Below, piece by piece: positions 1-64,000 of a DNA stretch of 64,000 nucleotides. The position numbers and the translations under genes are program-made. Below the pieces are notes generated by a model. That model was not told where the DNA came from, ran no database searches, and saw only the letters and a program-made list of their open reading frames with translations. Positions within the stretch are counted from its first letter, which is position 1, and every line of letters begins with the position of its first letter. The stretch lies in the sequence record LC739533.1. One strand, written 5' to 3'. This stretch comes from Escherichia phage phiWec179.

Positions 1-118
1 ACCCTACAGAAGAGCTAAACACGTCTTCCATAACAAGGCCCGTCTCGTCTCCATTTTCAGCCCAAGATAACCAAGCCTGATAAAAATCTAAAAGTAATTT
101 ACTTGATGCAATCTTCAT
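1..118 (-). CDS. paralog family A protein, N-terminal part only (gene runs off window start)
   Basis: ATG at 118 after GGAGAG; N-term MKIASSKLLLDFYQAWLSWAENG matches family A FYxxWLxW motif. Confidence 0.45.
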   Translation of the reverse strand, partial: MKIASSKLLLDFYQAWLSWAENGDETGLVMEDVFSSSVG

Positions 119-120
119 GC

Positions 121-309
121 TCACTCTCCTACACTTTCTGGTGTGCCATCCCAAGCACCTAAGACTTCTTTCAGGTGTGCACGGGGTTCTTTAAAATACT
201 CCTCCATTTTATCCAGAAGATCGTCTGTGTTTGGGCTGTATCCCAACATCCCACGTAAAACTCTTTCTTCTTGCAAGACCAACCATCTATGATAGCTTCG
301 AATCATAAT
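121..309 (-). CDS. hypothetical protein
   Basis: GGAGG + ATG at 309 (MIRSYHRW); tiled minus-strand ORF. Confidence 0.35.
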   Translation of the reverse strand: MMIRSYHRWLVLQEERVLRGMLGYSPNTDDLLDKMEEYFKEPRAHLKEVLGAWDGTPESVGE

Positions 310-721
310 ATTCCTCCAAGAGTTTCTCAATTCTCTGAACGGTCTTAGTATCCCAATAAACCTTATTAAAGTCAAGTGTTCCATGTGCATTTCTTTTTGT
401 TTCGAAGTAATAACCACCTTCCCGCTCCAAGCGATCACGGATCACTTCTATAAGATGATCCTTACCTATCTGCGTCAAACAATAATCATACTCTCCTTTT
501 AAGAGATCTATAGAAGGTTGACGGTTATCTCCAACCTGGGAAATCTTCCAATTTACCAATGATCCTTGTATACCAACGTCTGTCTGCTTCACAGCGAAGC
601 CTTTGGCACCCCAGCTACCCAACGTTACCACTAACAGGGCTTCTCCCGTCAGAGAGCGATTAAGCGTGTCGCTTCGGGGTTCACTTAAAGTTGAAAACCA
701 TTTAAGAATCTTTTTAAACAT
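287..721 (-). CDS. hypothetical protein
   Basis: GAGGAG + ATG at 721 (MFKKILKWF); tiled ORF. Confidence 0.45.
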   Translation of the reverse strand: MFKKILKWFSTLSEPRSDTLNRSLTGEALLVVTLGSWGAKGFAVKQTDVGIQGSLVNWKISQVGDNRQPSIDLLKGEYDYCLTQIGKDHLIEVIRDRLEREGGYYFETKRNAHGTLDFNKVYWDTKTVQRIEKLLEEYYDSKLS

Positions 722-782
722 TATATGCTCCTCTCGTTCAACATGCACAAACAATAACACCCTCCAAAGAGGGTGTCAATGA

Positions 783-992
783 TTAATCGATCACAAAAAA
801 CGTAGCGTTCAAACGTCTGAATGTCGCAGGGCTATATCCATGATCACACTCTTCAATGAACTGATCTGTAGTCTGATCGTAACTATAATACTGATCATTT
901 TGGAAATGGAAGGACGCACAGAACAAATCATTTCCTACAGTCCACACTGCCACAAAATTCTTACCGAACGGATAACCTTCAGCTACTTTCAT
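783..992 (-). CDS. hypothetical protein
   Basis: AGGAGGG + ATG at 992; tiled ORF. Confidence 0.4.
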   Translation of the reverse strand: MKVAEGYPFGKNFVAVWTVGNDLFCASFHFQNDQYYSYDQTTDQFIEECDHGYSPATFRRLNATFFVID

Positions 993-1003
993 TCTCCCTC
1001 CTC

Positions 1004-1273
1004 TTACCAAGAAACATACATAGAATACACAAAATCATTGCAGTCTGTCGTAAACGTCGCACTGCAACCTTGAGATCTGAATTTATCACAAATCCCGCGT
1101 ACAATCGAAGCTTGTAGTTCTTTACCTTTCGGTAGACCTAAAGCTTTTACTGGGTTCTGAATCGTCGTGCTGTAGTAACCCCCTTCTGCTGCCGTTGTAA
1201 TGAGGATTTCTGCTCGTTTGATATATTCAAAGTTCACAGAGTCAGCCAAAGCGTGTAAAGAATATGCATCCAT
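1004..1273 (-). CDS. hypothetical protein
   Basis: GAGGAGG + ATG at 1273. Confidence 0.45.
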   Translation of the reverse strand: MDAYSLHALADSVNFEYIKRAEILITTAAEGGYYSTTIQNPVKALGLPKGKELQASIVRGICDKFRSQGCSATFTTDCNDFVYSMYVSW

Positions 1274-1283
1274 TATAACCTCC

Positions 1284-1619
1284 TCAAGAACGATCGAGTT
1301 TCATTAAAAATACAATCATAGCTGCACGCAGTGGTTTATCGTCTTCACGGGACGGTACACCTTCTGTCTTCGCAAGCCAACCGCGAGGAAAACCATCTTC
1401 CCCTGTTACAGGGCTGATACAAATCCTATGTTTTACTATGATAGCCCAAGCATCTGCTGGATCATTGCAGTAATCATACCAAGTGTAATTGCCGTTGCAG
1501 TCATTCCCCACTGATCGTCCATCTGCATTGTGCGGATAACCTAAAGGCTTGACACCGTGGACTGCTGCAAACACACGCTTGTTGATTTCAAAATCACTCA
1601 TTACTCCATATTCTGTCAT
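1284..1619 (-). CDS. hypothetical protein
   Basis: AAGGAG + ATG at 1619; 111 aa, no motif recognised. Confidence 0.45.
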   Translation of the reverse strand: MTEYGVMSDFEINKRVFAAVHGVKPLGYPHNADGRSVGNDCNGNYTWYDYCNDPADAWAIIVKHRICISPVTGEDGFPRGWLAKTEGVPSREDDKPLRAAMIVFLMKLDRS

Positions 1620-1945
1620 GCTTTCTCCTTATCTTTGGATACTGGAAGGATATTGATCATAACAACCCCATCATATCCGTAGGTATCGTTGATTGTAGTT
1701 TCAACTTCACGTATGTCGGCTAAAGATGGAGGCCAATCTGTGAATTGCACATCAATATTACCTGTCCCGATAAAATTACCTTCTTCTGGTCTGTAGTTGT
1801 ATACAAACACAGCATCGTAACGAAACTCCTTCTGTTTGTTACGCTTCTTAAAAGTGCGGTCTAAGGCATAGATGCTTCCTATGACACATACCGCTACAGC
1901 AACAACAACAATGTTAAAATAGAGTTCTTGTAAAATTGCGCTCAT
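1616..1945 (-). CDS. hypothetical membrane-anchored protein
   Basis: N-terminal hydrophobic segment IVVVAVAVCVIGSIYAL; tiled ORF. Confidence 0.45.
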   Translation of the reverse strand: MSAILQELYFNIVVVAVAVCVIGSIYALDRTFKKRNKQKEFRYDAVFVYNYRPEEGNFIGTGNIDVQFTDWPPSLADIREVETTINDTYGYDGVVMINILPVSKDKEKA

Positions 1946-1947
1946 TG

Positions 1948-2277
1948 TTATTTACCCCCTTTCAGTTTTGATTTAACCCATGCCAACCGTTCTTTGTTCA
2001 TATGTTGCGTGCCGTGCTCATAATCCTGCATATAAGCTAAGTCACCAAATGGGTACAAGGTGTCTTGGAAATCTTTGAAAAGCATCTCTGCAAATGCTTC
2101 GTTAACTTCGTCAATTTCTTTTAATGAAAACCCTTGTTCCAGTAACCAGTAAGACAAAGAGTCGCAAAGCCTAACAAGTGTGCTGAAAGGTTTGACATTC
2201 TCTCTTTTCGGAGCCACTTTAGCCCAGGCTAACCATGCCTTAAGAAATTGTTGGATAATCACTTCGTTCTTTGTCAT
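1948..2277 (-). CDS. paralog family A protein (divergent member)
   Basis: AGGAG + ATG at 2277; FLKAWLAWAK...LYPF...KERLAWVKSKL resembles family A. Confidence 0.45.
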   Translation of the reverse strand: MTKNEVIIQQFLKAWLAWAKVAPKRENVKPFSTLVRLCDSLSYWLLEQGFSLKEIDEVNEAFAEMLFKDFQDTLYPFGDLAYMQDYEHGTQHMNKERLAWVKSKLKGGK

Positions 2278-2285
2278 TTTAGCTC

Positions 2286-2960
2286 CTATTTGATGTTCAG
2301 TTTGTTGAGCAGACGTTGAACCGTATAAGGGTGCCATGTGGTACTGCCACGAACGGTTTCAATTTTCTCTTCAGTAAAGATCTCTGCAATTCGAGTCAGA
2401 GATGCTCCTGCTTTCCTCATTAACGTCACTTTATCACGAAGCTTCTCTGCATACAAGACACTTTTATCATTTTTTCGAGGTTGTTTGTAGTCTTGACGTG
2501 ATTCTTTATACTTAGGGGAAGCAGATCCTAAAAGAACTCCTTTGCTCTTAGCTACTGCCAAACCTTTTTTGATACGATCTGCCATACCGCGAACTTCCTG
2601 TTCGGCGAGAACAGATAAAAGCTGGATAACCATCTTATCCGCATCTGGCATAATGGCGATCTTAACGTCGATCATTTCCAGCAAGATTGCTACCGAGGCG
2701 TTGTTACGACCTAAACGGTCCACTTTAGCTACCAGGAGGGTTGCTCCGGTAGCTTTACACATCTCAACAGCCTTGACAAGTTCTTTACGTTGCTTCCAGT
2801 CACCTTTACCTGAATAGAATTCAGAAAACTCTCCGATCACTTCAGCCTCCGGCACAGACTCCAAGAAGTAACGGATATCGTTCTCCTGACTCTGCATACC
2901 ATACTGGGCTTCGCCTTTCTTCTGTTTGGACAAACGGCTGTAAACAACAAACTTTTTCAT
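2286..2960 (-). CDS. serine recombinase (resolvase/invertase family)
   Basis: GAGGAG + ATG; YSRLS catalytic Ser box, VAKVDRLGR, MxIQLLSVLAEQE, C-terminal HTH; alignable by eye to gamma-delta resolvase. Confidence 0.8.
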   Translation of the reverse strand: MKKFVVYSRLSKQKKGEAQYGMQSQENDIRYFLESVPEAEVIGEFSEFYSGKGDWKQRKELVKAVEMCKATGATLLVAKVDRLGRNNASVAILLEMIDVKIAIMPDADKMVIQLLSVLAEQEVRGMADRIKKGLAVAKSKGVLLGSASPKYKESRQDYKQPRKNDKSVLYAEKLRDKVTLMRKAGASLTRIAEIFTEEKIETVRGSTTWHPYTVQRLLNKLNIK

Positions 2961-2970
2961 GATCAACTCC

Positions 2971-3177
2971 TCAATCGTTATTAGGCTTCCATTTTACAAA
3001 CTTGAAGCAGTTATTGTCAAGGAATTTATTGGCATCTTTTTCCTGTTTCCAAACGGTGCATTGTTCTTTAAGGGCTATCTGTTCATTCTGCACATCTGAT
3101 ACCACATCAGCAAGGAGGATCAGAAATCCCAAAAAGACCAACATCAATAACAGATTAAAGAAAGTTTGAAAACTCAT
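2971..3177 (-). CDS. small membrane protein
   Basis: GGAGG + ATG at 3177; hydrophobic FNLLLMLVFLGFLILL. Confidence 0.4.
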   Translation of the reverse strand: MSFQTFFNLLLMLVFLGFLILLADVVSDVQNEQIALKEQCTVWKQEKDANKFLDNNCFKFVKWKPNND

Positions 3178-3428
3178 GCGTCCTCCCATTTGATCCACAG
3201 AATCATTTCTTCAACGTAAACCTCTTTACCTTTGTTATTGATGAAAGTGTATTCTATGAACTCCGCTGTATACTTTTTGTTGTATTGCTCCGCTGCTGGG
3301 ATCGGACACTTTGTCATACGTGTCTCAACCCATTGACGATGAATCGTTGCCTTGTTTTTGGGGTCAAACGGGTGTAAATAGTGTGGTTCCCCACCCTGAC
3401 TTTGCCCCATCTTATTTTTCTTTGCCAT
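3174..3428 (-). CDS. hypothetical protein
   Basis: GGAGG + ATG at 3428 (MAKKNKMGQ). Confidence 0.4.
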   Translation of the reverse strand: MAKKNKMGQSQGGEPHYLHPFDPKNKATIHRQWVETRMTKCPIPAAEQYNKKYTAEFIEYTFINNKGKEVYVEEMILWIKWEDA

Positions 3429-3756
3429 GCTGCACCTCCTCCAGACGGTCATACACCCAAGCAAGACGATCGAAGTTTTTGTGTTGGGTGCCGGACTTCT
3501 TCTCAATCCAATAACAAGGAATCCAACCTGACAGATCCCACTCGCCATCGAACGGATAGTTCCATTCTAAACCTTCCGCTTCAAACTGCTCTACCATTTC
3601 ATCAGAAAGGGAAATATACAAATCTTGGTCTTCCCCGCAATACACTTCCACTGCATGACACAAACCGCAAGCTTTGATGTTTTCGTGCGGATCTTGGCCC
3701 ATAGCCTGATCCAACCACCACTCATAAAACTCCAGTAAAGCTTCACTTGATCTCAT
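3412..3756 (-). CDS. paralog family A protein
   Basis: GGAGGGG + ATG at 3756; LLEFYEWWL...GLCHAV...EQF...YPF...WV motif. Confidence 0.5.
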   Translation of the reverse strand: MRSSEALLEFYEWWLDQAMGQDPHENIKACGLCHAVEVYCGEDQDLYISLSDEMVEQFEAEGLEWNYPFDGEWDLSGWIPCYWIEKKSGTQHKNFDRLAWVYDRLEEVQHGKEK

Positions 3757-4129
3757 TTTCTTCCCCTCCCCCTTTTCCAATAAGCGGCGAAGCCGCGATC
3801 ATCGACTTATAGACAACTTCGGCTGTTCGGGTTAGCCCCGTCCAGTCCTTCGCTGCCTCCAACATTTCTGGGGTAGGCTCTTTCGGGACCAAGACATACC
3901 CTTCTGGGACACACATCCCACTCTCTTTCTTTTCGGCTTCTTCCGACATAACTTGCCACACTCCATAGCTGCAATTCTCGAACAAACAATAGAGTTCAGA
4001 TCCTTCATCATCCACGACAATGAAACAGTTCTCATCTGCTACTTTGGCATTATAGATCCGACCTATGGTCAAATAGTCTCGGACATTAATAAACTTAGAG
4101 GCAAGAAACTTCACACGAATGTTTTTCAT
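3743..4129 (-). CDS. hypothetical protein
   Basis: tiled minus-strand ORF, 128 aa. Confidence 0.45.
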   Translation of the reverse strand: MKNIRVKFLASKFINVRDYLTIGRIYNAKVADENCFIVVDDEGSELYCLFENCSYGVWQVMSEEAEKKESGMCVPEGYVLVPKEPTPEMLEAAKDWTGLTRTAEVVYKSMIAASPLIGKGGGEENEIK

Positions 4130-4365
4130 TTCTTAAACTCCGAAAAGCAACCCAAAGAGATGACCCCGCCATTATAGACGATAGCAAACTGGCACCCTGT
4201 CTTTGTGTCTGTGATGATGTAATCTAAAGCCCCAGTCATGCCAGTTTGAACAAAGCGATCCTTGGTTACAACTTTTGAGTCCGAGAAGCCGTTAACTTTC
4301 GGCACAGTGTCTGCCATAACAGTAGGAGTCACCAGAAACAATGCGATCAGTAATGCCTTTTTCAT
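4126..4365 (-). CDS. small secreted protein
   Basis: GGAGGG + ATG; signal-peptide-like MKKALLIALFLVTPTVMA. Confidence 0.5.
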   Translation of the reverse strand: MKKALLIALFLVTPTVMADTVPKVNGFSDSKVVTKDRFVQTGMTGALDYIITDTKTGCQFAIVYNGGVISLGCFSEFKK

Positions 4366-4376
4366 AAACCCTCCAG

Positions 4377-4691
4377 TTAGCCTTGAAATGAATTGCGACG
4401 ACCAATACGGGCACAGCGATCACCTTCATAAGAGGTGAAATCCAGACTCACTCGGAAGCCAGGGTGGGTATCAGAGATCCCCACATTCTTCACCCACATC
4501 TCGAAACTGCCGATATGTAAGGTCATAATGTTTACATACCATTCCAGCGTCACTTCTGTGCCGTCTACGCCTGTGATGTAGAAATCACGAGCGAAATGGG
4601 TGTCGTGCTTCTGTTTCTGACGCTCATACTTAGCGATTGCACCTTTCTCAACAGCCGCTTTCAGGATCACTTCTAACTCTTCTATTTGCAT
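4377..4691 (-). CDS. hypothetical protein
   Basis: AAGGAGAGAGA + ATG (MQIEE...). Confidence 0.45.
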   Translation of the reverse strand: MQIEELEVILKAAVEKGAIAKYERQKQKHDTHFARDFYITGVDGTEVTLEWYVNIMTLHIGSFEMWVKNVGISDTHPGFRVSLDFTSYEGDRCARIGRRNSFQG

Positions 4692-4745
4692 GTTCTCTCT
4701 CCTTTATTGTTGATGCAACCACTATAATATGTCTGACACTCTCTG

Positions 4746-4961
4746 TCAAATGTTTTCTGCTTCCAGCACTACTCTTTGGATCTGCACGTCATCAATGTTT
4801 GCGAGACAATTCCCTAAAATAAGCCCTGCTCGGAAAGGGGCTTGGAACTTGGAGGAAGCCCCCACTCGAATAGAATACTCCACACCGCACATAACATAAT
4901 CTACACGGTACATATTCAAGCCCATGAACATGAGTTCTTCTTCCGACTCTTCGATTTGCAT
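4746..4961 (-). CDS. hypothetical protein
   Basis: AAGAGGAG + ATG (MQIEE...), same initiation module as 4377..4691. Confidence 0.4.
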   Translation of the reverse strand: MQIEESEEELMFMGLNMYRVDYVMCGVEYSIRVGASSKFQAPFRAGLILGNCLANIDDVQIQRVVLEAENI

Positions 4962-4973
4962 TTTTATCTCCTC

Positions 4974-5528
4974 TTAGTTCCAACTAATAATGATGTGTTT
5001 GATAACCCCAAAAACGCTATATTCCGCTGTTGTCAACGTTACATCTAAACCTTTTGCACGCAACATTGCGGCTACTACATTCACCCCTTCTTTCTGTTTA
5101 TCCATCTCTTCGTAAGAAGAAGGGCTGTTACACAAACCAAAACTCGAAGGTTCAAAATATTTTTGGAATTTTCCCTGTTCTGCATAATCTTCAATCTCCA
5201 GCAGAACACAGTCTACCATTTCAGTAAAATGGGAATTTGCTTGCAGTGCTTTACTACGTAGTTTATCACGTAAACTTCCCACAAACCCTTCCTGATCTTC
5301 TGTTTGCTCTACTTCACAGAAAGGATGAAGTTCAGCCCAGTCCCAAACGTCTCCCTCTAAAGCAAACGTTGTGTTGTAGTTGAAGAAGGTGCAACGTGGA
5401 AGTTCCCCGTTGAAAGAATCCTTCAGCAAAATGTATTTCTTACCATTTGCGTGGAAGAGTTCCCCTTTGATAACCTTGCCTTTCTGGATATCGCTGTCGG
5501 TGGAACGGGTGCAGATAAACTGTTTCAT
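4974..5528 (-). CDS. hypothetical protein
   Basis: GAGGAG + ATG at 5528; 184 aa. Confidence 0.5.
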   Translation of the reverse strand: MKQFICTRSTDSDIQKGKVIKGELFHANGKKYILLKDSFNGELPRCTFFNYNTTFALEGDVWDWAELHPFCEVEQTEDQEGFVGSLRDKLRSKALQANSHFTEMVDCVLLEIEDYAEQGKFQKYFEPSSFGLCNSPSSYEEMDKQKEGVNVVAAMLRAKGLDVTLTTAEYSVFGVIKHIIISWN

Positions 5529-5582
5529 GATTTTCTCCTCTCTGTTTCGATGAGATGATTATGACAAAGACAGATCCTTCTG

Positions 5583-5903
5583 TCAACCAATTATTTCTTC
5601 TGCTATACGTTCTTTTACCCAGTTCACACGATCCACATTCAAATGACAACGGCTTCTTTCCGCTTCTAAGGTGTACTTTCCAAAATTACTGTTGAAAGGC
5701 AACACCATAACCAAATCTTTGCGGTAGAACTGCTCATGCATTTCATCCAGTACAGGTTCGTATCGTTCGCTTTCCCCCATATCGTAAAAATCATAGAGGT
5801 TCGAGCACAAACCTGTGCAACGGGTGAACGGTTCACCTTCAGGAGCACCAGCTTCCAACCATGCCAAATACGTGCGGTAAAATGTTAATAGTTCTTCGCT
5901 CAT
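5583..5903 (-). CDS. paralog family A protein
   Basis: AAGGAGAG + ATG at 5903; LLTFYRTYLAWLEAGAP...GLCSNL...HEQF...LPFN...HLNVDRVNWVKERI. Confidence 0.55.
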   Translation of the reverse strand: MSEELLTFYRTYLAWLEAGAPEGEPFTRCTGLCSNLYDFYDMGESERYEPVLDEMHEQFYRKDLVMVLPFNSNFGKYTLEAERSRCHLNVDRVNWVKERIAEEIIG

Positions 5904-6112
5904 TTCCACTCTCCTTCATGATAGTAAACCTCAAAAGAATAGTAAGTGAACATGCTCATTGTAACACCTCCCATTTCTGGATCAACGGAAGTGTTGTTAT
6001 ACATGTCAACTACTGCCTGACCCGCTGCTTTGGCATGTGCTGCCGAATCACAGGCACAAACATCTTTCTCCCACGGAAACTTGCCATCATACTTAAGACG
6101 GACAATCCACAT
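5900..6112 (-). CDS. hypothetical protein
   Basis: tiled ORF, 70 aa. Confidence 0.4.
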   Translation of the reverse strand: MWIVRLKYDGKFPWEKDVCACDSAAHAKAAGQAVVDMYNNTSVDPEMGGVTMSMFTYYSFEVYYHEGEWK

Positions 6113-6114
6113 GA

Positions 6115-6342
6115 TTATTCCTCCATCTTAAACCATTGAGGGAATACTTTACGGAAGACACGAGTTGCTTCCAAAAGGAATTCCAATTCTTTTTCCCGAT
6201 CTGCGTTCCAACCGTGTACTTTAACATTGATCGCCAGTGCATCAGCGCGCTGACTCAATGCTTGGCAAATCGGATCGCGCAACACTACCGCATCATAAAA
6301 CTGACAAACAGCTTCAAGTTCATACCAATTATAAGCAGCCAT
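6115..6342 (-). CDS. hypothetical protein
   Basis: tiled ORF, 75 aa. Confidence 0.4.
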   Translation of the reverse strand: MAAYNWYELEAVCQFYDAVVLRDPICQALSQRADALAINVKVHGWNADREKELEFLLEATRVFRKVFPQWFKMEE

Positions 6343-6668
6343 TATTCATTCTCCTCTGCAATACGATCTTTAACCCAATTAATCCTGTCCACGTTCAGGT
6401 GACAGGCATCTGCATCTGACTCTAAAACATATGCATCGTAGTTCTCATTGAAAGGGAGTTCTTGACTCAACCCTTTATAGTGGAACTGTGCGTGCATCTC
6501 ATCTGACAAGGTTATTATAATGAGATTGAAGCCATCCCTGTGCACATAATCGAACAAGTTGGCACACAAACCCACACTTGGCAGAAACGGTCTGCCATAA
6601 GGAGCACCATTTTCAATCCATGCCAGATACTTTTTGTAAAACTTCATCAACTCTTCACTTGTTTTCAT
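6342..6668 (-). CDS. paralog family A protein
   Basis: GAGGTGG + ATG; LMKFYKKYLAWIENGAP...GLCANL...HAQF...LPFN...HLNVDRINWVKDRI. Confidence 0.55.
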   Translation of the reverse strand: MKTSEELMKFYKKYLAWIENGAPYGRPFLPSVGLCANLFDYVHRDGFNLIIITLSDEMHAQFHYKGLSQELPFNENYDAYVLESDADACHLNVDRINWVKDRIAEENE

Positions 6669-6906
6669 TTAGCCACCTCGTCAGTTTTTCTTGCTCTTTG
6701 TTTGCGCGTTCTAAGCTTCTAAACTTTAAACAAAGGGGAAGAGTATCCACACCCATGCACAAGCTTTTATCTAAGCTGTGCTCCCCAACCAACCAAAGAG
6801 AATATGTTTGAACATCTAACCCATAGTTTCTGTCTTTCCATAATCTCACCCCAAGAACATCAAAAGGCGCTTCCGCGACTAAAGAAAGAAACCGATCTTT
6901 ATTCAT
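6655..6906 (-). CDS. hypothetical protein
   Basis: tiled ORF, 83 aa. Confidence 0.4.
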   Translation of the reverse strand: MNKDRFLSLVAEAPFDVLGVRLWKDRNYGLDVQTYSLWLVGEHSLDKSLCMGVDTLPLCLKFRSLERANKEQEKLTRWLNENK

Positions 6907-6907
6907 G

Positions 6908-7252
6908 TTACACCACCTCTACCACATGAATGGACACATCGTCACGGTAGTATTTATCATCCCCGTAAATCTGGCCCAAACGTACACATGCGTCGTAGAT
7001 AGAAAGGGCTGGGATCTGATAAGTTTTAATACTGCCGTTATCTTTTGTATACCGGATCTCAAAAAGACGCATCACATCTTCAGCTACCACCTCAAAAGTG
7101 GCGCAGCCCATTCTCAACTCAATAACACAATCTGTTCCGTCATCACTATTGATCCAGTAGTAGTCCACATCCTCGTCTGTATTTGTCACAGGGTATTGCT
7201 TACCAACAGTGAAATATGGAACGGAAGATGATACGCACAAAAGTTTAGTCAT
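6908..7252 (-). CDS. hypothetical protein
   Basis: GGAG + ATG at 7252 (MTKLLCVSSS). Confidence 0.4.
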   Translation of the reverse strand: MTKLLCVSSSVPYFTVGKQYPVTNTDEDVDYYWINSDDGTDCVIELRMGCATFEVVAEDVMRLFEIRYTKDNGSIKTYQIPALSIYDACVRLGQIYGDDKYYRDDVSIHVVEVV

Positions 7253-7312
7253 TTTTCTCTCCTTATTGTCTTGATGTGGTAAGCATACCATACAGAAATC
7301 AGGTGTCAAGCT

Positions 7313-7513
7313 TTATCGACACAGATAGTTGTAACGATCTGCTTTATCCTCTGCTTCAGCAAAGTCAGCAATCAAGGAAGTTTTGAGTTCTTCCAACTCT
7401 TTCACCCAAGAGTCGTAATCGCTCTGTGTTTCCCCGATGGTTTGGAGAAAACAATCGTCGTAGCCAATAGACATGGCTAACTCGATAATACGTTCCAGTT
7501 TTTCTTCCATCAT
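7313..7513 (-). CDS. hypothetical protein
   Basis: tiled ORF, 66 aa, acidic. Confidence 0.4.
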   Translation of the reverse strand: MMEEKLERIIELAMSIGYDDCFLQTIGETQSDYDSWVKELEELKTSLIADFAEAEDKADRYNYLCR

Positions 7514-8034
7514 TTCTCTCCTTCTACAGATTCTTGTTTAATATGATAATAGGCACCCCGTGCCAGATACACTTCGTGTTCTACATCGCTGATCGGGAAC
7601 CCATCAGGATTGGAAAGTCCTTGCTCAATAGTGAGAATAAGGCTTCGCAAACTAAGAGCCAGCAATTCTATACGTGCTTCAAGCACACGGTTGTGTTTAC
7701 GAGAAATATCGTAGTTGCACTGTGCTTCCTTCCATTGTTCGGTGGCATGTTCCGCTACACGCAGAAGAACAGCTTTCTCCTGTTCAGCTTTAGATACTTC
7801 CCAGTTCACAGAAGTGTCAGCAGGAACAAGAATGAAAGGTTCTTCTTTCTCTCCCACAACAGACCAACGCCCCAGCTTACTATCTTTCAATGTATCCCAC
7901 GCATAGTCCCCATCGTCACAAGTAAATCGGAATACCTCTCCTTCCTTGGCCTCCCATTCAGCCTCGTAAGTTTTACCAGTGGTAACAAAGGAATGTTTAG
8001 AGAGACTACAGTAAACAGCGAATACCTTGCTCAT
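7510..8034 (-). CDS. hypothetical protein
   Basis: tiled ORF, 174 aa. Confidence 0.5.
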   Translation of the reverse strand: MSKVFAVYCSLSKHSFVTTGKTYEAEWEAKEGEVFRFTCDDGDYAWDTLKDSKLGRWSVVGEKEEPFILVPADTSVNWEVSKAEQEKAVLLRVAEHATEQWKEAQCNYDISRKHNRVLEARIELLALSLRSLILTIEQGLSNPDGFPISDVEHEVYLARGAYYHIKQESVEGEK

Positions 8035-8276
8035 TCTACCTCCTCATTAGAAATTACAGACAAAGAGAGCGTAGCAAAACCTACAGAGATTGCTCGCCCC
8101 TCATCAATAGCTTCGTTAATCATATAACTTACCAAACTGGTAGTAGCAAAATCACCATCTTCAGTAAGGCGAAACACTTCTTGATCCGGTTCGGTGATGA
8201 AAGGCAGAAGGTATTCTTTCTTTGTATCCAGGAAACGTACTACATGGAATAAACGGGTTTTATTTCCGTAAGACAT
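8031..8276 (-). CDS. hypothetical protein
   Basis: AAGGAG + ATG at 8276 (MSYGNKTRLF). Confidence 0.4.
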   Translation of the reverse strand: MSYGNKTRLFHVVRFLDTKKEYLLPFITEPDQEVFRLTEDGDFATTSLVSYMINEAIDEGRAISVGFATLSLSVISNEEVE

Positions 8277-8541
8277 TCTTTCTCTCCTTTGCTTTTGGAT
8301 ACTCCCAACCCTCTGGGAGATCTTCGTTAAGCATCCACTCAAAAGGCCAGCGACAATAGCTATGCCACTTTCCATCCAAGTAGAGGCAATCTTCATCTAC
8401 TGGTCCACAAGGATTGATAACTACAACACACCCTTTTGCTCGCCAATACTGAACTATTTCGGGGTAAAAACAAGAAACATCAGTCCACTCCCAAATACGT
8501 TCATCATTCAAACGATACGCTGCTGGTAATGTTTCTTTCAT
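8260..8541 (-). CDS. hypothetical protein
   Basis: tiled ORF, 93 aa, Trp/Cys-rich. Confidence 0.4.
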   Translation of the reverse strand: MKETLPAAYRLNDERIWEWTDVSCFYPEIVQYWRAKGCVVVINPCGPVDEDCLYLDGKWHSYCRWPFEWMLNEDLPEGWEYPKAKERKNVLRK

Positions 8542-8545
8542 CCGA

Positions 8546-8992
8546 TCAAACCTCTGTCAAAGAGAAACGCCAATCTTTACTACTACCCACACCAAGGAAG
8601 TAATAGTCTCCGGTACTAACGGAAATACGCCAAGCGGAAATCCAGTCAGGAATCTCTGGCTTATGGCTGTAGCCATAGCGATCACCACTTGAATCTGTTG
8701 CAATATAATTAACAAATTCAGGCACATCTAAAGTTTCACCTTGATACTCTACACGCTTGAAGCCATCTTCCACTTGTTCCTCCCCTTCTACCAGAAGGGC
8801 AAGAAGCTGAATGTGCGGACAAGTGAAATCTTGCCCTGGATAACGTGAACGGATATCTGTAAGCAGAGCGATCACCGCGTCTGCCAGATTTTGGTAATCT
8901 TCATACTTCACGAACGTCCCTTTTGTAGGATCATCCGAACACAAAAGCCAAGCGTCGTTCGGATTCACTCCATAATGTTTAACTTTAGACAT
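8546..8992 (-). CDS. hypothetical protein
   Basis: tiled ORF, 148 aa. Confidence 0.5.
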   Translation of the reverse strand: MSKVKHYGVNPNDAWLLCSDDPTKGTFVKYEDYQNLADAVIALLTDIRSRYPGQDFTCPHIQLLALLVEGEEQVEDGFKRVEYQGETLDVPEFVNYIATDSSGDRYGYSHKPEIPDWISAWRISVSTGDYYFLGVGSSKDWRFSLTEV

Positions 8993-9072
8993 ACACCCTC
9001 CTATTCGTACATTAAGAAGCCCAAAATAATAATCAGGGCAGCGAAAATAATAATCTCTATCATATCACATTC

Positions 9073-9285
9073 TCACTTATTCATAGAAGCAGGAAGAATC
9101 GAATGACACTTCCTGCACACTTTCACTTTAACAAGATTATCACTCCCTTCTGCGTAAATCAAAGCTTCTTTCAACTTATTCCCACACGAACAATACTCTG
9201 TTAGGTCCAGGGGAACATCAAAAAGCCCGTAATCGCTCTCATATTGTTTCTTACACAACGAAACCACTCTTGTAAAGTAAGACAT
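9073..9285 (-). CDS. hypothetical Cys-rich protein (possible zinc ribbon)
   Basis: CSCGNK ... CRKCHS cysteine pairs. Confidence 0.4.
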   Translation of the reverse strand: MSYFTRVVSLCKKQYESDYGLFDVPLDLTEYCSCGNKLKEALIYAEGSDNLVKVKVCRKCHSILPASMNK

Positions 9286-9288
9286 TTC

Positions 9289-9510
9289 TTATTCCTCGAT
9301 CACTTCTACATCCCAAGAGAAGAATACATAGTCACAACCTTCCCAAACATCATCCTCCAGGATCTCACAACCTTCCACTTTAGCCATCTCTTCTTGGGAA
9401 ACGAAGAATGTTTGCAGATCATCGCTGAAAAGGTGTGCTTCAACAACAAAAGGAAGCTGAACGTTCTCGAAACCTACATAGCCTGTAACATCAATAATCT
9501 TAATTTTCAT
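9289..9510 (-). CDS. hypothetical protein
   Basis: tiled ORF, 73 aa. Confidence 0.4.
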   Translation of the reverse strand: MKIKIIDVTGYVGFENVQLPFVVEAHLFSDDLQTFFVSQEEMAKVEGCEILEDDVWEGCDYVFFSWDVEVIEE

Positions 9511-9701
9511 GATGGTTCTCCTTTATAAAGTAAACCTCTTAGTTCGCATTCTGCCACCAATAGACGGTTGGCTTGATTGTCCATAGACACGTCTATCTCC
9601 ACACTCCAAGCATTAATATACACTTCGTTGATCTTTGCGTCAAGCATTTGTGCAACTAAAGCTACGGCTCCAGCATATTCAAGTTTGATCTCTATAATCA
9701 T
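9507..9701 (-). CDS. hypothetical protein
   Basis: tiled ORF, 64 aa. Confidence 0.4.
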   Translation of the reverse strand: MIIEIKLEYAGAVALVAQMLDAKINEVYINAWSVEIDVSMDNQANRLLVAECELRGLLYKGEPS

Positions 9702-9985
9702 TTAAGATGATCCCTTACCCATTGGATACGGACAGCATTGAGATGAGAACCATCTTCCTTGTATTCTTTCGCGTAATCATCCCAATCCTTATTGAACGGG
9801 AGTTCTGGGTCCAACCCCGCAGCTTCAAACTGTTTTGACATTTCATACAGCAAATCATCATCACAATAACCGAAGAAATAGAGATTAGTACATAAACCCC
9901 ATTCACGGCGGAAAGGATTACCGTCTGGCGCTCCCGCGTCCACCCAATCTGCGTAAGCTTGATAGAACTCTCGTAATGTTTTCAT
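9698..9985 (-). CDS. paralog family A protein
   Basis: AAGGGGTGG + ATG at 9985; LREFYQAYADWVDAGAP...GLCTNL...SKQF...LPFN...HLNAVRIQWVRDHL. Confidence 0.55.
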   Translation of the reverse strand: MKTLREFYQAYADWVDAGAPDGNPFRREWGLCTNLYFFGYCDDDLLYEMSKQFEAAGLDPELPFNKDWDDYAKEYKEDGSHLNAVRIQWVRDHLK

Positions 9986-10140
9986 AACCACCCCTTATCT
10001 TGATAACCTTTAGAAAACCCTTCTTCCCACTCTTGAAACTGTTCAGGATGTTTATTGGGATCGTAAGGATTGTGGCGGCAAAACATGCCGAATTTATAAC
10101 CCTGTGCGTAGCCTTTATCGAATGCGTTCTTACTCTCCAT
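9982..10140 (-). CDS. small protein with ribosome-modulation-factor-like motif (tentative)
   Basis: GGAGAG + ATG at 10140; 52 aa; stop overlaps next start (TTATGA); KGYAQGY..G...NPY......W..GF pattern resembles Rmf. Confidence 0.35.
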   Translation of the reverse strand: MESKNAFDKGYAQGYKFGMFCRHNPYDPNKHPEQFQEWEEGFSKGYQDKGWL

Positions 10141-10152
10141 TGTTCTCTCCTC

Positions 10153-10425
10153 TTATTCAACGTTCCAGAAAACACCCCGTTTATCTGTAATGTCTATACG
10201 ATACTCCTCCCACATCTTAGTTACAAGAGGTCTTTTCACATAACCGTGAAAATAAACTTCAGAATGCACCCCGTAAGCTGTGTAATTGTCAACAGTCCCT
10301 TCTACCTTGAAGATCACCATGTCTCCACCTAAAAATCTTTCAAAAACCAAGGTGAAACAGTCGAACTTAACAACGTCTCCCTCGAAGAGGGAGATATCTT
10401 TCACCTTACAGAAATGTCCGATCAT
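10153..10425 (-). CDS. hypothetical protein
   Basis: tiled ORF, 90 aa. Confidence 0.45.
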   Translation of the reverse strand: MIGHFCKVKDISLFEGDVVKFDCFTLVFERFLGGDMVIFKVEGTVDNYTAYGVHSEVYFHGYVKRPLVTKMWEEYRIDITDKRGVFWNVE

Positions 10426-10434
10426 TTTCTCTCC

Positions 10435-10626
10435 TTAATACACATCACCTACAAACCAGATTTCTGGATCGCCATACTGATCCTTCTCGTAAGATTTGTA
10501 GACACTACAGCAATATTTCAAAACACCGTCCACAAGGATTGTTGATCTTTCTTCTGGAATCTCTGTGATCTCCCCTTTGCGGGTTTCGAAGATGGTATCA
10601 CCCTTTTCAATTAGTCGGATTTTCAT
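10435..10626 (-). CDS. hypothetical protein
   Basis: tiled ORF, 63 aa. Confidence 0.4.
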   Translation of the reverse strand: MKIRLIEKGDTIFETRKGEITEIPEERSTILVDGVLKYCCSVYKSYEKDQYGDPEIWFVGDVY

Positions 10627-10627
10627 A

Positions 10628-10825
10628 TCATACCTCCCTCAATGCGATTAGTGCGTTCACCAGATTATCAACACCTTGAGCATCCAGGGCAATAACATCA
10701 AAGTTAAACCCTGTATCAGTTGGGACTTTACGTGTTATGGTGTAATAATCCTCTGCATGACGTTCAACATATGCGTATGGGTAACTGGTGTTCGGATCAT
10801 GTTTTACGCGAATAGATGTTTTCAT
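10628..10825 (-). CDS. hypothetical protein
   Basis: tiled ORF, 65 aa. Confidence 0.4.
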   Translation of the reverse strand: MKTSIRVKHDPNTSYPYAYVERHAEDYYTITRKVPTDTGFNFDVIALDAQGVDNLVNALIALREV

Positions 10826-11295
10826 GTTTTGTTCTCCTCTTTAGTTGCAACACGGAACTTATTAGCTTCTCTCACCTGGAACATGAAGTCTTTCTTCTTC
10901 ATAATCCCGATGGACATTTCATCCAGTTCTTCTGGATGGATCTGGAGATTACGGCGATCGGACAGGAACCAAGATTTCTCCCACCAGAAGCGTTGATCCT
11001 CCTCCTTGTGGTGCTTGTATTCCTCTTTTTCTTTTTCTGTGAGGATCTTGAAGCGATTCTTTCCTTCCCAACGCATTGCTGTGTTAAAAGGAATACCGTT
11101 ATCCCCATTATACACTGCGGAAGTAGGAAGGCAATAGCCAGTTTCTGCGTCGATCATTTGGTAGTGAAATTCACATTCCAGTTCAACGTACTCTAAATCC
11201 CCATAAAAATCACTGATCAAGAAAGCAATGTAAGTTTCACCATGTTCGGGAACAAATTCTTGCTTTGTCAACATCTCCAGTTTCAAACCTGCCAT
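10822..11295 (-). CDS. hypothetical protein
   Basis: tiled ORF, 157 aa. Confidence 0.5.
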   Translation of the reverse strand: MAGLKLEMLTKQEFVPEHGETYIAFLISDFYGDLEYVELECEFHYQMIDAETGYCLPTSAVYNGDNGIPFNTAMRWEGKNRFKILTEKEKEEYKHHKEEDQRFWWEKSWFLSDRRNLQIHPEELDEMSIGIMKKKDFMFQVREANKFRVATKEENKT

Positions 11296-11307
11296 TGCTT
11301 TCTCCTT

Positions 11308-11541
11308 TTAGTCGAACCAGTTATATTCAGAAGGGTAACGCGCATAGTTTGGCTTATACCCCAGCCTTTTCATCTTAACAGACATACGAGTGAAGCCAAA
11401 GGTTTTTTTGCCCTTAGACATAAACTTCTTCCCACTCTTCATTGGCTTCTTAGGGTCTTTGATCGCCTGGTTTAACGCTCGCGCAAGCCACAAAGTGTAT
11501 GCGCTCGGTGCTTGGTTAACTTTCATCTTGTTACCCTTCAT
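11308..11541 (-). CDS. hypothetical basic protein
   Basis: 77 aa, Lys-rich. Confidence 0.45.
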   Translation of the reverse strand: MKGNKMKVNQAPSAYTLWLARALNQAIKDPKKPMKSGKKFMSKGKKTFGFTRMSVKMKRLGYKPNYARYPSEYNWFD

Positions 11542-11552
11542 ACGATCTCCTC

Positions 11553-11765
11553 TTATAAAATTTCAAGTTCTTCGAGTGTTTCTTTCAGGGAAACTGGCAA
11601 ATCACACTCCACATCCAGCATCGAAACCAACCAAGAGGTGGCTTCGGCTAACTTCTGGTAATCATCATACAACACATAACCCCCTTCGTCAACCTCTACG
11701 ATGCAACGATAAGATGCAAAAGGGTTTTTGCTCATTTCTTCAATGTCATAACGTTCAACAACCAT
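11553..11765 (-). CDS. hypothetical protein
   Basis: ATG at 11765 (MVVERYD); shares YxDYQxLAxA segment with 8546..8992. Confidence 0.4.
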   Translation of the reverse strand: MVVERYDIEEMSKNPFASYRCIVEVDEGGYVLYDDYQKLAEATSWLVSMLDVECDLPVSLKETLEELEIL

Positions 11766-12067
11766 TATTTCACCTCTGACCAATCAACAGTAATACATTG
11801 ATAAGCTTGATGATTTATGTCCAATTCAATATAAACCACAAGCCCACGCTCGCGGAGTGCTGTTACCACCATATACATTAACTCGCGCTGTCTGGCGATC
11901 CCATCTTGGGAAAGAGGACGATTACAGAAGCCAAAATCAGAGGGCGTGAAATCCCGTTGGTAATTTCCCGCCCGTGCTTCTGAAAAACACGTCTCAATAA
12001 CCTCTTCAATAGGAAAACCGATGGAAGCTTCTTTGGCAATACTGCGTAACTGTTCGGTCAAATTCAT
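11765..12067 (-). CDS. hypothetical protein
   Basis: tiled ORF, 100 aa. Confidence 0.45.
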   Translation of the reverse strand: MNLTEQLRSIAKEASIGFPIEEVIETCFSEARAGNYQRDFTPSDFGFCNRPLSQDGIARQRELMYMVVTALRERGLVVYIELDINHQAYQCITVDWSEVK

Positions 12068-12132
12068 TTCATTTCTCCTCTCGTCTGTGTATGCAAAGAT
12101 TATCTACCAACGTGATCCTTATGTCAAGCTAT

Positions 12133-12645
12133 TTATTCAAAATAAACTTTAACTTGTGCCGTGCTGTAGCGATTGTAAATCTCGACCACGGCTTTAGCAT
12201 TATCTTCTTTATAGGATTCTGCCAGATCTTCCGCATCTCGGATATTTCCGGCAACACCTACGAGAACAAGATCCACCATTACAAGATATTTTTTATCTTC
12301 TGGACTCTCTTGAGAAGGCTCTTGCACTGGTTCTTCCTTTGGTTCTGGTGGCAAACCAACCTCTGCCTCAACATAAGAGTCAAACCAAGTGATATCGTTA
12401 AAATGCTTTAACTCGTGTTTGGACAGCAGCATACCACAATCAACGAAAGCACCTGCATCAGCTTCAAAGACATGCCCTTCAAATGTTTGGAACTTAACCA
12501 CATCCCCTTTTTCTGTTGTCTCCAACACCAGGAAGTGTTTTGGCCCCAGCAGATCTGAAATCTTTCGGTTCAGATTGACAGCTTCACGGAACGCATTGTA
12601 CTCTTTTGTATTTTTGAATTTATAAGAATGCCCTTGAATAAACAT
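12133..12645 (-). CDS. hypothetical protein (tandem paralog 1)
   Basis: 170 aa; same layout as 12658..13176 (N-domain, GLPP linker, C-terminal VEIY..STA). Confidence 0.5.
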   Translation of the reverse strand: MFIQGHSYKFKNTKEYNAFREAVNLNRKISDLLGPKHFLVLETTEKGDVVKFQTFEGHVFEADAGAFVDCGMLLSKHELKHFNDITWFDSYVEAEVGLPPEPKEEPVQEPSQESPEDKKYLVMVDLVLVGVAGNIRDAEDLAESYKEDNAKAVVEIYNRYSTAQVKVYFE

Positions 12646-12657
12646 AGTAGTCTCCTC

Positions 12658-13176
12658 TTAGTCAAATATCACATTACTTACGAGTTTCGCTGTGCTACGC
12701 AGAGTATAAATCTCCACAAGCTTCCCTGGACTCTCTTTCTTCGCTTTCGTGGCTCTTTCTTGTGCCTCTGAAAAAGATGATACAGTATGCACTACTACGT
12801 AGTCAACAATAACTGCAAACTTTTTAGGCACAATATCGGCATCAGGACGATCGTCGTGCGCAGAAACATCCTTACCTGGCTGTGGTGCCAGCGGCGGCAA
12901 GCCTGTCATTAACAGTGCACCTCCATCAAAGAAATATCCGATTTCATCGTGTGCAATAAGGAAGCGATCCATTTGAGCATCACCTACTCCCTGATCCCAG
13001 AACACTTTCCTATCTTCTACGAAGATGATAAGGGACAGGACATTCCCATGAACATCCGTGTTAACTGGTTGGAACCAGTGATCCCCAATCGCTTCAGCCA
13101 ATTGTTTAGAGATTGATTGAAACAACTCTTGGTACGTGCCTTGTCTGAAACGATATACATTATTTGTTTTAAACAT
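12658..13176 (-). CDS. hypothetical protein (tandem paralog 2)
   Basis: 172 aa; paralog of 12133..12645. Confidence 0.5.
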   Translation of the reverse strand: MFKTNNVYRFRQGTYQELFQSISKQLAEAIGDHWFQPVNTDVHGNVLSLIIFVEDRKVFWDQGVGDAQMDRFLIAHDEIGYFFDGGALLMTGLPPLAPQPGKDVSAHDDRPDADIVPKKFAVIVDYVVVHTVSSFSEAQERATKAKKESPGKLVEIYTLRSTAKLVSNVIFD

Positions 13177-13198
13177 TAGTGTCTCCTCTTGTATTAAA

Positions 13199-13657
13199 TT
13201 ATTGTTCTACTTCACGCAGCCACGCTAAAGCCTCTTCTGGGGATTTATCGAAGTCGTTGAGCAGTTCCTGCTCCAACTCCTCTTTCATTTCATTCAGCAC
13301 TTGTAGTTGACGTGCCTTTTTCCACAAGGCTACACGATAATCAACACCTTGTGGTGCTTCTTCTGCCACTTTTACATTACCTGTCGGGCAGCGAGGAAGA
13401 TAGTCTTCAATATCTTCCAAGGCACGGCGATAATTGGGGTCCATGTAGTTCACACGAACACGATTACATTCTAACAAAGTGGCACGGAACACTTCATAAC
13501 GTGTTTCGGATAGAATGTGTTTCACACAGACAGCACCAGTATCTTCTGAAATTACGCTATACACTTCCAGTAGGCTGGAGTTTCTCTTGACATAATCTGT
13601 AACGCATTGCACATATGCTCCCAATATTGTGGAAGCTCTCGCTGGTTTTTCGCTCAT
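13199..13657 (-). CDS. hypothetical protein
   Basis: tiled ORF, 152 aa. Confidence 0.5.
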   Translation of the reverse strand: MSEKPARASTILGAYVQCVTDYVKRNSSLLEVYSVISEDTGAVCVKHILSETRYEVFRATLLECNRVRVNYMDPNYRRALEDIEDYLPRCPTGNVKVAEEAPQGVDYRVALWKKARQLQVLNEMKEELEQELLNDFDKSPEEALAWLREVEQ

Positions 13658-13893
13658 TTTCTACCTCCCCATAATGCCACCATTTTATTAAAGATGGAAG
13701 CGCGTCGTGCACGAGATGCTAACATACGATTGGCTTCTTCGTAGCCATAGAACAAACGATCTGTCAATACCAACGCCAGTGTCTTCTCTTGCAGAGACTG
13801 GCAATTATGTTCAGGACGACAGTCGTGCCCTGCATCGAAGTACAGATTGTTCAGATAGTTGTTTGCTCTCTCATTCTGCTTTGCAGTGATCAC
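13654..13893 (-). CDS. hypothetical protein
   Basis: tiled ORF, 79 aa. Confidence 0.4.
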   Translation of the reverse strand: MITAKQNERANNYLNNLYFDAGHDCRPEHNCQSLQEKTLALVLTDRLFYGYEEANRMLASRARRASIFNKMVALWGGRK

Positions 13894-13902
13894 GATCCCT
13901 CC

Positions 13903-14133
13903 TTAATGAACAATTTCATATTCGTGAGGAAGGAAAACATAATCTTCCCCTTCACCTGCATCTTCTTCATCCCAGAAGAAACCTGGTATCTCAATCATCT
14001 TCGAAAAGCGCACATGCGCCAACCCACTATACCCTATCTGTGCATTCAGCACAACGGGTAACTCTGCACCAATCAGACCTACATACCCGCAAGCGGTTTC
14101 AATACGAATTTTCATACGTTTTATGTTATGCAT
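13903..14133 (-). CDS. hypothetical protein
   Basis: tiled ORF, 76 aa. Confidence 0.4.
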   Translation of the reverse strand: MHNIKRMKIRIETACGYVGLIGAELPVVLNAQIGYSGLAHVRFSKMIEIPGFFWDEEDAGEGEDYVFLPHEYEIVH

Positions 14134-14335
14134 CTTTCATATTCTCCACGAAGTGACGAGCAACAGGATTCCCGTAGAAATATTCATTGATGAAATCGAT
14201 CACACAGGTTTCACTGCCTGTCACAACGGACGGTGCGAAGTTTCGGAACTGCACGAGTACACGACTTGCGTTAGCAAGGGCGTTCACACGATCAGTATTA
14301 GCTAAATACAAGGATACAGTTTTCATATTCGACAT
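14126..14335 (-). CDS. hypothetical protein
   Basis: tiled ORF, 69 aa. Confidence 0.4.
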   Translation of the reverse strand: MSNMKTVSLYLANTDRVNALANASRVLVQFRNFAPSVVTGSETCVIDFINEYFYGNPVARHFVENMKDA

Positions 14336-14406
14336 TTCAATCTCCTCATTGGCTATCTGTTATGCGCGGTATTGCGCCTCTCATGCAAACAAGTATACAG
14401 ACATTT

Positions 14407-14775
14407 TTATTCAATGCAAGCATTATTTGCATCTTCGATGCGATCTTTCACCCATTGAAGACGTAACGTGTTGGTATGACACGCCAAGTCTATACACTCT
14501 GAAAGGTAATCCATGCAATCTGCATTGAACGGAAGATTGTAGTCCAGTTTTGCACATGTAAATTGTTTCCTCATTTCGTATTTCAAACTATCCAACAAAC
14601 GATCACGCCATCTTTTATCTTCTTCTCTAATTACCTCACCAACAAAATCATCTACATAATCTACCAGACAACCACACAAGCCACTCGTTGTGCGATTCAT
14701 TGCCGGATGGTTGGCAATCCATGCTTTATAGAATCGTATTAATGTTGCACTGCTCAACGGAATGTTACTTTTCAT
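14407..14775 (-). CDS. paralog family A protein
   Basis: AAGGAGG + ATG at 14775; LIRFYKAWI...GLCGCL...RKQF...LPFN...RLQWVKDRI. Confidence 0.5.
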   Translation of the reverse strand: MKSNIPLSSATLIRFYKAWIANHPAMNRTTSGLCGCLVDYVDDFVGEVIREEDKRWRDRLLDSLKYEMRKQFTCAKLDYNLPFNADCMDYLSECIDLACHTNTLRLQWVKDRIEDANNACIE

Positions 14776-15130
14776 TATTGCCTCCTTCACAATCCTGGAT
14801 ACGATCTTCTACCCATTGCACACGCAGTCGGTTGAGATGACATTTTCTGTTTTCACATTCTTCCTCGTAGTCGAAGAAGTTGGTATTGAAAGGTGTGGTT
14901 TTAGACAACCCTGCATACATAAACTGTACCAGCATTTCATCAGCTAAAGCTTCACGCATCTCCCAAAACTGATCCACATCGGCACCATGTATCGGACACA
15001 ATACGTCCCATGCAAAATTGCCTAAACATACGCACAAGCCATTCGCTGTGTTCACCAACTCACTACGGTGAGCCATCCAATTCTTATAGAACATCAGAAG
15101 AGTATCACTACTCAAGGGAATATTTTTCAT
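14765..15130 (-). CDS. paralog family A protein
   Basis: AAGGAG + ATG; LLMFYKNWM...GLCVCL...VQF...TPFN...HLNRLRVQWVEDRI. Confidence 0.55.
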   Translation of the reverse strand: MKNIPLSSDTLLMFYKNWMAHRSELVNTANGLCVCLGNFAWDVLCPIHGADVDQFWEMREALADEMLVQFMYAGLSKTTPFNTNFFDYEEECENRKCHLNRLRVQWVEDRIQDCEGGNNEK

Positions 15131-15131
15131 A

Positions 15132-15512
15132 TCAGGCTCCTTTACGATTATGGAAACAATCTTTCACTCGCTCTTGCACCCACTCTACACGAAGCTTGTT
15201 TTCATGCGCTCTGTTGTGGTTATGCTCTTGCACATAGTCTTCGTAGTTCACATTAAAGGGAACACTGACAGACAATCCTGCACAACGAAATTGTTTCTTC
15301 ATTTCTTTTAATGTCGCATCACTTAGGGCACAAAGCTGATTTGCCTGTTCCTCACTGAAGTTACTGTCCCACATCTCATCCCAGATAAAACTATCCAAGC
15401 ATACACATAACCCATGCCTTGTGCGCTCTTTAGTATGATGATCAGCAAGCCAACTTTCATAGAAAGCTAACAACACCGGACTACTCAACGGAACATTTTT
15501 ACTCTCTTGCAT
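15132..15512 (-). CDS. paralog family A protein
   Basis: AGGAG + ATG at 15512; LLAFYESWL...GLCVCL...KKQF...VPFN...RVEWVQERV. Confidence 0.5.
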   Translation of the reverse strand: MQESKNVPLSSPVLLAFYESWLADHHTKERTRHGLCVCLDSFIWDEMWDSNFSEEQANQLCALSDATLKEMKKQFRCAGLSVSVPFNVNYEDYVQEHNHNRAHENKLRVEWVQERVKDCFHNRKGA

Positions 15513-15873
15513 GATAATCTCCTCTCTTGGTTTCATGACAAACATCCTAATTCTCAACGAGGAACATCTTACGATCAATCCTCGGCAATTACAATTCATT
15601 TATCATCGCTTTTCCCTATCAATTATTCTATATATACCTGTTATTTTTGACACCCCCTTTGGTCAAATATTAATCGGCAAAATATCTGGGGGTACTCTAT
15701 AAAATGATGCCCCCTGTTCCTGCAATTTATCGAGGAGAATATCATTCGACTATCATCGGCAAAGAGACAGAAAAGCCTTTGGTAGCAAGGATTTATGGCG
15801 AGTACGTCAGGACTGCTTAACGCGAATTTTTCGGCCCCTCCACTTCTGCGAGCCGGAATCCTCAAATATCAAT

Positions 15874-15892
15874 GAGAATAATTATCATTATC
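15874..15892. promoter_or_regulatory. Fur-box-like 19-bp site GAGAATAATTATCATTATC
   Basis: 16 of 19 matches to GATAATGATAATCATTATC by eye; half-site TGAGAAT shared with 30352..30465. Confidence 0.3.
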
Positions 15893-16055
15893 ATTCGTAT
15901 TCAATAACTTAGGCGATCTTTTCCCCTGCTATAAGGTCGGGCCTAACTTAACCATCACTTTTCAAACAATCCTTTATCAATCAACTACTTAACAACCTAA
16001 ACATATGATTACTACGGTGTAAAGGTGCCGCCCATAACAGACTACCTATAAAATA

Positions 16056-16075
16056 GATGAGAATGATTATTATTC
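16056..16075. promoter_or_regulatory. second operator-like site (GATGAGAATGATTATTATTC)
   Basis: same half-site family; preceded by CTATAAAAT as at 15687. Confidence 0.25.
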
Positions 16076-16269
16076 AGACAATTCTTACAACAAATCGACC
16101 AACAAATCAAGAATTTTCTTATTTTTATTCACGTTTAAGAGAACGTGCTCAACATTCCGCTACGCGTAACGGTTCGCCCCCAAAAGATTAGCCTTTGCTT
16201 TCCTGTATATTTATACACTATGTGCAAGGTGTCGCTACACGCTCGCCTTGCCCCGCATAATCCTTCACT

Positions 16270-16498
16270 GTGCTAATGATTTCATAGTGCAACAATAACA
16301 CTTATTATTATATTACGCTTAATTATTCTTACATACAATGCTAATAATAAGCCAGCGTAATTAGTGTAAGCGTAATACGCTTGCAATAATTGCAAGCTAC
16401 ATAATCACAAGAAATAACCATCACCGATGGTTATGATTGTGGGGGTGTAGTTGGCTTATTATTAGCTCGCTACGTGTCCGGCGTAGCGTGCTAATGAT
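16270..16498. repeat. nested repeat/palindrome element
   Basis: direct repeat GTGCTAATGAT at 16270 and 16488; 14-bp inverted repeat GCTAATAATAAGCC (16340-16353 / 16453-16466); perfect palindromes GCTTGCAATAATTGCAAGC (16379-16397) and ATAACCATCaccGATGGTTAT (16414-16434). Confidence 0.6.
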
Positions 16499-16577
16499 GA
16501 CTCTATGAATGATTCATTTTGCAATTATTACAGTCTTCACTATTTCGGCAATAGTTATTATTTTAATGGTTTCATTT

Positions 16578-16737
16578 GTTATCGTTAGTTAGTTGGTTGT
16601 TTTGTCGTGTTATCGTTATCTTGCTTAGTATTCATCATGGTTTGATTGTTTGTCGTTATCAATCATCTTTCTATTATTCCTTTGATTATGATTAGTTTGC
16701 TTATTGTTTTAAGTCGTTAGTTGGTTAGTTGTTGCGA
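16578..16737. repeat. iteron-like direct repeats
   Basis: TCGTTAGTT(AGTT)GGTT at 16581 and 16713; GTTATCGTTA / TGTCGTTATC recurring in T-rich ORF-free DNA. Confidence 0.45.
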
Positions 16738-17011
16738 ACTGTTATCAACATTATAGTTATGCACTTATATTGCATAGATACGCAAGGGTAGATGATAATG
16801 GTTATCATTGCACTGGAAAGGAAGAAAACAGCCTTTTTCGGTTGTTTGTTGTTGGTTGTTGATCGATTTTAACCGCTCTAAATAGCTCTCTAATAGCCTG
16901 TTGCCCTGGGGTGTATGGTTATTCGTTTAATGGTTGATTAGCTCGATACCGCGATCTATTCAGTTTTGTTCTGTGTCGGTTTTTCATAGGCGGAATCTAT
17001 CAACATTGTTC

Positions 17012-17052
17012 GGGCAAAAAGAAAGGGCGCTTTGTGCGCCCTTGTTTTGTTG
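17012..17052 (-). terminator. rho-independent terminator closing the minus-strand small-gene array
   Basis: hairpin AAGGGCGCtttgtGCGCCCTT flanked by T-runs on both strands, just past stop of 17057..17476. Confidence 0.6.
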
Positions 17053-17056
17053 TCAA

Positions 17057-17476
17057 TTATAACGCTTCATAGATTGAGTAGATCCGGTTTGCCAGGTCAT
17101 TACGAAAGCGGAATTTTTCATCACGTTTAATCATCAGATCCTTAAAACCGCATTCTTTCAAGGCTTCATTAACTTTACTGCGGCATACTTTCATATTGTC
17201 CTGCGCGTCACCAATAAACTTATTGCTATGATGCATTGTTTTGATCTCTTCCTCCAGGACCAGGGCAACTACACGGATCGGATCAAGCTGATACGCGGTA
17301 ACATCCATGCGGCATTGTAAACGGCTTTTAACATCGTTTACCGGATACACTGCAACCTCTTCCCCGTCAACGTTCACAATAACCAGCTTACCATCAATTT
17401 CGAAGCCTTTCGCGGCGCTACCGTGGCAAAAAGCGTTATCGAAGGAGTAAGCCGGATTATTTGATTTAATGTTCAT
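17057..17476 (-). CDS. hypothetical protein
   Basis: ATG at 17476; 139 aa. Confidence 0.5.
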   Translation of the reverse strand: MNIKSNNPAYSFDNAFCHGSAAKGFEIDGKLVIVNVDGEEVAVYPVNDVKSRLQCRMDVTAYQLDPIRVVALVLEEEIKTMHHSNKFIGDAQDNMKVCRSKVNEALKECGFKDLMIKRDEKFRFRNDLANRIYSIYEAL

Positions 17477-17521
17477 GTTGTTGTCCTTTGTTTCGTTTCG
17501 TTGTTTGCTGCCAGTGAGTTA

Positions 17522-17550
17522 AATATAATATAACGCCGATCCCCTGTCAA
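17522..17550 (-). promoter_or_regulatory. sigma70-like promoter
   Basis: minus strand TTGACA-N17-TATATT upstream of 17057..17476. Confidence 0.45.
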
Positions 17551-17585
17551 TAGGCGATAGCGCATTATTTACATTTCTTTACGTT

Positions 17586-17608
17586 AAAGGGCGCTTAGTG
17601 CGCCCCTT
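17586..17608 (-). terminator. intergenic hairpin (terminator-like)
   Basis: AAGGGCGCttagtGCGCCCCTT after stop of 17617..17985. Confidence 0.4.
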
Positions 17609-17616
17609 GTACAATC

Positions 17617-17985
17617 TTACTTTGTGCTGTTGTAAACGTTATCGCGTTCAACCATCAGGGCAAGGCGGATCAGTTGATCAGTTGTATCGCGTAAGCTGTC
17701 AGGCCATGTTTTATTGTTCCAGCTATCTAAATTTGATTGAATATAGGTTTCAATGGCTTGATCCATATTGTCGAACAAGTTTTCCTCCAAGCTCTCGGCT
17801 GTTTCACACTGGAAAGCATCAGCGACACTATTAATCAATAAGCAAGCCAGTAAATCAGCGTTGCGCCAATTTTTACGGATAGTTTCATCTGTCAGATAAC
17901 CAACGAGATTAACCTTTGCGCCAGTGGTGGACGTTGCGATCACTTCTTGCGCTTTTTCAACTGCTTTAATTGCTGATTTGCTCAT
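17617..17985 (-). CDS. hypothetical protein
   Basis: AAAGAGGAAAAG + ATG; 122 aa. Confidence 0.5.
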   Translation of the reverse strand: MSKSAIKAVEKAQEVIATSTTGAKVNLVGYLTDETIRKNWRNADLLACLLINSVADAFQCETAESLEENLFDNMDQAIETYIQSNLDSWNNKTWPDSLRDTTDQLIRLALMVERDNVYNSTK

Positions 17986-18063
17986 CTTCTTTTCCTCTTT
18001 GTGGGCTTGCTGTATTGCTTGCCCTACGCAATAACTATAAGTTAACAGGGTGTATAAAGCAAG

Positions 18064-18297
18064 CTATTTTTTATAAAATTTTTCTGCTGTGATATTCTTC
18101 CCTGTAGGCTTAACCGCTTGCAAGATCTTATCATGTGCCGAACGTCCAAAGGAATAAGATCCGTAAACGGTAAACCAATAATCCCCGTTCGGTTGAACGG
18201 TTACGGCGGCGTATGGTGTGCCTTTTTCATTATCACCAATAAAGTGTGAAACATTGCCGTTAACGTTCGGTTTAGTGCTTTTAATTTGTTCGATCAT
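18064..18297 (-). CDS. hypothetical protein
   Basis: AGGAG + ATG; preceded by cassette 18314..18374. Confidence 0.5.
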   Translation of the reverse strand: MIEQIKSTKPNVNGNVSHFIGDNEKGTPYAAVTVQPNGDYWFTVYGSYSFGRSAHDKILQAVKPTGKNITAEKFYKK

Positions 18298-18313
18298 GAT
18301 GTGACTCCTAAAT

Positions 18314-18374
18314 CAGGCGGGAAACATTCCCGCCCTACGTGATAAATAATAATATAAGGGTGATCCGGTGTCAA
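18314..18374 (-). promoter_or_regulatory. promoter + 5'UTR stem-loop cassette (PeSL-like)
   Basis: minus strand TTGACA-N17-TATTAT, hairpin CGGGAAACATTCCCG, SD, ATG. Confidence 0.55.
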
Positions 18375-18515
18375 TAGGTAGAATTGTAAAGATTTGATAG
18401 TTTATCTCTTTGATGTTTTGTTGTTTGATAGGTGTTAGCTATCAATATATAGCGGGGTCGTCCGGTGATTACCTCCCCCGTTGCCAGTGCCGCCCGTTCA
18501 GTAAGCATAACAAAA

Positions 18516-18545
18516 AACAGGACAAAAACAAGCCCTGTTTTGTAA
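18516..18545 (-). terminator. rho-independent terminator
   Basis: minus strand AACAGGgcttgtttttgtCCTGTT followed by TTTTTTG after stop of 18549..18752. Confidence 0.5.
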
Positions 18546-18548
18546 AGA

Positions 18549-18752
18549 TTAGATGATCTGCATATCCTCCACGATAATTTCTAATTTCCAAACAAGATGA
18601 TCTAAGCTCCCTGATAAAAATGATTCCGATACATAACCGCCATCGGACACCGTAGCAAGGATCTCGCCATTTGCTTGCTCTTTGATTTGAACATCCAGGC
18701 GGTTAGCCTTTGCTTTGTTCAGGACGGCGATCAAGCGGTTAGCTGTAGTCAT
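18549..18752 (-). CDS. hypothetical protein
   Basis: 67 aa; cassette upstream. Confidence 0.45.
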   Translation of the reverse strand: MTTANRLIAVLNKAKANRLDVQIKEQANGEILATVSDGGYVSESFLSGSLDHLVWKLEIIVEDMQII

Positions 18753-18770
18753 GGTGTTTTCCTTCCAGTC

Positions 18771-18830
18771 GTGAGCGGCACCATTGCCGCCCTACGTGAT
18801 ACATCTTACACTATCAGATACATTGTGCAA
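18771..18830 (-). promoter_or_regulatory. promoter + 5'UTR stem-loop cassette (PeSL-like)
   Basis: minus strand TTGCAC-N17-TAAGAT GTATCACGTAGG + hairpin GCGGCAATGGTGCCGC. Confidence 0.6.
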
Positions 18831-18836
18831 GCTATT

Positions 18837-19028
18837 TTAGATCTCGTCACCTATATAATCAGATCTGTTTTTCTCTGTCATACGCTTAAGCAATTCTTGC
18901 ATATGGCTTATAGCTTGCAATGTGTCTTCTTCCAGGCTTGAATCGAGATAATCAGGATCATTCTTTACCTTGCTATGGTTGTGATACCGCAACGCTGCTA
19001 ATACCTTTCTAACTTGTTCTGCATTCAT
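18837..19028 (-). CDS. hypothetical protein
   Basis: AAGGAG + ATG; 63 aa. Confidence 0.45.
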   Translation of the reverse strand: MNAEQVRKVLAALRYHNHSKVKNDPDYLDSSLEEDTLQAISHMQELLKRMTEKNRSDYIGDEI

Positions 19029-19171
19029 TTTTATTACTCCTTAAAACCAGGTGCCAACCGTTTCCAATAAGTCACTGACTACCAGAACAACATTGATTAG
19101 CACATATTTAATCAGGAAGGGGATTAGCGCCAGCGTCGCTACTATGATCCCCATTATGATGATTATTTTTC

Positions 19172-19462
19172 TCATGGTTGGCGGTTTACGTGGGCTTTAC
19201 CGTTTACGGTCATCGGTATGGCCTCAAGGTCTGGATCTTCCTTAAGGTCGCGTGCAAGCTCACCGCACCGGATACCCTCGAATCCGTGGTATTCTGTTTC
19301 CCCGTCCTTAAAAGTTTTAGCGGCAAGGCATAGGCGATAATTAACACCGATCCGGTTTACTGCGTTGATATCGGTTAACGTGATCGATTCCGGCAAATCG
19401 TTAGCCATTACAGGCGCGTTAATACCAACAACCAGGGCAACTACTGCGATCATCTTTTTCAT
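19172..19462 (-). CDS. small secreted protein
   Basis: signal-peptide-like MKKMIAVVALVVGINAPVMA. Confidence 0.5.
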   Translation of the reverse strand: MKKMIAVVALVVGINAPVMANDLPESITLTDINAVNRIGVNYRLCLAAKTFKDGETEYHGFEGIRCGELARDLKEDPDLEAIPMTVNGKAHVNRQP

Positions 19463-19491
19463 GTGTCTATCCTCTTCCTATTGCGTTTAAT

Positions 19492-19508
19492 GGGGGCGTT
19501 GCCGCCCC
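19492..19508 (-). promoter_or_regulatory. 5'UTR GC hairpin (no clear promoter)
   Basis: GGGGCGttgcCGCCCC upstream of 19172..19462. Confidence 0.4.
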
Positions 19509-19517
19509 GCTTATGGT

Positions 19518-19754
19518 TTATTGCTTGATGTTATGATGAAAGTTATTTTCTTCAACGGCTTTTAAAATAAAAGCCGTGATCGCTTTCGTGTCTACTTGTT
19601 CGAACGTATCAGAATAGCACCAATAATAATCATCCCCTACTTTCGGCGGGTAAACCTGGACAAGGAGATCCCCACCATGTTGATCTATAAGCTCAACATG
19701 TAAGCCGGATGATTCAGCGGTTTTAACGGCGTTTAATACTGTTGCAATACTCAT
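19518..19754 (-). CDS. hypothetical protein
   Basis: 78 aa. Confidence 0.45.
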   Translation of the reverse strand: MSIATVLNAVKTAESSGLHVELIDQHGGDLLVQVYPPKVGDDYYWCYSDTFEQVDTKAITAFILKAVEENNFHHNIKQ

Positions 19755-19773
19755 AATCTTTTCCTTTCTGATG

Positions 19774-19789
19774 TGGGGCGTTGCCGCCC
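19774..19789 (-). promoter_or_regulatory. 5'UTR GC hairpin (no promoter)
   Basis: GGGGCGttgcCGCCCC between 19799..20098 and 19518..19754. Confidence 0.4.
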
Positions 19790-19798
19790 CTTTGTTGA

Positions 19799-20098
19799 TT
19801 AGATCGCTGTTTCCAGTAGTTCGGCTAACGTCTTACCGCCTGATAGTTGGTCTAATGTTTGCTCTTCTGGCAAGAAATTAGCTGATATTAAACCGACTTG
19901 ATTCCCTTTGTGCCAGTTAGCCTGGCGGGTGATTCCATCCTTTAAGGATTTTACCGCCATTGTGCAACCGTCGCCAAATGATTCATTTTTATGGTCCATC
20001 ACTTCATAAGCGCCCAGCTTGCTGCTGTTAGGCACCATTAACGCGAATACATCACCAACAACCAGTTTTTCTACGGTAACAATAGCGATAGTTTCCAT
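19799..20098 (-). CDS. hypothetical protein
   Basis: 99 aa; cassette upstream. Confidence 0.5.
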   Translation of the reverse strand: METIAIVTVEKLVVGDVFALMVPNSSKLGAYEVMDHKNESFGDGCTMAVKSLKDGITRQANWHKGNQVGLISANFLPEEQTLDQLSGGKTLAELLETAI

Positions 20099-20116
20099 TT
20101 TGTTTTCCTCATTATC

Positions 20117-20173
20117 GGCGGCACCATTGCCGCCCTACGTGGTAAATATTATCACACTGGCGATCTGTGTCAA
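20117..20173 (-). promoter_or_regulatory. promoter + 5'UTR stem-loop cassette (PeSL-like)
   Basis: TTGACA-N17-TAATAT TTACCACGTAGG + hairpin GGCGGCAATGGTGCCGCC. Confidence 0.6.
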
Positions 20174-20179
20174 TACTTT

Positions 20180-20566
20180 TTATTCAATATAAATCAAATT
20201 ATCTTCACCAATGTAAGCCGACACGTCCGGCATGAATTTAGCGGCATTTGTTAGGCGGTTGGCTGTGTTAGTTGTGTATATTTCAGGGCGATCCCAAAAT
20301 CCTACGCCGTGACCGTTACGGGTAAAATGTAAATCATTGCCGATCTGGTTGGCTGTAGCGCCGTCGCTCATTGCCTCAGAGATAGCGGCAAGATTAGCAT
20401 TAATAAAGGCTGTTACATCTTGGGCGATTCGTTCATCCGCACCAGGAGAAAAATCATAATCGCCTAAGTTATCAATAAAATCACCTTCGTGATCCCTGGC
20501 TGATTCAGCAAAAATAAAAGCCTCTTTATAACCGTTGATGATTTCAATAATGATTTCTGTTTTCAT
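20180..20566 (-). CDS. hypothetical protein
   Basis: 128 aa. Confidence 0.5.
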   Translation of the reverse strand: MKTEIIIEIINGYKEAFIFAESARDHEGDFIDNLGDYDFSPGADERIAQDVTAFINANLAAISEAMSDGATANQIGNDLHFTRNGHGVGFWDRPEIYTTNTANRLTNAAKFMPDVSAYIGEDNLIYIE

Positions 20567-20787
20567 GCTGTACGCTCGACAATAATAATAGTTTGCGGGA
20601 TCTCGTTTTCTACTACTAACAAGGCTTTTTTCTGTGTGATAGATATTTTAACACGTTGTAAAGTAGCGGTAAAGTCTTTCATTTCGTTATGCGCCGACTT
20701 GCTGCAATGCCAGATCTCAGGCTTACCGACTTGTAAGCCGCGTAAAAATTCTGTTTTGCCTGTTTTGTTCGTGATCATCTGTTTCAC
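20563..20787 (-). CDS. hypothetical protein
   Basis: 74 aa. Confidence 0.45.
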   Translation of the reverse strand: MKQMITNKTGKTEFLRGLQVGKPEIWHCSKSAHNEMKDFTATLQRVKISITQKKALLVVENEIPQTIIIVERTA

Positions 20788-20788
20788 C

Positions 20789-20893
20789 TTAACCGATACC
20801 GTGGGAAGATAGGATCATATTAGCCATAGTTGCAACCACTCCAACCGATAACGCCAGGCCAACCACTGCAACCGTGAAAATTTTCTCTAACAT
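20789..20893 (-). CDS. small hydrophobic peptide (34 aa)
   Basis: GAGGG + ATG directly after cassette; MLEKIFTVAVVGLALSVGVVATMANMILSSHGIG; below ORF-track cutoff. Confidence 0.3.
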   Translation of the reverse strand: MLEKIFTVAVVGLALSVGVVATMANMILSSHGIG

Positions 20894-20911
20894 GATGCTA
20901 CCCTCATTAAT

Positions 20912-20974
20912 GGGCGTTGCCTTATTGCCCCGCCCTACAAGATGAATACTACGCGCTTATTTTGCTGTTGTCAA
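20912..20974 (-). promoter_or_regulatory. promoter + 5'UTR stem-loop cassette (PeSL-like, divergent)
   Basis: TTGACA-N17-TAGTAT + GC hairpin. Confidence 0.45.
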
Positions 20975-21139
20975 CAACGGGCGAAAAAACTTTTTGATCT
21001 GGCTTGCTGTTAGGCGCATATCTGCTTTGAGCGTTGCCAGGCGATAAGCTTTACCCTTAACCAGTTTATGGTGTCCGGTGCCGTTGCCGATGATAACATC
21101 AATTTCACACAATACGCGGGAAGCATCAATCTTTTTCAT
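20957..21139 (-). CDS. hypothetical protein
   Basis: 60 aa. Confidence 0.4.
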   Translation of the reverse strand: MKKIDASRVLCEIDVIIGNGTGHHKLVKGKAYRLATLKADMRLTASQIKKFFRPLLTTAK

Positions 21140-21159
21140 GTTGTTACCTTTCGTGTTAT

Positions 21160-21215
21160 GGGGCGCTTGTCGCCCCCTGTCTGATAAAGATAATCCCTTT
21201 CGGGATATCTGTCAA
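21160..21215 (-). promoter_or_regulatory. promoter + 5'UTR stem-loop cassette (PeSL-like)
   Basis: TTGACA-N17-TATCTT + hairpin GGGGCGACAAGCGCCCC. Confidence 0.5.
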
Positions 21216-21221
21216 CTATTT

Positions 21222-21407
21222 TTATTGTACGGTGTGGCGATCGCTGTATTCAGCGTAAAACTCACATCCATCGTCACGGCTATCAAGTTTAACGATGTAC
21301 CCGCTATTCCAACGTTCAACTGATACTACCGGATAATACTTCCCGTTAAGGATATTTTTCACCAGGTCGCCTTTTACCAGTTCTTTCGTTTTCTTATAAG
21401 TAGTCAT
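21222..21407 (-). CDS. hypothetical protein
   Basis: GAGAAAACATC + ATG at 21407 (MTTYKK). Confidence 0.45.
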   Translation of the reverse strand: MTTYKKTKELVKGDLVKNILNGKYYPVVSVERWNSGYIVKLDSRDDGCEFYAEYSDRHTVQ

Positions 21408-21427
21408 GATGTTTTCTCTTCTGTTTT

Positions 21428-21488
21428 GCGGTGGACCGTTCCGCCGCCCTATGTGGTAAACTATACGCGCCAACGTTCCAGGCGTCAA
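21428..21488 (-). promoter_or_regulatory. promoter + 5'UTR stem-loop cassette (PeSL-like)
   Basis: TTGACG-N17-TATAGT TTACCACATAGG + hairpin GCGGCGGAACGGTCCACCGC. Confidence 0.55.
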
Positions 21489-21606
21489 GCATATTTTTAA
21501 AATTATTTTCTACAACGTAAAACGCCCCAGCATAAGCCAGGGCGCACTAATTAAATCAGGTAGGGGGATTGCATTGCCTTACACCTTTTAGGCTGTTAGC
21601 TGGCGA

Positions 21607-21834
21607 TTAATAGCGTAGGATGTTTACACGCTCATCCCGCCCCAAGATATCCTCATATCTGTTTCCCCTTCCTTCGTACCAGATGATCACGGTATGAGGA
21701 TCAAACGGATTGTTTTCGATAGCCGTTACCTTGCAGAAGTCATAAGACGGGAACGGATAAACGCCAACCTGTAAACGCGCCCGATCTCCTGGGCGAATGG
21801 TAGCGGCACGATCTGCAATGATATTGTTATACAT
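21607..21834 (-). CDS. hypothetical protein
   Basis: 75 aa. Confidence 0.45.
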   Translation of the reverse strand: MYNNIIADRAATIRPGDRARLQVGVYPFPSYDFCKVTAIENNPFDPHTVIIWYEGRGNRYEDILGRDERVNILRY

Positions 21835-21958
21835 GGTGCACCCCCTTAATATTTTTCTTTTTCTTTGCTTCCGTTCGTCTAAGGTTACGGCTTGACTTGT
21901 TACGCAAGGCGCTCAAATCATCATAACCTTTAAAAGGTTGCATATTGTTCGGATTCAT
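21827..21958 (-). CDS. small basic protein (start uncertain)
   Basis: AAGGGG + ATG at 21958; Lys/Arg-rich C-terminus. Confidence 0.3.
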   Translation of the reverse strand: MNPNNMQPFKGYDDLSALRNKSSRNLRRTEAKKKKNIKGVHHV

Positions 21959-21968
21959 GCTACGCCCC

Positions 21969-22247
21969 TTAACGGTTATAGATATTGTGGATAGTGATAA
22001 AGGCGCTACGGTCATAAGCTGCCAAATCGGGATTGATCCAAGTGTTATCTAATAGTGTTTCAAGGATAATAGACTCATCATGAATAGCATCATAGAAATC
22101 AGGGTTAATAATGGTGTCAATGTCGCTTTCTGTTAACTCTACATTCAGCTTGCAAACCGCTTGCAAATCGGCTTCACGCTTCCAATCTTGCAGATTAGTA
22201 GTCAGAATGTTGGTGATCTCTTCGGTAGATAATTTGGTGATGGTCAT
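21969..22247 (-). CDS. hypothetical protein
   Basis: 92 aa; cassette upstream. Confidence 0.5.
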   Translation of the reverse strand: MTITKLSTEEITNILTTNLQDWKREADLQAVCKLNVELTESDIDTIINPDFYDAIHDESIILETLLDNTWINPDLAAYDRSAFITIHNIYNR

Positions 22248-22265
22248 GATATTTTCTCTCTGTTA

Positions 22266-22323
22266 GGCGGGGCGCTTGTCGCCCCTATGTGATACATCTT
22301 ATCAGGTTGATTCAGCTTGTCAA
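22266..22323 (-). promoter_or_regulatory. promoter + 5'UTR stem-loop cassette (PeSL-like)
   Basis: TTGACA-N17-TAAGAT GTATCACATAGG + hairpin GGCGACAAGCGCCCCGCC. Confidence 0.6.
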
Positions 22324-22329
22324 TACTTT

Positions 22330-22536
22330 TTAACGTGTCGCGTAAATAATATTACTTGCCGGACTACTGCAAACCAGGTTAAGCGGCTTGCTGTTATATT
22401 GCATCTTGTCGGCTTGTTTGCTTGCTGCGATGATTCCATCTATTACACGTTGCAAACTAACCTTTACCGCCTTTTTTGCCAACCGTTGACGCTTTACCAG
22501 TGCCTGGATCTTTTTCTTGTCTGCGTTGCTTAACAT
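22330..22536 (-). CDS. hypothetical protein
   Basis: 68 aa. Confidence 0.45.
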   Translation of the reverse strand: MLSNADKKKIQALVKRQRLAKKAVKVSLQRVIDGIIAASKQADKMQYNSKPLNLVCSSPASNIIYATR

Positions 22537-22545
22537 GGTGCGCCC

Positions 22546-22725
22546 TTACTTGTTAGCCGGATTGTATGCCAGGATCGCGCCGCTTGCTTTCACGCTTTCA
22601 TCTTCATAGTTGCGCAGATCGTTTTCTGTAAGATTGAGCGCGATCACTTCCTCGATCTCAATGCCAGTGGCAAGGGCGATCTCTTTAATGATGTTTGATG
22701 ATCTGATAACGTTTACTGTTTTCAT
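22546..22725 (-). CDS. hypothetical protein
   Basis: AAGGTG + ATG at 22725 (MKTVNVIRSS). Confidence 0.4.
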   Translation of the reverse strand: MKTVNVIRSSNIIKEIALATGIEIEEVIALNLTENDLRNYEDESVKASGAILAYNPANK

Positions 22726-22735
22726 GGTGTGCACC

Positions 22736-22855
22736 TTATAAGATGATTGATAAGATAGTGATAACGAAAGCGATAACACCAACGGCGATCGTAGTCTTAC
22801 GCCCTTCGGATACTGCCGGATTCTCTACCGTGTATTCTACTGTGTATTTGTTCAT
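22736..22855 (-). CDS. small membrane peptide (39 aa)
   Basis: GAGAGGATAACACA + ATG; hydrophobic C-terminus IAVGVIAFVITILSIIL; below ORF-track cutoff. Confidence 0.3.
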   Translation of the reverse strand: MNKYTVEYTVENPAVSEGRKTTIAVGVIAFVITILSIIL

Positions 22856-22878
22856 TGTGTTATCCTCTCGCTTGCTTT

Positions 22879-22935
22879 GAGAACTATTCCCGCCGCCCTA
22901 TGAATTAAATATACACTATCCCAAAATGATTGCAA
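22879..22935 (-). promoter_or_regulatory. promoter + 5'UTR structured cassette (divergent)
   Basis: TTGCAA-N17-ATATTT AATTCATAGGGCGGCGGG. Confidence 0.4.
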
Positions 22936-22954
22936 GCCTTTTTCTAAATTATTT

Positions 22955-23239
22955 TTATGCAGTAAACAGACCATCATTTACAACGGCGGCGATGATCTCC
23001 CGTGCCATTGATTCAGGGAACGGGGCGCTATAGTCCTGGCTTGTCTCGTCGCTGTCTGTTACCCAATGATAAGCCAACGAGTAAAAGCCTTTACTCCCTG
23101 TTTTCAGTGAAACGATGATCACTCGGTTAAGTCCATCGGTAAACGTTGCCGTTAATGTGTTATCATCTTGCGTCATGTTGGACAAGTAAGCGGCATCATT
23201 AACCAGGGAAAACAGTAGCACCGTGTTAGCTTTAACCAT
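22955..23239 (-). CDS. hypothetical protein
   Basis: GAGGAT + ATG at 23239 (MVKANTVLLF). Confidence 0.45.
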   Translation of the reverse strand: MVKANTVLLFSLVNDAAYLSNMTQDDNTLTATFTDGLNRVIIVSLKTGSKGFYSLAYHWVTDSDETSQDYSAPFPESMAREIIAAVVNDGLFTA

Positions 23240-23258
23240 GATTTGATCCTCAAACGGG

Positions 23259-23310
23259 CGCGGCACCATTGCCGCCCTACGTAATACACTTTACCTTATT
23301 TCTTCCAAAA
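23259..23310 (-). promoter_or_regulatory. promoter + 5'UTR stem-loop cassette (PeSL-like)
   Basis: TAAAGT -10, GTATTACGTAGG + hairpin GCGGCAATGGTGCCGC; -35 weak, overlaps upstream gene end. Confidence 0.45.
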
Positions 23311-23496
23311 AGCAAGTTTATTTGCAATTGGTGACAAATAACGTTTACCCGCGTAAAACAGTACAGCGACACTAACCACGGCGGCGATCTCATGCATAGC
23401 CGACGGGAAACGAGTATCATAATAAGATCCAATAATAGCAATAGCGGCAACGGCTGCAACGTCGATAATGATTTTTTCTTGTTTTGCGGTGATCAT
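23296..23496 (-). CDS. small membrane protein
   Basis: hydrophobic VAAVAAIAIIGSYY and VVSVAVLFYAG. Confidence 0.45.
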   Translation of the reverse strand: MITAKQEKIIIDVAAVAAIAIIGSYYDTRFPSAMHEIAAVVSVAVLFYAGKRYLSPIANKLAFWKK

Positions 23497-23516
23497 AATA
23501 TTTACCTTTTTGTATG

Positions 23517-23578
23517 GTGGGGGGAACTATTCCCCGCCCTGATGTAATACAGTTTAACAGATCCGGTTATAGTGTCAA
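23517..23578 (-). promoter_or_regulatory. promoter + 5'UTR stem-loop cassette (PeSL-like)
   Basis: TTGACA-N17-TAAACT GTATTACATCAGGGCGG + hairpin GGGAATAGTTCCCC. Confidence 0.55.
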
Positions 23579-23584
23579 CCACTT

Positions 23585-23770
23585 TTAAAGATATTTTATA
23601 CTGATAACATTTTCCGGTTTAACCTGGTTGTGATAAGCATCAATGTAAATCAAACCATCGTTAGAAACGCCCAGGATCACGCCTTGCGCAATAAAACCGT
23701 ATCGGTCGCGGTAACGTGCCGCCACTTTGTTCGCTGCGTTGTAGGCTGTTTTAATCTCGTTTAAGGTCAT
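23585..23770 (-). CDS. hypothetical protein
   Basis: 61 aa. Confidence 0.45.
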   Translation of the reverse strand: MTLNEIKTAYNAANKVAARYRDRYGFIAQGVILGVSNDGLIYIDAYHNQVKPENVISIKYL

Positions 23771-23797
23771 GTGCTGTTATCCTCTCGTTAGATATAA

Positions 23798-23828
23798 GAA
23801 AGGGCGCTATTTGCGCCCTTGATTTGTT
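23798..23828 (-). terminator. intergenic hairpin (terminator/attenuator-like)
   Basis: AAGGGCGCtatttGCGCCCTT, same motif family as 17023 and 17588. Confidence 0.4.
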
Positions 23829-23975
23829 TTAGTCTTCCAGGTCCATCCATGCACGTTTCTCGGTGCGGTCGCGCTTAGTTTTGTTGCGCTTGTCGCCCTT
23901 GCGGATCACTTCTTCATTCCACGCTGCGCGTGTTTTAGAAGATTGGATTTTTTCGGCGCGATTAGATGTATTCAT
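23829..23975 (-). CDS. small basic protein (48 aa)
   Basis: GAGGAAACATC + ATG after cassette; MNTSNRAEKIQSSKTRAAW...; below ORF-track cutoff. Confidence 0.35.
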   Translation of the reverse strand: MNTSNRAEKIQSSKTRAAWNEEVIRKGDKRNKTKRDRTEKRAWMDLED

Positions 23976-23995
23976 GATGTTTCCTCTTTTTAGTT

Positions 23996-24056
23996 GTGAG
24001 CGGCACCATTGCCGCCCTACGTGTTTTAATTTACTTTATTGTTTGATGCCTGTCAA
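23996..24056 (-). promoter_or_regulatory. promoter + 5'UTR stem-loop cassette (PeSL-like)
   Basis: TTGACA-N17-TAAATT + hairpin GCGGCAATGGTGCCGC. Confidence 0.55.
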
Positions 24057-24073
24057 CTACTTTTAAAAACTTT

Positions 24074-24427
24074 TTATTCGTGGGAAAGTGTAAGGATCAC
24101 ACCTGCAATATATAACCAATAGTTTTCCCTTTCTTTCTGGATCTTGTTTTCGCTACTACGCTCGTTAATGTACCCCCAGGATGTTAACAACCGATCTACT
24201 TCCCAATACTCGAAAGCTATATTAATATTTGACGGTAAACCTTGTAACCATGATGCTATTGCTCTGATAATGTTATGATCGTAACGTTTTTGATTATCGG
24301 TGTACCAATATTCAGATTTAAAACAGCGCATCAATTCCGCGATCTTCTCTTTCTCTTCTGTGATGCCATACTCGCTATAATCAATTGAGGCCAGAATATA
24401 AAGTTTAATTGCATTTTGTGCTTTCAT
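24074..24427 (-). CDS. hypothetical protein
   Basis: 117 aa; cassette upstream. Confidence 0.5.
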   Translation of the reverse strand: MKAQNAIKLYILASIDYSEYGITEEKEKIAELMRCFKSEYWYTDNQKRYDHNIIRAIASWLQGLPSNINIAFEYWEVDRLLTSWGYINERSSENKIQKERENYWLYIAGVILTLSHE

Positions 24428-24444
24428 GGTGTCTCTCTTCTGTT

Positions 24445-24504
24445 GTGAGCGGCACCATTGCCGCCCTATGTGTTACATCTTACCGGATTTTTAAAACTTG
24501 TCAA
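24445..24504 (-). promoter_or_regulatory. promoter + 5'UTR stem-loop cassette (PeSL-like)
   Basis: TTGACA-N17-TAAGAT GTAACACATAGG + hairpin GCGGCAATGGTGCCGC. Confidence 0.6.
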
Positions 24505-24726
24505 TCATTTTTCTACTATCATTTGATAACCTGTTTCAAGGTTAGTAAACACCGTGATCCCGTCCTGGCGTTCACTCATAAGCAAGCAAGGCGCTAACAT
24601 CCTTCCTACTTCCTTGCACTCGTTATAAGCGGCGGTAATGTCTCCCGCTGCTTTGTCTTCTGTGGTGAATGTATCGTTTACGTAAACTTTACCAGCGACA
24701 ACGGCGACAATAGCAAAAGTGATCAT
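24505..24726 (-). CDS. hypothetical protein
   Basis: GAGGAAAACATC + ATG at 24726 (MITFAIVAV). Confidence 0.45.
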   Translation of the reverse strand: MITFAIVAVVAGKVYVNDTFTTEDKAAGDITAAYNECKEVGRMLAPCLLMSERQDGITVFTNLETGYQMIVEK

Positions 24727-24804
24727 GATGTTTTCCTCTTTGTGTTTTTCGTTTTGATTAGTTGATAATACAGCAATTCGCAGATTAGTCTTTAGCAATT
24801 CATG

Positions 24805-25023
24805 CTATTTACTCACAACAGTATCGAAAACAAATTTTTCTTTGTTGTCGAAGCTAACATATCCGATTCGACCACGCAAGCCGCCAGTAGTGCCGTATTC
24901 GTAACCATCAAGGCCTTTAACCTTCCAATCCGTACCCATTAAAACCGCATTATATTTCTGACCAACTACAAACGCGCCACCAGTTGATTCAATGCAAACA
25001 ACTTTAATTTTACGGATTGCCAT
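24805..25023 (-). CDS. hypothetical protein
   Basis: 72 aa. Confidence 0.45.
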   Translation of the reverse strand: MAIRKIKVVCIESTGGAFVVGQKYNAVLMGTDWKVKGLDGYEYGTTGGLRGRIGYVSFDNKEKFVFDTVVSK

Positions 25024-25101
25024 TTTCTTTCTCTCTTTGTGGTGATTGGTTTCTCTTCTCTATAGCGCCCATTATAAGGCGCTATAACGAAAAGTCAACG
25101 A

Positions 25102-25269
25102 TTATTTTTTACGGCTTAAGGTGCCCAAGTTATCAGCGTGACGCAGACCAGGGAAGATCCAAGCGCCGGATTCATCTTTTACAGGTGCCTTAACACTTGC
25201 GCCCAGGTTGGCGGCGTTAACTTTACGTGCTACGTTGCGAGCGGCTTCACGGGTAGTAAAAGTAATCAT
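25102..25269 (-). CDS. small protein (55 aa)
   Basis: GAGGAAAACATC + ATG (MITFTTREAARNV...), same initiation module as 24505..24726; below ORF-track cutoff. Confidence 0.35.
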   Translation of the reverse strand: MITFTTREAARNVARKVNAANLGASVKAPVKDESGAWIFPGLRHADNLGTLSRKK

Positions 25270-25293
25270 GATGTTTTCCTCTTCTCTTTGTTA

Positions 25294-25355
25294 GGCGGTG
25301 GACCATTCCGCCGCCTTGATGTAATACAGTTTACTCTATTTTTATTTCTTTGCAA
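25294..25355 (-). promoter_or_regulatory. promoter + 5'UTR stem-loop cassette (PeSL-like)
   Basis: TTGCAA-N17-TAAACT GTATTACATCAAGG + hairpin CGGCGGAATGGTCCACCGCC. Confidence 0.55.
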
Positions 25356-25500
25356 CTACTTTTATATTTTCTTTCTTTGCCTCTTCCACCTGGTCCGCCC
25401 ACTGCTTACCCCACGTTTGAGCGTTATAGTGATATTGACAAAGAGCAACACCACGTTTTAAACCAGCGATAGACTTTTTACCACATTGACAAGTTTTCAT
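25345..25500 (-). CDS. small Cys-containing protein (51 aa, tentative)
   Basis: ATG at 25500 (MKTCQCGKKS...); weak SD; 3' end overlaps cassette. Confidence 0.25.
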
Positions 25501-25511
25501 TTTGTGATCCC

Positions 25512-25724
25512 TTAGTTGATGATAGTCAGTGTAAAATTATAATCACCATTCTTATATAACACCATATTACCGAAGGTGCCGACTCGACGCATATCCATAC
25601 GGATACCTATAACATCTTTAACGTCTTTAATGTTTTTAACGCCCGTGATATCTTTATTAAAATATTCCTCGTCTGAAAATAAAACTTGACTTGCATTTTT
25701 TAACAGTGTGCGGATATTAGCCAT
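25512..25724 (-). CDS. hypothetical protein
   Basis: 70 aa; cassette upstream. Confidence 0.45.
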   Translation of the reverse strand: MANIRTLLKNASQVLFSDEEYFNKDITGVKNIKDVKDVIGIRMDMRRVGTFGNMVLYKNGDYNFTLTIIN

Positions 25725-25745
25725 CGTGATAATCTCTCTTCTGTT

Positions 25746-25805
25746 GTGAGCGGCACCATTGCCGCCCTACGTAATACAGTTTACTCTTTTTCTTTCCGGT
25801 GTCAA
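25746..25805 (-). promoter_or_regulatory. promoter + 5'UTR stem-loop cassette (PeSL-like)
   Basis: TTGACA-N17-TAAACT GTATTACGTAGG + hairpin GCGGCAATGGTGCCGC. Confidence 0.6.
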
Positions 25806-25813
25806 CAATCTTT

Positions 25814-26041
25814 TTAGATTAATTCGTCCAGGCATAACAGGCGATCAACGTTGAGATCGGTCAGGCTGATGGTTGGCACCTGATAAGATTCGATGTACTC
25901 GACGCTTGCATATTCCCCAAAGTTAGCAATAGCCCACTTATTCAAGATCTCACATACATCATTAATCTTTTTGTTTGTTACAACTGCAATAACCTGGGAA
26001 GTGCCAACGGTGCCGGATACGCGAACAATATTGATAGCCAT
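25814..26041 (-). CDS. hypothetical protein
   Basis: 75 aa; cassette upstream. Confidence 0.45.
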   Translation of the reverse strand: MAINIVRVSGTVGTSQVIAVVTNKKINDVCEILNKWAIANFGEYASVEYIESYQVPTISLTDLNVDRLLCLDELI

Positions 26042-26061
26042 GATTTTTCTCTCTTCTGTTA

Positions 26062-26119
26062 GGCGGGGCGCTTGTCGCCCCTATGTGATACATCTTACAC
26101 TAATTTAAAACTTTGTCAA
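26062..26119 (-). promoter_or_regulatory. promoter + 5'UTR stem-loop cassette (PeSL-like)
   Basis: TTGACA-N17-TAAGAT GTATCACATAGG + hairpin GGCGACAAGCGCCCCGCC. Confidence 0.6.
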
Positions 26120-26214
26120 ATTATTTTCTATTTCTTCCGTAATAGCCCAATTTATGATCTAAGCTAAAACGTTTTGTGAGATAGGTCGAACGATGTTTCA
26201 TTTTTATGTCTCCT

Positions 26215-26454
26215 TTACATTCCAACCATAGCGGCGCGGATCGCGGTAGTGCTATACTTGAAACCGTCTGGAGTTTTATCTTGTCCAGTCTGTTCCAGAA
26301 AGAGCATCATATCACGCGCCGCATCGTTACGGTTAGAATTATAACTAATAAATTCTTTCGCGGTGCGGTATAATGATTCATCGTTATTAATCCAAAGGCT
26401 TACATTCCAATGAGTTTTGTTTTTGTGACCTAAGAACATTTTTGATTTAGCCAT
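26215..26454 (-). CDS. hypothetical protein
   Basis: 79 aa; cassette upstream. Confidence 0.45.
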   Translation of the reverse strand: MAKSKMFLGHKNKTHWNVSLWINNDESLYRTAKEFISYNSNRNDAARDMMLFLEQTGQDKTPDGFKYSTTAIRAAMVGM

Positions 26455-26475
26455 GATGTTAATCTCTTTTTCAGT

Positions 26476-26537
26476 GAGGCGGGAACTATTCCCGCGCCCT
26501 ATGTAATACAGTTTACTCTTTTTATTCGTGCTGTCAA
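26476..26537 (-). promoter_or_regulatory. promoter + 5'UTR stem-loop cassette (PeSL-like)
   Basis: TTGACA-N17-TAAACT GTATTACATAGG + hairpin CGGGAATAGTTCCCGCC. Confidence 0.55.
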
Positions 26538-26543
26538 TGCTTT

Positions 26544-26897
26544 TTATAAATCTTTTTTACGTTTTACATCGCTTGCATGACTGTATACAGCGATCCCATT
26601 ATCACGACAAAAACGGGTAAGGTATGATCCGCGTGAAAACTCTTTCCCTTCCAGGTCAACAACCTTGCTAAATTCTTCCAGGGCAACGGTATCAAAATGA
26701 TCACCATAACCATATTGAAACGGCACGTTAACAACTTCAATCAATTTACCGCCGATCTCAACGTCCACGCTTAAAGAAAAATATGTGTTACCGTAGGACT
26801 GTTGAAACCAGCGACGGGCGCTAATGTGAACGGCTTCAATCTCACCAATTTTAAATTGAGTGTTACCCAGGATCGCAACGTTGATATTTTTAGCCAT
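26544..26897 (-). CDS. hypothetical protein
   Basis: 117 aa; cassette upstream. Confidence 0.5.
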   Translation of the reverse strand: MAKNINVAILGNTQFKIGEIEAVHISARRWFQQSYGNTYFSLSVDVEIGGKLIEVVNVPFQYGYGDHFDTVALEEFSKVVDLEGKEFSRGSYLTRFCRDNGIAVYSHASDVKRKKDL

Positions 26898-26920
26898 GAT
26901 TTTTTCTCTCTTTTTGGTTA

Positions 26921-26974
26921 GTGGGAAGTGTTCCCGATAAAAGTTATTATGCTTATACTATCGTTTTTTGTCAA
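26921..26974 (-). promoter_or_regulatory. promoter + 5'UTR stem-loop cassette (divergent)
   Basis: TTGACA-N18-ATAATA + hairpin GGGAACACTTCCC. Confidence 0.45.
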
Positions 26975-26993
26975 TAGTATAAGACTAAAACTT

Positions 26994-27173
26994 TTAACGA
27001 TAATCATCGTAGGCTTTATTAACCTGGCGAATATAACATTCGAAAGCGAGATCAATAGAATCATATTCCCGCACATAATCCCCGTAAGAAACTACATACA
27101 CACCTTTTTGATCCTCAAACGTCATGATGATAGAATCCAGGCCGATGATTTCAGTTTTAGCGATGATAGTCAT
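26994..27173 (-). CDS. small protein (59 aa)
   Basis: ATG at 27173 after cassette (MTIIAKTEIIGLD...); below ORF-track cutoff. Confidence 0.35.
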   Translation of the reverse strand: MTIIAKTEIIGLDSIIMTFEDQKGVYVVSYGDYVREYDSIDLAFECYIRQVNKAYDDYR

Positions 27174-27194
27174 AATAATAACCTTTTTATTGTT

Positions 27195-27251
27195 GGCGGC
27201 ACCATTGCCGCCCTACGTGATAAACTATACCAGAATTTTAAACAGTGTCAA
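27195..27251 (-). promoter_or_regulatory. promoter + 5'UTR stem-loop cassette (PeSL-like)
   Basis: TTGACA-N17-TATAGT TTATCACGTAGG + hairpin GGCGGCAATGGTGCCGCC. Confidence 0.6.
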
Positions 27252-27261
27252 ACGTTTTTTC

Positions 27262-27507
27262 TTAGTTTGCGAAATATGGCGCGGCGGCTGATGCCGTTAA
27301 TCTCCAAGTGATTTGGCTATCGATCAAGTATTCTTCATTCTTGATCCGCACGGTATCAATCGAGAAGTTACTGAAAGGCTTGCTCTTGATTTTACGAACA
27401 ACCGTTACACGACGGTTATTTTTCATCTCTTTTAACTGAATCCAGGCGTAACCTTTTTCATTGACAAATATTTCATTGTGATTGGTGATAGATGATAAGT
27501 GTTTCAT
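27262..27507 (-). CDS. hypothetical protein
   Basis: 81 aa; cassette upstream. Confidence 0.45.
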   Translation of the reverse strand: MKHLSSITNHNEIFVNEKGYAWIQLKEMKNNRRVTVVRKIKSKPFSNFSIDTVRIKNEEYLIDSQITWRLTASAAAPYFAN

Positions 27508-27528
27508 GATTTTTCTCTCTTCTGTTTT

Positions 27529-27590
27529 GAGCGGTGGACCATTCCGCCGCCCTATGTGTTACATCTTACTACTTTTTTAAACATTGTCAA
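27529..27590 (-). promoter_or_regulatory. promoter + 5'UTR stem-loop cassette (PeSL-like)
   Basis: TTGACA-N17-TAAGAT GTAACACATAGG + hairpin GGCGGCGGAATGGTCCACCGC. Confidence 0.6.
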
Positions 27591-27598
27591 GGATATTT

Positions 27599-27880
27599 TT
27601 AACTATATGATCCACATCGTTCGCAGTAGTGATCATCGTCGTCATCTGCTACCTGGCTGATAAAATGATCTACCTTTGCTTTCAAATTATTATAATTGCT
27701 TTCTACTTCCTGTAGTCGTCGTTGGTAGTATTCCAGGGCTTGCACATAGGCCATTTGTTCGGTTTTAGCTTGCATAGCTAAATTCATGCCACGCGTTTCA
27801 TCGTATAACCAATAACCATCATTACATTCACTAATAGATAGTGTAGGGCTTAGTTTTTCGTGACGGATAACCTTGCTCAT
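27599..27880 (-). CDS. hypothetical protein
   Basis: 93 aa; C-terminal CERCGS. Confidence 0.45.
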   Translation of the reverse strand: MSKVIRHEKLSPTLSISECNDGYWLYDETRGMNLAMQAKTEQMAYVQALEYYQRRLQEVESNYNNLKAKVDHFISQVADDDDDHYCERCGSYS

Positions 27881-27890
27881 AGTGTGCCCC

Positions 27891-28001
27891 TTACTTCAAA
27901 ATGATTGTTGTGATAACTGCTACGGTGATCCAGAATGGAACAACTAAGATAATAGCGTTAATCGTTCCAACTGTCAAACTATTTTCTTTCTTGATCATCA
28001 T
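27891..28001 (-). CDS. small membrane peptide (36 aa)
   Basis: AAGGAAAAC + ATGATG; hydrophobic GTINAIILVVPFWITVAVITTIILK. Confidence 0.35.
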   Translation of the reverse strand: MMIKKENSLTVGTINAIILVVPFWITVAVITTIILK

Positions 28002-28008
28002 GTTTTCC

Positions 28009-28092
28009 TTACAGTGTCCAAAGAATGATTTCAAGTGCAGCACGGAAACCAGGAATAAAATTGATTGCAAAAAACAGGGAAGTAGTAAACAT
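28009..28092 (-). CDS. tiny hydrophobic peptide (27 aa, tentative)
   Basis: AAAGGA + ATG right after cassette; MFTTSLFFAINFIPGFRAALEIILWTL. Confidence 0.25.
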   Translation of the reverse strand: MFTTSLFFAINFIPGFRAALEIILWTL

Positions 28093-28110
28093 TTTTCTAT
28101 CCTTTCAGTT

Positions 28111-28170
28111 GTGAGCGGCACCATTGCCGCCTGATGAGTTAACTATAAGGGATCACGTTTTACCTGTCAA
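28111..28170 (-). promoter_or_regulatory. promoter + 5'UTR stem-loop cassette (PeSL-like)
   Basis: TTGACA-N17-TATAGT TAACTCATCAGG + hairpin CGGCAATGGTGCCG. Confidence 0.55.
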
Positions 28171-28724
28171 CCTAAATCATCAAAATAAAGATAATTTTTT
28201 TCGGCTTCTTTCTTCTCTTCCTGTGATGCCTCAAAGACTGGGAGAAAGTGATCAAAGGCGACGCACTCAACCGCTTGATCGTCTTCCTCTTCCTGGTCTT
28301 CCTCCTGGGCTATGGCTGCAATTTTGGCTAATTTCCTTTCAGCCTGGATCAGCTTACCATCTAAAACGCTTTTAGCGGTGCTGTACGCCGTCCAAGTGAT
28401 GCGCTTACTTTCCAGCGCGGCATCAAGCGCCGCTATCTTGCTGGGGTATTCATCCAGGACACGAAAAGCCGGATCTACCTTGTACAGCGGATTATCTTTC
28501 GCGCCGTCGCTATCATCTGCGGCGCTTGCAATGTCAGCGTTACCATTCGCCAGCCAACCAGGGCGATCGCTGCGTGTTTTGGTATTCCCATGACTACGCG
28601 CCGATCTGTTGCCTACTTGCTCGCCACTATAGCCAGGAGCATGATCGATCATGTCGTCCGGTATAATGCGCGGATCATTAACGTCATGTTTTACCCAGGA
28701 CTGGATCACATATTCGCGCCCCAT
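28167..28724 (-). CDS. hypothetical acidic protein
   Basis: 185 aa; higher GC than neighbours; EEDQEEEDDQ tract. Confidence 0.5.
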   Translation of the reverse strand: MGREYVIQSWVKHDVNDPRIIPDDMIDHAPGYSGEQVGNRSARSHGNTKTRSDRPGWLANGNADIASAADDSDGAKDNPLYKVDPAFRVLDEYPSKIAALDAALESKRITWTAYSTAKSVLDGKLIQAERKLAKIAAIAQEEDQEEEDDQAVECVAFDHFLPVFEASQEEKKEAEKNYLYFDDLG

Positions 28725-28984
28725 TATACACCCCTTTTAACAATCATTTCACACACAAGAAATAAGCTGGCGGAATCACGGCAAGGATAGAAAGATGTAC
28801 GATAATCTCTCACCCCTGCTTTTATGATCTCCGTGGTTTTACCTGATAGCACATTGTAAATAGTGTAACTTGTCGGACTGTTTTTATATACCTTGCCAGG
28901 GTAGATCATAACATAACGAGCAAGGTTATAAAATTCCTCGTTACGAAAGGCTATGATCTTCCCGCATACCTTAAGAAAGTGCAC
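28724..28984 (-). CDS. hypothetical protein
   Basis: 86 aa. Confidence 0.45.
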   Translation of the reverse strand: MHFLKVCGKIIAFRNEEFYNLARYVMIYPGKVYKNSPTSYTIYNVLSGKTTEIIKAGVRDYRTSFYPCRDSASLFLVCEMIVKRGV

Positions 28985-28994
28985 GTTAGCCCCC

Positions 28995-29267
28995 TTACAG
29001 CAAAAAGTTTACTTGTCTTGCTGTTAATGTAGTATCAACCATTTTCGGGCTTTTATAATTGACAAAACGCGCGGTTTTTTCAATAGCGAAGCCGAGATAA
29101 TCTTGTTTGTTGAAATTACATTCTTTCTTAAATGTTTCCCGTGCAATGGCGATCGCTGCGTCCAGGGATAAACGCCCGTCAATATTGATATTTGCGAAAG
29201 ATCCGCCACCGCTCATAGGTTTACCAGTGGTGCCCGTTACGATCATTGTTGCGCTATATGATGCCAT
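28995..29267 (-). CDS. hypothetical protein
   Basis: AGAGATTATCATC + ATG at 29267 (MASYSATMIV). Confidence 0.45.
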   Translation of the reverse strand: MASYSATMIVTGTTGKPMSGGGSFANINIDGRLSLDAAIAIARETFKKECNFNKQDYLGFAIEKTARFVNYKSPKMVDTTLTARQVNFLL

Positions 29268-29287
29268 GATGATAATCTCTCTTAGTT

Positions 29288-29351
29288 GTGAGCGGTGGAC
29301 CATTCCGCCGCTCTACGTGATACATCTTATCAGGTTGTTGCCTGTTGTCAA
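29288..29351 (-). promoter_or_regulatory. promoter + 5'UTR stem-loop cassette (PeSL-like)
   Basis: TTGACA-N17-TAAGAT GTATCACGTAGAG + hairpin CGGCGGAATGGTCCACCGC. Confidence 0.6.
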
Positions 29352-29357
29352 TACTTT

Positions 29358-29555
29358 TTATTCAAGCCCTACGATATGTAAGACACGGCGATTAGCAATA
29401 GCGTGCTGGTCTTCTGTTATAACGCCCATTTCTACCAGTGAATCAAGAAAGGAAAGCACCGTGATATATTCGTCATCGGGTACACTCATTTCATTAGTAC
29501 CGTTTACCACTACGTTGATTTGTCCTGCTTTCGCTACAATGTGCAATGTTGCCAT
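29358..29555 (-). CDS. hypothetical protein
   Basis: 65 aa; long GC-rich leader upstream. Confidence 0.45.
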   Translation of the reverse strand: MATLHIVAKAGQINVVVNGTNEMSVPDDEYITVLSFLDSLVEMGVITEDQHAIANRRVLHIVGLE

Positions 29556-29829
29556 GATCTTAACTCCAGGTGATGAATGATGTTTTTTGTTGGTTGACGG
29601 TGGATTATGGAGATCCTCACCTTTGCCCGTCCTGCATTGCGCCCTCCTGTTGTTTATTGTCGTTGTGCCTCGCCCCCCTCGACAAGATTAATACTACGCT
29701 ACCAGGTGCGGAACGTCAACGACTTTTTCAATCTTTTTTATTTTCTTTTTGCTTGCTATATATAAAGGAAAGGGCTATCATCTTTCTACCGCGCCAACCA
29801 GGGCGCACAACAGAAGAAAGGGCGACACC

Positions 29830-30096
29830 ATGACAACTACTACATTACACCTTATGCACTCGTTAGGCTGGCAAGGCGGCACGGTCCACCAGGTAGCAAG
29901 CGCAACGGGCTTAAAGGTTGAAACAGTTCTCAACCTGGGCGATCATAAAGTGGAAGAGATAGACCATTTTGATCCGTTCGCTGATGGTTATCTCTGGGCT
30001 TGCAGTGGCGGCGGGGAAAGCAAGATACCGCCAGCCGCGCGGGGCGATATGCATTTTTGGTTAGGTGTTCTCTCCTGGCAAGAAAACAAAAAATAA
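29830..30096 (+). CDS. hypothetical protein in GC-rich island (tentative)
   Basis: ATG at 29830 (MTTTTLHLMHSLGWQGG...); only plus-strand ORF between two minus-strand arrays; overlapping ORFs in other frames. Confidence 0.3.
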   Translation: MTTTTLHLMHSLGWQGGTVHQVASATGLKVETVLNLGDHKVEEIDHFDPFADGYLWACSGGGESKIPPAARGDMHFWLGVLSWQENKK

Positions 30097-30098
30097 TC

Positions 30099-30127
30099 TT
30101 GACAAGCCCAGGGATCGGGCTTATACT
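30099..30127 (+). promoter_or_regulatory. sigma70-like promoter before a GC-rich structured segment
   Basis: TTGACA-N17-TATACT, then about 110 nt GC-rich sequence with no convincing ORF. Confidence 0.4.
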
Positions 30128-30351
30128 GTTTTACATACAGAAGAGGAAGCGCCACCCCACGGCGTAAAGGCGGGGCTAACATACCAGGGGCACTGGTTGG
30201 AAGGTCGATCGCCGGGAGGCTGGGCGCTATATATTTGTAAAGAAATGTAAAGATAAAATAATCGCTTGCTTTCCTGGCTGGATCTGTTATTCTTATTACA
30301 TGGCGAGGGGACACGGGAGCGCGAGACAATCACCGGACCTGCCCGTCATTC

Positions 30352-30465
30352 TGCAAATGAGAAAAATTCTCATTTGCAAATAAGACTCATTCGCATTTAA
30401 TAATTGAATGAGAATCATTCTCATTCTCATTCGTATTTCGATTTTAAGTGAGAATAATTCTCATT
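30352..30465. promoter_or_regulatory. three operator-like palindromes sharing half-site AATGAGAA
   Basis: TGCAAATGAGAAaaaTTCTCATTTGCA (30352-30378, perfect 12-3-12); AATGAGAATcATTCTCATT (30407-30425); TGAGAATaATTCTCA (about 30449-30463). Confidence 0.5.
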
Positions 30466-30476
30466 TCGGTAATTTT

Positions 30477-30680
30477 CACGTAAACTTTAGAATTTGCTTT
30501 TCAACTTTCACTTTTGTAAAAGCAAAAAAACTTTAAATACCTGGTGCGCGCGACTTTTTAAAAAATTTTTCTCGGTTTTTTGCTTTGAAATCTGGCCCAC
30601 CAATTTGAGATAGTGTACGTAAACTTTAGAATTTGGTTTTGGATTCTCACTTTTGTAAACTCGTAAAAAGTTTAAATAAT
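30477..30680. repeat. imperfect ~64-bp direct repeat (two copies)
   Basis: ACGTAAACTTTAGAATTTG..CACTTTTGTAAA..TTTAAATA at 30477-30539 and 30616-30680. Confidence 0.5.
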
Positions 30681-30805
30681 TGTAGGGATTTTGAGATAGT
30701 TTGCTTGTAAGGTTTGAGATAATCCTTCCCGAAGATGTTACGCAGCCTACAGCCTACCTGAATGCTCGTCTAACGAGATTAACTCTAAAAGATGAGTGTT
30801 GGTGT

Positions 30806-30846
30806 AGCTAAAGAGAAAAGGCTCTCTACGGTGTTGTAGGAGCCTT
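30806..30846 (-). terminator. rho-independent-like terminator after NADAR gene
   Basis: minus strand hairpin AAGGCTC..GAGCCTT followed by TTCTCTTT, about 70 nt past stop of 30917..31444. Confidence 0.4.
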
Positions 30847-30916
30847 ATTTCTGTGGCACAAAGTTGACGTATTCTTTTTAAAAACGAATTTTTTCAAAAT
30901 ATCACGAATATCGCCT

Positions 30917-31444
30917 TTATGGTATTTTGGCTGGGAACAGGATTTTAATCAGATTGTTGTGGTATTGTCCTAAAAGATTCTGCCCTTTCCAGTTGGCAGG
31001 ATTAAGCACCCCTGGTTCGTACATACCCATTCCAATTCCGTAAACCTTATCATAAGGACTCGCCTCAACGAACGTTTTGAATTGGTACAGTCGCAAGTCA
31101 GAATAAAGATCAGGGTTCTGTGTATACTTCAAGCATAAGCCTCGCATTACGATACGCTCTCGGTACTCTTCCCACATGTCATTATTAAAACCAGACACCG
31201 CTCGACCCATGCGCTTGTAGTATGCCTGTCCCTTCTCGTCGTCACGCTTCATTGAGTGATCAAGGATAGCTGCTGCGATTACCTGATCCTTGAACAGCAA
31301 AGCCTTACGCCACATCATGTATTGCTCTACACAACAGAAAGTTTCATTGTACCCTGGTTCCGTCTCTGTGAATGGTGCAATGTACCAATTGCTAAACACA
31401 TCTTTATGTGAAAAGAAGAATACATATTCATTAGTTATTCGCAT
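30917..31444 (-). CDS. NADAR (YbiA-like) family protein
   Basis: FFFSHKDVFSNW...ETFCCVEQYMMWRKALLFKD...MWEEYRERIVMRGL..KYTQNPDL...FVEASPYDKVYGIGMG...NWKGQNLLGQ matches NADAR signature. Confidence 0.8.
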   Translation of the reverse strand: MRITNEYVFFFSHKDVFSNWYIAPFTETEPGYNETFCCVEQYMMWRKALLFKDQVIAAAILDHSMKRDDEKGQAYYKRMGRAVSGFNNDMWEEYRERIVMRGLCLKYTQNPDLYSDLRLYQFKTFVEASPYDKVYGIGMGMYEPGVLNPANWKGQNLLGQYHNNLIKILFPAKIP

Positions 31445-31619
31445 TTTTCATGCCTCTTAAGACTTCAGCTTGCCCGTCTTGAAAAGCTTTCATCAGAACT
31501 ATCTTAAGATTGACTTCCAAGCGTTCTTCATCCTCTTTATAACAATCCAACACTGCCTTAAGTTCATCATAGTGGTTCAGAATAGGTTTAAAGATTTCAT
31601 GATCTGCTAAACGTGCCAT
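31431..31619 (-). CDS. hypothetical protein
   Basis: AAAGGAGAAACT + ATG at 31619 (MARLADHEIF). Confidence 0.4.
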   Translation of the reverse strand: MARLADHEIFKPILNHYDELKAVLDCYKEDEERLEVNLKIVLMKAFQDGQAEVLRGMKNANN

Positions 31620-31632
31620 AGTTTCTCCTTTG

Positions 31633-31998
31633 TTAGTCCATCCACCAGTAGCCATAAACTGCGTCTGCGTCGATGAGTTTGTGTTTGTTGTTCCGCATGT
31701 AGTCTAAGATAAGTAGACGTTTATTGTATCTGGAGAGATTATGACCCTCTTTTCCGCCATAGTCAAAATATTTTGCAAGACTTTTACACTCAAACAAAAT
31801 CAGTTCGGGAGTTTCTTCACATTGGTCTGTCTGGTACACTTGACGGATGATCATGTATACGTCATCGTCTTCCGCTAAGTGCTCTACTGGTCCACACCCA
31901 GCAGGAATAAATTCATAGTCCCATCGAATCAGATGTTTCTCTACTGCTTCAAAGAAATCCATTTTTTCGCTACGCATGATCTGAACATCAATTAACAT
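31633..31998 (-). CDS. hypothetical protein
   Basis: 121 aa. Confidence 0.5.
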   Translation of the reverse strand: MLIDVQIMRSEKMDFFEAVEKHLIRWDYEFIPAGCGPVEHLAEDDDVYMIIRQVYQTDQCEETPELILFECKSLAKYFDYGGKEGHNLSRYNKRLLILDYMRNNKHKLIDADAVYGYWWMD

Positions 31999-33004
31999 AA
32001 TTTTCCTCCTGTCTCATTATTCCACCTGCTTGGTTGATAGCACTTAAGACAACAGCCAAATCCTCACGCAGGAAGGTTTCACTATGACCGTCTTTCATGT
32101 GCAACGCTTCCACACAGCCGATAGACGGTAGGATCTGATCAGTCTTAGATTTTAGCTTACTCTCTAACGCCCTGCAAGCCTGGTAGGACGGCAGATCAAA
32201 CAATGCTACACGTTGCATAAAGTAGTTATTATTTGCATTCTGAATCTTCAAACGTATATCACTATCCTTTGCAATCCCCAGCTTGAAAGCTCCCGTATCT
32301 TCTCCATACTCATCAAGGATAACGTTGATGTAAAATTCTTGCTGTGATCTGCCTTTACATTCAGAACAACCATTCCCACTTAGATACTTATTAGGTGTTA
32401 TCGTTTGTTCTCCGTGCTCACTACATAAATATTTAAACTTAGACATGGTTCCCACCTTACCAACGAACCCTATAAACTGGTCCCCTCGTTCCTGGCAAGC
32501 TTCAGTCATACGGAAAATCCATTGCGCAGGAGTGTAACGATGGTTTTTAGAACAACGGCAAGCAAGCAGCCCATCTCTAAGACTGCTCCTCGTTACTTCA
32601 AACCTACCGTTACACACGCCAGCCTTTACATATTCGTCATGAGAACATACGGAACACTTAACTATCCAATAAGCCGCCCATCCTTTACTATCTAATCTAT
32701 CACTACGATAATACTCACGCGGAACGTTATCAGGACACGCTTTGTTAAAGGTTGTGATATGGATTGAATCATCAATTAAACATGTTTGCCTTATTGCTTC
32801 CACCCTACAACCTTTACAACCACTTCCTATTTTAGCATTATCTATAGAAGTTGTTCTCCATTCCCCATGTATAGAACATTCACAGGTTAGTTTAGTGCGT
32901 GCCCCCTTCCATTCACCATGCCACCCCGTAATGGTCCACGGTTTATCCTGGTAAGCTTGTTCTATTTCTTCCTGATATTCCTCCCAACTTTTAGCCCTCA
33001 TCAT
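31988..33004 (-). CDS. zinc-ribbon repeat + T5orf172 (GIY-YIG-like) domain protein, homing-endonuclease-like
   Basis: repeated C..C...G.GC..C zinc-ribbon units; C-terminal FKLGIAKDSDIRLK...HMKDGHSETF; paralog of 36572..37525. Confidence 0.5.
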   Translation of the reverse strand: MMRAKSWEEYQEEIEQAYQDKPWTITGWHGEWKGARTKLTCECSIHGEWRTTSIDNAKIGSGCKGCRVEAIRQTCLIDDSIHITTFNKACPDNVPREYYRSDRLDSKGWAAYWIVKCSVCSHDEYVKAGVCNGRFEVTRSSLRDGLLACRCSKNHRYTPAQWIFRMTEACQERGDQFIGFVGKVGTMSKFKYLCSEHGEQTITPNKYLSGNGCSECKGRSQQEFYINVILDEYGEDTGAFKLGIAKDSDIRLKIQNANNNYFMQRVALFDLPSYQACRALESKLKSKTDQILPSIGCVEALHMKDGHSETFLREDLAVVLSAINQAGGIMRQEENYVN

Positions 33005-33041
33005 CCCCCCTACAACAAATGCCCCTTGCGGGGCATCTTTA

Positions 33042-34181
33042 TTAGAACACGCTACTTAAGGTTGCAGATCGTGTAGTGGTTGGTTCCAGAACCACACGGA
33101 ACGTATCCCCAGGTTTATCGCTCACTACTACAATCTTACCACCTTCGATCAGGTCACACTTCAAACCTTCGGCAGTAGCTTTCAGGTCGATGCGTGGATC
33201 GCCATCATCATCCAGGATAACGTAGCTGCTATCTTCGAGAGGCTCCAGTTCTTCGTCTTTCACGGCTTCCAGGTAGATGTTCAGTTCACATGCACCAGAC
33301 AAGAACTTGGTAGGAGTGAACTCATGCCAGTTGTTGACCCAGTTAGGCTTGATAGCTTTACCGTTGACAACAATAGAGCTAATCGTCCAGCGTGCATCGT
33401 TACCCAGAGAGATACCCATCATCTCCAGACAGGTCTTGAACGTCATTTTCGGATAGAAGTTTAACTCTTCTACGATCCCTTGAATAACATCGAAAGACAG
33501 TTCAGTGCTAACATCCCACAAACGTTGGAAGCTTTCAACATGTTTGCGATTCTTCAGATTCTTGTCCAGGTAGTCCAGCATAGTTTCAATAGACAGTTTG
33601 TCGTAGTTGAAGCTATAGAAGATACGGCTCGGACGGTTGACGAAGTATTCCGAGATGTATCCGCTGTTCTTTGTCAGCATGAACAGTTTGTTACCGCTAC
33701 CTGTGCCATCCAGCAGAGTCAGCAGTGCTTCCTGATCTTCCTTCTTGGAATACACTTTGTCGAACTCATCGAACAGTACTACTGCGCGTTCAGAGATCTT
33801 ACTCATGAACTCCAGGAAATTGGCATCAGAATATGGCTGCGTTACCAGAATAGTTGGGATTCCCAGGTCTTCCGCTTCCAACAGAGTGTTACTGATCAGT
33901 TTTGCCAGCATTGTCTTGCCACTGCCTTTTGTACCCGACAACAGGACACCTGTGTTCTTACCTTCTTTACTACGACGAGCGAAGGTACGGATAACGTGGG
34001 CTGCACGTTCTTTGGTTTCCCCGTACAGGCGATCAGGAATCGTGAACTTATCAGCGCGACTAAGAGAATAGTTACCATGTGGATCACAATTGACAGTCCA
34101 AACGCCAGCGGGGAGTTTATCAACCTCTACACCAAAATCTTTATTAACAATTGCAACATCCCCATAAACTGTGTATTTCAT
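33042..34181 (-). CDS. P-loop NTPase (AAA+-like ATPase)
   Basis: Walker A GTKGSGKT, Walker B VVLFDEFD; 379 aa. Confidence 0.6.
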   Translation of the reverse strand: MKYTVYGDVAIVNKDFGVEVDKLPAGVWTVNCDPHGNYSLSRADKFTIPDRLYGETKERAAHVIRTFARRSKEGKNTGVLLSGTKGSGKTMLAKLISNTLLEAEDLGIPTILVTQPYSDANFLEFMSKISERAVVLFDEFDKVYSKKEDQEALLTLLDGTGSGNKLFMLTKNSGYISEYFVNRPSRIFYSFNYDKLSIETMLDYLDKNLKNRKHVESFQRLWDVSTELSFDVIQGIVEELNFYPKMTFKTCLEMMGISLGNDARWTISSIVVNGKAIKPNWVNNWHEFTPTKFLSGACELNIYLEAVKDEELEPLEDSSYVILDDDGDPRIDLKATAEGLKCDLIEGGKIVVVSDKPGDTFRVVLEPTTTRSATLSSVF

Positions 34182-34249
34182 TTACTTTCTCCTCTTCTGT
34201 TGGAATAGACGTATTATCTCTTGTCTAATACGTCTTGTCAATACTTGTT

Positions 34250-34609
34250 TTAGATCCCTTCGCCTTTAGTGATGATAGCTTCCATCACCACAGCTTTCTT
34301 CTTACGTTGAACATCTTGACGGATCAGGAGGCTACCACCTTGATCATCCTTATACTGCTTCATGATGATGAAGTTGTTGCCACACACAGCGCCGATAGCC
34401 ACGTATGGGCGATTAGAATTATCCACATCCGCAGATGGGGTTACATCCGTGCAAGTAAAGAACTTGCCATCAGGATCAGTATAAGCAAAGTGGCCTTTAG
34501 CAGTTACTGCAACTTCTCCGGTGCTTGTGGACTGTGCAGCCACAAACGGTGCAGCAGATGCTACGAAACTTGCAGACAGCAGGGCTACAGCTAAAATAAT
34601 CTTTTTCAT
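34250..34609 (-). CDS. secreted protein
   Basis: signal-peptide-like MKKIILAVALLSASFVASA. Confidence 0.5.
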   Translation of the reverse strand: MKKIILAVALLSASFVASAAPFVAAQSTSTGEVAVTAKGHFAYTDPDGKFFTCTDVTPSADVDNSNRPYVAIGAVCGNNFIIMKQYKDDQGGSLLIRQDVQRKKKAVVMEAIITKGEGI

Positions 34610-34619
34610 GGTGATCTCC

Positions 34620-34781
34620 TCTTATTCCAACAACATACACAATGCAGCTACAACCAAGAACAGAGTAGCCACGCTTAAAGCGATAAACATTCCTAATTGA
34701 GAATGAAATTCGCCTATGATAGGTGCAGACAACGCACTTAGCAAACAACCTGTCAAACTTGCTTTGATAATAAGATCTAAC
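34620..34781 (-). CDS. small membrane protein (53 aa)
   Basis: AGGAGG + ATG; two hydrophobic segments; below ORF-track cutoff. Confidence 0.35.
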
Positions 34782-34791
34782 ATATTACCTC

Positions 34792-35043
34792 CTACAATTC
34801 CACAATAGTTTTATCTAAGTGGTGTGCCTCAACTTGAGATAAGGTTAGCACTTCAACCAAACCTCTGTCAATACCTAATTTGATCACTTGCAAATAATCA
34901 CCGAAAAGATCAGAGATTTCAATCTGGTGTTCAGTAACCACCACGACCTCGTTACCCTTGGTATACTCTCTCCAGATTCGTCCACACTTATAAATGAAAT
35001 CTTTCTGGTCTTCACTGATCATCTTAGGCTTAACGCTTAACAT
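34792..35043 (-). CDS. hypothetical protein
   Basis: 83 aa. Confidence 0.45.
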   Translation of the reverse strand: MLSVKPKMISEDQKDFIYKCGRIWREYTKGNEVVVVTEHQIEISDLFGDYLQVIKLGIDRGLVEVLTLSQVEAHHLDKTIVEL

Positions 35044-35411
35044 TACATACTCCCGTAGTCTGGTTCAATATGGTGTTTACGACAAATAGCATCCCAACGT
35101 TCACTACCGAAACCCCGTCCGTGTAGTGCATCGTATGCGAAATGTTCTGCCAACCACAATACTACACCATCTGGTTCAGTGTCAAGCGGAATTCGAAATT
35201 CTCGATCATAACGCATACGGAGAACAAACTCATTACCGTCTTCCAGGAGATGCATGTGACTTTTCGCTCGTGATGCCAAGTCAAAGAAAGGTGCCTCGTC
35301 TTTCCAAACCTGGCGCTCAACCTCAATACCGTGATCAACTACCAGGGTAGCAATCACATCTTTCATTTCTTTACTAAACATATTCCCTCCTAATAATGTT
35401 TTAAAGTCCAC
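35043..35411 (-). CDS. hypothetical protein
   Basis: 122 aa. Confidence 0.5.
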   Translation of the reverse strand: MDFKTLLGGNMFSKEMKDVIATLVVDHGIEVERQVWKDEAPFFDLASRAKSHMHLLEDGNEFVLRMRYDREFRIPLDTEPDGVVLWLAEHFAYDALHGRGFGSERWDAICRKHHIEPDYGSM

Positions 35412-35635
35412 TCAATACCTGACGGGTAACTGCCTCGACAAATCTTACCATCGGAATGCCAGTTAATGCTATCAGGGAAAGTATGATTTAGTGTTTTTTC
35501 ATGAGGAAGCCATTCTGTAGGCTTCTCTCCACCATTGATCCATACAAAACCTTCGTCTTCCAGTAAACCTAAAGCAAACTCCATCTCTTCTGCATCGTGA
35601 ACCGTTACTTTCTGACCTTTCTGTAATTTAATCAT
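35390..35635 (-). CDS. hypothetical protein
   Basis: 81 aa. Confidence 0.45.
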   Translation of the reverse strand: MIKLQKGQKVTVHDAEEMEFALGLLEDEGFVWINGGEKPTEWLPHEKTLNHTFPDSINWHSDGKICRGSYPSGIEWTLKHY

Positions 35636-35644
35636 ATTACCCCC

Positions 35645-35830
35645 TTAACCAATTAGTTGGACTGCCTTGCAGATGTAAATCCAAACAGGACTAAGCATAA
35701 GTGCTACAATACTGGGGTAAATCCCTTTTGGCTCTATCTCAATTATTGATAAGATTAAGGTGACAGCACTGATAAACATATAAGCTCCCAAGAAAGCCAG
35801 CGTCAAGAATTCAGACATAATTAGCTCCAC
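35645..35830 (-). CDS. small membrane protein
   Basis: hydrophobic FLTLAFLGAYMFISAVTLILSI. Confidence 0.4.
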   Translation of the reverse strand: MELIMSEFLTLAFLGAYMFISAVTLILSIIEIEPKGIYPSIVALMLSPVWIYICKAVQLIG

Positions 35831-36153
35831 AAGTTATGAAAATATTCAGCAAACAGGCAACGACCTTCGATTTTATCCGTTTTGGTCATAACGGATTCAG
35901 GTTTAAAACCTTCAATCATTTGATCAATAATGGATAACCACTCCACTGTAGCTTCCCGCTCCTGCTCTTCTGTTAGTTTACGGTAATCTGACACATATTT
36001 AGCCCAAATCTTAGATGGGATAAGGATATCCCCTCGTTCCACAATACGTGCCTTGAACGCGTACAGTCCAGCACAGATAATCGCGGAGAACGTATCATCC
36101 AGGTCTTGCAGATCTTCTACGCCAAATTGTAATTCATCATGGATAATTTTCAT
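35821..36153 (-). CDS. hypothetical protein
   Basis: 110 aa. Confidence 0.5.
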   Translation of the reverse strand: MKIIHDELQFGVEDLQDLDDTFSAIICAGLYAFKARIVERGDILIPSKIWAKYVSDYRKLTEEQEREATVEWLSIIDQMIEGFKPESVMTKTDKIEGRCLFAEYFHNLWS

Positions 36154-36437
36154 TTTGTTTCTCCCCGCTCTGCGTCTAATTTCAATAAGAAGGCTGCATA
36201 CTCTTCCGAACCTTTGTGTAAGAACATACGATAAGAACTCACCAGTTTCTTCGTTGTTGTATAACGCTCCATTCCGCCGACAACCCCTGTACCGAGAGTG
36301 TAGAGAACAACACCTTCAACCCCAACATGGGTTACGACTTCAACCATGTCCGTGTTATCCCAGTGATATTTAGGGGATACAATAAGATCGCCAACTGCTA
36401 ATTTGATGTTTGCCGCTTCGTCTTGTGAATAGTACAT
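36150..36437 (-). CDS. hypothetical protein
   Basis: GAGAGGAGAACAAA + ATG; first gene of leftward unit. Confidence 0.5.
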   Translation of the reverse strand: MYYSQDEAANIKLAVGDLIVSPKYHWDNTDMVEVVTHVGVEGVVLYTLGTGVVGGMERYTTTKKLVSSYRMFLHKGSEEYAAFLLKLDAERGETK

Positions 36438-36482
36438 TTTGTTCTCCTCTCACATTAGGACACGTTTTGTGTCGATGGGTGT

Positions 36483-36511
36483 AGATTACGTGAGCACAAA
36501 GGGGTTGTCAA
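36483..36511 (-). promoter_or_regulatory. sigma70-like promoter (leftward)
   Basis: minus strand TTGACA-N17-TAATCT, back-to-back with rightward promoter. Confidence 0.45.
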
Positions 36512-36516
36512 CTACT

Positions 36517-36545
36517 TATTGACAAAAATTTCTAAACGTTGTAAA
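36517..36545 (+). promoter_or_regulatory. sigma70-like promoter (rightward)
   Basis: TTGACA-N17-TAAATT, 27 nt before AAGGAGG + ATG of 36572. Confidence 0.5.
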
Positions 36546-36571
36546 TTAAAAACATCTACAAAGGAGGAAAC

Positions 36572-37525
36572 ATGAAATACGAAGATTTTAAACAAATAGT
36601 TAAAGACGATGTGGTATTTGAGAACTTACAGGAAGGTTGTGAAGTCTTAGGTTGGACAGAAAGAGATAGAAACTTTGCAAAAATATACGTAATACGTTGT
36701 AGTGTTTGTGCCAAAGACCCCGAAATGTATGGAGATGGTCTTTTTACAGCTACAAAAGGGCGTTTAGTGAAAGGTCAGAAATGTTGCGCGTGCGCTGTAT
36801 CCTTTAAATACAGTCAAAACCAACACCTAATTCTGCTAAACAGGCATTTAAGTGTCGCAGGGTACAGCATAGTTTCTATTGGTGCTTGGGAGTGTTCTAA
36901 GACGAGAATAGAGTTTAGTTGTGAGAATGGACACACGAAGAACAGAACCCTGGCTCAAGCAAAGGTAGTAGAACCTTGTAAACAGTGTCTTGAAGAAGGC
37001 TGTACAAAACACAAACAAGATGAGGCAGAGGCAAAAATTATGAAGATAATAGAAGATAAATGTTTACCTTATGTATTTGTAGGGTGGGATACTTCTTACA
37101 AGAATGTAACTTCAAAATTCAACCTCATCTGTTCGGATCACGGTTTAAAAACAATAAGATACGCTTGTTTCCTAAATGGTCATTTTTGTAACGAGTGTTC
37201 TGGTAGAAATTGCCTAAGTCTTTATTTATTAGGAGTTTATGATAGAGACTTGTTGGTAGGTTTAAAATTTGGCATCTCTCAGAGTCCAGTAAGAAGGGTT
37301 CAACAGTTAAATAAAAGGAACTTATTTAAATGTAAAATACTACAGATTTGGACTTTTACATCACATGATCAAGCTGTACGGATGGAAACATTATTAAAGA
37401 ACACATTGCGAACTGGAATATTTACTAAAAGAGAGATGAAAGATGGTCATACAGAAACCACAGAAGTTACTAATTTAGAAACCATAATGGACCTTATGAC
37501 CTCATCTCATGGATTGGTTAGTTAA
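36572..37525 (+). CDS. zinc-ribbon repeat + T5orf172 (GIY-YIG-like) domain protein, homing-endonuclease-like
   Basis: CSVCAKDP..CCAC, CKQCLEEGC, CNECSG cysteine pairs; C-terminal LKFGISQSPVRRVQQL...EMKDGHTETTEV. Confidence 0.5.
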   Translation: MKYEDFKQIVKDDVVFENLQEGCEVLGWTERDRNFAKIYVIRCSVCAKDPEMYGDGLFTATKGRLVKGQKCCACAVSFKYSQNQHLILLNRHLSVAGYSIVSIGAWECSKTRIEFSCENGHTKNRTLAQAKVVEPCKQCLEEGCTKHKQDEAEAKIMKIIEDKCLPYVFVGWDTSYKNVTSKFNLICSDHGLKTIRYACFLNGHFCNECSGRNCLSLYLLGVYDRDLLVGLKFGISQSPVRRVQQLNKRNLFKCKILQIWTFTSHDQAVRMETLLKNTLRTGIFTKREMKDGHTETTEVTNLETIMDLMTSSHGLVS

Positions 37526-37820
37526 CAAAAACCTTAACATTTCCGATGTTCTTGCTGACTTCTTGTGAGAACATTGAAAGTACCTTGTCAAGCAGTTTTA
37601 CTAATTCATTTGTAATTTGTTCCTCTGAACGAGAAGAAGTAAGTACCTTACTCTCACCAACGATGTGCATCACCTTGATAGGAGCATTCAGGATAACATT
37701 GTGCTTTTCATCTTCTTCGAAAGATGCTAACCACTTCTCATTATTCCCGTGCAAAGCCACGATAACACCAAAACCGTTAATAGTTTGTGAAATGTTCTTA
37801 GTTGCTAATGTAATGTTCAT
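37518..37820 (-). CDS. hypothetical protein (lone minus-strand gene)
   Basis: AGAGAGG + ATG; own promoter TTGACC-N16-TACAAT at 37849..37876. Confidence 0.45.
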   Translation of the reverse strand: MNITLATKNISQTINGFGVIVALHGNNEKWLASFEEDEKHNVILNAPIKVMHIVGESKVLTSSRSEEQITNELVKLLDKVLSMFSQEVSKNIGNVKVFVN

Positions 37821-37848
37821 TGTTCACCTCTCTTAATAATGTAGGGCT

Positions 37849-37876
37849 ATTGTACACTAAAAATATTTCAGGTCAA
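37849..37876 (-). promoter_or_regulatory. sigma70-like promoter
   Basis: minus strand TTGACC-N16-TACAAT. Confidence 0.4.
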
Positions 37877-37879
37877 GTG

Positions 37880-37907
37880 TTGACAAGCTTTTTGGTTCTG
37901 TTATGAT
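37880..37907 (+). promoter_or_regulatory. sigma70-like promoter
   Basis: TTGACA-N16-TATGAT upstream of 37938. Confidence 0.45.
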
Positions 37908-37937
37908 TAGCTCATACTAAATGAGAGGAGAAAACAA

Positions 37938-38375
37938 ATGCAAAACATCAAACTGACTTGGACCGAAGCTAAAGAAGCAATGAAGGAAGGTAGACGTGTT
38001 AAACACGAGTATTTCTGTGGTGGGGAATGGTTTGAGATGCAATATGGTGTTATTCTGGACGAACATGGTTATAATATGACTGATTGGTATCGTGACGAAG
38101 CTTGGCAGGATGATGGTTGGTCTGTGGTTGAGAAAGAAGGTAATGAGGAAGAAGGACTGTTGTCTAATGTAGAGCGCGAAATGCGGGAAACAAAGGTGCC
38201 CGAACTGGACTACCATCACCTGGAACTTCTTGTGGCAGCATCTTTCGCTACTGGAGATACAATGTGGCAAACTCCGGTGTCCCGTGTCGATAACCAAAAT
38301 AAACCGTCTGCCCGTAATCACAAGCTTTACAAAGGTAAAGGTCATAACAAACTGAAGAAAGGAAAGAAGAAATGA
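37938..38375 (+). CDS. hypothetical protein
   Basis: GAGAGGAG + ATG; 145 aa, Lys-rich C-terminus. Confidence 0.5.
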   Translation: MQNIKLTWTEAKEAMKEGRRVKHEYFCGGEWFEMQYGVILDEHGYNMTDWYRDEAWQDDGWSVVEKEGNEEEGLLSNVEREMRETKVPELDYHHLELLVAASFATGDTMWQTPVSRVDNQNKPSARNHKLYKGKGHNKLKKGKKK

Positions 38376-38518
38376 TCTACAAAAACAAGTTCACTGGTTG
38401 TCTACGTAAGTTTGTCGATAAAAAAGGTTATGTTTCGCTTGACAACGGGACTACATGGGTGCAGAATGGGACTTCAGAACAATTGATCAAGGCTCTGCCT
38501 TACTACGAGGAGGTTTAA
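38372..38518 (+). CDS. small protein (48 aa)
   Basis: ATGA overlap with upstream stop; stop overlaps next ATG; below ORF-track cutoff. Confidence 0.35.
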   Translation: MIYKNKFTGCLRKFVDKKGYVSLDNGTTWVQNGTSEQLIKALPYYEEV

Positions 38519-38842
38519 ATGTCCAACAATCTGTTTAGCGTGTCAATCGCACCGCGTGTTAATATTCGCTGTCAGTTTGTTACCTTGCCAGGCGTGACAC
38601 ACATTACTTTAGAGTATGATCCTCGTTCACGAGAGAACCCAATTACAGGCAAGATTGATTCAGCCTACGGCGACTTCCTAATGGATCACCAAGCGATCTT
38701 ATGTTGTGTGCAACGCTTACAGGCAGGGTCTTTATACATCTTTAAGAAGTCTGTGTTCCAAGAGATTGCTCAAGCAGTTGAAAGCGGTATGGAGACTCTT
38801 AACGCTATGATTGAAGCAGCCAACAAGAAGGAGGTTTTATGA
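38519..38842 (+). CDS. hypothetical protein
   Basis: 107 aa; translationally coupled chain. Confidence 0.5.
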   Translation: MSNNLFSVSIAPRVNIRCQFVTLPGVTHITLEYDPRSRENPITGKIDSAYGDFLMDHQAILCCVQRLQAGSLYIFKKSVFQEIAQAVESGMETLNAMIEAANKKEVL

Positions 38843-39096
38843 CACTCTATCACGTAACCACTGAAGGCGATACCGAAGGTCGTACTACAAAAGACTTAGG
38901 GTATGTTGAAGCAGATTCGCCTGAACATGCAATCAAGTATCTGCACTCTATAGGGAAGTATGCAGGGTATAAATATGACATTCAAGAAGTTGAAGTCAAC
39001 CCTGTACAAGTGGCAACACCTATGGTAGAGTTGCAGTATCTTAAAGCCAAGGTTACACCTGGGCCTTTGGGCGGTTATAAGGGAGAGGTAAAATGA
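38839..39096 (+). CDS. hypothetical protein
   Basis: 85 aa; ATGA overlap. Confidence 0.5.
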   Translation: MTLYHVTTEGDTEGRTTKDLGYVEADSPEHAIKYLHSIGKYAGYKYDIQEVEVNPVQVATPMVELQYLKAKVTPGPLGGYKGEVK

Positions 39097-39302
39097 GCGG
39101 TTGGATTAAGGTATCTGGCACCGAAGATGTTCCTGTAGGAGAGTGGCTTGTCATCATGGCAGACGGCAAGAAGGGCTTCTGTGAGGTGCACAAAGCCGCA
39201 AAAGGGACAATAGCAGTCATTAACCGTTTATTTTACTTTGACTGTGAACCTGTAATAGCGTATCATGCATTACCAACTTATGAAGAGGAGACTAACAAAT
39301 GA
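39093..39302 (+). CDS. hypothetical protein
   Basis: 69 aa; ATGA overlap. Confidence 0.45.
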   Translation: MSGWIKVSGTEDVPVGEWLVIMADGKKGFCEVHKAAKGTIAVINRLFYFDCEPVIAYHALPTYEEETNK

Positions 39303-39595
39303 GCCTTACCACTATGCACAAAACACTGCTCAAACTATTTAACAATCAACGTAATCTTTTGATCGAAGATTTCCGTAGCTTTAAACGTAACAAGGTCAAT
39401 CGTGCCTACATGCCTCATTCAGCCTTTGATGCCACGTTAAAAGAGTTTCGTAACCGTATCTCTGAAATGGATGCTTACATCCGTGGCACAAAGCTTGCAC
39501 GCACAGTAACTATCCAAACAGGATTGTTGCACTTTTATGATGGAACTACCGGATCGATCTACAATCCAGACAGCATAGAGAATTATTTAAAATAG
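39299..39595 (+). CDS. hypothetical protein
   Basis: 98 aa; ATGA overlap. Confidence 0.5.
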   Translation: MSLTTMHKTLLKLFNNQRNLLIEDFRSFKRNKVNRAYMPHSAFDATLKEFRNRISEMDAYIRGTKLARTVTIQTGLLHFYDGTTGSIYNPDSIENYLK

Positions 39596-39604
39596 TTGTT
39601 GACT

Positions 39605-39690
39605 TTGATATACGAAGTATGCTACCCTACCCACGAAGTGCCGAGCGGGAGCGAGGTATAAGTGTTACCCTCCCGTTAGGGTAGAGGGTA
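39605..39690. other. GC-rich palindromic element between operons
   Basis: CTACCCTACCC ... GTTACCCTCCCGTTAGGGTAGAGGGTAG inverted repeats, followed by direct repeats TATCGTTAGAT x2. Confidence 0.35.
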
Positions 39691-39797
39691 GTAATTATAG
39701 TTTCTATCGTTAGATTGTTCGAAGAACAGAAACTTAGATCTTGTTCTTATCGTTAGATGATCGTAAGATCAAGAACATAATATAGAGGAGATAAAGA

Positions 39798-40334
39798 ATG
39801 AAATTGTTAGACTATGCGATGGTTATGGATCTTAGTGTGCTTCGTGACGATGCTCAATACATGACACAGAACCAGGATGGCACCTTAAACCTGTATTCTG
39901 CCTATCCACGTAATCATGGTCCAGTTACAACTTACGGTTGGGGTGATAGCAACTTCCTGGATTACTACCCAGCACCACGTAGCCTGGAAACTGCTGAAGA
40001 TTGGTTCCACTCTATTATCAACTTGCAAGCAATCCGTGACTACCAAGAGAGTGGGTCAGATAGCAACCTGGCAAATACATTGGGAACGTTGAATACCATC
40101 TCTTACAAAGAGAAGCCGCCTAAGCTTTACTTCCTGCGGGATATTCCAGAAGGCACTTTCTTTGTCTATGGCGGTGCTGACGCTTCTGGTGAGCCTCCTA
40201 TCTGGCAGAAAGTAGATGGCGGTTTAGCAGTTATGTTTGATACAGGGATCACTTCTCCGCAAGATACTTTCTCTCAAGATCGTGTGTGGAAAATCTTGAA
40301 AGCGCATCTGACTGTTAGCCCAATCCGAGAATAA
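39798..40334 (+). CDS. hypothetical protein
   Basis: AGAGGAG + ATG; 178 aa. Confidence 0.5.
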   Translation: MKLLDYAMVMDLSVLRDDAQYMTQNQDGTLNLYSAYPRNHGPVTTYGWGDSNFLDYYPAPRSLETAEDWFHSIINLQAIRDYQESGSDSNLANTLGTLNTISYKEKPPKLYFLRDIPEGTFFVYGGADASGEPPIWQKVDGGLAVMFDTGITSPQDTFSQDRVWKILKAHLTVSPIRE

Positions 40335-40412
40335 TCCTAATCTGCAAATAAGTCTTGATCACGAGGTTGTATTCTGATAGAATGCAATCTCACTAAACAA
40401 AAGGAGATTTAA

Positions 40413-40610
40413 ATGGCTACGAAGAAACAAAAAATGAAGTGTCTGTCACTGACTCAACTGGGGCATAGTTCTGGTTGTGTGACGATCGGAAAAACCTACT
40501 CCACCACTTTGAATAAAGAGAACAACAGCTTTACATTCAAAGATGACAATGGTAACATGCAAGTGGGGATTTACCCTGAGTGTGCATTCGGTACTTGGGA
40601 AAAAGTTTAA
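40413..40610 (+). CDS. hypothetical protein
   Basis: AAGGAG + ATG; 65 aa. Confidence 0.45.
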   Translation: MATKKQKMKCLSLTQLGHSSGCVTIGKTYSTTLNKENNSFTFKDDNGNMQVGIYPECAFGTWEKV

Positions 40611-40629
40611 TTAACTGATCGGAGGGAGT

Positions 40630-40803
40630 ATGCAAGACAAGAAAAACAATGTTCGTTATGCTTTGTACGGACGTATGGGCGTAGACTGCGAATGGAGACT
40701 TCTGTTACAGCGTATTCCCTCTTATCAAGAAGCTATGACGAAGAGAGAACATTATAAGAAGACGTGGAGACACGTTGTTTGCAAACATTACGAGGAGGCA
40801 TAA
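40630..40803 (+). CDS. small protein (57 aa)
   Basis: GGAGGGAGT + ATG; stop TAA overlaps next ATG (TAATG); below ORF-track cutoff. Confidence 0.35.
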   Translation: MQDKKNNVRYALYGRMGVDCEWRLLLQRIPSYQEAMTKREHYKKTWRHVVCKHYEEA

Positions 40804-41111
40804 TGAGCACATTATCAACAGCAGTCAAGTTCCACCAGGATTATGAAGAAGCTGTCAAAGATGCTGACAATCCTTCCTCATTAGTGTTTGAGGATCGTAC
40901 AGGTTTGAAGTGGGTTAAATCTTTCGATGAGATCTATTTCTGGTATCCGCAGGGAGCCACAAGCAATAGTTCTCTGTATAGCTACGAACTGGAATACCGT
41001 GGCCCTGTAGACGAAGATGAAAACTTTATCATGTATTTCGTAAATAATGGTTGCGGTGAAACGTTTAATGTTGTATTCTCTAAAGCAGATGAGTCTGACG
41101 AGGAGGTGTAA
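40803..41111 (+). CDS. hypothetical protein (tandem paralog 1)
   Basis: GAGGAGG + ATG at 40803; FIMYFVNNGCGETFNVVF shared with next gene. Confidence 0.5.
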   Translation: MSTLSTAVKFHQDYEEAVKDADNPSSLVFEDRTGLKWVKSFDEIYFWYPQGATSNSSLYSYELEYRGPVDEDENFIMYFVNNGCGETFNVVFSKADESDEEV

Positions 41112-41416
41112 TGCAGTACAATACGACTTTAAGTTTGGCAGTTGCAGCCCACATGCTGTACAATGATTCTGTGAAGGATGAGTTGTCGCCTGTGAGTTTA
41201 GCTTTCTATCTGATAGAAAGGGATTGGATGTTCTCTGGTGAGGACGAAATCTACTACGTAAATTCGCGCGGTTTTATTGAAAGTTTTGAACTTGAACATC
41301 GCGCACCGACAGCAGAAGATGATCGTTTTATTATGTTCTGTGTAAATGATGGTTACGGAGAGGTATATGACGTAGTATTCTTCAAAAACCGACAGAAGAC
41401 TGAAGAGGAATTCTAA
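41111..41416 (+). CDS. hypothetical protein (tandem paralog 2)
   Basis: FIMFCVNDGYGEVYDVVFF; paralog of 40803..41111. Confidence 0.5.
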   Translation: MQYNTTLSLAVAAHMLYNDSVKDELSPVSLAFYLIERDWMFSGEDEIYYVNSRGFIESFELEHRAPTAEDDRFIMFCVNDGYGEVYDVVFFKNRQKTEEEF

Positions 41417-41779
41417 ATGAAAAAGCTACTTTGTGTCCTGATGTTGATGATTGCCACCAATGCTACAGCCGCCCGTGACGGTTTCAAGATTGGGGTGGAA
41501 GGTAGCCAATTCTTCACTTGGTACGGTGGTGAAGCTGTCTACCAGGTGGATGATAAAAAGTATAACTGTAAGTTTGATCGTATAGATCGTGGAGTAGATA
41601 ATTGGGGCGACGCTTATAAAGCAACAGGTTTTTATTGCACCAAAGAAATCTACATTACGGTCAAAGAACCACAAGACAACAGAAAGGTGTTGTTTATTGT
41701 GATAAACCCTGCTAAATTTGAAGAACGTAAAGCTTACTATGCAGATATGTTCATTGAATACAAAAAGGAGGAAAAATGA
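41417..41779 (+). CDS. secreted protein
   Basis: signal-peptide-like MKKLLCVLMLMIATNATAA. Confidence 0.5.
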   Translation: MKKLLCVLMLMIATNATAARDGFKIGVEGSQFFTWYGGEAVYQVDDKKYNCKFDRIDRGVDNWGDAYKATGFYCTKEIYITVKEPQDNRKVLFIVINPAKFEERKAYYADMFIEYKKEEK

Positions 41780-42138
41780 GAGAAACAATCGTAGATGTTG
41801 TTATTAATGGACAACGTTATGTACCTGTTATAGAGAAAGCTGAACCAGACGCTTTAGATGTTGTCTTTGAAGATGATGATCTTGGCACTGTTACTGTGCG
41901 TGAATATTTCAGACGACTACTCTCTACACTTTGGGAAGAAGAAGACAGTTTTAGTGGAAAACGACCTTTTGGTAACTCTTGCTGGCAGTTCGATTTGATT
42001 ATCGGTTTGATCGATGCTGGCTACCTGGAGGGTAAAGTTTATCGTGACGAAGATGGAGGTATAGAAGATACCGACTATGATCGTGAAGAAGCAGATAAAC
42101 TCATTCAAGGTCTAATTTCACGTATGTGTTTGGGGTAA
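41776..42138 (+). CDS. hypothetical protein
   Basis: AAGGAGG + ATG; 120 aa. Confidence 0.5.
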   Translation: MRETIVDVVINGQRYVPVIEKAEPDALDVVFEDDDLGTVTVREYFRRLLSTLWEEEDSFSGKRPFGNSCWQFDLIIGLIDAGYLEGKVYRDEDGGIEDTDYDREEADKLIQGLISRMCLG

Positions 42139-42139
42139 T

Positions 42140-42508
42140 ATGAAAGTCTTGAACTTCTACCATTTAGGTAAAGTTGTTCCCGACACTGCAATATACATTG
42201 GACGCGCGATGCCCCACTTCGGGTTGAAAGCGTCAAAGTTTGCCAACCCGTTCAAACTGAAAGAGGATGAACCAAGAGGTGCTACCATTCAAAGATACAA
42301 AGAGTGGTTGTGGGATCAGATCCGTTCTGGTAAGATAACTCTTGAAGATTTGTTGGAGTTGGAAGGTAAAGATGTAGTCTGCTTTTGCTCGCCCCAGAAA
42401 TGTCATGGAGATGTGCTCGTTGCAGCCGTGGCATGGGCGCGAAGGGAATACGATAGACGTAATCCACCGTTTACGGATGGGTATTGGAACTGGGAGGAAA
42501 ATCTATGA
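42140..42508 (+). CDS. DUF4326-like protein (tentative)
   Basis: IYIGR...FANPF...Y..WL...GKDVVCFCSPQKCHGDVL pattern recalled for DUF4326. Confidence 0.4.
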   Translation: MKVLNFYHLGKVVPDTAIYIGRAMPHFGLKASKFANPFKLKEDEPRGATIQRYKEWLWDQIRSGKITLEDLLELEGKDVVCFCSPQKCHGDVLVAAVAWARREYDRRNPPFTDGYWNWEENL

Positions 42509-42858
42509 AGAATATTATTGCGGTGGATGTATTTGGTGCAAGCGTCTTGCAAGACAAGCAAGCTATGCTGTACCACTATGAAGAAGATAAGCTTACGTAC
42601 ATTTATGTCGGGTCAGAAAAGTATCGTATCTTTGATTTGGCTTTGTTGAAAGAGGGTGATCTCCCTTTAACAGAGAAGCTATATGGCTTCAAATTCAGAC
42701 GAGATGTAAAGCTTGATGGGAAGATTGCAGTGATTCAAGTTGACGCGTATTATATCATTACCTTTGTCACCCCTGTGTTCAGCGATCTGAACGGAGAAGG
42801 TGCTATTAATGATGTGATCGTCCTGAAAGTAGGTAATGCATTGCACGATGTGAAATAA
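42505..42858 (+). CDS. hypothetical protein
   Basis: GGAGG + ATG at 42505 (MKNIIAVDVF). Confidence 0.45.
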   Translation: MKNIIAVDVFGASVLQDKQAMLYHYEEDKLTYIYVGSEKYRIFDLALLKEGDLPLTEKLYGFKFRRDVKLDGKIAVIQVDAYYIITFVTPVFSDLNGEGAINDVIVLKVGNALHDVK

Positions 42859-42869
42859 CAGGAGGTAGT

Positions 42870-43379
42870 ATGTTCTTTGACGTAGATTCCTTATTCGTTG
42901 CCACTGCTGGACAATCTGCGGTTAACGCAGAGTTTGAAGAAAGGGAGGCGTGGATTGATGCTCATAACTATGATCCTACAAACCTAAACTGGTGCTGTAT
43001 GGATATCAAAGGTATGAGCAGGGATAGTGCGTTTAGGGCATACTACGCTGTATATACTCTTGACAATCTTTATCAGTATTTTGTATTCCGTAATATGATT
43101 GTCAACCTTAATCTTGCTGGGAGACTAAAGAACAAAAAAGAGTTTACTTTAGGGCACTACATACCGTTCAAAAAAGGTGGTGAACATTTTCCTTCCAACT
43201 GGACAGTGCAAATAAGAGTTGAAAATAACAACGCAGGTGATACAATACCAAAAGTCAAAACAAAATGGTCATGGGAGAAACAGGAACGTTATATACGTTC
43301 CCATCTCCCACCAAACCTGAGAGAGCCGTATGCGAGTCGGGCCTTTCATTTAATGAATATTGTCAAGAGTTTTTACTAA
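42870..43379 (+). CDS. hypothetical protein
   Basis: AGGAGG + ATG; 169 aa. Confidence 0.5.
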   Translation: MFFDVDSLFVATAGQSAVNAEFEEREAWIDAHNYDPTNLNWCCMDIKGMSRDSAFRAYYAVYTLDNLYQYFVFRNMIVNLNLAGRLKNKKEFTLGHYIPFKKGGEHFPSNWTVQIRVENNNAGDTIPKVKTKWSWEKQERYIRSHLPPNLREPYASRAFHLMNIVKSFY

Positions 43380-43389
43380 GGAGGATTTA

Positions 43390-52785: not shown

Positions 52786-53760
52786 ATGCAACTTGGTTTT
52801 CCAATCATTGATGTAGTGGTGTTGGTAGGTATTCTTGTTCTGTCGATCTGTGTTGACTTTTTTGGTCATCGTGAAAACAAGGAGATCTCTTTCAAATCCG
52901 CTGTGGCTTGGTCAGTATTCTGGATTGGTGTGTCTTTAGCCTACTACGGTTTTGTATACTTCCAGCACGGCGCAGCTTTTGCAAACTTATTCTTGAGTGG
53001 ATATGTGTTAGAGAAGTCGCTCTCGGTAGATAACTTGGTAGTGTTTGTAGCAGTGTTCTCCAGTTTCGGGATTAAGAGCACACACTTACAACACAAAATT
53101 CTACTCTGGGGTATTGCAGGTGCGATTGTCTTCCGAGGTGTGTTTGTAGCAGCAGGGACTTATCTGCTAAGTTTGGGTTGGTTTGTTAATATCATCTTCG
53201 GTGCTGTTATCCTGTTCTGTGCTTTTAAAATGGTAATGGCTGGCGGTGATGATGAAGAAGTGGATTACTCTAAACATTGGGCGACACGCTTTGTACGTAA
53301 ACTATTCCCAGTATCGGATCAGATGGATGGCGAGAAGTTCTTCACAATTAAGAATGGTGTTCGTGTAGCAACTCCGGCTCTGGTTTGTGTGTTCGTGATG
53401 GAAATGGTGGATGTGATCTTTGCAGTAGACTCGGTTCCGGCTGTAATTGCAGTGACACAAGAACCACTGCTTGTATTCTCTTCGATGCTCTGTGCAATCT
53501 TAGGCTTACGTGCTCTGTTCTTTGTTCTTAGTGTGGCCCTGAAGTATCTGGTTCACCTGGAAAAAGCAGTTATCGCAGTCCTGGTGTTTGTTGGTGTGAA
53601 ACTGATGTATCACCCGTTTGCAGAAACGCTGCACGCAAAAGTGAGCTTCCTGCCAGCGCATATTGACCCGACGATCAGCATGTATATCGTGCTTGGTACT
53701 CTGACCCTGGGCGTGATTGCAAGTTTCATCTTCCCTGAAAAAGAAGAAGCTACCGCTTAA
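52786..53760 (+). CDS. terC: TerC-family integral membrane protein
   Basis: multiple TM helices; two TerC-type motifs EKSLSVDNLVVF and AVDSVPAVIAV. Confidence 0.7.
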   Translation: MQLGFPIIDVVVLVGILVLSICVDFFGHRENKEISFKSAVAWSVFWIGVSLAYYGFVYFQHGAAFANLFLSGYVLEKSLSVDNLVVFVAVFSSFGIKSTHLQHKILLWGIAGAIVFRGVFVAAGTYLLSLGWFVNIIFGAVILFCAFKMVMAGGDDEEVDYSKHWATRFVRKLFPVSDQMDGEKFFTIKNGVRVATPALVCVFVMEMVDVIFAVDSVPAVIAVTQEPLLVFSSMLCAILGLRALFFVLSVALKYLVHLEKAVIAVLVFVGVKLMYHPFAETLHAKVSFLPAHIDPTISMYIVLGTLTLGVIASFIFPEKEEATA

Positions 53761-53767
53761 TACCAAT

Positions 53768-53792
53768 GAACCTCCTTCGGGAGGTTTCTTAC
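53768..53792 (+). terminator. hairpin terminator after TerC-family gene
   Basis: GAACCTCCttcgGGAGGTTTCTT. Confidence 0.5.
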
Positions 53793-53808
53793 TAACATAG
53801 GAGGAATT

Positions 53809-54159
53809 ATGTCTGTATATTTTGACGATGTTCAGGAATATGTTTGGTGTCTTTCTGGCACAATCTCGGAAGTAGAAGCTGCGATTCAAGAGGTTTTTCC
53901 TTACGCTTATGTAGAAGTTAAACAGGCACCTCCTATGGATCTTCCCCCTAATGTGGAAGCTTGTTGTGGTTCCGGCGAGGGTACAGTCATCCCAGTTCTG
54001 CGTTACGAACTACAAGCAGCAAGTGCAAATGTCGATGATATTATTACAGAAATTAAGGCGTATGGTTTCTGGACCTCTCCTTACGCTAAATGGGATAACT
54101 CTGACACTTGGGATTTATTCTTCTGGGATAATGAGACAGATGACGAGGTATTTCTGTAA
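53809..54159 (+). CDS. hypothetical protein
   Basis: AGGAGG + ATG; 116 aa. Confidence 0.5.
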   Translation: MSVYFDDVQEYVWCLSGTISEVEAAIQEVFPYAYVEVKQAPPMDLPPNVEACCGSGEGTVIPVLRYELQAASANVDDIITEIKAYGFWTSPYAKWDNSDTWDLFFWDNETDDEVFL

Positions 54160-54401
54160 TGAAAGTTGTTTGGGTTGTGTTTGAAAATATTTGTTTTGCA
54201 ATAGGTTTGTTCGTCATACTTTTTGTGTTGACAAACGTGATCAATGGTAGTAAAGTATCCCTATACAAAGACGGGGAGCAGATTTACTGCTTCTCTGGAG
54301 ATTTCAAACACACCTGTGTTAATATGCAGAAAGAAGAAACTCCACACCAGAAGTCAAGAGAAGATTTTGATTGGTGGTCACTACTTAATAACTTAAGATG
54401 A
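54159..54401 (+). CDS. small membrane protein
   Basis: N-terminal TM VFENICFAIGLFVILFVL. Confidence 0.45.
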   Translation: MKVVWVVFENICFAIGLFVILFVLTNVINGSKVSLYKDGEQIYCFSGDFKHTCVNMQKEETPHQKSREDFDWWSLLNNLR

Positions 54402-54410
54402 GGAGAAAAT

Positions 54411-55280
54411 ATGAAAAATATTCAGCCATTACCTGTAGTTGGGGATTTGTATTTCTTATCTGGTACGGGTTATTCCCCAGAAGCATTAGAAGTTAACAAG
54501 AACGTCTTCCGAGTGAAAGAAATAAGAGAAGAATGTAATGAAATTGTTTTCGAAGGTATTACTAATGGAGTTCTTCAGTATGCAGAGATGCGTAGCTGCT
54601 TCCAGCAACCTTTCCGCCCGTTGGCAGACGAGTATAAGATTGCGGTAAATATTGATGATCTTAAAAAAGAACCAGGGTTCGAAGCGTTCTCTACTTTTAT
54701 GGAAGATACGTATGTGGATGTAAAGAGATCTAACCTTTTCGCGGGGGATAATTTCCCTCACTTTGTGTCAGAGAAAAGTGATGGTTTTTCCGACTACGTG
54801 GATGCTGTAAACTATGATGTTTCTGAATTGACAGGAGAGCAGGATTATCTTCTGCTGTCTCCTAAAGATTTCATGCGCGTAATGTATGCCGTAGCCGAAC
54901 AGAAAAAGAAGAAAGAAAAGCTTGTAGCCAAAAAAGTTAAAAAGGTTAAAGGTAAACGTGCCAAAGGTGTTCCAGAACGTAAGCGCACCGTAAATAAGGC
55001 GACAGTCTTCTTTACCAGCGGTGAGCAATATACGATCAAAGGTTTTAAAGAAGTGGGTTACACTGCTGGCGGAAACCTTCTGTTCTTCACAGTTGCAGAA
55101 GAAGGAGAAACTTTTATCCGTTTTTCCAATATGTGGGAAATGTCTGTAGAAGATATTAAAAGTGTTGTTGTTTTAGGTGTACATAAGAGTTTCATTATTA
55201 ATCAAATCTCTGATTTCAGTGCACACTTGACAGCACCAGATTTCGAAACTACCACAACAAGCTTTAACTTCAAGGTGTAA
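54411..55280 (+). CDS. hypothetical protein
   Basis: GAGGAG + ATG; 289 aa; Lys-rich internal tract. Confidence 0.5.
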   Translation: MKNIQPLPVVGDLYFLSGTGYSPEALEVNKNVFRVKEIREECNEIVFEGITNGVLQYAEMRSCFQQPFRPLADEYKIAVNIDDLKKEPGFEAFSTFMEDTYVDVKRSNLFAGDNFPHFVSEKSDGFSDYVDAVNYDVSELTGEQDYLLLSPKDFMRVMYAVAEQKKKKEKLVAKKVKKVKGKRAKGVPERKRTVNKATVFFTSGEQYTIKGFKEVGYTAGGNLLFFTVAEEGETFIRFSNMWEMSVEDIKSVVVLGVHKSFIINQISDFSAHLTAPDFETTTTSFNFKV

Positions 55281-55283
55281 TGC

Positions 55284-55874
55284 ATGAATACCGAGAGAGA
55301 TTTAAAACTCTTGTGGTGGGAAGTGATGCAGGAGATCAAGGAGGATTTCCCTGTTTACTACAACATGCTACGTGAAGCTGGATATACGGCTTGCGTTAGG
55401 AACAAAGTGAATAACTCTTTCGGTTGGTGCAACTACCGAGAAAAGATTGTTGTTGTGAATTGGCACTTGCATAAAAACTCCACAAGGGATATGATAGTGG
55501 ACACAATGAAGCATGAGATTGCTCATGCGATCGACGGTTGTATGGGTAAGTTCAGTCGTCATGGACCACACTGGCAAAAGCTGGCAGCAGAGTTGGGAGC
55601 CAATCCTAAAGCTACTTCCAAAGAACCGTTAAACCATGAGTACAAATATGTTCTTGTTTTGGTGGACAGATTTGCCACAAGATGTGTTAGAGGGTATAAT
55701 CGTAAACCTAACCGTATGACTCCAGGGAAACAACCACATATTTGGTTGAAGAGTGATAAAGAGGGGACAGAAGGAAAAATATGGTTGTATAAATGGGAAG
55801 ATTGGGTTAAAGTAGCTAAAGAATATGGTGTTTCACCTTACACAAGAGAAATAGAAGAGGAGAATGAAGAATGA
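55284..55874 (+). CDS. SprT-like zinc metalloprotease domain protein
   Basis: HExxH in MKHEIAHAID; N-terminal SFGWCNYREKIVVVNWHL typical of SprT. Confidence 0.55.
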   Translation: MNTERDLKLLWWEVMQEIKEDFPVYYNMLREAGYTACVRNKVNNSFGWCNYREKIVVVNWHLHKNSTRDMIVDTMKHEIAHAIDGCMGKFSRHGPHWQKLAAELGANPKATSKEPLNHEYKYVLVLVDRFATRCVRGYNRKPNRMTPGKQPHIWLKSDKEGTEGKIWLYKWEDWVKVAKEYGVSPYTREIEEENEE

Positions 55875-56983
55875 CAAGTCCATTTTTGAAAGCGGCAACT
55901 GGTGGTCAAAAGAAATCTGAAACGAGTGTACTGACTGCTACTACAGATGCAAGCAAGTCCGTGTTCGCTCCGAGTGTCCTGGATGCAAGTCCAGTGTATG
56001 CTCCAGCAGCGCCAAAAGCTGTGCCTACCTTGCCAACAATGTCTCGTAAAGAGATTGAAGAAGTGGGTGCAGAAGCAGGTTTAACTCTCCGCACGCTGAA
56101 TGCCGAAGTGTTAAAGCACCAACGTAGCAATCAAGGCGATGAAATGAGCCAACGCCTTACCGCGCTGATTAAACAAGCCAAACAGCTTGATCCTGCTTCT
56201 ATCAAGCAGAGCAAAGGTGTAGGCAAACTTATCAAGAAACTGATGGGTATGAAGGAAGATCTGTTCGGGGAATTCGATAATGTGAACAACCGTATCGAAG
56301 AACTCGTTAAGAATCTTCAGATGGATATTCGTAAAGAAGAAGATTCTCTGGTGTACCTGGAGAAGCTGCACCAGGCGATCGGACAGTACGCCGCAAGCCT
56401 GAATCGTGATATGGAATTACTCACAGCAGCTTATGAGCAAGAACTGGCTAACTTTGAAGCTACGCCAGAAGATGACGTAGAAGCCCGTCAACGCGTCCGT
56501 GACACGCTTGATCTTCTGGAGATACGTATTGCTGACTTGAAGGCATTACGCTTGCTGTGCGTGCAAATGGGTCCGCGTGTATTGGGTATGCAGAAAGTAT
56601 CTGCCAGCCTCATGCGTTCTGCTCGTAATATTGTGAACAATGTGATTCCTGCTTACTCGGCAAACTTCTCGATGTATATTGAAAGTCTGCGCCAGAAGAA
56701 AGCAGCAGAAACACAGAACAACGTTCTGGACGAGTTCAACCTGGCAATCAAACTGGGTAGCGATCTTGCCACACAGAACCAGATCGAAGCAGCAGCACTG
56801 GCTAACCGCCAAGTGTTGGATATCGAAACTCTGCGTCACGATCAGGAGAACTTGGTTAAGATGTTGGAAGAAACTAACCGCATCAATACGGAAGCCCGTG
56901 CTGCCCGTGTTGATTACATCAATGAAGTTCAATCTCTCGAAGATGGGATGGTTGACGCTGTTAAGAAGGGGTTGGGTAAATGA
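55871..56983 (+). CDS. TelA-like (toxic anion resistance family) protein, tentative
   Basis: 370 aa, predicted long helices/coiled coil; size and Ter context fit TelA; no single diagnostic motif verified. Confidence 0.45.
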   Translation: MTSPFLKAATGGQKKSETSVLTATTDASKSVFAPSVLDASPVYAPAAPKAVPTLPTMSRKEIEEVGAEAGLTLRTLNAEVLKHQRSNQGDEMSQRLTALIKQAKQLDPASIKQSKGVGKLIKKLMGMKEDLFGEFDNVNNRIEELVKNLQMDIRKEEDSLVYLEKLHQAIGQYAASLNRDMELLTAAYEQELANFEATPEDDVEARQRVRDTLDLLEIRIADLKALRLLCVQMGPRVLGMQKVSASLMRSARNIVNNVIPAYSANFSMYIESLRQKKAAETQNNVLDEFNLAIKLGSDLATQNQIEAAALANRQVLDIETLRHDQENLVKMLEETNRINTEARAARVDYINEVQSLEDGMVDAVKKGLGK

Positions 56984-57186
56984 GAATCCGTGTATACATG
57001 CTTGACGAACAAGCTGGAGAAATAGGTGTTCGTTATGATGAAGAGAAACGCTTTGCCCCAATGACCCAGCTACAAACTCCAGATATTTTTGCAGCTTGTC
57101 GTGACGGATATATCTATGAAGGTTGTCGCAACTTTGGCAGATTTAAAGTTATTTCTGATGTGGAATTTAACGAGGAGGAAGAATGA
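56980..57186 (+). CDS. hypothetical protein
   Basis: 68 aa; ATGA overlap. Confidence 0.45.
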   Translation: MRIRVYMLDEQAGEIGVRYDEEKRFAPMTQLQTPDIFAACRDGYIYEGCRNFGRFKVISDVEFNEEEE

Positions 57187-57353
57187 AAACATTGCGTGTG
57201 AACATCGAAACTACCTGGCGAGATTTCGAGGTTGTTGATATTGAGATTGAAGACGATATGTCTCAAGAAGATATCGAAGATCTTGCAAAAGAAACATTTC
57301 AGGACTATTGTAATTACGGGTTCCATATTTTAGGGGAGGAAGAAGATGTTTAA
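57183..57353 (+). CDS. small acidic protein (56 aa)
   Basis: GAGGAGG + ATG; stop overlaps next ATG; below ORF-track cutoff. Confidence 0.4.
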   Translation: MKTLRVNIETTWRDFEVVDIEIEDDMSQEDIEDLAKETFQDYCNYGFHILGEEEDV

Positions 57354-57744
57354 ACACACAAACGTAAACTTGAAATTAACAGTAACAGATCCGACTCTTT
57401 TCATCAATCTTACAAGCGGGGAAGTTTATGAAGTTATCACAGACGAGGATGGTTCTTGCTTCCTTAAAGGTTATTATCTCTGTGAATCTGATGAGTTGGT
57501 ATCTATTATCACCTTGGGAGAATACGAAGAACCAGGCTTCCGTGTGGAGGTTGTTAAGAATCCCGATATTATCCAGTTGACTCGCCAAGAACTGATCACA
57601 ATCATGGAAGACGCTTTTATTGATGGATGGAAGACTCAAAACTATGATTGGAGTGGCCCAGAAGACTTCCTGCGTCTTCATAAAGAGTATGACGATTCCA
57701 GCGAAACTACTATTGCCATTGATAGTATTAAGGCTGGTGTGTAA
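57346..57744 (+). CDS. hypothetical protein
   Basis: 132 aa. Confidence 0.5.
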   Translation: MFKHTNVNLKLTVTDPTLFINLTSGEVYEVITDEDGSCFLKGYYLCESDELVSIITLGEYEEPGFRVEVVKNPDIIQLTRQELITIMEDAFIDGWKTQNYDWSGPEDFLRLHKEYDDSSETTIAIDSIKAGV

Positions 57745-57762
57745 TGAAAAGTGTTGACAACA

Positions 57763-57812
57763 ATCTCCATAAGATGGATAATACCTCCATCGAAAAAACG
57801 GGAGGAGATAAG
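57763..57812 (+). promoter_or_regulatory. promoter + leader hairpin
   Basis: TTGACA-N17-TAATAC, CCTCCatcgaaaaaacGGGAGG, then ATG 57814. Confidence 0.4.
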
Positions 57813-57813
57813 A

Positions 57814-58086
57814 ATGTTTGATTTTAAAATAAAGGATTCAAAACCCCAAGATGTAGCAGTTCGTTTCGAAGAGTTGGGGATTGGTGAAACTTTCATGTAT
57901 TATTCAGCATATGAAGAAAATGGTTTGGATACATTTGCAAACTTAGTATTCCTTAAAAGCGGCGGCGCGACTGCTGTTTGTTTGAATAGTTCATCAAGAG
58001 GGAGTGTCCATACCGTATCCCCAGATGTGCCGATGGTTGCAGTTCGTTTAGTAGTTACTGATATTACACTTACAGAGGAGAAATAA
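57814..58086 (+). CDS. small protein, paralog B1 (pairs with vWA gene)
   Basis: ATG at 57814 (MFDFKIKDSKPQ); paralog of 59108..59389. Confidence 0.45.
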   Translation: MFDFKIKDSKPQDVAVRFEELGIGETFMYYSAYEENGLDTFANLVFLKSGGATAVCLNSSSRGSVHTVSPDVPMVAVRLVVTDITLTEEK

Positions 58087-58087
58087 T

Positions 58088-58888
58088 ATGTCCAATAAAA
58101 TTAGCCTGAAGAAACGCCAAGACACCCTGACCATTTCACTGAAGAAAAAGAAAATTGTCAACGAAGATCAAAAGATCGTTCTGCGTGTTGCAAGCGCACT
58201 GGATATCTCCGGCAGCATGTCCAGCCTGTATCGTAACGGTACTGTAAGTGAGTTTGTTGGTAAGCTGCTTCCGTTTGGTATGCTGTTCGATGATAACGCG
58301 CAGATCGATATGTGGGCTTTCAACAATAGCTCTCGTGAAATCACTCCAGCAACTGCTGATGTGTATGATGATTACGTTGGTAAATGCATTAATGGTCGTG
58401 TAACAGTCCAGGGTGGCACAAGCTATGCACCTGTTATGCAGGATATTTACGATTCCTACTTCGGTAGCACCACTAAATATGAAACTGTAGAAACCCCTGT
58501 AACCAAAGAAGTTCCTAAGAAAGGTTTCTTCAACCGTTTACTGGGTAAAACCGAAACTGTAGAAGCTATTGTAGAAAAAACTGTAGCCGTTGCTGTGCCT
58601 GGTGTAGACGTTACTCCGGCAGTTGTGTTCTTCCAGACAGATGGAGAGAACGATGATCCGAGCCGTGTACTCTCCGTACTGGAAAAGAACAAGGGTAAAC
58701 CTATTTACTGGTTCATGGTGGGTGTTGGTAGTGCTCGTTTCTCTTTCCTGAAAGATTTGGCTGAAGCTTACGACAACGTAGCATTCATTGGTCTGAACGA
58801 TCTTTCCTTGACAGACGAGCAGCTTTACGATAAACTCTTGTCTGAAGAGTTCGGTGAGTGGGTTGAAAAGGTTGGTGCTAAGAAATGA
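58088..58888 (+). CDS. vWA-domain protein with TerD-like N-terminus (TerY/TerF-like)
   Basis: N-terminal KISLKK..ISLKKK; MIDAS DISGSM, GGTSYAP, QTDGEND. Confidence 0.65.
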   Translation: MSNKISLKKRQDTLTISLKKKKIVNEDQKIVLRVASALDISGSMSSLYRNGTVSEFVGKLLPFGMLFDDNAQIDMWAFNNSSREITPATADVYDDYVGKCINGRVTVQGGTSYAPVMQDIYDSYFGSTTKYETVETPVTKEVPKKGFFNRLLGKTETVEAIVEKTVAVAVPGVDVTPAVVFFQTDGENDDPSRVLSVLEKNKGKPIYWFMVGVGSARFSFLKDLAEAYDNVAFIGLNDLSLTDEQLYDKLLSEEFGEWVEKVGAKK

Positions 58889-59127
58889 TCGACACGCTGA
58901 TCTCTCAAACGGTGTTGCAAGTGATGCGTGAGAGAGAAGCTTTCATCATGAAGGGTCTTAAAGATTATTTTGGGACTCTTTCTTTGGAAGAACTCAAACT
59001 ACGCGTTGAGATCCATGCGTATCCTTCTTATGAAGAATGGATTGACAAAGCAAATAAAGCTGTTATAATGCGTATCAACAAACCAGAAATCACGACAGGA
59101 GGACAAGATGTTAAATTTCGCCATTAA
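58885..59127 (+). CDS. hypothetical protein
   Basis: 80 aa; ATGA overlap. Confidence 0.45.
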   Translation: MIDTLISQTVLQVMREREAFIMKGLKDYFGTLSLEELKLRVEIHAYPSYEEWIDKANKAVIMRINKPEITTGGQDVKFRH

Positions 59128-59389
59128 GAAAGATAGCAAACCAAAGATTCAGACTTGTCGCATTGCAAATCTTACACATGGTGATTTGTTTGTTCTGAAA
59201 AGTGCCTACGACGAAGACGGTCTTGATCCAGAAGCAGTCGTCGTTTATATGGTGTTGCGGCGAGATGAAGACACCAAGCACCCATACAATGCGGTAGAGA
59301 TGAATTACAATGCAATGTTGTGCTCAATACACTATACGGCAGAGTTGGTGCAGGTAGAGTTAACAGTTAACGAAATTAAACTTAAATAA
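59108..59389 (+). CDS. small protein, paralog B2 (pairs with TerD gene)
   Basis: AGGAGG + ATG (MLNFAIKKDSKPK); paralog of 57814..58086. Confidence 0.45.
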   Translation: MLNFAIKKDSKPKIQTCRIANLTHGDLFVLKSAYDEDGLDPEAVVVYMVLRRDEDTKHPYNAVEMNYNAMLCSIHYTAELVQVELTVNEIKLK

Positions 59390-59404
59390 TAGAGGAGACA
59401 CATA

Positions 59405-60007
59405 ATGAGCGATAAAATTTCCCTGAAAAAAGGTTCCACCGAGAAGATTTCCCTGAAGAAAGTTGCTCCGGCACTGAAAGAACTGCGTCTGGAGTTCTCC
59501 TGGAAATCAAACTCTAAACTGGATCTGGATGTAAGCGCACTTGTATGCCGACACAACGCCTCTGGCAACCCTGAAATGCTGTCTGCACGTCATCTGGTTT
59601 GTTATGCTAACAAGTTTGATCCAGAACGTTCTGTATTCGCAGGTGATGATGTTCGTGACGGTACTGGTCAAATGGAACAAATCGATGTAACCTTGGCTAA
59701 GATCTCCGATAAAGCCGAAGAGATTGCTTTTGTCCTAACTATTGATGATGAAACGGGTCAGAAACGTCTGGGTCACGCTACTGAAGGTATGCTGAAGATC
59801 TTTGATGCCGAGCGTAACGTTGAGATCCTGGACTTCGACTTCTTGGCTCCTGAAGTGGCTGGTAATACCATCTGCCACGTAGCTTCCCTGGTTCGTGAAG
59901 ACGGTGAATGGAAACTGAAAGCTTACGGTGTTGGTAAAGCAGGTATGGATATCTGTGATGTGGTTATGGCCTTCGGTGGTCAGAAAGAATGGTACGATTG
60001 CCCGTAA
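59405..60007 (+). CDS. terD: TerD-family (tellurium resistance / Ca-binding) protein
   Basis: alignable by eye over full length to canonical TerD: N-terminal ISLKKG..ISLKK, LDLDVSAL, GDDVRDGTGQMEQIDV, IAFVLTIDD, GEWKLKAYGVG. Confidence 0.9.
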   Translation: MSDKISLKKGSTEKISLKKVAPALKELRLEFSWKSNSKLDLDVSALVCRHNASGNPEMLSARHLVCYANKFDPERSVFAGDDVRDGTGQMEQIDVTLAKISDKAEEIAFVLTIDDETGQKRLGHATEGMLKIFDAERNVEILDFDFLAPEVAGNTICHVASLVREDGEWKLKAYGVGKAGMDICDVVMAFGGQKEWYDCP

Positions 60008-60027
60008 GATTTAACTGAAATGTTGTT

Positions 60028-60043
60028 GGGGGAGAAATCCCCC
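60028..60043 (+). terminator. hairpin after TerD gene
   Basis: GGGGGAgaaaTCCCCC, 20 nt past stop. Confidence 0.4.
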
Positions 60044-60044
60044 A

Positions 60045-60073
60045 TTGCAAAAACGCCTCTCATGTGTTATACT
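60045..60073 (+). promoter_or_regulatory. sigma70-like promoter
   Basis: TTGCAA-N17-TATACT upstream of 60105. Confidence 0.45.
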
Positions 60074-60104
60074 GGTAGTTCATTCACCCAAAAGGAGGCA
60101 AAAT

Positions 60105-60626
60105 TTGCTGATAAAAAACTTTGTAACAGTTGCGTTACTATCCTTAACTGCTTTTACATTTACACCTGTCACGGCAACCGCCGAAGCTGCAAACGTAAAG
60201 ACTGCTAAAGTAGTTCACAAATGTGCAAAGCAAGATACTAAAGAAAATCTCTTGGCTTGTGCAATTTACGCTGAAAGTCGTAATCAGGGTAAACGTGGGA
60301 TGTATGCTGTAGGTAATGTAGTATTGAACAGGAAAGGTGATGATTACTTCCCTGATAATATTAAAGATATTCTCTTCCAACGAGGACAATTCTCTTACAG
60401 GAAGAAGTTTAACGTTACCGAAGCAGAGCGATGGAAAGAAGCTAAAGCTATCGCAAAACGACTTATATACCTGGATACACACTTCCCTACACTTAGAGAA
60501 GCCCAGGACATGACAAAAGGTGCGACATTTTTTAAGAAAGTAAAAACCCGTGCACACTGGACAAAAGATATGGTCTTAGTGTATCGTTATAAAGAACATC
60601 AGTTCTACCTACCGACAAGGAGCTAA
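60105..60626 (+). CDS. SleB-like cell wall hydrolase with signal peptide
   Basis: AAGGAGG + TTG start; signal-like FVTVALLSLTAFTFTPVTATAEA; LACAIYAESRNQGKRGMYAVGNVVLNRKGDDYFP...QRGQFSY. Confidence 0.7.
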   Translation: MLIKNFVTVALLSLTAFTFTPVTATAEAANVKTAKVVHKCAKQDTKENLLACAIYAESRNQGKRGMYAVGNVVLNRKGDDYFPDNIKDILFQRGQFSYRKKFNVTEAERWKEAKAIAKRLIYLDTHFPTLREAQDMTKGATFFKKVKTRAHWTKDMVLVYRYKEHQFYLPTRS

Positions 60627-60627
60627 T

Positions 60628-60912
60628 ATGCGAGAAGATAATACTGTTGTTGTTGCGAGCTATCTCGTTATCGGTTTAACCGAAGAAGATGTGTACTACA
60701 TTCGTAAAGGTTTGGAAGCTTACGCTACCCTCTTCATGGAAGACGAAAGCGATGTTGATAAATATTCCGTGGAGTTGATCAACGACAGTATTTATCCTTG
60801 CATAGCTCTTAAAGTAGATGCTGTTCTGTGGGAGCGTTTTGCAAGAAGTCACGATGCTATTGAATCTTCAATGGTTATGACACAAAACAACATTTTGGGG
60901 GTGATTCACTAA
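60628..60912 (+). CDS. hypothetical protein
   Basis: AAGGAG + ATG; 94 aa. Confidence 0.45.
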   Translation: MREDNTVVVASYLVIGLTEEDVYYIRKGLEAYATLFMEDESDVDKYSVELINDSIYPCIALKVDAVLWERFARSHDAIESSMVMTQNNILGVIH

Positions 60913-61142
60913 TGGCAGATATCATTGAGGTAAACTTCCGTACTCGGAAGAAAGTAGAGAAATATACAATATTGAAAAGTGTTTGCGTTGTTTGTTTCAA
61001 TAGTGTAATCTACGATTCAAGAAAGGGCGAAGACGGTAATGAGCCGTATATCGAACTGTCAAAGGGCAACGGTAGTTGCATTTGTAAAGCTTGTGCTGTT
61101 CAGATTAAGGGGGTTGTTGATGAAAACGAATGGGATAAATAA
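60912..61142 (+). CDS. hypothetical Cys-rich protein
   Basis: CVVCFNS ... CICKAC cysteine pairs. Confidence 0.4.
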   Translation: MADIIEVNFRTRKKVEKYTILKSVCVVCFNSVIYDSRKGEDGNEPYIELSKGNGSCICKACAVQIKGVVDENEWDK

Positions 61143-61314
61143 TACAGGGGAACTTTCTCTTGAGAACGTAACAAACGACAAACTGATTAAAATGCGAGAT
61201 GTAGCTTTGGATCATCTCCAAGACTCCTTCAAGGAATATATGGAAGCACGGGATCGTGTGCTTGAGATTCGTCAAGCAATGGTTAAACGCGGAATGGTGG
61301 TGGATTCTAAATAA
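61120..61314 (+). CDS. hypothetical protein
   Basis: AAGGGGG + ATG at 61120 (MKTNGINNTG). Confidence 0.4.
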   Translation: MKTNGINNTGELSLENVTNDKLIKMRDVALDHLQDSFKEYMEARDRVLEIRQAMVKRGMVVDSK

Positions 61315-61323
61315 GGGGTCAGT

Positions 61324-61887
61324 ATGATTTATTATATTACCCCCTATCTAAGTGGAGATATCGGCAAAGCAATTAACGATGCTATTGCCGTTCTTCACGA
61401 AGATAGTTGGGTCTGTTTACGTGATATCGATACCATGTTCTTACTGCCAGACCAACCTTCTATGTTGGAAGATTTGGTAGCAACCAATCCACCGTTTGAT
61501 GTGATCGGTGCGTCTTGTAATCGTTTAGGTAGTGGTTATCAACTTCTCGGTGGAAAGATTGATGATGATCCTAACATTCTGAACCATATTTCTCATGCCA
61601 AAGTTGCTCGTGATTACTATGGTGATGAAATTGAAGAAGTCCCACAAGGCACTCCCTTAGCAGGTTTCTTTCTATTGTTCAGGAAATCATTATGGAAGGA
61701 GATCCCTTTTGAAGAACGTACCATCCAGTTCGATATAATCTTCTCAAACACTTTACATGAACGAGGAAAAAGGTTAGGATTGATGCGTGGGATGTATCTC
61801 TTCCATATTTACCGTTTAGGTCAAAAAGATCCTCAACGGGCAATATCACACCTTATGCATTGTCATGATCACCGGAAAACTATTTAG
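61324..61887 (+). CDS. hypothetical protein
   Basis: AAGGGG + ATG; 187 aa. Confidence 0.5.
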   Translation: MIYYITPYLSGDIGKAINDAIAVLHEDSWVCLRDIDTMFLLPDQPSMLEDLVATNPPFDVIGASCNRLGSGYQLLGGKIDDDPNILNHISHAKVARDYYGDEIEEVPQGTPLAGFFLLFRKSLWKEIPFEERTIQFDIIFSNTLHERGKRLGLMRGMYLFHIYRLGQKDPQRAISHLMHCHDHRKTI

Positions 61888-61895
61888 GGGGAAAG

Positions 61896-62579
61896 ATGGA
61901 AAATATTAAAATTGGGGTTGGCGTTATCACTGTAGGTGTTCGTCCACTTAAAGATTACATGGTTGCACCTGGTGTAGACTTCAAAGTGTTTCACGATCCC
62001 GATCGTAAAGGTGTAGCTTATGCTCGCAACCAATTAATGAAACAGTTCTACGATGAAGGTTTTGACTACTGGTTCATTTTTGACGATGATTGCTATCCGG
62101 TTAAACGTGGCTGGGAAGAATACTTCGTTAACCAGGCTGTCGAGAATGGTTGGGACTTCTTCGGTATGCCAGAATACTTCAAAGATACTGTGATAGGTTG
62201 TTCTGGAGAAGTAGTCTTCTGGGAATTGGCTATGTGTCAGTTTGCAATGTATTCTCGTGCAACTGTTGAGACGATGGGTTATTTCCGTCCTTATACACAC
62301 GGATATGGTTTCGAAGATGCAGAATGGACTAATCGTCTGAAAGCTTCAGGTTTGAATAAAGGACTCCAGGGCGTACCTTGTCCGATGCGCATTATGGCGT
62401 ACATTCACCCCGACGATGTTTTCGGTGATAACCCTTTACCTTTTGCTAATCTGACAAAAGAAGAGAAAGAATCAGCAATCGGGATCAATTGGGAAGAATA
62501 CAAACTGTCTTTGGAGGATATTAATAATGGCAAAACACACATCTCTTTTGAAGAGGCTGAAGGATATGGCGTTAAATAA
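61896..62579 (+). CDS. GT-A-fold glycosyltransferase-like protein
   Basis: N-terminal IGVGVITVG, DxD-type FIFDDDCYP, downstream GYGFEDAEWTNRL. Confidence 0.5.
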   Translation: MENIKIGVGVITVGVRPLKDYMVAPGVDFKVFHDPDRKGVAYARNQLMKQFYDEGFDYWFIFDDDCYPVKRGWEEYFVNQAVENGWDFFGMPEYFKDTVIGCSGEVVFWELAMCQFAMYSRATVETMGYFRPYTHGYGFEDAEWTNRLKASGLNKGLQGVPCPMRIMAYIHPDDVFGDNPLPFANLTKEEKESAIGINWEEYKLSLEDINNGKTHISFEEAEGYGVK

Positions 62580-63513
62580 GAAACCAACCCTACTGTGTGA
62601 CAACAAATTCAACAGTGGTTGTGATTACCATCGCATTGTCATGCCATTTTCTAACACAGAGATCAAGCCACGTACTGATGTACTGGTCTTTAACCGCATC
62701 TTCTCGAAGGGTGCTGATGAAGTAGCCAAACTTAAGCGCCAAGGTGTTAAGATTGTTGTAGATTTGGATGATTTCTATCAATTGAATCCAGAACACTACC
62801 TGGCGCATCTGTACGCGCCAAACACCCGCACAATCGTGGAAATGGTTAAAATAGCAGATATTGTCATTGTCACAACCGAATACCTGGCGTACAAAGTTCG
62901 TCACTTAAACTCTAACGTTGTTGTGATCCGAAATGCTCTACCGTTTGATGATGGTCAATTCACTCTCTCGAATGATCGTACTTCGGGTACGCCTATCATT
63001 TGGGCTGGAGGTGCGAGTCATGAACCGGATTTACGTTTGCTTTCAAACACTTTTGATGATAGTTTATTGTCTATCGCAGGGTATGAAGCGAGCAGCACAG
63101 TGACAGGGCAAGAGTGGGTTAAGATCCGCCGTAGTTTGCCTAATGCGCAGTATAAACCTGCTGTAGATTCTTTGAATCATTATATGTCTGCATACGATGG
63201 TCATGCTATGGCTGTAGCTCCGTTAGTAGATAACGACTTCAACCATTGCAAGAGCAACCTGAAAGTATTAGAAGCTGGTGCTAAAGGCATTCCAATCGTT
63301 TGTTCTAAGGTATTACCTTACTACAACCCGATCGATGCCCGTGCAGTAACCTTCGCAGATAGCAAAGCAGAGTGGCACTATGAAGTTGTAAAACTACTTC
63401 GTAATCCAAACTACCGCGAAGATCGTGGACTGTTCTTGGCTGAACATGTTCGTACTCACTACAACTTGAAGGATGCAAACGAATTGCGTCGTCAAGTGAT
63501 CGAAAGTCTGTAG
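62566..63513 (+). CDS. glycosyltransferase-like protein (tandem paralog 1; start uncertain)
   Basis: start at 62566 chosen by alignment to paralog N-terminus (alternative 62527); CDYHRIVMPF, DLDDFYQ, NALPFDDGQFTLSNDRTSGTPIIWAGGASHEPDL. Confidence 0.45.
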   Translation: MALNKKPTLLCDNKFNSGCDYHRIVMPFSNTEIKPRTDVLVFNRIFSKGADEVAKLKRQGVKIVVDLDDFYQLNPEHYLAHLYAPNTRTIVEMVKIADIVIVTTEYLAYKVRHLNSNVVVIRNALPFDDGQFTLSNDRTSGTPIIWAGGASHEPDLRLLSNTFDDSLLSIAGYEASSTVTGQEWVKIRRSLPNAQYKPAVDSLNHYMSAYDGHAMAVAPLVDNDFNHCKSNLKVLEAGAKGIPIVCSKVLPYYNPIDARAVTFADSKAEWHYEVVKLLRNPNYREDRGLFLAEHVRTHYNLKDANELRRQVIESL

Positions 63514-63519
63514 GTGTTT

Positions 63520-64000
63520 ATGGGACAAATTATTCTTGACAATCGTGGTGGAAAAGAATATAGTGTCTGTGATTATCACCGAGTAATGCTGCCTTACACA
63601 AGGCAGTTCTCGGCCCAACCGTCACAGAACGTATATGTCTTTAACGGTGTCCCTACGAAAGGGAAACAAGGCTTCATAGCCCTTAAGAGCATGGGCTTTA
63701 AGATGGTAATGGATTTGGATGACTCTTTAAACATTCCCCAAGGCCATATGCTGGAAGACATTTTTGATGCAGGTATTCGAGAAGACTTGCAATGGTTCCT
63801 CGAACGCAGTGATCTTGTAACGACAACAACCCCTGCTCTCCAGGTGGAATTGTCCCAGTACAATCCTAACGTGCATATTATCCCAAATGGTTTACCGTTT
63901 GACGAGGATCAGTTTACGTTAACTCGTGATCGCTACTCCAAGTCCCCTGTAGTTTGGGCTGGAAGTGAAACACACAAGCAAGACCTGGCTCTACTACCGA
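63520..64000 (+). CDS. glycosyltransferase-like protein (tandem paralog 2; 3' end beyond window)
   Basis: AGGTG + ATG; CDYHRVMLPY, DLDDSLN, NGLPFDEDQFTLTRDRYSKSPVVWAGSETHKQDL. Confidence 0.45.
   Translation, partial: MGQIILDNRGGKEYSVCDYHRVMLPYTRQFSAQPSQNVYVFNGVPTKGKQGFIALKSMGFKMVMDLDDSLNIPQGHMLEDIFDAGIREDLQWFLERSDLVTTTTPALQVELSQYNPNVHIIPNGLPFDEDQFTLTRDRYSKSPVVWAGSETHKQDLALLP

Follow-up and report, generated by a model that had tools for sequence, protein, structure and literature searches.

What ties two copies of a gene for a protein of about 90 residues to a vWA gene and a TerD gene in a phage genome? In Escherichia phage phiWec179, one small gene directly precedes a gene encoding a vWA protein and a second lies shortly before a gene encoding a TerD-domain protein. 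The original prediction read this layout as a duplicated two-gene unit whose small proteins may be obligate partners of the proteins encoded downstream. Ter clusters are common among bacteria, plasmids, and large phages, and tellurite, phage, and colicin resistance have been associated with them; to our knowledge, the way in which TerD, TerF-type vWA proteins, TelA, and TerC work together is not understood. The locus was analyzed here in the window, i.e., the whole 64-kb stretch of phiWec179 DNA, and in the other genomes in which related genes were found.

Gene layout and setting of the locus

The segment 57000-61000 of the window was 100% identical to Escherichia phages phiWec181 and phiWec186 (Phapecoctavirus, Stephanstirmvirinae) and showed about 77-81% identity to other phAPEC8-like phages. 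It contains, all on the plus strand, the genes for small protein 1 (90 aa, 57814..58086), which is of the 'UP' type (before the vWA gene), a vWA-TerF-like protein (266 aa, 58088..58888), an 80-aa product (orf80, 58885..59127) that belongs to PHROG 22387 with no assigned function, small protein 2 (93 aa, 59108..59389), which is of the 'MID' type (between the vWA and TerD genes), and a TerD-domain protein (200 aa, 59405..60007). The ORFs of both small proteins, of the vWA protein, and of TerD coincide with CDSs of the phiWec181 GenBank record, in which every ORF of this stretch is described as a 'hypothetical protein'.

Further upstream on the plus strand, Pfam profiles identified a HAD-like hydrolase (50501-51157), a PRTase_3 protein (51129-51977), a Macro domain (51987-52469), TerC (52786-53760), a SprT-like protein (55284-55874), and TelA (55871-56983), with small ORFs without known function scattered among the Ter genes of this part (50501..56983). 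A SleB-type cell-wall hydrolase is encoded 3' of TerD. TerC, TelA, TerD, and the TerF-type vWA protein, together with the PRTase and HAD proteins, are thus all encoded within 50.5-60.0 kb on one strand, which is the gene cluster by which a phage Ter system is recognized.

The genes around the small ORFs are tightly packed. A strong Shine-Dalgarno sequence precedes each of the five ORFs; it reads GGAGG before small gene 1, GAGGAG before the vWA gene, AGGAGG before small gene 2, and GAGGAG before the TerD gene. Small gene 1 follows a gap of 69 nt, and its stop codon is separated by a single nucleotide from the start of the vWA gene, suggesting that the two are translationally coupled. The vWA stop codon and the orf80 start codon overlap as ATGA, orf80 in turn shares 20 nt with small gene 2, and TerD follows small gene 2 after a spacer of 15 nt. 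The orf80 gene, which the original prediction had left out although it overlaps both of its neighbors, was seen only in the two-copy arrangement and had a dN/dS of 0.22-0.37. Together with a 56-aa and a 68-aa ORF, it is one of several other variable small ORFs in the same block.

Two sigma-70 promoter-like sites on the plus strand were detected by a consensus scan, from which alone their promoter function is deduced. The first (TTGACA-17-GATAAT, 57754..57782) matches 11 of the 12 consensus positions and lies in the gap 5' of small gene 1, and the second (TTGACA-16-TATAAT, 59042..59069) matches 12/12, has an extended TG, and lies inside orf80, 39 nt before small gene 2. The latter motif was kept at the equivalent place in phage tuntematon and in two metagenomic loci (L010 and L011), despite an overall DNA identity of about 77%. 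These observations support a division of the locus in this phage into two probable sub-operons, each behind a putative promoter, namely small1-vWA-orf80 and small2-TerD. The idea of two units was therefore borne out insofar as a promoter-like site stands ahead of each small gene, but it did not hold as a duplication of a unit, for the reasons given below.

A family of small acidic proteins predicted to form a beta-barrel

The two small proteins aligned over their full length with 34% identity and 51% positives (E 2e-10), and both matched PHROG 11278 from end to end (residues 1-90 of small protein 1, E 2.9e-28; residues 1-93 of small protein 2, E 2.2e-16). They are thus paralogs, as had been proposed from inspection of the sequence, and, since PHROG 11278 carries no annotation, they do represent an uncharacterized family. 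No third copy of the gene was found in the 64-kb window, and the small proteins had no match in Pfam, NCBIfam, PADLOC, or the PDB sequences. We also considered that a small protein might be a degenerate piece of TerD or of the vWA protein; this was ruled out by an hhalign probability of <1% for both.

A profile built from six members and searched against 5.8 billion proteins recovered only 23 clusters, and the longest contigs from which these originated (140-154 kb) were phage-sized. When 1.84 billion representatives were searched exhaustively with a HMMER profile, 26 matches were obtained at E <=0.001, of which 19 were small proteins (87-93 aa in their full-length form). In the other seven, which are long proteins, the match was limited to short repeats, and all seven were rejected as spurious; the one that was inspected (P0025) is a repeat protein whose repeats were read as fibronectin-III-like. 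Among the matches of this search, the small domain was never fused to a vWA or TerD domain. Judging from these searches, only Stephanstirmvirinae-like phages about 150 kb in size carry the family, and the members recovered elsewhere were 24-56% identical to the window protein.

Within the family, M1, F4, L21, G24, F27, K48, N58, and V81 are conserved, as is a GLD loop in most members. No conserved stretch as long as 7-10 residues was present. Apart from K48 and N58, most positions that are invariant or nearly so hold glycine or a hydrophobic residue; neither conserved Cys or His ligands nor any motif indicative of a ligand was found in the family alignment. All members examined were acidic (pI 4.3-5.5, with 4.6 for small protein 1), and the N-termini of the neighboring vWA and TerD proteins carry a charge of +4 to +8. 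A link between these highly basic N-termini and the presence of the small gene was considered and discarded, as Citrobacter phage Tr1 breaks the pattern and the remainder is confounded by phylogeny.

The small genes evolve rapidly. For the same genome pairs, their dN/dS was about 0.2-0.5 vs. about 0.05 for TerD, TerC, and TelA, these ratios being rough because dS was saturated, and the small proteins change at four to eight times the rate of TerD. Between the window and tuntematon, identity was 91% for TerD, 73% for the vWA protein, 51% for the UP small protein, and 42% for the MID small protein. The dN/dS values indicate that the small ORFs are coding and under selection and, with the same reservation about saturated dS and rough ratios, the constraint estimated from these alignments is purifying but relaxed, or diversifying.

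An AF2 model of small protein 1, computed from a 21-sequence alignment, showed a five-stranded small beta-barrel (residues 26-29, 46-48, 53-56, 65-67, and 73-77) with a mean pLDDT of 80.6 and a pTM of 0.70, in agreement with the earlier description of the protein as beta-rich. The first ten residues, including the invariant M1 and F4, were modeled with low confidence (57). A conserved C-terminal segment of alternating hydrophobic residues (V77-x-L79-x-V81...L86) had no strand partner in the model, which may hint at oligomerization or at beta-strand addition to a partner protein. A Foldseek search of the model against the PDB found nothing significant. In BFVD, two matches were obtained at E <=0.001, one of them the phAPEC8 ortholog of small protein 2 (TM 0.85), and the superposition of this independent model on that of small protein 1 indicates that both paralogs have a common fold.

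The model also resembles, loosely and with scores at the level of a generic fold, SH3-like small beta-barrels such as FeoA, the C-terminal domain of DtxR/IdeR, KOW, and Tudor. Such a likeness, extending to L2-type domains, could suggest that the small proteins are nucleic-acid-binding or metal-handling regulators, which would control Ter expression or deliver metal to one of the proteins TerC and TerD. We regard this role as very improbable, because the scores do not exceed the generic-fold level, Foldseek gave no significant hit, the acidic character of the proteins is unfavorable for nucleic-acid binding, and conserved Cys or His ligands are missing from the family.

The vWA and TerD neighbors and the copies of the small gene

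The identity of the downstream partners as a vWA protein and a TerD protein was confirmed by their Pfam matches. The vWA protein matched PF10138 with 129 bits (cut-off 29.4), and its MIDAS motif (DxSxS...T...D) is complete, with D39, S41, S43, T111, and D185 invariant in 58 homologs. Its AF2 model (pLDDT 92.9) contained an inserted beta-hairpin arm, and the nearest solved structures were the vWA domains of copine and RGLG. The TerD protein matched PF02342 with 103 bits (cut-off 25.3), residues 5-180 covering profile positions 3-178 of 187, and its sequence was also similar to those of the solved TerD structures 3IBZ (E 3e-14) and 2KXT (E 6e-14). The DLD.SAL motif was kept; where GDDVRDGTGQMEQI aligned to GDNITGEGEGDDEQI, several of the acidic positions differed.

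Both proteins begin with an ISLKK...ISLKK sequence, and 14 of their first 20 residues (MSxKISLKK...ISLKK) are identical, with no similarity elsewhere. These shared heads, which had been taken as a feature of the arrangement, are real but not specific to it. In TerD, where residue 5 is the first of the Pfam match, ISLKK marks the start of the TerD domain. The double motif [ILV]-S-L-x-K of the vWA protein is at least 90% conserved at L7, K9, L18, and K20 among 58 phage and bacterial homologs; ISLKK-type motifs also occur in bacterial vWA-TerF-like proteins (e.g., 'GISLKKSVISLDK') and were found even in a TerD-vWA fusion, in the stretch that separates its domains. Since the motif is general to the vWA and TerD families, it is no mark of a special pairing with the small proteins. 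Its structure may also differ between the two proteins, as AF2 predicted residues 7-20 of the vWA protein to be an alpha-helix and not a TerD-type hairpin.

The neighborhood of the small gene was then compared among phages. In all 11 contexts recovered, representing 15 loci, the small gene directly adjoins a vWA gene, a TerD gene, or both, so that the predicted conservation of this adjacency in other genomes was found. Single-protein scans of IMG/VR contributed one true locus (L023), and two yielded no result; a further candidate from these scans (L022) had no HMM match and was dismissed as a false positive. The order small - vWA - orf80-like - small - TerD was present in the window, in tuntematon, and in the metagenomic loci L010 and L011; small - vWA - TerD in phi92 and Klebsiella phage 05F01; vWA - small - TerD in L005, L006/L007, L008, and the IMG/VR locus L023; vWA - small - small - TerD, with the small genes in tandem, in L009/L012/L013; and small - TerD, at a contig edge, in L014. 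In L005 and L006, the vWA and small genes overlap by 8 nt.

The unit duplication that had been proposed is contradicted by these data. The vWA and TerD domains are unrelated and belong to different Pfam families, and what the two proteins have in common is limited to the N-terminal 20 residues. As relatives carry single-copy and tandem arrangements, we conclude that only the small gene was duplicated, inside a pre-existing vWA-TerD operon. In a neighbor-joining tree of about 90 residues, to be taken as no more than indicative, the proteins encoded before the vWA gene formed a clade (UP) apart from those encoded between the vWA and TerD genes (MID) within the coliphage and Klebsiella group, and the single-copy MID forms of distant phages fell outside both clades. 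This topology suggests that the ancestral position of the small gene was just upstream of TerD. It also suggests that the copy before the vWA gene may have arisen by duplication, with a later loss of the MID copy in phi92 and 05F01, and that the small gene of L009 was probably duplicated independently.

An ancestral cassette, consisting of a small gene and a gene for an ISLKK-headed protein, could nevertheless be imagined to have been duplicated as a whole, each small protein then being the obligate, dedicated partner of the protein encoded downstream. In the window phage, each small gene does head a promoter-led pair, the vWA and TerD proteins share 14 of their 20 N-terminal residues, and the small paralogs fall into an UP and a MID orthology group, in line with their positions. 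We consider this scenario improbable: the downstream proteins differ in fold as well as in family, the shared motif extends to bacterial members and TerD-vWA fusions and is helical in the vWA model, and relatives have a single small gene (small-vWA-TerD or vWA-small-TerD) or, in one lineage, two adjacent ones (vWA-small-small-TerD). Moreover, vWA and TerD genes occur without the small family.

This last point was observed repeatedly. With HMM and hhalign searches, the small family was not detected in Citrobacter phage Tr1 or Klebsiella phage FBKp34, both Stephanstirmvirinae, nor in CcrColossus, Pseudoalteromonas phage J2-1, or the metagenomic loci L019 and L021, all of which carry vWA and TerD genes; in L021, an unrelated 69-aa ORF lies between the two. 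A bacterial vWA-TerF-like locus from Paenibacillus was also without the family. Hidden divergent homologs were sought among the adjoining small ORFs of Tr1, FBKp34, CcrColossus, J2-1, L019, L020, L021, and the window, and none was found. By tblastn, the vWA gene was present in 213 phage records and the small gene in 126. The vWA-TerD pairs of Tr1, FBKp34, CcrColossus, J2-1, L019, and L021 indicate that vWA and TerD need no small protein. The notion of an obligate partner is thus upheld in one direction, the small gene being found beside vWA or TerD in 11/11 contexts, and fails in the other.

The adjacency itself can be read in two ways. Gene order is conserved among carriers throughout the block between TerC and primase and, as every carrier comes from a single syntenic phage lineage, the adjacency is partly explained by inheritance of this order. 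It is possible, though on balance somewhat unlikely, that the small proteins are independent phage proteins of the 'ORFan' type, acting for example in host takeover or anti-defense, whose genes happen to lie in a conserved block of early or middle genes and adjoin vWA and TerD through inherited synteny and shared promoters and not through a shared function. The restriction of the family to a single lineage with full TerC-to-primase synteny would fit such an origin, as would the retention of vWA and TerD without the family in Tr1 and FBKp34, the fast evolution of the small proteins (40-50% identity where TerD has about 90%), and the presence in the same block of other variable small ORFs (orf80, the 56-aa and 68-aa ORFs, and the 69-aa ORF of L021). 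However, the position and copy number of the small gene vary and yet it was never found outside the vWA/TerD pair in 11 contexts that span 25-50% protein identity, it is probably translationally coupled to the vWA or TerD gene, and a duplicate was kept at the head of each sub-operon. This shuffling of position and at least two duplications, always inside the vWA/TerD pair, argue for a functional linkage rather than for frozen synteny alone.

A possible accessory role in a phage Ter module

Paralogy, restriction of the family, conserved adjacency, purifying but relaxed selection, and the identity of the neighbors are directly supported by these data. The reading that we tentatively prefer, although at somewhat less than even odds, is that the small proteins serve the phage vWA/TerD module as accessory or adaptor subunits that evolve fast and are specific to this lineage. 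They would then be parts of a phage Ter module for membrane stress and exclusion, a role that is proposed for the window as context assumed from published proposals on other phages. The small genes would be co-transcribed, and probably translationally coupled, with the flanking genes for a MIDAS-containing vWA-TerF-like protein and a TerD protein of the Ca-binding type.

According to this model, the barrel and its two conserved but unpaired ends, which are strand-like (N-terminal M-x-x-F... and C-terminal V-x-L-x-V-[ST]-x-[IV]-x-L), would attach to TerD and/or the vWA protein, or would dimerize, physical binding occurring by beta-strand addition. Docking of the small protein could tune the assembly or the specificity of a complex of TerD, vWA, TelA, and TerC during infection, and thereby the effect of the Ter module. 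The small gene would have been duplicated inside the operon, with one copy retained at the head of each promoter-led sub-operon.

A more specific variant, to which we give little credence, is that the small barrels are the fast-evolving element that confers specificity or self-immunity on a phage Ter system acting in exclusion; they would bind the conserved basic N-terminal elements of TerD and the vWA protein and gate the assembly of the complex. If true, the phage would spare its own infection and block superinfecting phages, and this would provide a first handle on how Ter systems are switched on and off. As regards the accessory role in general, binding of a small protein to TerD or to the vWA protein would make a compact phage version of Ter accessible to genetics and biochemistry in a tractable way, through an additional small component that is strictly co-located, repeatedly duplicated, and fast-evolving. 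If they do not bind, the small proteins are one more uncharacterized phage protein family with a tidy gene neighborhood.

Phage-encoded Ter (tellurite-resistance-type) systems were reportedly described by Anantharaman, Iyer and Aravind in 2012. In the TerF protein of the terZABCDEF operon, a TerD domain is fused to a vWA domain in one functional unit, and TerD-vWA fusion proteins were recovered among the distant homologs in our searches (P0143, P0144, P0146, and P0147). The same two domains flank the small genes but, in contrast to TerF, they are separate proteins in the phages, with the small barrel protein encoded before or between them.

Phage Ter clusters have already been described, with a proposed role in a membrane-linked stress response or in the exclusion of competing phages, in the sections consulted of PMC7824862 and PMC8386662, the latter of which notes a Ter system in Klebsiella phage phiKp34. 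The components named in these sections are TerC, TerD, the TerF vWA protein, and TelA in both accounts, to which Iyer et al. 2021 (PMC7824862) add TerB, PRTase, and HAD enzymes; the component descriptions in the same sections make no mention of a barrel protein of about 90 aa. The window contains the same set as phage Ter systems, namely TerC, TelA, a copine-type vWA protein of the TerF kind, TerD, a PRTase, and a HAD hydrolase. Compared with the systems as described there, the small family is an extra component, found in one phage lineage and in variable copy number. PHROG 11278 had been unannotated, and its linkage to vWA and TerD, the paralogy of its two members in this phage, and the fold prediction are added by the present analysis. 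What is new here is an unrecognized component added to a known kind of system.

Insert and N-terminal segment of the vWA protein

Relative to the Pfam vWA model, the vWA-TerF-like protein (58088-58888) has an insert at residues 127-171, which is predicted to form a long beta-hairpin arm with a helix, KKGFFNRLLGK, modeled at its tip. A comparable motif, G-F-F-x-K-L-F-G-K, is found within this insert in other phage homologs, and in bacterial homologs it is found at the extreme N-terminus (MGFFKKLFGGKK, MSFLKNLFGNK). This type of element may be a membrane-binding amphipathic element.

The ISLKK...ISLKK segment of the same protein (residues 3-21; window 58094-58150) resembles the first TerD hairpin, yet AF2 predicts an alpha-helix for it (pLDDT ~82-95).

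A putative promoter and a second barrel protein

A perfect match to the sigma-70 promoter consensus with an extended -10 (TTGACA-16-TGTTATAAT), a candidate promoter by its sequence, was located at 59042-59069, within the coding sequence of the 80-aa ORF (58885-59127) that lies between the vWA gene and the second small-protein gene. The site was kept at the equivalent position in phage tuntematon (8520-8547 of locus L002) and in the metagenomic loci L010 and L011.

The metagenomic locus L021, which is devoid of the small family, encodes an 85-aa Phage_tudor protein (PF24144; L021 4631-4888) two genes 3' of TerD. This protein is an SH3-like barrel, a fold that the predicted barrel of the small family resembles loosely; hhalign detected no sequence relation between it and the small family.

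Related records and surroundings of the Ter block

Among the phage database matches, the coliphage-type block of window 57000-61000 was found with unchanged gene order in the records of Pseudomonas phage PsgM04F (95.5% DNA identity), Acinetobacter phage vB_AbaM_ABPW7 (~78%), and Campylobacter phages B15, A145, A110a, and C3, the small-protein homologs in the Campylobacter phage records showing ~51% protein identity. The host labels of all these records look doubtful.

Just 5' of the Ter block, at 47398-49679, lie the genes for NrdD (604 aa), an anaerobic ribonucleotide reductase, and for NrdG (156 aa), the radical-SAM protein that activates it. A run of predicted glycosyltransferase genes (61324-63513), syntenic in phi92, tuntematon, and metagenomic relatives, follows the Ter block and a hydrolase gene. 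The GC skew of the window was ~-0.2 until ~16 kb, ranged from near zero to -0.15 in the mid-part, returned to ~-0.18 over 32-36 kb, and was +0.06 to +0.2 beyond ~36 kb; this pattern, with shifts at ~16000 and ~36000, fits an arrangement of gene blocks in opposite orientations.

Upstream part of the Ter block

A gene encoding a SprT-like metallopeptidase-domain protein (55284-55874) lies immediately 5' of the TelA gene and overlaps it. This pair recurs in L010, and in L021 a SprT-like gene is likewise close to Ter genes. Directly 5' of TerC, genes at 50501-52469 encode a HAD-like hydrolase, a phosphoribosyltransferase of the PRTase_3 type, and a protein with a Macro domain. This set corresponds to the nucleoside-metabolite arm that complete Ter systems have been proposed to contain, together with an ADP-ribose-type module.

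Follow-up and report, generated by a model that had tools for sequence, protein, structure and literature searches.

A SleB-type hydrolase gene with a conserved TTG start codon

The window analyzed in this work, a 64,000-nucleotide stretch of Escherichia phage phiWec179 (LC739533.1), contains on its plus strand a 522-nt gene for a small, basic protein of the SleB type. The window corresponds to positions 21676-85675 on the map of Escherichia phage phiWec181 (LC739534.1; 154.5 kb; Stephanstirmvirinae, Phapecoctavirus), and bases 59000-62000 of the window match phiWec181 at 100% identity, three related records at 96.7-97.3%, and many other Phapecoctavirus genomes at ~78%. The gene and its ribosome-binding site are as follows:

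60105-60626, plus strand: coding sequence of the SleB-type hydrolase precursor (173 aa; 20.0 kDa; pI 9.9), with TTG start codon at 60105-60107 and TAA stop codon at 60624-60626
60093-60098, plus strand: Shine-Dalgarno sequence AGGAGG, 6 nt 5' of the TTG, invariant in aligned relatives

A first-pass annotation had placed an ORF at 60105-60626 on the plus strand, with a probable TTG start, and the ribosome-binding site, the conservation in relatives, and the choice made by other annotators all agree with that placement. The TTG codon and the AGGAGG sequence are retained in every Phapecoctavirus-like relative examined (68-98% amino-acid identity; viral metagenome contigs), and the same 522-nt coding sequence was picked by the annotators of PsgM04F and Mt1B1_P17, who named the product 'endolysin'. 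Orthologues in other records carry the labels 'putative cell wall hydrolase', 'spore cortex-lytic enzyme precursor', and 'SleB', and the phiWec181 record, which holds the exact sequence of the gene, gives the product as 'hypothetical protein'. An upstream start at position 60045, where the mechanically called ORF begins, was rejected: the TTG at that position is the −35 hexamer of the promoter-like element described below and has no ribosome-binding site, and relatives are annotated from 60105. A blastn search ('distant' setting) of 5,426 complete E. coli genomes returned no match to the gene, and on this basis it is not commonly carried by prophages or chromosomes.

The encoded protein has the SleB fold and retains the catalytic glutamate

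The protein belongs to the SleB/Hydrolase_2 family, has the SleB fold, and retains the catalytic glutamate. Residues 61-168 match the Pfam profile Hydrolase_2 (PF07486) with E=5.7e-17 and 62.6 bits (cut-off 27), covering positions 2-100 of the 100 profile positions, and the protein matches the PHROG 938 profile, 'endolysin', at 5e-20. A phmmer search against solved structures matches only the SleB catalytic domains 4F55/4FET (E=3e-4), with YAESRNQ of the phage protein over YGESRGE. An AlphaFold2 model built with 38 homologues has a mean pLDDT of 84.7 (below 50 for residues 1-30, and mostly above 90 for the remainder), and Foldseek comparison of the model with the PDB returns 4FET/4F55 (E ~2e-5; probability 1.0; target-normalized TM 0.70-0.77) and, beyond these, nothing below E ~3. 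Among predicted viral structures, the model has dozens of matches to phage proteins named 'cell wall hydrolase SleB', in some of which the matched domain sits inside a protein of >1,000 aa (1,076-1,292 aa; BFVD). Glu57 of YAESRNQ, corresponding to the glutamate of the family motif (Y/A)-x-E-(S/A)-R-G, is aligned with the Glu of YGESRGE in SleB, the catalytic residue of that enzyme, and residues E57, N75, R76, F96, and W152 are invariant in a 38-sequence alignment. The SleB-type hydrolase core recognized at first reading is thus confirmed by Pfam, by phmmer, by AlphaFold2 with Foldseek, and by Glu57. The features of the precursor are as follows:

60105-60188, plus strand: predicted Sec signal peptide (residues 1-28; rule-based), with the predicted signal peptidase I cut between A28 and A29, after A-E-A
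60189-60623, plus strand: predicted mature periplasmic enzyme (residues 29-173; 145 aa; 17.0 kDa; pI 9.9)
60222-60224, plus strand: codon of Cys40, invariant in an 18-sequence family alignment
60258-60260, plus strand: codon of Cys52, invariant in the same 18-sequence alignment
60273-60275, plus strand: codon of the catalytic Glu57, assigned by alignment with SleB 4F55/4FET

The phage protein shares with Bacillus SleB (PDB 4F55, 4FET; PF07486) the fold, the core motifs, and the aligned catalytic Glu, but is only 21-23% identical to it across the domain and differs from it in three further respects. First, the phage protein lacks the N-terminal PG_binding_1 domain and has, ahead of Hydrolase_2, the sole domain detected, just a signal peptide and a short linker. 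Second, the phage protein carries a Cys pair that is missing from the corresponding stretch of Bacillus SleB; Gram-negative and phage forms have such pairs, and in the T5-like and bacterial homologues the conserved pair is a different one from Cys40/Cys52. Cys40 and Cys52 may form a disulfide in the periplasm, and this disulfide, if formed, would fit export of the enzyme to that compartment. Third, Bacillus SleB requires the muramic-delta-lactam of the spore cortex, and the E. coli host has no spore cortex; the substrate of the phage enzyme would be ordinary Gram-negative peptidoglycan, and not muramic-delta-lactam cortex. That the enzyme would act on the ordinary peptidoglycan of E. coli is an assumption, and analogy with SleB suggests lytic transglycosylase chemistry. 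The molecular identity of the protein is much surer than its biological role.

A predicted Sec signal peptide precedes the hydrolase domain

The N-terminus of the precursor has the layout of a Sec signal peptide: an n-region, MLIKN; an h-region, FVTVALLSLTAFTF; and a c-region, TPVTATAEA, followed by ANVK, with Ala at positions −3 and −1. The hydrophobic core comprises 14 residues and is followed by T-P and by the A-x-A site. Across 17 homologues the h-region hardly changes; variation is greatest in the c-region, where small residues at −3/−1 are mostly kept, and the post-cleavage sequence, ANVKTAKVVHKC, is conserved. The end of the signal resembles that of E. coli PhoA (…FTPVT…A before the cut). 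Signal-peptide starts are also present on rV5-like nomo_28 (KIKIFAIILSALLSLPVVA, followed by AP), on T5-like TrudiGerster bas27_0077 (MKAALLLTAALAFSFNSHA, followed by TH), on PVP-SE1 gp243, on metagenomic relatives, and on one Pseudomonas putida protein; the signal peptides of the rV5-like and T5-like homologues are even shorter, and typical. Sec export, as predicted from these features, is well supported, and the n/h/c layout and its conservation in 17 homologues bear out the N-terminal hydrophobic signal of the first-pass annotation. A reading of the protein as a lipoprotein was rejected, the N-terminal segment containing no cysteine.

The first-pass annotation had further suggested a Sec-exported endolysin of the signal-anchor-release (SAR) type. 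SAR endolysins, such as P1 Lyz and phage 21 R21, are exported by Sec through an uncleaved, weakly hydrophobic transmembrane domain of ~18-22 residues that later leaves the membrane. The SleB-type protein resembles them in its hydrophobic N-terminal segment with many Ala, Thr, and Ser residues, in its predicted Sec-dependent export, and in having cysteines near the active site, but differs from them in its shorter core followed by Pro and A-x-A, in having no N-terminal Cys and no adjacent pinholin, and in its catalytic family. The best 18-residue mean hydrophobicity (KD) of its N-terminus is 1.67, as compared to 2.2-2.3 for P1 Lyz and R21 and 1.4-2.0 for four classical E. coli signal peptides. 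Because of the 14-residue core, the A-x-A motif, the hydrophobicity of 1.67, and the short signals of relatives, we favor a classical, cleavable Sec signal peptide as the better fit. Of the earlier suggestion, the Sec export signal is supported; the SAR anchor is less likely, for the reasons just given, and the designation as 'the' endolysin is doubtful, given a T4-type lysozyme encoded elsewhere (see below).

The A-x-A site alone is no proof of cleavage, and the segment F6-A26 could in principle span the membrane.

Canonical lysis genes lie elsewhere in the genome

On the LC739534.1 map, ~78 kb upstream of the SleB-type gene, phiWec181 encodes a 167-aa orthologue of T4 lysozyme that has a Phage_lysozyme domain (GH24) and no signal sequence, the SleB-type protein differing from this canonical, cytoplasmic form of endolysin in its signal-like N-terminus. 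The 167-aa protein shares 50% identity with T4 lysozyme in a 158-residue alignment (E=3e-58), and the catalytic Glu, Asp, and Thr of T4 lysozyme are all aligned in it. A T4 gpe orthologue is present in Mt1B1_P17 too. Adjoining the large terminase gene of phiWec181 is a spanin pair, comprising an i-spanin with an N-terminal transmembrane segment and an o-spanin with the lipobox LMMTGC. Because the T4-like lysozyme is signal-less, we infer that a holin is encoded somewhere in the phiWec181 genome.

The surroundings of the SleB-type gene are of a different kind. Upstream are vWA-TerF-like and TerD genes; downstream are genes for two small, soluble proteins and four glycosyltransferases, and then primase/helicase and DNA polymerase genes. 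Relatives have their structural genes on the opposite strand, >10 kb downstream, and the SleB-type gene is a standalone ORF in the plus-strand replication/auxiliary region. The flanking ORFs include none with a transmembrane segment, and no holin, pinholin, or spanin adjoins the gene. A search for lysis genes near the SleB-type gene, which the first-pass annotation had proposed as a check, thus finds none adjacent and finds the spanin pair beside the terminase gene, elsewhere in phiWec181.

A conserved promoter-like element lies behind a hairpin upstream of the gene

The TerD-domain gene upstream has its stop at 60007, and the interval from there to the SleB-type gene contains the following features:

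60028-60043, plus strand: GC-rich stem-loop GGGGGA-GAAA-TCCCCC (folded), after the TerD-domain gene stop and 1 nt before the −35 hexamer
60045-60073, plus strand: sigma-70-like promoter, with −35 hexamer TTGCAA at 60045-60050, 17-nt spacer, TG at 60065-60066, and −10 hexamer TATACT at 60068-60073

Transcription from the sigma-70-like promoter is predicted to start near 60080. A promoter scan by itself is uninformative, yielding 12 sites in a 6-kb stretch vs. 12.0 expected, and the promoter call is made because of conservation in relatives, not because of the scan. Seven relatives all keep the −35 hexamer, the TG, and the first, second, and sixth bases of the −10 hexamer unchanged while the remaining spacer diverges; the exact promoter pattern occurs once in the window vs. 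0.13 expected. The long plus-strand gene array, which extends from position ~36.5 kb to the end of the window, has just a handful of intergenic gaps with promoter-like sequence. The description of the gene as having its 'own promoter', made at first reading, is borne out in the form of a conserved promoter-like element, and on these sequence criteria we regard it as a fair description.

The stem-loop has no clear U-tract, a terminator scan made no call there, and it would be at best a weak terminator or a stabilizer of an RNA 3' end. A GC-rich hairpin is present at the equal position in seven of seven aligned relatives, with differing sequence; four of the stem pairs are invariant or nearly so, and the outer pairs are variable. 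As compared to other SleB-bearing phages, the arrangement of hairpin and TTGCAA promoter is seen in the Phapecoctavirus-like group only.

The pattern 'hairpin, TTGCA[AT], 17-18 nt, TGnTAnnnT' occurs in intergenic positions only twice in the phiWec181 genome: before the SleB-type gene and before an operon for a small acidic protein, the i-spanin, the o-spanin, and terminase. The second copy, on the minus strand at LC739534.1 130062-130033, is conserved in Mt1B1_P17. With two cases, the shared promoter type is only a hint of co-regulation of the SleB-type gene with lysis and late genes. Assignment of a timing class from the promoter sequence was dropped, since sigma-70-like promoters also precede structural genes in phiWec181, and a literature search on timing found no usable Stephanstirmvirinae or Vequintavirinae transcriptome.

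Signal-bearing SleB-like enzymes accompany changing partner enzymes in other phages

Standalone SleB-like proteins of ~150-180 aa that comprise a signal peptide and Hydrolase_2 are also encoded by Vequintavirinae (rV5 SleB, PVP-SE1 gp243, CB7_83, CR3_087, and nomo_28) and by T5-like phages (e.g., TrudiGerster bas27_0077). These proteins are 35-43% identical to the phage protein analyzed here over residues 30-170, and, as here, their genes are outside the structural module in phages that have another muralytic enzyme. The gene neighborhoods differ. In nomo, which is rV5-like, the homologue is immediately upstream of rIIA/rIIB, and in CB7 it is next to a putative holin gene, as compared to the Ter-like and glycosyltransferase genes here; in TrudiGerster the homologue is outside any annotated lysis cassette. 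No partner gene is conserved across the three phage groups that have a SleB homologue.

In PVP-SE1, gp146 is the enzyme treated as the endolysin. In T5, according to published work on that phage, another enzyme is treated as the endolysin. Two wall-degrading enzymes have been described in publications for Phapecoctavirus, Justusliebigvirus, Seunavirus, Septuagintavirus, and Certrevirus, including the genome paper of Phapecoctavirus iGC_PHA_EC001, which gives a two-enzyme arrangement, and a report on Septuagintavirus W70, which has an M15C peptidase and a SleB-like protein; a second wall-degrading enzyme has also been reported in publications on the rV5-like group and on one phi92-like phage. 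Certrevirus CB7 has an M15 peptidase and the SleB-like protein CB7_83, for which a signal peptide and toxicity upon expression in E. coli ('data not shown') were reported; a 65-aa, two-transmembrane-segment putative class II holin gene overlaps the gene for CB7_83, and virion mass spectrometry detected CB7_55 as the sole protein from the region that contains CB7_83 (PMC7344957). The literature searched yielded no experimental work on a secreted SleB-like enzyme from any phage; apart from the toxicity of CB7_83, the statements there are at annotation level.

The partner enzyme varies by lineage, being one of several lysozyme types or an M15 peptidase, and the signal-bearing SleB-like gene recurs. 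Because the partner changes while the SleB-like gene recurs, the pattern suggests a separate, non-redundant role for the SleB-like enzyme.

A proposed role as an accessory periplasmic lysin

We propose that the SleB-type protein is probably a Sec-exported, holin-independent accessory lysin that acts in the periplasm at low dose, beside a canonical route based on the T4-e-like lysozyme. According to this proposal, the small, basic, glycan-strand-cleaving precursor would cross the inner membrane by the Sec route, with no holin needed; signal peptidase I would cut it after A-E-A28; and the mature enzyme would fold in the periplasm, probably with a Cys40-Cys52 disulfide, and would use Glu57 to cut the host sacculus in the manner of SleB, a lytic transglycosylase. 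Expression would be low and autonomous, driven by the gene's own sigma-70-like promoter behind the hairpin and set by a strong ribosome-binding site combined with a weak TTG codon. The second muralytic enzyme would weaken or remodel the wall from the periplasmic side and would probably contribute to lysis, with canonical lysis being provided from elsewhere in the genome by the cytoplasmic T4-lysozyme orthologue, the presumed holin, and the i-/o-spanin pair. In this account, the steps of export and cleavage, the disulfide, the type of bond cut, the timing, and the part played in lysis are inferred.

In CB7, the holin candidate that overlaps the SleB-like gene argues against an accessory role and for a primary role in lysis (PMC7344957).

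The protein could instead be the principal, secreted endolysin, either cleaved, as in Lys44, or tethered, as in SAR endolysins, and released upon collapse of the membrane potential by a holin or pinholin, with the T4-e-like lysozyme being redundant or having another role. Lys44, of Oenococcus phage fOg44, is exported by a cleavable signal peptide without a holin and is the endolysin of that phage, which infects a Gram-positive host. The SleB-type protein resembles Lys44 in being a predicted muralytic enzyme with a cleavable N-terminal signal that would need control of dosage or activity, but differs from it in catalytic family and in that the phage here also has a cytoplasmic T4-type lysozyme. 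The label 'endolysin' in relatives, the PHROG 938 'endolysin' match, the promoter type common in phiWec181 only to this gene and the spanin/terminase operon, the constancy of the SleB-like gene across lineages in which the other muralytic gene is exchanged, and the overlap of a putative class II holin gene with a homologue toxic in E. coli (PMC7344957) speak for this reading. We nevertheless consider it unlikely, and the first-pass suggestion that the protein is 'the phage endolysin' doubtful, in view of the complete-looking canonical set elsewhere (the 167-aa T4-like lysozyme and the spanins), the absence of a transmembrane ORF next to the gene, and the embedding of the gene in a replication/auxiliary region with Ter-like and glycosyltransferase neighbors. 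A SAR form of this reading is further disfavored by a core that is shorter, and across 18 residues less hydrophobic, than SAR domains, and the reading as a whole by the other endolysins of T5 and PVP-SE1.

A periplasmic enzyme with a function other than lysis, such as sacculus remodeling, release of anhydromuropeptides, or interference with superinfection or with envelope defense, perhaps linked to the Ter-like or glycosyltransferase modules, is rather unlikely. The position of the gene, between the TerD/vWA-TerF genes and the four glycosyltransferase genes and upstream of the primase and DNA polymerase genes, would suit such a function, as would the position of the nomo homologue immediately upstream of rIIA/rIIB, that of the TrudiGerster homologue outside the annotated lysis cassette, and the conserved weak TTG or GTG starts, which suggest low dosage. 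However, the three phage groups have no partner gene in common, and the retained catalytic Glu, together with the toxicity of a homologue (PMC7344957), fits simple damage to the wall.

A virion-associated lysin that aids tail penetration of the cell wall at infection, an option also raised in the first-pass annotation, is very improbable. In its favor, SleB domains do occur inside 1,076-1,292-aa proteins of other phages (BFVD). Against it, the predicted Sec signal would remove the protein from the cytoplasm, the site of virion assembly; the 173-aa ORF stands alone and is not part of the structural module; and mass spectrometry of CB7 virions found, from the region of the homologue, CB7_55 alone and not CB7_83 (PMC7344957).

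A possible class of second lysins

The accessory-lysin proposal can tentatively be extended, as a possibility that we do not consider probable, to the hypothesis that signal-bearing SleB-type enzymes constitute a distinct 'second lysin' class in at least three lineages of large, virulent enterobacterial phages (Stephanstirmvirinae, Vequintavirinae, and T5-like phages) that have differing conventional endolysins. Members of the class would be exported early or independently of a holin, would be held to a low dose by weak start codons, would possibly be translated only from RNA initiated at the gene's own promoter (through masking of the ribosome-binding site in the style of T4 gene e), and would weaken the sacculus in advance or remodel it, or else have a periplasmic function other than lysis. 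If such a class exists, the canonical holin-endolysin-spanin model is incomplete for these phages.

Databases and papers already record the gene family, its occurrence in these phages, and the signal peptide of a Vequintavirinae homologue, and the identity of the gene, ordinary as annotation, adds little. The question that it raises is why, in several groups of large, lytic coliphages that are not related to one another, a wall hydrolase exported by Sec is retained beside a conventional cytoplasmic endolysin. A muralytic enzyme that reaches the periplasm independently of a holin must be restrained in some way, and its timing bears on the control of phage lysis. For genome annotation the gene matters because the label 'the endolysin', attached to it, probably hides the real endolysin. 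A small, basic enzyme that is naturally exported to the Gram-negative periplasm may also interest developers of enzyme-based antibacterials.

Possible masking of the ribosome-binding site in read-through RNA

In read-through RNA from the TerD gene, the −35 hexamer and a C/U-rich element of the spacer (60047-60060) can pair with the Shine-Dalgarno and start region at 60093-60108. The C/U-rich element varies among relatives (GCCTCT, CCTCCCTCC, GCTCCTCC) but remains complementary to AGGAGG. Across seven relatives, 89.6% of cells in the comparison are paired, with no covariation signal because the 3' side of the pairing is invariant. Compared with shuffled sequences, the predicted folds show no energetic advantage (z −0.4 to −0.5), and the short transcript, too, can pair its Shine-Dalgarno sequence weakly. 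We treat masking of the Shine-Dalgarno and start region by the promoter region as a weak side lead.

The arrangement recalls T4 gene e, in which the early read-through RNA hides the ribosome-binding site, the promoter-initiated RNA exposes it, and the promoter lies within the 5' arm (PMC3014915). The SleB-type gene would resemble T4 gene e in that only the promoter-initiated RNA would be without the inhibitory arm; it differs in that its embedded promoter is sigma-70-like, and not a T4 late promoter.

Possible masking of the SleB ribosome-binding site in read-through RNA

The −35 hexamer of the SleB promoter, together with a C/U-rich spacer element (window 60047-60060), is complementary to the Shine-Dalgarno (SD) sequence and start codon of the SleB gene (60093-60108), and among relatives the sequence of the C/U-rich element differs while its complementarity to the SD side is kept. 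Because of this complementarity, RNA that reads through from upstream could mask the SleB ribosome-binding site, in the manner of T4 gene e. Folding energies of the pairing region are unexceptional, and no covariation signal for the pairing was found in the relatives compared.

Non-ATG start codons (TTG, GTG) are also present in the SleB genes of rV5-like phages, namely PVP-SE1 gp243 (L006) and nomo_28 (L008), and weak start codons are therefore recurrent in the SleB gene family. Both genes have a terminator-like hairpin immediately 5'. No ribosome-binding site is visible at the annotated start of PVP-SE1 gp243, and that annotated start may be wrong.

A second promoter of the SleB type

We defined the SleB promoter type as a GC hairpin followed by TTGCA[AT], 17-18 nt, and TGnTAnnnT. 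The sole other intergenic promoter of this type lies outside the window:

LC739534.1 130062-130033 (about 44434-44463 in locus L023), minus strand: intergenic pattern match

The genes behind it form an operon of a small acidic protein, i-spanin, o-spanin, and large terminase. The promoter is kept in the relative Mt1B1_P17, with TTGCAA as its −35 hexamer. The likeness of the two promoters suggests that the SleB gene and the spanin/terminase operon may be co-regulated.

Gene neighborhood

The SleB gene is flanked by the following features:

58088-60007: Ter-like stress module, directly 5' of SleB
58088-58888: vWA-TerF-like protein gene (E=2.7e-37)
59405-60007: TerD-domain protein gene (E=1.8e-29)
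60628-61142: two small conserved genes, 3' of SleB
61324-63513 and beyond: glycosyltransferase gene run, 3' of SleB

A few kb farther 5' of the Ter-like module, relatives have genes annotated as TerC, a membrane protein, and as a 'tellurite resistance' protein. The first gene 3' of SleB, which has its own SD and starts 1 nt past the SleB stop codon, encodes a 94-aa acidic protein (PHROG 16257); the second encodes a 76-aa Cys-rich protein (PHROG 15360) whose CxxC…CxCxxC pattern is zinc-finger-like. Both proteins lack TM segments, and neither matches a Pfam family. The glycosyltransferase run matches PHROG 14179 (E=1e-102), its Pfam matches (GT2, TAGT, GT1) are all weak, and four glycosyltransferase genes are annotated there in relatives. 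Genes of the dTDP-rhamnose pathway are also present in this genome (LC739534.1 1-3127). Candidate acceptors for the sugar are DNA, the virion and the envelope.

Other regulatory regions of the window

30251-31289: non-coding region, about 1 kb
about 17000-29500, minus strand: dense promoter array, near-consensus TTGACA-16/17-TAnnnT

Within the non-coding region, a 21-nt palindromic unit, AATGAGAAnnATTCTCATT, occurs four times (30355-30466) and a 62-nt direct repeat twice (30478-30539 and 30617-30678); the region resembles an operator array or an origin of replication. In the promoter array, a small ORF lies behind each promoter and many promoters have A-rich upstream elements; it is a typical early-gene array transcribed by host RNA polymerase.

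Host labels of public records

OR584014.1, 'Pseudomonas phage PsgM04F', shows 97% identity to the present coliphage across the SleB region, and several 'Campylobacter phage' records (MG065689.1, related MG0656xx) carry SleB genes of coliphage type (Phapecoctavirus or rV5-like). The host labels of all these records look doubtful.

Follow-up and report, generated by a model that had tools for sequence, protein, structure and literature searches.

The terminal interval of the window (the whole 64,000-nucleotide stretch of Escherichia phage phiWec179, record LC739533.1) carries four consecutive plus-strand glycosyltransferase (GT) genes, and we give an even chance to the reading that they form a phage-borne protein glycosylation cassette that places an O-linked glycan on virion proteins, most likely on the capsid and not on DNA. 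Homologs of the first three genes constitute a mobile cassette of small siphophages. The cassette accompanies capsid and packaging genes as well as threonine tails at the ends of virion proteins, and this association points to virion glycosylation over DNA modification.

Organization of the cluster

The initial annotation described a GT-A-like protein followed by two tandem paralogs. The cluster is real, but that three-gene description was incomplete because a fourth GT gene (61324-61887) opens the interval. The features are as follows:

61324..61887, + strand: gene 1, 187 aa, predicted minimal GT-A glycosyltransferase with invariant D34-x-D36
61896..62579, + strand: gene 2, 227 aa, predicted GT-A glycosyltransferase with invariant D63-D64-D65 (FIFDDDCYP)
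62527..63513, + strand: gene 3, predicted GT-B (GT4-like), 328 aa from 62527 or 315 aa from 62566
63520..64000, + strand: gene 4, GT-B paralog of gene 3, crossing the window end

The four genes are separated by an 8 nt gap, an overlap, and a 6 nt gap. Gene 1 has the ribosome-binding site AAGGGG upstream. The start of gene 3 is ambiguous between ATG 62527, with GGAGGA 8 nt upstream, and ATG 62566, which is the GenBank choice. Gene 4 was completed from the identical record LC739534.1 (phiWec181), where it reaches window-equivalent position 64464 and encodes 314 aa. All peptides previously quoted from the cluster were located: FIFDDDCYP in the 227-aa ORF at 61896-62579, CDYHRIVMPF and IIWAGGASHEPDL in the ORF ending at 63513, and CDYHRVMLPY and VVWAGSETHKQDL in the ORF that starts at 63520 and is open at the window end. 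With pI values of 5.8, 4.7, 7.2, and 5.1, three proteins are acidic and one is neutral. Comparison of DNA finds the cluster in at least 54 phage records, and comparison of proteins in at least 142.

Predicted folds of the encoded proteins

In fold models and family alignments, genes 1 and 2 appear to encode GT-A proteins with a Rossmann-like GT-A fold and a conserved DxD motif. Gene 1 matches PHROG 14179 (E=1e-102), and it has no Pfam match (E<=1) or PDB match by sequence. Its AlphaFold2 model (pLDDT 92.5) gave Foldseek PDB matches of which those listed are nearly all GT-A, plus two UDP-glucose pyrophosphorylases. These neighbors, which include RmlT, COLGALT1, LH3, K4CP, SpsA, and mimivirus R655, are weak (E~1e-3, TM 0.4-0.5 for the first five); the best among the matches listed is RmlT, a dTDP-rhamnose transferase (E=9e-4). 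D34 and D36 are invariant across the gene 1 family. Gene 2 matches PHROG 2456 (E=6e-74), and D63, D64, and D65 are invariant in its family alignment. Its scores against Pfam GT2, TAGT, and Glyco_transf_7C are all under the gathering cut-off; for Glycos_transf_2 (PF00535) the score is 19.5 bits against a cut-off of 23.3 bits. Genes 1 and 2 are remote relatives of PF00535 that lie outside membership by Pfam's threshold. Alignment of the gene 2 family with a Pfam GT2-positive phage family (hhalign probability 98%, E=2.7e-13, 192 columns) bears out the earlier assignment of the DxD protein to GT-A.

Genes 3 and 4 are paralogs, as the initial annotation had proposed. Within the window they share 37% identity by BLASTP (E=2e-34 over 160 aa), and their full lengths share 40.6% (E=2e-75, 303 aa), which is far beyond chance. 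The duplication is old, since it is found in Phapecoctavirus, Justusliebigvirus, and the phiWec181 lineage. Both proteins match PHROG 7162 (E=4e-138 for gene 3, E=3e-66 for the window part of gene 4), and gene 4 keeps 45/45 of the invariant family columns, which include CDYHR, DxDD, and KSNLKxLEAGxKG. Sequence search found no PDB relative of gene 3. Its AlphaFold2 model (pLDDT 94.7, pTM 0.91) has 256 Foldseek matches in the PDB at E<=0.001, and the best 50 of these are GT4-like GT-B proteins at E~1e-9, except for one trehalose-6-phosphate phosphatase N-terminal domain entry. Neighbors include GlgM, PimB', TarM, SdgB, BshA, PglA, and Gtf3/GtfC. Fold recognition therefore upholds the glycosyltransferase identity of the paralogs, and both are predicted to have two Rossmann-like domains and a C-terminal nucleotide-sugar-binding motif. 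Matches to PF13524 and PF13692 (Glyco_trans_1_2 and Glyco_trans_1_4) are weak and below cut-off in the window protein, and they are among the precomputed matches of many homologs. The gene 3 GT-B has 782 representative clusters at E<=1e-30, and TPR protein-binding repeats are found fused to some of its relatives. Every version of the cassette includes this GT-B, the only component for which that holds.

Genome context and sugar supply

The cluster had been discussed in a T4-type setting; the phage instead belongs to Stephanstirmvirinae, in the phAPEC8/phi92 group of E. coli phages. In phiWec181 the cassette lies between endolysin and primase/helicase genes, with nrd genes upstream and DNA polymerase downstream, and it is preceded by a Ter-type cluster (PRTase, HAD hydrolase, Macro domain, TerC, TelA, and TerD). 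Tight gene spacing and a first strong terminator-like hairpin located only after primase/helicase suggest co-transcription with replication (early/middle) genes, on a background where promoter and terminator scans gave no signal above shuffled sequence. This position among replication genes, away from those for morphogenesis and packaging, runs counter to a virion acceptor.

A complete dTDP-rhamnose pathway is encoded outside the window, at LC739534.1 1-3127 (rmlB, split over the record ends, rmlA, rfbC, and rfbD). The same pathway has been noted in Phapecoctavirus and phi92-like phages (PMC7552041). The phiWec181 genome also encodes a 242-aa MazG/PRA-PH-like pyrophosphohydrolase and an NT5C-like deoxynucleotidase that adjoins a divergent ThyX. 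Genes for MazG-like pyrophosphohydrolases are common in phages with unmodified DNA.

Homologous cassettes in small phages

Homologs of genes 2, 3, and 1 occur in small siphophages at 42-43%, 46-48%, and 45-46% identity, respectively. The small cassette-bearing phages are 30-50 kb, and cassette-bearing phages span 31-65% GC and include one Streptomyces phage. At two loci (L023 and L034), the gene order is terminase, portal, protease, major head, GT-A2, GT-B, GT-A1, head-tail adaptor, neck, and major tail. At another (L186, identical to L020), the cassette is immediately 3' of the capsid gene. In prophages of Enterobacter huaxiensis and Pseudomonas silvicola and in Streptomyces phage Zuko, it is immediately ahead of HNH/terS/terL. 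ParB_N-domain genes (~180-410 aa) adjoin the cassette in many small-phage loci, and the longer ones are taken to be putative ParB-methyltransferase-type fusions. DNA-modification genes also typically occupy the slot upstream of terS; together with the ParB_N neighbors this position fits DNA modification as well, which counts against the virion reading.

Divergent versions of the cassette add a hexapeptide acetyltransferase, a PLOD-type GT, and a sugar O-methyltransferase-like gene, and this set suggests a decorated glycan. None of the small-phage contexts examined contained Ter genes, and in the contexts examined no GtrA/B/C-type membrane partner, flippase, or polymerase was found beside the cassette.

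C-terminal tails of capsid and tail proteins

Major head proteins (PHROGs 10, 617, and 247) and major tail proteins (PHROGs 158 and 584) of the cassette siphophages end in -PTT, -TTT, or -ATT. In the L023 capsid family, a T-rich tail is present at every locus with a GT match and in none of more than 30 cassette-less relatives; the nearest of these end with ...FVYGAF, which makes the tag an addition of 4-5 residues. Among 80 relatives in the L020 capsid family (88-100% identity), -PTT on both capsid and tail protein occurs in 1/80, the sole cassette carrier. Pooled, ORFs ending in PTT number 16/323 in cassette loci and 1/3822 in cassette-less loci; these counts take in closely related contigs and therefore represent few independent events, namely about five siphophage lineages and one loss in Stephanstirmvirinae. 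The two-gene version of the P. silvicola type has no -TT tag on the capsid or cement protein.

Within Stephanstirmvirinae, the capsid ends in -LTTA in phiWec181/PsgM04F, Nernie (called Justusliebigvirus from 91.6% capsid identity, its record being without taxonomy), Phapecoctavirus, and Klebsiella phage KP13-26, and the GT-B is intact in all of them. In FBKp34 the capsid ends in -STMS and the GT-B is degraded to a C-terminal remnant. The capsids of three sampled Vequintavirinae end in -ATLKGE or -TGTFA; the cassette is probably absent from this group, judging by record counts (868 phage records for the capsid homolog and 142 for the GT-B). The phiWec181 capsid tail is -LTTA and not -PTT, an observation that runs against the virion reading. 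The 137 kb scanned contained no other virion protein ending in a comparable way, and by our rough estimate chance alone would place 'TT' within the final four or five residues of ~2-3 of ~280 genes. Judged from these sequences, a shared Ser/Thr tail of putative acceptor type co-occurs with the transferases: -PTT is confined to cassette carriers across three capsid and two tail PHROG families that are unrelated, and the association is weaker for phiWec181.

Proposed virion glycosylation

Under the virion reading, the gene 3 GT-B would initiate O-glycosylation at the extreme C-terminal threonines of the major capsid protein, and siphophage versions would act on the tail-tube protein as well. Elongation or branching would fall to the GT-A proteins of genes 1 and 2 and to the GT-B of gene 4. 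As donors the enzymes would use nucleotide sugars of the host and dTDP-L-rhamnose made by the phage's own RmlABCD, and the glycan would probably contain rhamnose. The tail as an acceptor, the order of the enzymes, and the application of this scheme to phiWec181 itself are suggested by the comparisons above. We regard as slightly short of even the probability of a more specific proposal: a system not homologous to that of mycobacteriophages, built from a GT4-like GT-B with one or two small GT-As and a transplantable C-terminal tag (x-P-T-T-COOH in siphophages, -LTTA in phi92/phAPEC8-type myoviruses), that coats the virion with O-glycans, rhamnose-containing in Stephanstirmvirinae.

Alternative acceptors

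Glycosylation of DNA, which the initial annotation raised from T4-type phages, would put sugars such as rhamnose on hydroxymethylated or otherwise modified bases and protect them from nucleases as in T-even phages. It agrees with the location of the cassette in the replication and nucleotide-metabolism region, with the MazG-like gene (considered here for the role of a dCTPase that would exclude the canonical nucleotide) and the NT5C-like gene, and with the ParB_N neighbors in small phages, a position regarded as typical of DNA-modification genes. Gene 2 has weak matches to a TET-associated GT in Pfam (E=0.002) and to a beta-glucosyl-HMC alpha-glucosyltransferase PHROG (E=3e-7), and DNA-directed use of the phage dTDP-rhamnose was proposed by Olsen et al. 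(PMC7552041). The dCMP (or dUMP) hydroxymethylase that such a pathway would call for was sought with a ThyA-family PROSITE-type pattern, a search that is not exhaustive, and was not found in the window, in phiWec181 loci L001 and L005, or in positions 1-136,994 of PsgM04F, a 95.6%-identical genome; the sole thymidylate synthase homolog is ThyX-type. Clustering of recurrent neighbors in the ~10-kb flanks of small-phage cassettes also yielded no base-hydroxymethylation gene family. Restriction data for cassette-bearing relatives indicate sensitive DNA (PMC10269720, PMC8594841). HincII resistance in the ESCO collection was limited to ESCO10, Dhakavirus ESCO47, and Tequatrovirus ESCO58, while five Phapecoctavirus (ESCO5, ESCO13, and ESCO25 among them) and three Justusliebigvirus (ESCO8, ESCO9, and ESCO32) fell in RFLP groups that were cut (PMC10269720). 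ESCO5, ESCO13, ESCO25, and ESCO32 carry the cassette, and an identical four-gene cassette is present in Bas60 of the BASEL collection, one of the phi92-like phages described as 'exceptionally susceptible' to restriction-modification systems (PMC8594841). Sequence search of the PDB gave no match for the cassette proteins, T4 alpha- and beta-glucosyltransferases are missing from the best 50 of the 256 Foldseek matches of gene 3, the cassette proteins are acidic or neutral, and DNA glycosylation leaves the capsid and tail tags unexplained. With ThyX only, no ThyA-type hydroxymethylase signature in the sequence scanned, and restriction-sensitive relatives, T4-like DNA glycosylation is very improbable.

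The host envelope, the other acceptor suggested earlier, is somewhat less improbable, although still unlikely. Here the acceptors would be LPS core, O-antigen, or ECA precursors of the infected cell, and masking of the receptor would give superinfection exclusion or reduce loss of progeny on debris. E. coli LPS and O-antigens are known to carry rhamnose substituents, and in temperate phages the slot between lysis genes and terminase also houses conversion genes. GT4- and GT2-like enzymes are the usual GTs of LPS and teichoic acid, and PimB', TarM, PglA, and RmlT are among the structural neighbors. Receptors of phiWec181 and its relatives are the LPS outer core (waaT) and probably ECA (PMC12548472, PMC8594841). 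Against this, cassette-bearing phages of 31-65% GC infect hosts with unrelated envelopes, which makes it unlikely that the acceptor is a host-specific glycan; several have the cassette inside a head-tail morphogenesis operon, which is late and not prophage-expressed; and the membrane partners, flippase, and polymerase are missing from the contexts examined. A conserved host protein modified during takeover (compare EarP-type rhamnosylation), or a small molecule tied to the Ter-type cluster, is likewise improbable, a shade more so than the envelope. Spread across phyla suits a conserved host target as well as a virion target, TPR-fused GT-B relatives point to protein substrates generally, and in phiWec181 the cassette follows the Ter-type cluster with spacing that suggests early/middle co-transcription; yet Ter genes are missing from all small-phage contexts, and placement in late operons or among structural genes of siphophages is unexpected for host takeover. 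Neither the envelope nor this last acceptor accounts for the -PTT tags.

Significance

Phapecoctavirus and phi92-like phages have posed a puzzle in that they carry a dTDP-rhamnose pathway and GTs in a DNA-metabolism region, yet show no restriction protection (PMC7552041, PMC8594841). Virion glycosylation, if true, would explain dTDP-rhamnose synthesis alongside restriction sensitivity and would mean that phages of Gram-negative hosts, and not just actinobacteriophages, glycosylate their virions. Genera used in E. coli cocktails and therapy would then carry an unnoticed sugar coat, which could change antibody recognition, and the short C-terminal tag with a two- or three-enzyme set could be used for deliberate glycosylation of phage particles. 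If false, what remains is an ordinary phage glycosyltransferase cluster that has already been annotated.

Comparison with known systems

GT4-type GT-B enzymes (PimB', TarM, SdgB, BshA, PglA, and Gtf3/GtfC) resemble gene 3 in fold and in the C-terminal nucleotide-sugar-binding region (E~1e-9, TM~0.6), but sequence identity is only 11-15%, and gene 3 differs in being short (315 aa) and in its distinctive N-terminal motifs, CDYHR and DxDD, which are invariant. T4 alpha- and beta-glucosyltransferases are also phage-encoded soluble GT-B proteins with several specificities per phage group; unlike phiWec181, they belong to another phage family and work with a hydroxymethylase pathway, for which the pattern search found no signature here, and relatives of phiWec181 are restriction-sensitive. 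Gtr systems consist of membrane proteins that use undecaprenyl-phosphate sugars and are integrase-adjacent. GtrABC serotype conversion is, like this cassette, a phage-encoded glycosylation function, whereas the four cassette proteins have no transmembrane features in fold models and are located in replication or late operons.

According to PMC12363180, which cites Freeman 2023, the capsid and tail-tube proteins of mycobacteriophages are glycosylated by phage-encoded GTs. The systems named there (Che8 gp108-110, Corndog gp38, and Myrna) are similar to the siphophage cassettes in having a multi-GT set beside packaging or structural genes. In Che8, gp108-110 precede the small ORF gp111, after which comes an HNH gene near terminase at the genome end; the Enterobacter prophage resembles this arrangement, with an HNH gene between the cassette and terS/terL. 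In Che8 the capsid and the major tail protein both terminate in -GS, as those of cassette siphophages share -PTT. In contrast, Che8 GTs have no BLAST-level homology to this cassette and are GT-A-type only, whereas the constant part here is a GT4-like GT-B; by our reading of its sequence, one Che8 GT appears to be fused to a methyltransferase-like C-terminal region. The cassette also differs from mycobacteriophage systems in its Gram-negative hosts and, in the phiWec181 lineage, in its own dTDP-rhamnose pathway and duplicated GT-B.

In chlorovirus PBCV-1 and mimivirus, virus-encoded GTs and rhamnose-nucleotide synthesis decorate virion proteins of capsid and fibrils, and host machinery is not needed. 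These giant viruses are eukaryotic viruses with unrelated capsid proteins, but like phiWec181 they encode their own nucleotide-sugar pathway, including rhamnose, together with their own transferases.

Gene content and genomic context

Genes 1 to 4 are four adjacent glycosyltransferase (GT) genes, already annotated as such in public records. Escherichia phage phiWec181/186 (LC739534.1) matches the window with 100% identity, and the full length of gene 4 was taken from its record. phiWec181/186 are ~154-kb myoviruses of the Stephanstirmvirinae, not T4-type phages, and a genus "Wecvirus" was recently proposed for them (PMC12548472).

Glycosyltransferase genes
61324-61887, +, gene 1, minimal GT-A, 187 aa
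61896-62579, +, gene 2, GT-A with FIFDDDCYP, 227 aa
62527 or 62566 to 63513, +, gene 3, GT-B, 328 or 315 aa
63520 to beyond the window, +, gene 4, GT-B paralog of gene 3, 314 aa in full

All peptides quoted in the initial annotation were found in the interval 61324-64000. The paralogy it proposed for genes 3 and 4 was confirmed (37% identity, E=2e-34 for the in-window part; 40.6%, E=2e-75 for full lengths). All four proteins match glycosyltransferase-labelled PHROG families (E=1e-66 to 1e-138), and none matches NCBIfam. No literature on the function of these genes was found.

Phapecoctavirus and Justusliebigvirus (phi92-like) genomes share the same gene order: the four GT genes, then an acidic 92-aa ORF, then primase/helicase. 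BASEL phage Bas60 is one of these phages, and its annotation names putative glycosyltransferases and "disaccharide synthases". Successive genes are separated by an 8 nt gap, an overlap, and a 6 nt gap, and each has a Shine-Dalgarno-like site. In the phiWec181 lineage the cassette is located amid replication genes, and this tight spacing suggests co-transcription with them. Promoter and terminator scans gave counts not above those in shuffled sequence and were hence uninformative.

The 92-aa ORF is very acidic (pI 4.1), overlaps the gene 4 stop (15465-15743 of phiWec181 stretch L001, beyond the window at the equivalent of 64464-64742), and has no family match. In Stephanstirmvirinae it accompanies the cassette, with 48% identity in Klebsiella phage KP13-26 and a remnant in FBKp34. 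GC skew changes sign near 36 kb (1-36000 compared to 36000-64000), in agreement with the change from minus- to plus-strand genes in relatives. Four records labelled Pseudomonas phage PsgM04F (OR584014.1), Campylobacter phages A145 and A110a (MG065645.1, MG065689.1), and Acinetobacter phage ABPW7 (OP562383.1) have 70-98% protein identity to E. coli Stephanstirmvirinae in the cassette region, and their host labels look doubtful.

Directly upstream of the GT genes is a full Ter-type cluster (49897-60007, + strand), reminiscent of predicted bacterial "Ter-dependent" systems for nucleoside-like metabolites. A functional tie between cluster and cassette was rejected, since no other cassette context has Ter genes. 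A SleB-like hydrolase gene separates the two, at a great distance from the genome region with the terminase and the Rz-like spanin.

Genes upstream of the cassette
50498-51154, +, HAD-like hydrolase, Ter-type cluster
51147-51974, +, ComF-like PRTase_3, Ter-type cluster
51984-52466, +, Macro domain, Ter-type cluster
52783-53757, +, TerC, Ter-type cluster
55281-55871, +, SprT-like, Ter-type cluster
55868-56980, +, TelA, Ter-type cluster
58088-58888, +, vWA-TerF-like, Ter-type cluster
59405-60007, +, TerD, Ter-type cluster
60105-60626, +, SleB-like cell-wall hydrolase, endolysin per annotation in relatives

Protein folds and motifs

Fold recognition upheld the glycosyltransferase reading of the initial annotation and resolved the proteins into two GT-A and two GT-B enzymes. 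The AlphaFold2 model of gene 3 (pLDDT 94.7, pTM 0.91) has a GT-B fold, and its best PDB neighbours are GT4-like (E~1e-9, TM~0.6). Structural neighbours include GlgM, PimB', TarM, SdgB, BshA, PglA, Gtf3/GtfC, and SenB, which have very different acceptors; no T4 DNA glucosyltransferase is among the top 50. The invariant motifs CDYHR, DxDD, and KSNLKxLEAGxKG set the GT-B family apart, and gene 4 keeps all three. The gene 1 model (pLDDT 92.5) has weak structural matches, nearly all to GT-A enzymes and led by the dTDP-rhamnose transferase RmlT; D34-x-D36 is invariant in its family. Gene 2 is below the Pfam GT2 cut-off, but its family aligns with a GT2-positive phage family (hhalign probability 98%, E=2.7e-13), and DDD is invariant. 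In hhalign comparisons, no relationship of the gene 1 family to the gene 2 family or to the PLOD-type GT family was found.

Sequence searches of solved structures with all four proteins and the GT-B profile gave nothing usable. A phmmer match of gene 3 (62566-63513) residues 34-66 to 7mcd, an AI-designed four-fold-symmetric TIM barrel (E=1.7e-10, four stretches), was rejected as homology because it is a repetitive beta-alpha-beta artefact.

Distribution of the cassette

Gene 3 relatives form 782 representative clusters at E<=1e-30 and occur in at least 572 IMG/VR stretches; the bacterial matches that were examined are prophages. When neighbour genes were clustered across 82 loci, the GT-B gene always adjoined a same-strand GT-A gene (gene-2-like in 29 loci, a homologous GT2 family in 35). 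Some loci add genes for a hexapeptide acetyltransferase, a PLOD-type GT, or a sugar-O-methyltransferase-like protein, and ParB_N, terS, and terL come next. GC-rich siphophage contigs have homologs of genes 1-3 inside the morphogenesis operon, flanked by the major head gene and the gene for the head-tail adaptor; in siphophage locus L020 (also L186) they directly follow the capsid gene.

Cassette placement near packaging genes
Pseudomonas silvicola prophage: gene-2-like, gene-3-like, metallopeptidase, terS, terL
Enterobacter huaxiensis prophage: lysis genes, gene-1-like, NAD-dependent sugar epimerase/dehydratase, gene-2-like, gene-3-like, HNH, terS, terL, capsid
Streptomyces phage Zuko: 41%-identical epimerase and GT-B directly before terminase

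A two-gene version (gene-2-like plus GT-B) is present in L006, L021, L022, L026, and L028. In L006 (the P. silvicola prophage), a 143-aa Thr/Ala-rich protein that by eye resembles an Ig-like domain is encoded directly upstream. An AT-rich environmental clade (L041-L087) has two genes ahead of the cassette, for a conserved protein of ~171 aa and a membrane protein of 83 aa. One relative, P0265, fuses a sigma-70 region 2 domain to GT-B, suggesting a role for the ~171-aa protein as a sigma-like late regulator.

C-terminal tags on virion proteins

In siphophages with homologs of genes 1-3, the major head and major tail proteins end in -PTT, occasionally -TTT or -ATT. By PHROG scan, the tagged head proteins are from three unrelated families (PHROGs 10, 617, and 247) and the tail proteins from two (PHROGs 158 and 584). 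L027 and L040 have similar ends.

C-terminal ends in cassette-bearing siphophage loci
L023, L025, L034: head ...GPFAAPTT; tail ...SGTGGPTT
L007: head ...YGANTTT; tail ...TTTANPTT
L019: head ...YSANPTT; tail protein not found in locus
L020: head ...ELTVAPTT; tail ...RALLEPTT

Family-conserved endings inflate the null of a per-locus permutation test on shared C-terminal tripeptides, making it uninformative, and family-matched controls were used instead. In the L023 capsid family, the T-rich tail is present in all loci with a GT match and absent from more than 30 cassette-less relatives; the nearest of these end in ...FVYGAF, which makes the tag an extension of 4-5 residues. In the L020 capsid family, only one of 80 relatives (88-100% identity) has the cassette, and -PTT is found only there, on both proteins; the others end in ...MIELTPAA or ...TTTPPAGG. 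Pooled, 16 of 323 ORFs in cassette loci end in PTT compared to 1 of 3822 in cassette-less loci, counts that include related contigs and represent approximately five independent siphophage lineages. In L006, the one two-gene locus inspected, the capsid and cement protein have no -TT tail. Eight loci with L023-family capsids and no cassette within 8 kb (L119-L124, L135, L137) have a Pro/Thr-rich end, ...GVGPTPTP.

Capsid-protease fusions of the phrog_617 type end in -GQGS, -GQTS, or -AIGS where only a gene-2-like GT-A is nearby, and in -TAGS or -SAGS in loci without a detected GT (L145, L146, L162, L164; also L147-L151, L182). This may be a second tag-enzyme pairing (-GS/-TS type).

The major capsid gene of the phage studied here is outside the window, and its end was compared across relatives.

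Cassette content and capsid C-terminus
phiWec181/PsgM04F: four cassette genes; ...LTTA
Nernie (phi92-like; record without taxonomy): two GT-B copies in phi92-like genomes; ...LTTA
Phapecoctavirus (nieznany): four cassette genes; ...LTTA
Klebsiella phage KP13-26: gene 1 and one intact GT-B; ...LTTA
Klebsiella phage FBKp34: C-terminal GT-B remnant only; ...STMS
Vequintavirus DrSchubert: cassette apparently absent; ...ATLKGE
Mydovirus Seu621, Henunavirus Hena1: cassette apparently absent; ...TGTFA

Absence in Vequintavirinae is deduced from record counts (capsid homolog in 868 phage records, GT-B in 142). This co-variation lends slight support to the tag idea, as it includes one loss event and a tail different from -PTT. 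A second virion protein with the same tail was not found in the 137 kb scanned. PsgM04F virion proteins have no long Ser/Thr-rich tails, and their only enriched Ser/Thr stretch is the portal C-terminus.

Candidate acceptors

DNA, the host envelope, and virion proteins are all candidate acceptors. The initial annotation favoured hydroxymethylated DNA bases, and Olsen et al. suggested rhamnosylation of hydroxymethylated nucleotides for the phage's dTDP-rhamnose pathway (PMC7552041). The ThyA-family hydroxymethylase signature expected under this scheme was not found in the window, two other phiWec181 parts, and 137 kb of the 95.6%-identical PsgM04F. In PsgM04F (L088), the gene annotated as thymidylate synthase encodes a divergent ThyX homolog (331 aa; 30 bits compared to the NCBIfam cut-off of 87.9, match confined to residues 19-173). 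Next comes an NT5C-like deoxypyrimidine 5'-nucleotidase, with a MazG/PRA-PH-like pyrophosphohydrolase nearby. The three genes lie outside the window (15247-16852 and 22145-22873 of L088, - strand); together they might alter the pyrimidine pool and are the main loose end for the DNA-modification reading. Published restriction data on relatives argue against bulk DNA modification. HincII RFLP typing of the ESCO collection, with five Phapecoctavirus and three Justusliebigvirus among its members, showed resistance in ESCO10, Dhakavirus ESCO47, and Tequatrovirus ESCO58 only (PMC10269720); ESCO5, ESCO13, ESCO25, and ESCO32 carry the cassette. Similarly, the phi92-like phages of the BASEL collection have been described as "exceptionally susceptible" to restriction-modification (PMC8594841), and Bas60 has the same cassette. 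A T4-like scheme is unlikely and sparse or site-specific modification is possible; overall, we consider DNA glycosylation by these enzymes very improbable. The pI of cassette proteins was a weakly informative proxy for DNA binding and was set aside.

Modification of the host envelope, the other option in the initial annotation, is improbable, although less so than DNA glycosylation. Cassette-bearing phages range from 31% to 65% GC, so a host-specific envelope glycan is unlikely as their common acceptor. Another protein or small-molecule acceptor ranks between these two and is also doubtful.

Glycosylation of virion proteins by the cassette is, in our assessment, evenly balanced for phiWec181 and more probable for the siphophages; the folds, gene order, and tag co-occurrence are observed, and acceptor, sugars, and enzyme order are inferred. 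The GT-B enzyme would be an initiating protein O-glycosyltransferase that recognises the C-terminal threonine tail, because no other component is universal and some relatives carry fused TPR protein-binding repeats. Glycan extension would fall to the small GT-A enzymes and, in Stephanstirmvirinae, to the second GT-B. The dTDP-L-rhamnose pathway is complete in the genome, outside the window, and phage RmlABCD may supply dTDP-rhamnose as one donor; the rhamnose puzzle was already noted in print (PMC7552041, PMC8594841).

Comparison with known systems

In the literature searched, we found no description of a link between this cassette and C-terminal Thr tags on capsid or tail-tube proteins, no prediction of glycosylated capsids in phi92/phAPEC8-type coliphages, and no glycosylated capsids with C-terminal tags outside actinophages. 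If the virion reading is true, the cassette represents phage virion glycosylation by enzymes non-homologous to known ones, and phi92/phAPEC8-type coliphages are predicted from sequence to have glycosylated capsids. Glycosylation of mycobacteriophage capsid and tail-tube proteins is a precedent (Freeman 2023, as described in PMC12363180). Mycobacteriophage Che8 gp108-110 have no homology to the cassette proteins by BLAST. These three GT genes are succeeded by a small ORF, an HNH gene, and the end of the genome next to the terminase. The Che8 capsid and major tail protein both end in -GS, as do some of the phrog_617-type capsids.
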